NCBI GenBank assembly: GCA_965200245.1
Contig: CBDATS010000011.1
Coordinates: forward strand, 1-23,861
Source: a bacterium
GTDB lineage: Bacteria; UBA8248
DNA: 23,861 nucleotides
Direction of reading: 5' to 3'
Below the pieces are notes generated by a model, which worked only from the letters and a program-made list of their open reading frames with translations, was not told where the DNA came from and did not search any database. Shown piece after piece: positions 1-23,861 of the stretch (positions are counted from its first letter, which is position 1; each line of letters begins with the position of its first letter). A program made the translations under genes and the position numbers.

Positions 1-336
1 ACCGTCGAGATAGACATATGGGTGCCTGCCTTTGATCGGCGCATTGCGCCAGGCCTCGATCCTGTCATAGATCTTCTTGTTGAGGCTCGACACCGTCGAA
101 GGGGATGCTTTCACGTCCCACAGAGCTTCGGTGATATCCTCGACACGGCGCGTCGAAACACCTGCCAGGTACATCTCGATTATGGCTTCTTCGACGCTGC
201 TCTCACGGCGGCGATAGCGTTCAATGACGGCTGTCTCGAAGGTTGTGCGGCGAAGCTTCGGAACCTTCAGTCTGACCTCGCCCGCCTTGGTGTGGAGCTT
301 GCGGTCATAACCGCCCGTGCGGGTGTCCCTGCGCAC
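1..336 (-). pseudogene. IS256 (Mutator) family transposase fragment, N-terminally truncated, continues past the left edge
   Basis: Manual minus-strand translation gives VRRDTRTGGYDRKLHTKAGEVRLKVPKLRRTTFETAVIERYRRRESSVEEAIIEMYLAGVSTRRVEDITEALWDVKASPSTVSSLNKKIYDRIEAWRNAPIKGRHPYVYLDG. This is typical IS256 sequence (EMYLAGVSxRRVEDITE; YVYLDG carries the first catalytic Asp). Similarity stops at about 336-345. Not in the ORF track. Confidence 0.88.
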
Positions 337-512
337 TCCCGCTTGCCTCGAAAAAAGCCGAAAGCCGAAAAAAGGCGTCAAACCGGCTCCAGCACGGCGA
401 ATTAGGACGAATCCCGACCCTTCAAGCCCGTGATCAGGGCCAGGGCGGCCGCCGACAACCGGACCGGAGCTCCAAATTCCAGCATCGTCAAGGAATTCTG
501 CAAGAGGCTCTA
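337..512 (+). mobile_element. Possible right-end remnant of a second IS (IS5/IS1182-like)
   Basis: GC-rich segment with a basic peptide tail (RLPRKKPKAEKRRQ...stop at 405). It ends in GAATTCTGCAAGAGGCTC-TAA (493-513), which resembles IS5/IS1182-type terminal repeats, and is followed by an abrupt shift to AT-rich DNA. No matching left end is visible. Confidence 0.3.
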
Positions 513-570
513 AATTGTTGAATTGAGTTCATTCGTGTTTGGGCAACGATTTCTGTCGTTCCAAAATTAT

Positions 571-2535
571 TCACGCCGCTTCTTCTGCAGAATGAATTTC
601 AGTTTTCACATACTGCTTAAAGTCATTAACAGTTAAGAAACATCGAAAGCCAGCTCGGTTTGCAAGGACAAACACGTCATTGGGCTCATTGATCAAAACC
701 GCAACGGGTTGAGTTAGTCCCTGCTGAATGCCAAGTGGCCACGCTAAATCGAATACTGCACGTTGCTCGCCCGTATTGGGGTCGGCGAAGTCATATGAAA
801 TAATTCCGGTCGGCAGGCCGTAATCTTTCATCCAAGCGTTAAGTGCCAAGATCTGCTTCTCTTCCTCCTTCTCACCTAAGTTACTTTCTGAGACTGGCAT
901 GGCAGTGGAAACAGAAGTTGTCGGCTTATCTTCAAGCCAATGTGCGTCTCCATGTAAAAGCTCTGCCATCCGCCTGTTCATTTCCTCGGCCAAAAGCACC
1001 TTGCGGGCTTCGAGGAAGTCCCGATAGTTTTCGATCTTCCAAAGCTCTGGATCATTCGGAATCCATTGTGAAGCTAGCACGTGGTCCGTTGGATACGCCG
1101 TTTCAACTTCTCGAAAATACTCGGAAGGTAATCGATCGCTGATTGTGAGGTTTGTTTCCTTTGTTAAGAAGCAGTAATTGGCAAGTGCGTTAACCTCCGG
1201 TCGTTTGAACCCATGTTTGTAGAGCTGAGCTCTTGGGAAAATATGATGGACTTCCAGCTGACTCATCCTGCCAAGTAGGCTGGCTTTAAGCACAAGACCG
1301 GTCCCAAAGTCCTTAGCCGCACCCATTCGGGTCAGGAGATATAGGACAGGGTAGAACCGAGCACCGGTGCTCCAGCCAGTGAAATGATCGGGTTCAACAC
1401 GAAACCCACTGCGCCAAAGCCGAAGCTGATCGAGAAGTTTGTCAAGTCCCCCGCTTTCTCCTTCAAGTGCAGCAAGATCCTGATCGATTACGGATTCTGT
1501 GGAGCCAGAGAAACGTCCCCACATGCCGGCTTGGACATACCAAAATAGGAGCTTGTCGGTTTCCAACTCATTAATCGGGCCGCTGCGTTTGTCGAGGTAA
1601 CGTACCATAACCGGAATCGCGTAGCGTCCAAAAAGCACGCGATCATGATCTAGACCGAGCCGCCCGCCAATCATGTTTAGGCAGGTGTCGATATGCTTGG
1701 AGGCGCATAGTAAACCATCCTGAATCTCTTCTGAGTTCTTATCGTGCAGAAATTGAAACTTTGCCTCACCGGTCAGGACGGAGTTTACCGAGCGCAGCAG
1801 CCAGTCAAGACTAAAACGGTAACCAGCATCATTCCACTCATTCAGTTTGGCTTTCATGATGATACGGGCTTCTGGCCATTCAGCACAAATTTTGGCCAGT
1901 GCTAAATCACCTTTGGAGAGCTTGGTGCCACCGCTATTTAAGCGATTGAAGATATCAACGATGGTATCGATGGTCATAGCCGCTCCGGTCACCTCTTCGA
2001 TATGAAGATCCACATCCATTATGCCGAGGAGTCTACTGAGGCGTCCGGTATAGTCGCCGAGCATTGGTGCAAGCTTGTCATCGGACATAATCGAGGAAAC
2101 GAACCCACCAAGACCATTCATTCCTTGCTGCATTAAATCTGTGACATCGATCCAAAGTGGGTCATCACGCATCTTGAGCGGTTGATAGAATGAGAAGATC
2201 TCGTCCTGCAAATGAAAGCGAAGACCTGTGAAAGTCCGCTCTTTACCGTCAAAAAAATTTGGTGGTTTACCCCGCACCACACCATACAGCGACGTCATTC
2301 GCTGTTGTCCATCAAGCAATAGCTTCACCACACCGGCCGCGAGCTTTCCGTCACCACGATGTGCTGCATCCTTCGATTCTGTTGCCCAAACAAGGAGGCC
2401 ACCGACGGGATGGCGCTTATATAATGAATCAAAGAGTCCACGGACTTGATCGCGATTCCAAACATACCCCCTCTGAAATTCTGGCAGGGCCATATGTCCG
2501 CTATCAATGTGATCAAGAATTGTTGAAATCTTCAT
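571..2535 (-). CDS. GmrSD-family (DUF262 + DUF1524/HNH) putative modification-dependent type IV restriction endonuclease with extra C-terminal domain
   Basis: N-terminal DUF262 motifs LPEFQRGYVW, LLLDGQQRMTSL and IFNRLNSGGTKLS; C-terminal HNH-like LEVHHIFP...NALANYCFLTKETN. The ORF is open to 2670, but the family-like N-terminus begins at MKISTIL (ATG at 2535), so the start is uncertain. Confidence 0.85.
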   Translation of the reverse strand: MKISTILDHIDSGHMALPEFQRGYVWNRDQVRGLFDSLYKRHPVGGLLVWATESKDAAHRGDGKLAAGVVKLLLDGQQRMTSLYGVVRGKPPNFFDGKERTFTGLRFHLQDEIFSFYQPLKMRDDPLWIDVTDLMQQGMNGLGGFVSSIMSDDKLAPMLGDYTGRLSRLLGIMDVDLHIEEVTGAAMTIDTIVDIFNRLNSGGTKLSKGDLALAKICAEWPEARIIMKAKLNEWNDAGYRFSLDWLLRSVNSVLTGEAKFQFLHDKNSEEIQDGLLCASKHIDTCLNMIGGRLGLDHDRVLFGRYAIPVMVRYLDKRSGPINELETDKLLFWYVQAGMWGRFSGSTESVIDQDLAALEGESGGLDKLLDQLRLWRSGFRVEPDHFTGWSTGARFYPVLYLLTRMGAAKDFGTGLVLKASLLGRMSQLEVHHIFPRAQLYKHGFKRPEVNALANYCFLTKETNLTISDRLPSEYFREVETAYPTDHVLASQWIPNDPELWKIENYRDFLEARKVLLAEEMNRRMAELLHGDAHWLEDKPTTSVSTAMPVSESNLGEKEEEKQILALNAWMKDYGLPTGIISYDFADPNTGEQRAVFDLAWPLGIQQGLTQPVAVLINEPNDVFVLANRAGFRCFLTVNDFKQYVKTEIHSAEEAA

Positions 2536-2716
2536 GCCAGTCGTGCTTTTCCGCATATTAATGTCAGCATTATGACCTCTTTGATTTGACACGTTTTGTC
2601 CAGCATTTTTCAACGCCAATGAAATTGAGTGGGAATTATGAAGAAAAGCTCCTAAAGCACCTTCCGGCATCTTCTCCTGTGCTCATAGATTTCCAAAATA
2701 CCCATGGTGAATTCTC

Positions 2717-4399
2717 ATGAACCGATCAAATTCTCCGTTAAGGCATGGCGGACGCATTCTTGCCGATCAGTTGGTGCTGAATAACGTTTCACGCGTTTAT
2801 TCTGTTCCCGGTGAGAGCTATTTGGCGCTGCTGGACGGACTCTTGGACACCGACATTCAAAATGTTGTGTGCCGCCACGAAGGCGGTGCATCCATGATGG
2901 CGGAAGCAAGCGGCAAAATGACCGGAGCACCGGGCGTGGCGTTAGTTACAAGAGGACCGGGGGCAACGAACGCCGCCTGTGGTGTTCATGTCGCACACCA
3001 CGATTCAACCCCGATGCTGCTGCTGGTAGGACAGGTTGCGCGACCACATCTTGGAAGGGAAGCATTTCAAGAAATCGACATACCGCGGACTTTCAACCCG
3101 CTGGCAAAGTGGACAGCTGAAATCCACGAAACGGAACGCATTCCCGAATACATATCACGGGCATTTCAGACCGCCATGTCAGGACGTCCCGGCCCGGTGG
3201 TTCTCTCGCTTCCCGAAGATATGCTTCACGAAATTCAGACCGTGTCAAATGCAAATCCTGTAACGCTGGCGCGTCAGGAAATTTCCAATGAAACGGCAGC
3301 CGCTGTCGCAAAACGCATTGCCGACTCTGAACAACCAATTGCCATCGTCGGCGGTTCAATATGGTCAGACACGACAGCGGCTGACCTAGCGGCTGTATCC
3401 GAAAGATTTGACCTCCCCGTTGTCTCCAGTTTCCGACGGCAGCACTACTTTGACAACCGTCATCCAAATTACGTAGGCGACTTATCGCCGGGGGCAAACC
3501 CCAAACTGATTTCCGCCATTCAAAAATCCGACTGCGTCTTGCTCTTGGGAGGACGATTGAGCGATATGTCCAGCCAAGGCTACACTGTGCCAGGCACCCC
3601 TGCAGAAGCTCGATTGGCGGTTCATATTCATCCGGCCAGCCAAGAACTCGGCAAGCTATGGACAGCCGACCTTGCTGTTGCCGCTGCGCCGGGCACTCTA
3701 TTGGCTTGCTTAGTTAGTGAACGGCCAAAACGGTGTGAGCGTCGTGCTGCTTGGCTGGATTCTTGTCGACAAATGCATTCTCTGTGGAGACAACCAACCC
3801 GATTGCCCGGACAAGTTCAGTTTTCGCAAATCATTCAGTGGCTTTCGGAGAATCTGCCCAATGATTCGATTATCACCAATGGCGCGGGCAATTACTCCGC
3901 ATTCCTGCACCGATACTTTATCTTCAAAGAATTTGGAACACAGATTGCTTCGACATCCGGCTCTATGGGCTACGGCCTACCCGCTGCGATTGCCGCGAAG
4001 CTGACCTATCCCAACCGTACGGTTGTTTGTTTTGCTGGTGATGGATGCTTTCAAATGACTCTCAACGAGATGGCAACTGCGATACAGCACAAAGCCAATG
4101 TCATCTGCATAATCGCGAACAACGGAACCTACGGCACCATCAGAATGCATCAAGAATCAAACTTTCCAAACCGTGTGTCAGGAACAGAGCTAATCAATCC
4201 GGATTTTGCCGCGCTCGCAAGGTCATTTGGCGGCCATGGCGAAACGGTTAAGCATACCGAGGATTTTCCAAATGCATTCCGGCGTGCTGCAGCAGCTGAC
4301 TGTCCGTCTGTGATCGATATCCATCTTGACAAAGCAGCAATTTCAACGACCCGAACTCTTGATGAAGTTCGTTCACAGAAAGGCGCAGCTACTACTTGA
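2717..4399 (+). CDS. Thiamine diphosphate-dependent enzyme, acetolactate synthase large-subunit-like (substrate unknown)
   Basis: 560 aa; VPGESYL, RHEGGASMMAEA, TRGPGATN, GSMGYGLPAA and the ThDP-binding motif GDG...NN (FAGDGCFQM...IANNGTYGTIRMHQE). No small-subunit gene is adjacent. Confidence 0.9.
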   Translation: MNRSNSPLRHGGRILADQLVLNNVSRVYSVPGESYLALLDGLLDTDIQNVVCRHEGGASMMAEASGKMTGAPGVALVTRGPGATNAACGVHVAHHDSTPMLLLVGQVARPHLGREAFQEIDIPRTFNPLAKWTAEIHETERIPEYISRAFQTAMSGRPGPVVLSLPEDMLHEIQTVSNANPVTLARQEISNETAAAVAKRIADSEQPIAIVGGSIWSDTTAADLAAVSERFDLPVVSSFRRQHYFDNRHPNYVGDLSPGANPKLISAIQKSDCVLLLGGRLSDMSSQGYTVPGTPAEARLAVHIHPASQELGKLWTADLAVAAAPGTLLACLVSERPKRCERRAAWLDSCRQMHSLWRQPTRLPGQVQFSQIIQWLSENLPNDSIITNGAGNYSAFLHRYFIFKEFGTQIASTSGSMGYGLPAAIAAKLTYPNRTVVCFAGDGCFQMTLNEMATAIQHKANVICIIANNGTYGTIRMHQESNFPNRVSGTELINPDFAALARSFGGHGETVKHTEDFPNAFRRAAAADCPSVIDIHLDKAAISTTRTLDEVRSQKGAATT

Positions 4400-4420
4400 C
4401 GGTATCATGTGCTCAACAGT

Positions 4421-4477
4421 TAGGGCTGAATTCTGCCATCATCCGGACTATAGGGCTGCGAATTCTCTGCCCATCAT
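4421..4477. repeat. Imperfect tandem direct repeat in convergent intergenic region
   Basis: TAGGGCTGAATTCTGCCATCAT (4421-4442) and TAGGGCTGCGAATTCTCTGCCCATCAT (4451-4477). Confidence 0.6.
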
Positions 4478-4532
4478 GATGCTTCTTCAACCGGACCGTT
4501 AACAGATTCACAGAACTAATCCATCTGAAGAA

Positions 4533-5432
4533 TCATGGATCGGTGTAGCGAGCCGCGAAACCTGTTTGCTGTTCAATAACTTGAAAAAGTGAGCAAAGGT
4601 CGCAGTCTCCAAACCCATTTGCGATCGCCTCGGTCAACGCTGACTGTGTTGCATTTCCGATTATCGGAATCATACCAAGTTCGGTCATCATTTGAAGAGC
4701 CAGACGCTGGTCTTTCTGCGCAAGTTTCATTTTGAATCCCGCGTCAAAATTTCCTGAAAAGGCTTTTGTCGACATGGCTCGCGACATGTTTGCATTGGCG
4801 GCATTGGTCGATCCCAAAACCTCTAACATAAGCTCAAGCGTCAATCCATGCCCTATTCCACCGGTGAGAGCTTCCGCAATCAGCGCCAGGGTTCCTTGAT
4901 TGATGTAGTTGTTGACGAGTTTCATTGCGGAACCTGTTCCGTTCGAACCGCAATGCGTAATCCGTTTTGCGAATGCCGCGAGTATGGGTTTGATTTCTAC
5001 GAAGAGATCGAGTTCACAACCAACCATAACAGCCGAATTTCCCTGCCAGGCATCTTCTACGCTTCGGGCAACCGGCGCGTCCGCGACACGAACACCTTTT
5101 TGCGAAAAGTGCCGGTGAAGCTCGCGACTAGTCGCAGGATCGACCGTGCTCAAATCAATGTAAATCGCATCGCATCGAATCGACTTGGTCAATGCAGCGG
5201 AACCTGAAATAGCCGCCTCCAAGACTTCCGGTCTGTCTGGCACCATTGTCATGACAACGTCAGCATCGGCAGCCGCATCTGCTGGTGAGCTCGCCGCCTC
5301 GTATCCCTTGGCTATAAGTCTGTTCAAAGCAGTTTCGAAAATATCATAGCCAACAATGTGATAACCGGCTTTTCCCAATCGGACCGCGATTGGAAAACCC
5401 ATTTGTCCAAGTCCGATGAAGGCGATCTTCAA
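4533..5432 (-). CDS. NAD(P)-dependent beta-hydroxyacid dehydrogenase/reductase (3-hydroxyisobutyrate dehydrogenase family, YihU/sulfolactaldehyde reductase-like)
   Basis: Rossmann motif IAFIGLGQMG, substrate loop DAPVARS, catalytic Lys motif MKLVNNY, and AQKD. TTG start preceded by a GAGGAG RBS. Confidence 0.88.
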   Translation of the reverse strand: MKIAFIGLGQMGFPIAVRLGKAGYHIVGYDIFETALNRLIAKGYEAASSPADAAADADVVMTMVPDRPEVLEAAISGSAALTKSIRCDAIYIDLSTVDPATSRELHRHFSQKGVRVADAPVARSVEDAWQGNSAVMVGCELDLFVEIKPILAAFAKRITHCGSNGTGSAMKLVNNYINQGTLALIAEALTGGIGHGLTLELMLEVLGSTNAANANMSRAMSTKAFSGNFDAGFKMKLAQKDQRLALQMMTELGMIPIIGNATQSALTEAIANGFGDCDLCSLFQVIEQQTGFAARYTDP

Positions 5433-5467
5433 TGCAGTCTCCTCGGGTTTGTTATTCCGCTGACGGA

Positions 5468-6574
5468 TTAATTGACGCGGCGGCCTTGCTCATCGAAGAG
5501 GTGCATCTTTTCGGCATCAATGTGAACCGCGACAAAATCACCCTCCGAAAATTTCGTCAATCCGCTCTCTCGGACGATGATTGGTTGTTCAGCGTCACCG
5601 GTATCAAGGTAAATTAGCGACGCTTCTCCGAGCGCTTCAGTATGAGTTACCTTCAAAGCACCCGGCGCATTTGGTTTCGCGACCTCAAGTGATGTGTGCT
5701 CAGGACGAAAACCAAGCGCGGCAGGCGGAGTAACGGGCGCAGTTCGAGGTCCGGAAAAATTGAGTCCCAACCCATCTCGGGATTCAATGGACGCGGAGTT
5801 TCCTTCACCCGTCATTTTGACATCTATGATGTTCATCTGCGGTGATCCAATGAACTGAGCGGCAAATTGGGTCAAGGGACGATCATAAAGCTCTAGCGGT
5901 TTACCGAACTGCGCCACACTTCCGAATTTCTCGATGTCCGATCCAGTGTTGAGTAGGACGATTTTGTCCGCGAGGGTCATCGCTTCGATTTGATCATGTG
6001 TGACATAAATCATGCCCGCGTTGCCAAACGACTTATGCAGCTTGGCGATTTCCACGCGAGTCTTGCTTCTGAGTTTTGCATCGAGATTGGATAATGGCTC
6101 ATCAAACAAAAATACCCGCGGCTTGCGCACGATCGCTCGGCCTATGGCGACCCTCTGACGCTGGCCGCCGGAAAGCGCCTTTGGACGGCGGTCAAGAAGT
6201 TCTGTCAGGTGCAGAATTTCGGCGGCATGCCGCACCTCCTGCTCGATGACATCAGTGGGTAACTTTGCAAGTTTAAGCGCGAATGCCATGTTCTCGTAGA
6301 CAGTCTTATGCGGATAGAGTGCATAAGACTGGAACACCATCGAGATACCGCGCTTGGACGAGGGTGTTTCGTTCAACAGATCATCCCCAATATAGAGATT
6401 TCCGTCGGTTATTTCCTCGAGTCCGGCGATCATGCGAAGAAGCGTGGATTTGCCGCAGCCCGAAGGACCAAGAAAAACGCAGAATTCTCCATCCGCAATC
6501 TCAAGATTCACATCTTTCAGAACGCGGATATCTCCAAAGAATTTCTGTATGTTTTCCAGTCTAACACCTGCCAT
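5468..6574 (-). CDS. Carbohydrate ABC transporter ATP-binding protein (MalK/UgpC family)
   Basis: Walker A GPSGCGKST, Q-loop MVFQSYALYPH, signature LSGGQRQRVA, Walker B FLFDEPLSNLD, H-loop YVTHDQ, C-terminal TOBE-like region. Confidence 0.95.
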   Translation of the reverse strand: MAGVRLENIQKFFGDIRVLKDVNLEIADGEFCVFLGPSGCGKSTLLRMIAGLEEITDGNLYIGDDLLNETPSSKRGISMVFQSYALYPHKTVYENMAFALKLAKLPTDVIEQEVRHAAEILHLTELLDRRPKALSGGQRQRVAIGRAIVRKPRVFLFDEPLSNLDAKLRSKTRVEIAKLHKSFGNAGMIYVTHDQIEAMTLADKIVLLNTGSDIEKFGSVAQFGKPLELYDRPLTQFAAQFIGSPQMNIIDVKMTGEGNSASIESRDGLGLNFSGPRTAPVTPPAALGFRPEHTSLEVAKPNAPGALKVTHTEALGEASLIYLDTGDAEQPIIVRESGLTKFSEGDFVAVHIDAEKMHLFDEQGRRVN

Positions 6575-6595
6575 GATGGATTCCTGCGTATATCC

Positions 6596-7408
6596 TTAGC
6601 CTTTCACCGCGCCTGTCAAAGCATTGACCAATCGACGCTGAAAAAGAAGCGCGGCGATCATAACCGGAAGCATAGCGACGGTTCCAAATGCCATCACGTT
6701 TCCATAATGAATGCCTTCGTCTGATTTGAAGTTCAGTGCTGCCACGGTGAGCGTGCGAGTTTGGGAACCAGTCGCAATAAACGCGAACGGGAATTCGTTC
6801 CACGAGGAGAGCAAACAGAAAATCCCTGCCGCGGCGATTCCCCCTTTCACAAGTGGCAACGCGACCATATAGAACACCTGCCACTGAGTGCAGCCATCGA
6901 TTTTCGCCGCCTCTTCGACTTCGATCGGCAAATCGCGAAAGAACCCCAGCATCAGCCACAGCACAAAGGGCATATTGAATGCCGCGTGAAGAAAGATTAG
7001 CCCGAAATAGGTGTCGCTCAGCCCTATGCCACGAACAAACAAAAAAAGCGGTGTCATAACCGCAATCGGTGGCACCATCCTGATGACAAATACTGACATA
7101 GCCGTGAAATTGCCGGCCAAATGATATCGCGCGACGGCGTAAGCCGCGATTGTTCCGAGTGCGACCGAAACAATCATGCTGATCACTCCCACGACTACTG
7201 AATTCCACAAATAGGTGGAATATGGCCCGAGCAGGAATACTTCCTTGTAGTTGTCGAGAGTTGGCGCGAAGATCCATTTCGTCGGTTTCGCGAGAATCTC
7301 GGGAAGTGGCTTCAGCGAAATGTTGAACATCATGATGATCGGCATCAACGTGAAAATTATCACGGCAATCATCGCTGCATTTATTAGAATCTTCTTCCAG
7401 ACCGCCAT
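6596..7408 (-). CDS. Carbohydrate ABC transporter permease (MalG-like)
   Basis: Hydrophobic segments with the EAA loop EEAAKIDGC and WNEF motif. The start is placed at MAVWKK (7408), just after the stop of the preceding permease; the ORF track extends to 7441. Confidence 0.92.
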   Translation of the reverse strand: MAVWKKILINAAMIAVIIFTLMPIIMMFNISLKPLPEILAKPTKWIFAPTLDNYKEVFLLGPYSTYLWNSVVVGVISMIVSVALGTIAAYAVARYHLAGNFTAMSVFVIRMVPPIAVMTPLFLFVRGIGLSDTYFGLIFLHAAFNMPFVLWLMLGFFRDLPIEVEEAAKIDGCTQWQVFYMVALPLVKGGIAAAGIFCLLSSWNEFPFAFIATGSQTRTLTVAALNFKSDEGIHYGNVMAFGTVAMLPVMIAALLFQRRLVNALTGAVKG

Positions 7409-7418
7409 CTCTACCGGC

Positions 7419-8372
7419 TCAGTACTTTGTCCGCAGAACACGCATATAAATTAACGCGACCACAAAAATGACGAGGAACGTTAAGAAAGATTGTGCCGAC
7501 GCGTCCCCCATGCGCCAAAATTTGAAGCCGGTGCGATAAACTTCCATTGACACAACGTTGGTCGCAATTCCCGGACCGCCTCCTGTCATGACCAAAATAA
7601 GTCCGAACACACGGTATGCATCAATTGTGTTAGTCAATAGCGTGACTAGAATGACGGGCTTGAGCATGGGAAGGGTTAGGCCCCAGAAAAGCTGAGTTTC
7701 AGTGGCGCCGTCAACTCGCGCCGCGTCGAAGGGGCCTTTCGGCAGAGCTTCAAGCCCGGCAAGTGTGAGCAGCACGACCAGCGGGGTCCATTGCCAAATG
7801 GATGCGATTGAAATCGAAAGCAAAGCGAGACCTGGGTCATTGAGCCAATTGACCGGGCCGATCCCAAACATTTCGAGAAACTGGTTTATAAATCCTAGAT
7901 CCGTGTCAAAGAGATATCCCCAGATCAGGCCGACGACGATGGGCGAGGCCATCAAGGGCATAATGATTATCGATCGGATCAGTGTCACGCCGTAAATTGA
8001 ACGGACATAGTCTGAGTGCAGCATCACCGCGATGGAAATGCCGACGACCATTTGCGTCGTGATTGTGATCAGAAGAAACTTAAATGTGATCCAAAGAGCT
8101 TGCCAATATGATCCATCGGAAAAGATATCAATGAAATTGCCAAAGCCTACCCACCTGCGCCCCTGATAGGGCTTTAGCGGATTGAAATCATAAAAGCTCA
8201 GATGAAGGGAATTGATGATCGGATAGATATAAACAACACCGATGAAAAAAATTGCTGGCGCGAGCAGAATTACGCCAAAGTAATTGTTTTTCAGATATTT
8301 CTTGATTGCGGACATCTTTTGCATCCGCTGCCGACTGCTCAGGGCCTTGGCCGGAATGGTCGCTCCGGCCAA
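7419..8372 (-). CDS. Carbohydrate ABC transporter permease (MalF-like)
   Basis: WVGFGNF, EAA-type loop DAARVDGAT, MTGGGPG, multiple transmembrane segments. The start could be a downstream ATG (e.g. 8315). Confidence 0.92.
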   Translation of the reverse strand: MAGATIPAKALSSRQRMQKMSAIKKYLKNNYFGVILLAPAIFFIGVVYIYPIINSLHLSFYDFNPLKPYQGRRWVGFGNFIDIFSDGSYWQALWITFKFLLITITTQMVVGISIAVMLHSDYVRSIYGVTLIRSIIIMPLMASPIVVGLIWGYLFDTDLGFINQFLEMFGIGPVNWLNDPGLALLSISIASIWQWTPLVVLLTLAGLEALPKGPFDAARVDGATETQLFWGLTLPMLKPVILVTLLTNTIDAYRVFGLILVMTGGGPGIATNVVSMEVYRTGFKFWRMGDASAQSFLTFLVIFVVALIYMRVLRTKY

Positions 8373-8399
8373 GTTTCGTCCCAGAAATTACAGGTGCGG

Positions 8400-9680
8400 T
8401 CAGTAGTAACCAGCATCTTCCATTATTTTTGTCATCTCCGCCGCAGCGTCGTCAAGAGCATCTTTGGCAGATTTCGATCCTGTAATTGCCTCTGAAATCG
8501 CAATACTCAGAACAAAGCTCAACTCATTGCCTTCCGGGATGGGAAAGAGAAGCTTCGCATTGTTAAGAACATCAAGAACATCGGGCAGTGCCGGAAACTT
8601 TGCGACGACTTCTGGATCCTGAAGTGAAGCCGTGTAAGCTCCTTGGCCCACATTCTTGGCAAGACGCAAATCATTAGTCTCATTCGTTGCCCATGCTAGG
8701 AACTCATATGCCGCCTCTTCATTGGAAGTGTTTCTCGGGATAACGAGGCCCCAGCCGCCGAGAATAGCGGTCGCGGTCGCAGGCGTCTCCTTCGAGCGAA
8801 GCGGGAAGCGCCCATATCCCATATTGGCAGCATGCGGATTCACGTCTGGATTGCCTAACCCGAGTGCGGCCACGGACTCGAATGTGGCCATAGCGATGCG
8901 TCCGTCTATCATCCCTGCTCGATTTTGGTCAATTGTGTAGCTGGCCACACCGTCCGGCGTAACTTTGTCATTGAGAATTAAATCGACCCAGAATTCGAGA
9001 GCCGCTACACCTTCGTCGCTATTGATTGTGATCCTTTTATCGGCATCCCAGACATCACCACCGGCGGCGAAGAGATAAGGAACCCAATTCAGGACATTCC
9101 AAGCGCCGGATGCCGCCGACATCGACATACCAGCTTGTTCATCGGTGTTCAGAGCATTCGCGGCGGCGCGGAGCTCATCCCAGGTTTCGGGCGGTGCGAG
9201 GCCCGCTTCATCCAAAAGGTCTTTGCGATAAAAAAACATCCTCGTGCCGGCGTTGATGGGCATCGAAAACTGCTTGCCATCGAATTTATGGGCATTCAGT
9301 GCGGCCTGCACCATTCCATCGAAGTTGATCTTGCCGCCATATTTTGAATCGAGCTCACCGATATCATGGACAAATCCACTCGCAGCATATCCCGGAACCC
9401 ATTCGATCACATCGGCTATGACATCGAATGATCCTGAACTCGCTGTCATTTCGAGAACGGAGCGTTCGGAGAGCACATCGTAACCGACCACGGTGAAATT
9501 CACTTTGATGCCTGATGCTTCGGTGAATTCGTCAATATTGCCTTGGATGACATCTTTGAAAGGATGCCCACCGAGCATCACATTGATTTCTTCGGCGTTA
9601 GCGTCACTCATAGGTAGCAAAGCTGCCATCAAGGCGCTTGCCACAATTTTTCCCGATAAGGATATCTTGGTAAAGTTCAT
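8400..9680 (-). CDS. Carbohydrate ABC transporter periplasmic solute-binding protein (family 1)
   Basis: N-terminal signal peptide (...LLPMSDANA/EE), FFYRKDLLDEAGLAPPETWDEL, LGGWGLVIP, AAYEFLAW; AGGGAG RBS; first gene of the operon. Confidence 0.93.
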   Translation of the reverse strand: MNFTKISLSGKIVASALMAALLPMSDANAEEINVMLGGHPFKDVIQGNIDEFTEASGIKVNFTVVGYDVLSERSVLEMTASSGSFDVIADVIEWVPGYAASGFVHDIGELDSKYGGKINFDGMVQAALNAHKFDGKQFSMPINAGTRMFFYRKDLLDEAGLAPPETWDELRAAANALNTDEQAGMSMSAASGAWNVLNWVPYLFAAGGDVWDADKRITINSDEGVAALEFWVDLILNDKVTPDGVASYTIDQNRAGMIDGRIAMATFESVAALGLGNPDVNPHAANMGYGRFPLRSKETPATATAILGGWGLVIPRNTSNEEAAYEFLAWATNETNDLRLAKNVGQGAYTASLQDPEVVAKFPALPDVLDVLNNAKLLFPIPEGNELSFVLSIAISEAITGSKSAKDALDDAAAEMTKIMEDAGYY

Positions 9681-9778
9681 TAGAAATTTTCTCCCTGTCA
9701 GCGTTGAATTTGGTCTCTACCTGAGCAGCCCCACTCGTGGAGTTTAACCTTTCGTAACATAAGAATTCAAAAATGGGA

Positions 9779-9788
9779 ATACCGGTAT
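9779..9788. promoter_or_regulatory. Palindrome ATACCGGTAT, candidate operator for the divergent GntR regulator
   Basis: Perfect 10-bp palindrome in AT-rich DNA about 100 bp upstream of the binding-protein start. Short GT/AC-centred palindromes are typical GntR/FadR operators. Function is inferred. Confidence 0.5.
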
Positions 9789-10184
9789 ACGGATAAATTT
9801 TTTTGAATCTGTCACATCAATTTGAGCGTTTTCCGGCACAGTGTCGGAATGTCACGGGTATCCGACTTCCCACCGATTGGGCATTCGCAGAACGACGCAT
9901 AAGGTCATCGGAAACGTAAACTGACCGCCTGTTAAGGGGAACATCGGCATGACTGCCGACTTAAGGTCATTAAATCTCAGCTTTTTTCCGCTGTGGAAGG
10001 TTCGCCGAACATCTGCGGCGTGATTGTGAATCGGCTGCGGGCATGCGACGAATCAGAGTAACGAAAACGGTCGGTCGGTCAAATCAACTTGCGTTAAATT
10101 CAGGTCTGGATACAAAAGACGTGCCCCCAGATCTAATGCAGCGGTCGGATGCCTCTCGCAAAGTTGGAGTTCTAGGAGATTTGA

Positions 10185-10910
10185 ATGCCAAGACACCCCG
10201 CTGATCATGTGCCAACGGAGTTTGGCTCGTTTGCAATAAACCCGGGACAGCCGATCGTCCCGCAGCTCTATGCGGCGCTGCGCGGGAAGATTTTAACACT
10301 GAAGCTCAAGCCGGGTGACGCAATTAGCGAGTCCGAACTTGCCTTGGCCTGCGGTGTCAGCCGCACGCCTGCTCGTCAAGTTATCAAACAGCTCGTGGAC
10401 GAGAATTTGCTTGTGGTTTTCGCGAGCCGGGGCACCTACGTTTCAAAAATAGACTCGGCACGGCTTAAAGATGCACTATTGATCCGCAGACGCCTGGAGC
10501 CAGTGCTGGCGCGTGAATGTGCGCTAGTCTCCGAACGAGCTAGCCTTGTGAAAAACTTGAAGGTCTTGCTTCAGCAACAGGATGACGCCCTGGCAGAAGG
10601 GACTGTGGATCGGGCTTACAAGATTGATGCCGCCTTTCACGAAGCGATCGCAGCAAGGGTCAGCGAGGGTCTGATTTGGCAAACCATCCGGCAAGCGAGA
10701 ACCGAGGCGGACAGGCTTCATGCATTGAGTCGAAACCGCGCGGACTCGCTGCAAAATGCACTTCAAGAACACCATAATGTCGTTGCCTGCATTGAGGCTG
10801 GCTACGCGTCGGAGAGCTTTATATCTATGGAGCGTCACATGGCGACGAACGAGGAGGCGTTTGAAAATATCCTGCGCGAGCATCCGGATCTATTTTTGAA
10901 ACAAGATTAA
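10185..10910 (+). CDS. GntR-family transcriptional regulator with FCD domain (RspR/YdfH-like)
   Basis: wHTH LKPGDAISESELALACGVSRTP...RGTYV; FCD motifs DAAFHEAI and EHHNVVACI; N-terminal INPGQPIVPQLY resembles E. coli YdfH/RspR as I recall it; AGGAG RBS. Confidence 0.92.
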   Translation: MPRHPADHVPTEFGSFAINPGQPIVPQLYAALRGKILTLKLKPGDAISESELALACGVSRTPARQVIKQLVDENLLVVFASRGTYVSKIDSARLKDALLIRRRLEPVLARECALVSERASLVKNLKVLLQQQDDALAEGTVDRAYKIDAAFHEAIAARVSEGLIWQTIRQARTEADRLHALSRNRADSLQNALQEHHNVVACIEAGYASESFISMERHMATNEEAFENILREHPDLFLKQD

Positions 10911-11119
10911 TAAACAGAACCTGAAGAAGCACGGACTAAACTGAAAAACCATCACAGGAAGCCGCCTGTCACTTTTCTTATTCGAAACGATTTATCCGGT
11001 TTTTCAGAGGACGTTTTGACATCTGATCTGATCACGCAATGTCGTTTCTGCTTGCAAGCAATTCGGCGACCACCAGACAATCCGCATCACATATTGGGAC
11101 AATTTTTCCGCACCTGCAC

Positions 11120-14100
11120 TGGTTCATCCCCGCGTGTGTGGGGAACGCCTCCACTTCCAATTCGGCTTGCCGCCGTTGCTCGGTTCATCCCCGCGTGTGT
11201 GGGGAACGCAACTTCTAGGAAGAAAGCTGACGATCAGCGGCCGGTTCATCCCCGCGTGTGTGGGGAACGCTCGTTAGGCGTGTATTCGTCATTAATGCGT
11301 TCAGGTTCATCCCCGCGTGTGTGGGGAACGCGGGCATCGTCCATCGTCCGGCAGCGGGTCCAGGGCTTCATCCCCGCGTGTGTGGGGAACGCATACTGCA
11401 TCAGATGGACATACGGCGGGACAACGGTTCATCCCCGCGTGTGTGGGGAACGCCGTCCGGACGGTAGTTCCATCGGCCTCGCGGACGGTTCATCCCCGCG
11501 TGTGTGGGGAACGCAGCTCCAGAGCAAATGACCTCGCCACACCATACGGTTCATCCCCGCGTGTGTGGGGAACGCCGTCCGGACGGTAGTTCCATCGGCC
11601 TCGACGGTTCATCCCCGCGTGTGTGGGGAACGCGCTCCAGAGCAAATGACCTCGCCACACCATACGGTTCATCCCCGCGTGTGTGGGGAACGCGGCGCGG
11701 TCGAATACCGTGCGGTCATGGCGGTTCATCCCCGCGTGTGTGGGGAACGCTTCAAACGCCAGTTTTTCAAACTGCTCAAACGCGGTTCATCCCCGCGTGT
11801 GTGGGGAACGCCGCTTCCCGCGTGAAATATATTCGATAAGCGTCGGTTCATCCCCGCGTGTGTGGGGAACGCGCTCGGGAATTGGTCATTCCTCTAATGC
11901 GGGAAGGTTCATCCCCGCGTGTGTGGGGAACGCTCCGCACTTCCACATTCGGCCTGCCGTTGCTGCGGTTCATCCCCGCGTGTGTGGGGAACGCCTACCG
12001 CTACAAATATTAATTTATCCGATGGGCGGTTCATCCCCGCGTGTGTGGGGAACGCATAATCAAAAAGTTCGGCTTCGATAATCAAATCGGTTCATCCCCG
12101 CGTGTGTGGGGAACGCTCTTGGAAACTGCCCGGCCATGACGCTGCGGACGGTTCATCCCCGCGTGTGTGGGGAACGCCGGGATTAAGCGATGCCCAGTGT
12201 TTCAAGGCTCGGTTCATCCCCGCGTGTGTGGGGAACGCCTGGTATGAGACGAAAAGGCTGGGCAGACCGGCGGTTCATCCCCGCGTGTGTGGGGAACGCG
12301 CTATAGCAAGAAAACAATGAATCGTAGGCAGCGGTTCATCCCCGCGTGTGTGGGGAACGCTGGCTACCGACGGCAGACGGATTTACGCGCTGCGGTTCAT
12401 CCCCGCGTGTGTGGGGAACGCTCAAGTCGCTCGTTAATCGCATCCATAGCGGCCGGTTCATCCCCGCGTGTGTGGGGAACGCACGGCAATAGCTATCAAT
12501 GACATCAAAGATATCGGTTCATCCCCGCGTGTGTGGGGAACGCCGTTAACCGTTTTTTTGCCCTTAGCGGAATCGCGGTTCATCCCCGCGTGTGTGGGGA
12601 ACGCGGTTACCTCGAATGAGTGCGTTGATGTGGTCTCGGTTCATCCCCGCGTGTGTGGGGAACGCTGGCAGGCTTGGAATGGCGTGTGGTGGAAAGGCGG
12701 TTCATCCCCGCGTGTGTGGGGAACGCTCACTAGGATTGCAGCCATTCGGTGATAGTTGCGGTTCATCCCCGCGTGTGTGGGGAACGCAGCGATGTCCGTC
12801 GGCCAGTCGGTCGGGATGCCGGTTCATCCCCGCGTGTGTGGGGAACGCATGCCGGCTTTGGCCGCGTTCCGCATTTTGTGCGGTTCATCCCCGCGTGTGT
12901 GGGGAACGCCTGCAAACTATGTTGTATTGATTGCGGATAACCGGTTCATCCCCGCGTGTGTGGGGAACGCTGCAAACGTGGGTAGCAGACACAGAAAGGA
13001 CGCGGTTCATCCCCGCGTGTGTGGGGAACGCTAGGCATTCGACTTTATTAATTCGTCAGGCCGCGGTTCATCCCCGCGTGTGTGGGGAACGCCGGCCAGT
13101 GCGCATCGTCCGTTGGGTCAAAGGCGGTTCATCCCCGCGTGTGTGGGGAACGCTCCAGCCGGCCGGCACAAAATCATCCATCGCTCGGTTCATCCCCGCG
13201 TGTGTGGGGAACGCTCGGTCCGGCCCTCGTAATCTCGCCCAGCTCGCGGTTCATCCCCGCGTGTGTGGGGAACGCCCGGCGATCTCGCCGAAAGAGCAGC
13301 TGTCGCACGGTTCATCCCCGCGTGTGTGGGGAACGCCGATCAAAACCATGGTCATGATGTCCGAGGACCGGTTCATCCCCGCGTGTGTGGGGAACGCTCC
13401 AGTTCGATTTTTTTTGCATCGGGCATTCCGGTTCATCCCCGCGTGTGTGGGGAACGCTGCCGATACCGATAAGCTGATTTCGGTCCGAAAAGACCGCCAG
13501 CCGGTTCATCCCCGCGTGTGTGGGGAACGCTGCCGATACCGATAAGCTGATTTCGGTTTCGCCGGTTCATCCCCGCGTGTGTGGGGAACGCCCCGCTGCC
13601 ACCCCGGAGGCGCGATGTTGAGGCGGTTCATCCCCGCGTGTGTGGGGAACGCGCGGACGCTCGATGCTCCGGACGTGATGGAGGCGGTTCATCCCCGCGT
13701 GTGTGGGGAACGCGGATCAGCATTGGTGCCGCAATGCGCGCACGGCGGTTCATCCCCGCGTGTGTGGGGAACGCCCGCAATCTGCATTTAAACCAGCGTG
13801 TTGAAACGGTTCATCCCCGCGTGTGTGGGGAACGCTTGTTTTGCCGCTTTATGGATGATCGCTTTGTCGGTTCATCCCCGCGTGTGTGGGGAACGCCCAA
13901 GTTCCAGAAGCGAATGTTATTAAAGCCGCGGTTCATCCCCGCGTGTGTGGGGAACGCGCGCTGCATAAGGAAATAAATAAAATGACGCCAGGTTCATCCC
14001 CGCGTGTGTGGGGAACGCAGTTTGGCCTCTGTAAAAGCGTTTTTTACATGCGGTTCATCCCCGCGTGTGTGGGGAACGCGGTATTCGGATTAACGCAAAC

Positions 14101-17100
14101 CCACGCGTTTCCGGTTCATCCCCGCGTGTGTGGGGAACGCATTTCCCATAGCCACAGTCCATGAATTATGAACGGTTCATCCCCGCGTGTGTGGGGAACG
14201 CGCGAACATGCGTTTGATCCTGCCGCTGTTCCTCGGTTCATCCCCGCGTGTGTGGGGAACGCCCGAATGCGGCCAGTTTATTCAATTCGGATTTCGGTTC
14301 ATCCCCGCGTGTGTGGGGAACGCCTTCATTAGTGGGGTCGAATAATGCCGAGTAACGGTTCATCCCCGCGTGTGTGGGGAACGCCCTGCCGGTGTCGGGG
14401 TCGATGATGATGACAACGGTTCATCCCCGCGTGTGTGGGGAACGCTGGTCTATGAAGTATTGTTGAATTTCAACCAGCGGTTCATCCCCGCGTGTGTGGG
14501 GAACGCATTCAAGGCGCCGTTGATTATTGCCGATTGCGCGGTTCATCCCCGCGTGTGTGGGGAACGCTTCGGATTCAGTCAACTCCCGATAATAGCCATC
14601 GGTTCATCCCCGCGTGTGTGGGGAACGCTGCCGCCGGGCGTCGCGTTGTTGGCTGCGTTTCGGTTCATCCCCGCGTGTGTGGGGAACGCTGAATGTGGCC
14701 ATTAGATCAATCCCCGTCCGACGGTTCATCCCCGCGTGTGTGGGGAACGCCTATATTGGCAAAAGTTCCATTTGCGTTCGCCCGGTTCATCCCCGCGTGT
14801 GTGGGGAACGCGCGGCCAAGCAGCTCGGGTTGAAATTCGACCGCGGTTCATCCCCGCGTGTGTGGGGAACGCTCTGGTCGACAAGGTCAGAAAGGATCGC
14901 CAGCCGGTTCATCCCCGCGTGTGTGGGGAACGCCAACCGAAGCCGAATGGACCGCCGCTACTCAGCGGTTCATCCCCGCGTGTGTGGGGAACGCTTTGCC
15001 GGCATCAACCGCAAAACGATCTAATTCGGTTCATCCCCGCGTGTGTGGGGAACGCAGCAGAGGAAACCACAATGCCTGATAGTATCACGGTTCATCCCCG
15101 CGTGTGTGGGGAACGCCGTTATGGCGGCGTATGAATAGCGTAGCATACCGGTTCATCCCCGCGTGTGTGGGGAACGCTCGGAACGAAGCGTTCTCGGCTA
15201 CCCCCAGCCCGGTTCATCCCCGCGTGTGTGGGGAACGCAGCGACCATGGCCGACCGGGAATCCATCATAACGGTTCATCCCCGCGTGTGTGGGGAACGCG
15301 AAAGCGTTGCCGAACTCCTGCTGCCGGTTGACGGTTCATCCCCGCGTGTGTGGGGAACGCGAAAGCGTTGCCGAACTCCTGCTGCCGGTTGACGGTTCAT
15401 CCCCGCGTGTGTGGGGAACGCTTATGAATTTACCGAATTGGCAGACGCGGAGTCGGTTCATCCCCGCGTGTGTGGGGAACGCATACGCTTGCCACGGGTA
15501 TTTGTCGCTATTGGCGGTTCATCCCCGCGTGTGTGGGGAACGCTCTTAGGGCAATTCAAAACGGAGAGGTATAAACGGTTCATCCCCGCGTGTGTGGGGA
15601 ACGCATCCGCGGCCCTATCAAAATTGTTCTCTATTTCGGTTCATCCCCGCGTGTGTGGGGAACGCTCGATGCGACAATCAGGAATGTGGCTGACCTGCGG
15701 TTCATCCCCGCGTGTGTGGGGAACGCGATCCTGCAGCTGATCGGCCGCCCAGTCGTAGCGGTTCATCCCCGCGTGTGTGGGGAACGCTAGGCAAAGCCGT
15801 GTTTCCAGCAGCCCGAAGACGGTTCATCCCCGCGTGTGTGGGGAACGCGATAACTCCCGATATGCAAGCATAACAAGTTTCGGTTCATCCCCGCGTGTGT
15901 GGGGAACGCGATTCGGTATTCATAGCGGGCGTTAAAAACGGCGGTTCATCCCCGCGTGTGTGGGGAACGCAATACTCCGTTTCTACGACGACAACGACAA
16001 CGCGGTTCATCCCCGCGTGTGTGGGGAACGCTCTCTCTTCCGGAGTCAGGCTCGCCCAGTGGGCGGTTCATCCCCGCGTGTGTGGGGAACGCAAAAATCA
16101 GATTGCGGCATAAGCGGATGTTTTCGGTTCATCCCCGCGTGGTGTGGGGAACGCGTTGTCAACTGTAAATTGACGGCCTGGCCAAACGGTTCATCCCCGC
16201 GTGTGTGGGGAACGCGCAGTCGCCTTGAATGACGTTTTGGCAGTCGCCGGTTCATCCCCGCGTGTGTGGGGAACGCGGTTGAATGTTCCGCCGCTGTAAA
16301 TCCGCATGCGGTTCATCCCCGCGTGTGTGGGGAACGCGTTTTTTTGATCAGGCATAAGTCAGCGATGCTCGGTTCATCCCCGCGTGTGTGGGGAACGCAT
16401 CCCTATATCGTCAGCCAATTCGGCGAGGATCGGTTCATCCCCGCGTGTGTGGGGAACGCGATCTCCGTGCCCACCGAGCGCGTCTCTTCTTCGGTTCATC
16501 CCCGCGTGTGTGGGGAACGCGGATCGTTGCCGTTGAAGGTTGGCAGGTTCAGCGGTTCATCCCCGCGTGTGTGGGGAACGCAGTAAAGGAAGCATACGCA
16601 ATCAATTAAAAAACGGTTCATCCCCGCGTGTGTGGGGAACGCTCCGGGATTGGCTTTGCGCCATTGCTTTTCGTCGGTTCATCCCCGCGTGTGTGGGGAA
16701 CGCGGCGCTCCGGTCCGGCTGTCAGGAACATCCTGCGGTTCATCCCCGCGTGTGTGGGGAACGCAGACATTTCCGGGAGTTCACCGGACTCCAAAGCGGT
16801 TCATCCCCGCGTGTGTGGGGAACGCCTGAATGATTCGGGACGGCATGTGAACGGCTCCGGTTCATCCCCGCGTGTGTGGGGAACGCGACGAGGGCACGTC
16901 CCTCTCCCAGCTCTCCTGCGGTTCATCCCCGCGTGTGTGGGGAACGCTGTCCATAAGCGCAAGAGCTTCGTCGCCCTGTCGGTTCATCCCCGCGTGTGTG
17001 GGGAACGCCCGGATTCAGAATGCGGAAGAAAGTCTCATCGCGGTTCATCCCCGCGTGTGTGGGGAACGCGAATCAGCCCGAATCCGGTTACCACTGGCTA

Positions 17101-18289
17101 GCGGTTCATCCCCGCGTGTGTGGGGAACGCCTGGCCCAGCGGCGCAGCTGATTCTGCCGCTGCGGTTCATCCCCGCGTGTGTGGGGAACGCTGCTCGTAT
17201 TATCGGAAGGCGAATGCGAAAGCCGGTTCATCCCCGCGTGTGTGGGGAACGCGATCAGTTCCGAGCAACACGGTTCCGCTTTCGCGGTTCATCCCCGCGT
17301 GTGTGGGGAACGCATCCTTACATCATTACCGATTTCAACACCGACCGGTTCATCCCCGCGTGTGTGGGGAACGCGCATTTTTTTGAGCCAGCTGATGAAT
17401 TGATTTCGGTTCATCCCCGCGTGTGTGGGGAACGCGGCGCATTGCTCCAATACTCGTTAACATGCGCCGGTTCATCCCCGCGTGTGTGGGGAACGCCCCG
17501 CGTGCACCGGCCATGCCGTCCACGCCGCCGGTTCATCCCCGCGTGTGTGGGGAACGCAATCATCAAATAAGCCTTGCGGAATCCCGGGGCGGTTCATCCC
17601 CGCGTGTGTGGGGAACGCGCGCCGGTTACTGGATTCCCGTAGACTGCGTCCGGTTCATCCCCGCGTGTGTGGGGAACGCTGTCGCGGGGGTCTTGTTTCT
17701 TTTTGCCGGTGCGGTTCATCCCCGCGTGTGTGGGGAACGCTCCGCGTTGGCCGCAATCGAGTCCAATTTATCCGGTTCATCCCCGCGTGTGTGGGGAACG
17801 CTTCCGCTGCTCCACCTGCATCTGCATCTGCGCCGGTTCATCCCCGCGTGTGTGGGGAACGCAATGTCGGTTTCCATATGCACTATGTGCCGGACGGTTC
17901 ATCCCCGCGTGTGTGGGGAACGCATTCACCCGGACCGGAAAGCTGAACGACGCCACGGTTCATCCCCGCGTGTGTGGGGAACGCTCCCGCTCATGCCAAT
18001 CGGCGTTGACGTTGACTGGTTCATCCCCGCGTGTGTGGGGAACGCACTATCGGCAAATCAACCCGAGTCCCGGCGACCGGTTCATCCCCGCGTGTGTGGG
18101 GAACGCTGCCGGTTTATTTTTCTCCAGCCATCGCGCGACGGTTCATCCCCGCGTGTGTGGGGAACGCTCGAATCAGTTTTAAAACCATTTTGTTTATTCC
18201 GGTTCATCCCCGCGTGTGTGGGGAACGCCCCGACCAATACGGCCACGTCGATTTTTCTGACGGTTCATCCCCGCGTGTGTGGGGAACGC
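11120..18289 (-). CRISPR. Type I-E CRISPR array, leader-distal segment (118 repeats)
   Basis: 29-bp repeat CGGTTCATCCCCGCGTGTGTGGGGAACGC with a 61-bp period and mostly 32-bp spacers. Its reverse complement GCGTTCCCCACACACGCGGGGATGAACCG has the I-E layout with an ATGAACCG handle. Variant repeats cluster at the left (trailer) end. Confidence 0.97.
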
Positions 18290-18397
18290 CAACTAGTGTC
18301 TGCTGGAAAAGTCGATTCGACCGTTCTAAGCCTTACCGTGCATAGAATTTTCTGCTGTTTGTGGTTGCGAAGATTCAGAAGATATGGCATAAAAGTG

Positions 18398-18437
18398 GAA
18401 GATTCGCCCAGATATTGTGTCAAATAGGCGAATCTTC
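18398..18437. repeat. 11-bp perfect inverted repeat upstream of the transposase RBS
   Basis: GAAGATTCGCC (18398-18408) and GGCGAATCTTC (18427-18437). Confidence 0.7.
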
Positions 18438-18453
18438 AACAAAAGGTAATGCC

Positions 18454-19881
18454 ATGAGAACCACATTTGAGAAAAATCTTCAACTGTTTCATGTTCCGAT
18501 CGAGGAACTTCAGATCAACGAGCAGTCGCGGGACGACATTCCCCGTCTGCTGAGCGGCCTGAAGGCGCTTTACTGCGACGAGCAGTCCCGTCACGCGGTT
18601 TTGGCTCACATGGAGGCGAAGCATTCGGAACGGGCCAGCCTTGAGAACGGCCGTCCGGGCATGAGTTTCTGGCAGGTTCTTGTGCTTGGCATTTTGAAGC
18701 AGGGGCTCAACTGCGACTTCGACCGTCTTGAGGAGATGTGCAGGCATGCCGAAATCCGGATCATGCTGCAGTGTCCGGATTATCATGATCAGTTCAAGTC
18801 TCCCCGGATCGCGTACAATCTGACGGAGCTTCTCGACGAGGATACGCTTCGGTTCGTCAACAATAAAATCATGCAGCTCGGTCACAGGATCGTGAAGCAC
18901 CGCGGTCCGGTCGATGTGAAGGCGGATTCGTTTGTTGTGGAGACCGACGTCGAACATCCGGTCGACCACCGTCTGCTTTCCGAAGCGGTGGGCTGCGCGG
19001 TGCGCGAGACCGGCAGGCTGTGCGCCCGCAGGAACATCAAAGGCTGGCGGCAGCACAAGCATCTGAAGGCCAAGCTCGGGAACCGCTCCAGCCGGCTGGC
19101 GCGGCGGCTCCGCCGGACAAGCGTTGACAGCTCCGCGCAGGTCCGGGACCTGCTGGAGCAGTCCGCTTCGCTGATCAAGAGGGTGAGGGAGACTCTTCTT
19201 GATCTGCCGGAACCGGTTTTGGCCGCCGAGCGGCCGGCTGTCGGGGCGATCTGGAGATACTGCGCTATGGCGGCTAAGCTTTCGGGCCATGTCCGCACCC
19301 GCCTGATCGACGGAGACATGGTTCCGCACGGGGATAAGATCTTCTCGGTGCACGAGCCGCACACGAGGTGGATATCGAAGGGCAAGGCCGGTCGGCCGGT
19401 CGAACTCGGCGTGCCGGTCTCCATCGCGGTGGACCGGCTGGGCTACAAGCTGGACTGGGAGATCCAGTGGACCGGCGGCGACCGGGAAAGCATCATTCCT
19501 CTGGCCGAACGGATCCGCGCGCGGTTCGGGCGGATCGGCGTCTTCAGCCTGGACAAAGGGTATTGGTCGCCCGGCATCCTGGCGGCCCTTGGCGATATCG
19601 CCGAAATGCCGGTGATGAACAAAAAAGGCCGCCGCGGCAAAGCGGACCGGGAGCGGGAAGCCGCCCCCGGCTATGCCGAAGCGCGAAGGGCCCATTCCGC
19701 GGTCGAATCCGCGATCAACGAACTGGAGCATAAAGGCCTGGACCGGATCCTGTCCTACGGCGCGGACGGCTTCGCCCGCATGACCGGCCTTGCCGTCTGC
19801 GCCGCCAACATCCAGAAAATCGGAACCACGATCAACGCCTGGCGGTGCAAAGGCCGGGGCCCGCCGCCGCTTCCGGCCTGA
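18454..19881 (+). CDS. DDE transposase (475 aa), ISNCY/IS5-like
   Basis: SRDDIPRLL, GRPGMSFWQVLVLG, KIFSVHEPHTRWISKGKAG; candidate catalytic residues in ADSFVVETD, SLDKGYWS and HSAVESAINELE. ATG at 18454 follows AAAGGT; the ORF track starts at 18361. Confidence 0.92.
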   Translation: MRTTFEKNLQLFHVPIEELQINEQSRDDIPRLLSGLKALYCDEQSRHAVLAHMEAKHSERASLENGRPGMSFWQVLVLGILKQGLNCDFDRLEEMCRHAEIRIMLQCPDYHDQFKSPRIAYNLTELLDEDTLRFVNNKIMQLGHRIVKHRGPVDVKADSFVVETDVEHPVDHRLLSEAVGCAVRETGRLCARRNIKGWRQHKHLKAKLGNRSSRLARRLRRTSVDSSAQVRDLLEQSASLIKRVRETLLDLPEPVLAAERPAVGAIWRYCAMAAKLSGHVRTRLIDGDMVPHGDKIFSVHEPHTRWISKGKAGRPVELGVPVSIAVDRLGYKLDWEIQWTGGDRESIIPLAERIRARFGRIGVFSLDKGYWSPGILAALGDIAEMPVMNKKGRRGKADREREAAPGYAEARRAHSAVESAINELEHKGLDRILSYGADGFARMTGLAVCAANIQKIGTTINAWRCKGRGPPPLPA

Positions 19882-20137
19882 CGGCCCTCCCCTCCGCAGC
19901 GGAAATCACCGCCGCCCATTCGGGCCACAGGACAGGTGTGCGCGGAATCCGCCTCGACGCACTAAAACCGCCGGCAGACCCGTCGAAATGTCGGAAATCA
20001 GCCGGAAATCCAGCCGCGGAGACCCGAAAGCCGCCGCATCCAGTCTCCGTCAACCGCCGTTGAACTGTTCTAAAATGCAGAATCAGGGGGTTTTTAAACT
20101 GGCACCAACTATCTGAACACCATTACATGGCGGAGGA

Positions 20138-23100
20138 CGGTTCATCCCCGCGTGTGTGGGGAACGCATCCCCGGTCATTTACTAGATTAACTATAAAACG
20201 GTTCATCCCCGCGTGTGTGGGGAACGCGGTTTTTCGGCGAATTCCGGCAGCGCGCCGCTCGGTTCATCCCCGCGTGTGTGGGGAACGCCCATGTCCGGTA
20301 AATAGCGCGAGCTCTGAAGGCGGTTCATCCCCGCGTGTGTGGGGAACGCTAACGTCGTCCGCTGGGAGTTCCGAGACGGATCGGTTCATCCCCGCGTGTG
20401 TGGGGAACGCCCCCATGATTTTGGTAAGGTATTCCACCACCTCGGTTCATCCCCGCGTGTGTGGGGAACGCTCGAAACCGGCAAAGAACACCTGAAATAT
20501 TACCGGTTCATCCCCGCGTGTGTGGGGAACGCACCGATTTCGGTGCCGACCGTCCGGCTTTCCTCGGTTCATCCCCGCGTGTGTGGGGAACGCCGGCATT
20601 GTCGATTTGATATATGCCGACCCTCCGGTTCATCCCCGCGTGTGTGGGGAACGCCTCAGGTCGTCAAGGCAATCGCCAGGAATTTTCGGTTCATCCCCGC
20701 GTGTGTGGGGAACGCTGTCTGATTTCGCCTGTGGCCAGATTCCAGCACGGTTCATCCCCGCGTGTGTGGGGAACGCCACTCCCCACACGCTTTCCGTTAC
20801 TGCTAACGCGGTTCATCCCCGCGTGTGTGGGGAACGCCGCACAGCCTAGACCTTCCGCACGGAGTCAGACGGTTCATCCCCGCGTGTGTGGGGAACGCCT
20901 TTTCACAGATTTAACGCTGTGAGCGCCGAACGGTTCATCCCCGCGTGTGTGGGGAACGCACCACAGGCAATGCACCCGGTGCAGGAATCACCGGTTCATC
21001 CCCGCGTGTGTGGGGAACGCAGCACGAATGCGCCGGCGGCGAGCAGCCAGAGCGGTTCATCCCCGCGTGTGTGGGGAACGCCGGCTGTGGTCGTTGTCGC
21101 ATTGCCCGGAATGCGGTTCATCCCCGCGTGTGTGGGGAACGCGCCGCATACCTCACAAAAGCCCTGCAACCCGTCGGTTCATCCCCGCGTGTGTGGGGAA
21201 CGCTTCGTATGTTTTCGATCGTATTTTCCATCGGTCGGTTCATCCCCGCGTGTGTGGGGAACGCTGATCCATACATTCAAAGATCGCATTGGGAAGCGGT
21301 TCATCCCCGCGTGTGTGGGGAACGCTATCATCGGGGTCGCGAAAACTGAGATTGGCGCGGTTCATCCCCGCGTGTGTGGGGAACGCCCGCTTGCAGTGCC
21401 GATCGAGCGCATAGACGGCGGTTCATCCCCGCGTGTGTGGGGAACGCCTCTTCCGCCCAAAAAAACCACTGCTGCCCTGCGGTTCATCCCCGCGTGTGTG
21501 GGGAACGCTCCGATAGTAGACGCCGGTCCGAGCCAGTAGCCGGTTCATCCCCGCGTGTGTGGGGAACGCCCTTACTTACTCACCATTATAAGCTCGGTGA
21601 CCGGTTCATCCCCGCGTGTGTGGGGAACGCGAGCGACCAGGTTCCGGCGACCACGTTCCTGACGGTTCATCCCCGCGTGTGTGGGGAACGCTTCCGCATA
21701 GCGTTTTAACCCCGGCCAGAATCCGGTTCATCCCCGCGTGTGTGGGGAACGCCATCCAGCCGTTCAGGGCTCGGAAACTCATCACGGTTCATCCCCGCGT
21801 GTGTGGGGAACGCGCTTGCCGCGCCGGACGTAAGAGCTTGGACTTCGGTTCATCCCCGCGTGTGTGGGGAACGCAGCGTGTTCGGTGTCGCGTTTAGCGG
21901 CTCGTTCGGTTCATCCCCGCGTGTGTGGGGAACGCGCTTGCCGCGCCGGACGTAAGAGCTTGGACTTCGGTTCATCCCCGCGTGTGTGGGGAACGCTCCC
22001 ATTCCGTTAAGGTCGGTGCGCGGAAATTCGGTTCATCCCCGCGTGTGTGGGGAACGCTGTGGGTGTTTTCCTGTGTTGCTGCTGCGCTGCGGTTCATCCC
22101 CGCGTGTGTGGGGAACGCATGGGTGGCAGTCAGGGTAGGAACTGCTGGAGCGGTTCATCCCCGCGTGTGTGGGGAACGCTTCCAGACTCTTCCACTGGTG
22201 CAACCACTCAGCGGTTCATCCCCGCGTGTGTGGGGAACGCACGACAATAGACCGGCGGCGGTCATCCACAATCGGTTCATCCCCGCGTGTGTGGGGAACG
22301 CATCCGCACTGCCTATGCAATGGGCGACGTTGTCGGTTCATCCCCGCGTGTGTGGGGAACGCAAAAGAAATCATCGAAACTGTGAGCGACCAGACGGTTC
22401 ATCCCCGCGTGTGTGGGGAACGCATAGCCGAGGACGCCGCCGTCGCTGTCGAGGACGGTTCATCCCCGCGTGTGTGGGGAACGCCCGCATAGTAGATCAT
22501 AGCGTTGTCTCCTATTCGGTTCATCCCCGCGTGTGTGGGGAACGCGCTTTTGCTGGATTCGGAGTCGGAGAATTGGGCGGTTCATCCCCGCGTGTGTGGG
22601 GAACGCCCAGATCGCGGGTCAGGTAGCGCTCGGCGGTCCGGTTCATCCCCGCGTGTGTGGGGAACGCAGTCACATAAGCGGTCGTCGAACTCCAAGCTCC
22701 GGTTCATCCCCGCGTGTGTGGGGAACGCTACCCTGCCAACCATCCCGGGTAATGCTACCACGGTTCATCCCCGCGTGTGTGGGGAACGCTGGCCAGCCTA
22801 GCCAAAACCGGCGGCTCTCTCCGGTTCATCCCCGCGTGTGTGGGGAACGCCGACTCCGGCCAAACGAATTGCGCGTTTTCGTCGGTTCATCCCCGCGTGT
22901 GTGGGGAACGCTTTGATAAGTTCGTAGTGAGGCTTACCCGAAGCGGTTCATCCCCGCGTGTGTGGGGAACGCGCGTCAATATCATTGCAGGAACATTGGC
23001 AGGGCGGTTCATCCCCGCGTGTGTGGGGAACGCGGTGCCGACCGATAACGTGTCTATATCAAGCGCGGTTCATCCCCGCGTGTGTGGGGAACGCATTATC

Positions 23101-23861
23101 AGCCGGAGAAGGCCGCGGAACGCGTCCGGTTCATCCCCGCGTGTGTGGGGAACGCATGGCCGCAGTGCCGGGCGCGACCAAAAATTCCGGTTCATCCCCG
23201 CGTGTGTGGGGAACGCCCGCAAGCTGGGGTCAAGCGGGATCAGAGCTCCGGTTCATCCCCGCGTGTGTGGGGAACGCGCCGATTTCGGTTCCAACGCTGC
23301 GGGTTTCCTCGGTTCATCCCCGCGTGTGTGGGGAACGCTGGAACGCCTGACTCGACAGTCAGAACCTGTCCGGTTCATCCCCGCGTGTGTGGGGAACGCG
23401 CTGCCACCTGTTGGCGCAGAAGTCGGAATGCGGTTCATCCCCGCGTGTGTGGGGAACGCTCTTGTGGTCAGGCGTGTTATGGATTATTGAACGGTTCATC
23501 CCCGCGTGTGTGGGGAACGCCTCCAGCCATTGCATTGCTGCATTCAATTGTTCGGTTCATCCCCGCGTGTGTGGGGAACGCTGGACCGCCGGACTGGAAG
23601 GGGAACGATCGGTCGGTTCATCCCCGCGTGTGTGGGGAACGCCGCTATGAATACCGAATCGACTAGCTCATGCGCGGTTCATCCCCGCGTGTGTGGGGAA
23701 CGCCAAAAACCATTTTTTTACTCCGTTTCTGTTAACGGTTCATCCCCGCGTGTGTGGGGAACGCATTTTTTTGCGGACATCGGACATTGTGCCGTCCGGT
23801 TCATCCCCGCGTGTGTGGGGAACGCATGCACGGTCGCGTTTTGCGCAATCCATCTATCGGT
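20138..23861 (-). CRISPR. Type I-E CRISPR array, leader-proximal segment (61 complete repeats plus a partial at 23858; continues beyond the window)
   Basis: Same 29-bp repeat and 61-bp period as the left segment; the window ends inside a repeat (CGGT). Confidence 0.97.

What the first reader, a model, noticed from the sequence alone, without database searches (positions are those of the whole stretch)
16460..23309. Three spacers hit the same peptide motif E(T/S)R(S/T)VGTEI(G) in differently coded variants, and imply an AAG PAM
Seen, on the minus strand including the repeat-terminal G: 16460-16491 reads EEETRSVGTEI, 20533-20564 reads EESRTVGTEIG, and 23278-23309 reads EETRSVGTEIG. The first and third encode an identical ETRSVGTEI with 8 of 9 codons different (including Ser TCG versus AGC); the second and third are 25/32 identical. 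The 16460 spacer is shifted 3 nt and shows AAG at the position of the others' PAM, the canonical I-E PAM. Inference: a conserved gene of a persistent, diverse invader family was sampled at the same site across about 80 acquisition events, on both sides of the IS. I cannot name the target protein.
Basis: partly seen in the sequence, partly recalled or inferred. Interest (0 to 1): 0.7.

Follow-up and report, generated by a model that had tools for sequence, protein, structure and literature searches.

The report
Recurrent CRISPR spacers against one conserved site
Several spacers of a very large type I-E CRISPR array were taken independently from the same spot of a conserved invader gene in differently coded variants, which is a real but ordinary record of repeated infection, and the invader itself could not be found in any collection searched.

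Summary
On the minus strand, with the repeat-terminal G, spacers 16460-16491, 20533-20564 and 23278-23309 read EEETRSVGTEI, EESRTVGTEIG and EETRSVGTEIG.

- **Corrections:** 7 of 9 ETRSVGTEI codons differ, not 8. A fourth member lies on contig C9 of the same genome, 2 nt from the 16460 spacer.
- **Chance:** 0 of 300 shuffles gave any spacer pair sharing an 8- or 9-residue peptide.
- **System:** the array is type I-E. A full I-E cas operon and leader precede the same repeat on C9.
- **Frame:** differences fall at codon position 3 (8 of 10 for 16460 vs 23278), so the target is coding. An antisense frame, ISVPT[ELV]R[VL]S, is nearly as well conserved.
- **PAM:** AAG (16460) and AGG (C9) sit at the PAM position of the other register. 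Overlapping spacers elsewhere give AAG, AGG, GAG and ATG.
- **Generality:** this is the largest of 15 re-sampled site families among 334 unique spacers.
- **Target:** no protospacer was found in phages, plasmids, IMG/VR, JGI metagenomes, GTDB genomes, the own genome or 50 relatives.

This is a known phenomenon and of modest interest.

The parts
11120..23861 (-). Type I-E CRISPR array: 178 repeats of 29 nt (crRNA sense GCGTTCCCCACACACGCGGGGATGAACCG), mostly 32-nt spacers. The trailer end is at 11120, where the repeats are degenerate. The array runs off the contig at 23861.
   Evidence: Orientation comes from contig C9, where a complete I-E cas operon and an AT-rich leader precede the same repeat.
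16460..16491 (-). Spacer no. 91 from the contig end, the oldest of the three. It reads EEETRSVGTEI, in a register 3 nt upstream of the other two.
20533..20564 (-). Spacer no. 54. It reads EESRTVGTEIG.
23278..23309 (-). Spacer no. 9, the youngest of the three. It reads EETRSVGTEIG.
18290..20137 (+). A spacer split by an insertion sequence. The transposase ORF is 18361-19881 (506 aa, ISNCY family). CAACTA is present at both junctions, and the two spacer pieces add up to 32 nt.
   Evidence: (NF033593, 327.8 bits, cut-off 325).

Best explanation
The window holds the trailer-side part of a very large type I-E CRISPR array. At least four times, the Cas1-Cas2 adaptation machinery of this lineage took a 33-bp prespacer (32 nt plus the last PAM base) from the same short stretch of a protein-coding gene of an invader. 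Each time the donor was a different sequence variant.

- **Site:** it most likely encodes ...E-E-(E)-[TS]-R-[ST]-V-G-T-E-I-G... on the strand identical to the crRNA.
- **Two registers:** the run of Glu codons (GAR GAR GAR) makes in-frame A[AG]G triplets 3 nt apart. This offers two adjacent I-E PAMs and explains the two registers.
- **Why the site persists:** the peptide is constrained, so both the site and its PAM survive in diverged variants. Synonymous changes accumulate: 7 to 11 of 30-32 positions, including seed position 7 between 20533 and 23278.
- **Why it is re-sampled:** with that many mismatches an older spacer no longer gives interference against the new variant, and a fresh spacer from the same spot is selected. 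Priming by the mismatched older spacer may help.

**Shown:** the array type and orientation, the homology of the four spacers, the codon-periodic differences, independent acquisition, and AAG/AGG at the PAM position in the shifted members.

**Inferred:** the sense frame, the foreign origin, the role of priming or hot-spot preference, and loss of interference by the older spacers.
For: **System.** Repeat period is 61 nt, with a 29-nt repeat and 32-nt spacers. On C9, Cas3, Cse1, Cse2, Cas7e, Cas5e, Cas6e, Cas1e and Cas2e all pass the NCBIfam cut-offs directly upstream of an AT-rich leader and the same repeat.

**Homology and coding.**
- Peptides as.
- 10 nt differences of 30 for 16460 vs 23278, 8 of them at codon position 3. 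The sense frame is identical in 8 of 10 columns, and its only changes are S/T swaps.
- 0 of 300 shuffles reach a shared 8-mer.

**Independence.** The C9 copy differs from the 16460 spacer at 2 positions, both third-codon positions. The 80 other spacers shared between C9 and C11 are all identical. The C9 copy sits among C9-only leader-side spacers.

**PAM.**
- AAG and AGG lie at the PAM position of the second register.
- Overlap-derived triplets elsewhere are AAG, AGG (two sites), GAG and ATG, against GTG, GTT and CGA.
- The binomial P for 5 or more of 8 sites is 4.5e-5.
- E. coli I-E uses ATG, AAG, AGG and GAG, and inserts the last G of the motif together with the spacer (PMC4027179, passages).

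**Generality.** 21 spacer pairs share a peptide of 7 or more residues among 334 unique spacers, against 0.09 in 100 shuffles. They form 15 families, and this is the largest once 20533 is joined through its 6-mers.
Against: **No protospacer was found.**
- Whole-array megablast against 50,697 phage records and 72,556 plasmids gave no match.
- Degenerate peptide patterns gave 0 hits in IMG/VR, plus one chance hit lying in another frame.
- They gave 0 hits and then 2 chance hits in GTDB genome contigs.
- They gave 1 chance hit in JGI metagenomes.
- None was found in the own genome outside the arrays, nor in 50 genomes of the same phylum with one mismatch allowed.

Foreign origin, the true PAM and the gene are therefore not seen.

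**The frame is not settled.** The antisense frame ISVPT[ELV]R[VL]S is open and identical in 7 of 9 columns. I prefer the sense frame for two reasons: its changes are conservative, and the three GAR codons vary only A/G. That preference is about 4:1 and is my judgement, not a test.

**Same-site pairs are partly expected.** When hundreds of spacers are drawn from a limited set of PAM sites, some coincidences occur by chance alone. So the family need not mark a special hot spot.
Confidence: 0.8

Rival explanations
1. The mechanism is the same, but the target gene is read on the opposite strand. The conserved peptide would then be (P)ISVPT[ELV]R[VL]SS, and the crRNAs would be antisense to the coding strand.
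For: Frame -1 has no stops and is identical in 7 of 9 columns across the four spacers. Its third codon positions coincide with those of the sense frame, so the periodicity does not separate the two.
Against: It requires E/V/L at one residue flanked by invariant ones, whereas the sense frame needs only S/T swaps. Two sites that would be four-fold degenerate in this frame show only pyrimidines in all four spacers, as GAR codons on the other strand would demand. One IMG/VR scan with this frame's pattern gave a single hit, and it lay in a different frame of a real gene.
Confidence: 0.15
2. The variants are paralogous copies of one motif inside a single invader genome (a repeated domain or a gene family). 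They would not then come from different invader lineages met at different times.
For: Nothing in the spacers distinguishes paralogues from orthologues, and no target genome is available.
Against: The spacers are spread over 82 array units and two array haplotypes. The 16460/C9 pair differs by only two synonymous changes, which looks like population micro-diversity. The other 14 re-sampled families show the same style of variation.
Confidence: 0.1
3. The similar spacers are descendants of one acquired spacer that was duplicated within the array and then mutated.
For: The array does contain exact and truncated duplicates, for example 15300/15361, 21814/21936 and 11454-11720.
Against: 80 of 80 other spacers shared by the two array haplotypes carry no change at all. 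The family differs at 6 to 11 positions of 30 in a codon-periodic way and includes a 3-nt register shift. Mutation of non-coding array DNA would not produce that pattern.
Confidence: 0.02
4. Chance resemblance among many spacers.
For: 176 spacers in six frames give many comparisons. About 0.7 pairs sharing a 6-mer are expected by chance.
Against: 0 of 300 shuffles gave a shared 8- or 9-mer, whereas a 10-mer is shared here. A third and a fourth spacer also align in the same frame.
Confidence: 0.01

Closest known systems
Escherichia coli K-12 type I-E CRISPR-Cas adaptation (AAG acquisition motif, with the last G carried into the array)
   Same: 29-nt repeat ending ...AACCG, 32-nt spacers, and the same eight cas gene families. 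The triplets inferred at PAM positions are AAG, AGG, GAG and ATG, the four that function in E. coli (PMC4027179, passages). Repeat copies ending in T, A or C instead of G exist, as expected if the last base comes from the donor.
   Different: The array is far larger: at least 178 repeats here, 144 on C9 and 101 on C13. No protospacer is known, so the PAM is read only from homologous or overlapping spacers.
Independently acquired matching spacers in a Sulfolobus islandicus population (Held et al. 2010, PMC2946923; passages read)
   Same: Spacer pairs that match each other with an offset and/or SNPs, sit in different array contexts, and are read as separate acquisitions from nearly the same place of a shared virus or plasmid pool. 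That paper reports 41 such pairs.
   Different: Here the matches lie within one bacterial I-E array lineage and its sister haplotype. They reach much deeper divergence (synonymous sites largely changed, peptide kept) and form a family of four.
Primed adaptation in type I-E systems
   Same: All four spacers are on the same strand, the PAM is AAG-like, and the older spacers are mismatched to the later variants. These are the conditions under which priming operates. The hallmarks are given in PMC4027179. Tolerance of many mismatches is recalled, not read.
   Different: Priming cannot be demonstrated from sequence alone. Re-use of the very same protospacer is not a specific prediction of priming.

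Membership tests
Type I-E CRISPR-Cas array | Direct repeats of about 29 nt with the I-E type sequence, regularly spaced by about 32-nt unique spacers | tested here: met
   178 repeats with a 61-nt period. 172 copies are identical and the variants differ mostly in the last base.
Type I-E CRISPR-Cas array | Associated cas3, cse1, cse2, cas7e, cas5e, cas6e, cas1e and cas2e genes | tested here: met
   They are not in the window. They lie on contig C9 (10223-18628), directly upstream of the leader and the same repeat. All eight pass the NCBIfam cut-offs for I-E models.
Type I-E CRISPR-Cas array | 5'-AAG-like PAM next to the protospacers | tested here: inconclusive
   No protospacer was found. Indirectly, AAG/AGG lie at the PAM position in the shifted family members, and 5 of 8 overlap-derived sites give AAG/AGG/GAG/ATG.
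Type I-E CRISPR-Cas array | Spacers match foreign DNA (phage, plasmid) | tested here: inconclusive
   No match in any collection searched. There is also no self match.
Independent re-acquisition of one protospacer site | Similar spacers carrying SNPs and/or an offset, in different array contexts, not explained by inheritance | tested here: met
   There is a 3-nt offset and 2 to 11 differences. The flanking spacers are unrelated. The 80 other shared spacers are identical between the haplotypes.
Primed adaptation | New spacers drawn from the same replicon and strand as a mismatched priming spacer | not testable with these tools
   All four spacers are on one strand, but the replicon is unknown.

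The most novel reading that the evidence does not exclude
The four spacers, like the whole repertoire of 334 unique spacers, record a long arms race with a virus or plasmid family that is absent from every public collection searched. The host belongs to a phylum with only 51 species-level genomes. The conserved peptide EE[TS]R[ST]VGTEI(G), next to tandem A[AG]G PAMs, would then be a durable acquisition hot spot. It could serve as a tag to fish this unknown invader family out of environmental data.
Probability: 0.4. Interest if true: 0.45.

Novelty: new member of a known kind. Interest (0 to 1): 0.3.

Why it matters
The case shows how protein-level constraint keeps a CRISPR target site and its PAM available across diverged invader variants, while synonymous drift makes older spacers obsolete. 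The arrays are unusually long: at least 178, 144 and 101 repeats. The 15 families of re-sampled sites could be used to estimate how small the invader pool of this rarely sampled lineage is. The phenomenon itself, independent spacers from the same place, has been described before. Nothing here changes how CRISPR adaptation is understood.

Tried and rejected
**Protospacer searches, all negative or chance**
- Single spacer against phages in distant mode: only partial matches, E of 1 or more.
- Whole C11, C9 and C13 arrays against phages, and the C11 array against plasmids, by megablast: no match.
- IMG/VR, 8 scans:
  - EE[TS]R[ST]VGTEI: 0 hits.
  - Pattern of invariant bases: 0.
  - E[TS]R[ST]VGTEIG: 0.
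  - TR[ST]VGTEIG: 0.
  - Antisense-frame pattern: 1 hit, which lies in another frame of a 349-aa gene and is chance.
  - Three other re-sampled or neighbouring sites, EHKVAPRQTIG, QGFCEVCGD and GIVDLIYADPP: 0 each.
- GTDB genome contigs: 0 hits. A second pattern gave 2 chance hits, ERRTVGTEIG in a 56-codon open frame and ECRWVGTEIG.
- JGI metagenomes: 1 chance hit, EESSSVGTEI, on the strand opposite the long open frames of a 1.4-kb contig.
- Own genome: only the four spacers. No self-target among all 420 spacers; the best hits were 17-22 nt.
- Family, order, class and phylum, which is 50 other genomes in all: no pattern hit with up to 1 mismatch. Searching with 3.7 kb and 7.2 kb of the array as DNA found only other arrays and noise.

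- Short-peptide protein search was not possible. The search for homologous proteins needs at least 40 aa, and the other protein tools need 20-30 aa.

**Literature**
- Text search for the peptide: 0 papers.
- Text search for the repeats: 1 paper, holding only the C13-type repeat in Zymomonas and not informative.

**Not done**
Full report
**What is in the window.** The window is the whole of contig C11 of a 3.68-Mb, 15-contig genome with 95.8% completeness and 8.1% contamination.

From 11120 to the contig end at 23861 it carries 178 copies of a 29-nt repeat, spaced by mostly 32-nt spacers. The repeats at the 11120 end are degenerate. No cas genes are in the window. Positions 1-11000 hold a GmrSD-type restriction gene, a TPP enzyme, a dehydrogenase, a sugar ABC transporter and a GntR regulator.

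The same repeat, in reverse complement, follows an AT-rich leader and a complete cas3-cse1-cse2-cas7-cas5-cas6e-cas1-cas2 operon on contig C9. All eight proteins pass the NCBIfam type I-E cut-offs. So the array is type I-E, crRNA sense is the window's minus strand, 11120 is the trailer end, and younger spacers lie towards 23861.

A third array on C13 has 101 repeats of a different I-E repeat and its own I-E operon.

- 20533 vs 23278 is 25/32 identical, against a background maximum of 20.
- 16460 aligns with both at an offset of 3 nt.
- Over the 30 aligned bases, 16460 and 23278 differ at 10 positions, 8 of them third codon positions. The peptide EETRSVGTEI is identical in both. The Ser codons are TCG and AGC.
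- In 300 shuffles of the 173 unique window spacers, no pair shared an 8- or 9-residue peptide in any of the six frames.

**A fourth member and two array haplotypes.** A degenerate pattern for the peptide found one more copy in the genome, at C9:21039-21070. It is in the register of 16460 and differs from it at two third-codon positions.

Comparing the arrays shows that C9 spacers 57-143 are C11 spacers 21-161 in the same order, with some blocks missing or added. In particular C11 no. 38-92, including the IS, is absent from C9. The leader-side spacers of each contig are private to it. These are two haplotypes of one locus, consistent with the contamination figure.

Eighty shared spacers are identical. 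The only near-match is the family member, and it sits among C9-private young spacers. It was therefore acquired anew from a slightly different donor, not inherited. The C11 haplotype holds three members (no. 9, 54 and 91 from the contig end). They lie on both sides of a spacer split by an ISNCY-family insertion sequence, with CAACTA duplicated at the junctions.

**Reading frame.** The codon-periodic differences show a protein-coding target.

The sense frame gives EE[TS]R[ST]VGTEI, with 8 of 10 columns invariant and only S/T swaps. Thr codons sit exactly where a TCG-to-AGC serine switch needs intermediates.

The antisense frame -1 shares the same third positions. It gives ISVPT[ELV]R[VL]S, with 7 of 9 columns invariant.

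I favour the sense frame at roughly 4:1, because its replacements are conservative and the three GAR codons vary only between A and G. The sequence alone does not settle it.

**PAM.** In 16460 the bases at the PAM position of the other register are AAG. In the C9 copy they are AGG. The base aligned with the repeat-terminal G of the other register is G in both, which fits a donor origin for that base.

Ten same-strand overlapping spacer pairs elsewhere in the three arrays allow the same trick. Nine of them give a full upstream triplet:
- AAG in 1 pair.
- AGG in 3 pairs, covering 2 sites.
- GAG in 1 pair.
- ATG in 1 pair.
- GTG, GTT and CGA in 1 pair each.

That is 5 of 8 sites within the set of four triplets, with binomial P = 4.5e-5. 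These are the four triplets that function in E. coli I-E, where the last G of the motif enters the array with the spacer (PMC4027179, passages read).

The run of Glu codons explains the two registers: GAR GAR GAR places A[AG]G triplets 3 nt apart. All of this is indirect, because the triplets are read in homologous variants and not in the actual donors.

**Not a singular case.** Among 334 unique spacers of the three arrays (417 spacers of at most 46 nt), 21 pairs share a peptide of 7 or more residues, against 0.09 in shuffles. They form 15 families.
- Three of the families look like truncated duplicates.
- The others show offsets, SNPs and synonymous divergence. Examples are FMSDTRTVSF with AGA vs CGT, the same-register pairs C13_12/23 and C13_49/59, and the overlapping C9_39/C9_76 next to the family member.

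With 20533 joined through its 6-mers, the finding's family is the largest, at four members.

Matching, independently acquired spacers with offsets and SNPs were described in Sulfolobus islandicus, with 41 pairs (PMC2946923, passages read).

Some same-site coincidences are also expected simply because hundreds of spacers are drawn from a limited number of PAM sites. That is my estimate and was not computed against a real target.

**The target.** I could not find it. The searches were:
- Megablast of the whole arrays against phage and plasmid records.
- Eight IMG/VR scans.
- Two scans of GTDB genome contigs.
- One scan of JGI metagenomes.
- The own genome.
- All 50 other genomes of the phylum.

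Together they gave nothing but four chance hits, each in a wrong frame or with wrong residues.

The neighbouring spacer 20594-20625 reads GIVDLIYADP(P) on the plus strand. From memory, this resembles motif IV of DNA methyltransferases common on phages and plasmids. That is a hint of a mobile-element target and nothing more.

**Verdict.** The finding is a correct and neatly read example of repeated spacer acquisition from one conserved coding site of an unidentified invader, by a type I-E system with an AAG-like PAM. The mechanism is ordinary CRISPR biology.

What stands out is the size of the arrays, the depth of divergence among the sampled variants, and the complete absence of the invader from public collections.

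Noticed in passing
G000 contigs C9:18766-27612 and C11 (window) 11120-23861: These are two haplotypes of the same array. C9 spacers 57-143 equal C11 spacers 21-161 in order, with block differences, and each has private leader-side spacers. The C9 haplotype lacks C11 no. 38-92, including the IS.
   Followed up: yes
window 18290-20137: An ISNCY-family insertion sequence (transposase ORF 18361-19881) sits inside a spacer, with CAACTA at both junctions. No second copy was found in the assembly (best blastn-short hits were 17-22 nt).
   Followed up: partly
G000 contig C13:8569-23338: A second complete type I-E system with a different repeat (GTGTTCCCCGCCCACGCGGGGATGAACCG) and 101 repeats. It contains its own re-sampled spacer families.
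   Followed up: partly
window 20594-20625 (+): The spacer next to the 20533 member reads GIVDLIYADP(P) on the plus strand. From memory this resembles the DPPY motif region of DNA methyltransferases. The pattern had no hit in IMG/VR.
   Followed up: partly
window 571-2670 (-): A 699-aa protein with a GmrSD N-terminal domain (PF03235, E = 4e-25). This is a type IV restriction-like gene on the same contig as the array.
   Followed up: no
window 11454-11720, 13398-13562, 15300-15392, 16093-16186, 21814-21967: Array irregularities: exact adjacent or near-adjacent duplicate spacers, truncated duplicates of 28-31 nt near the trailer, a 44-nt hybrid spacer, and a 94-nt unit that hides a repeat with a 1-nt insertion.
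   Followed up: partly
window repeats at 11120, 11303, 11905, 13990, 18017; also C9 and C13: Repeat copies whose last base in crRNA sense is T, A or C instead of G. This is expected if that base comes from the donor DNA, for example through slipped acquisitions.
   Followed up: no
G000 contig C9:18795-19106: The six leader-proximal units of the C9 array have aberrant spacer lengths of 19-41 nt. These may be assembly errors or decay at the leader end.
   Followed up: no
The genome search tallies: The genome's phylum holds only 51 species-level genomes in one class. 22 further species share its genus. Arrays with I-E-type repeats occur in G005, G008, G030, G045 and G047.
   Followed up: no
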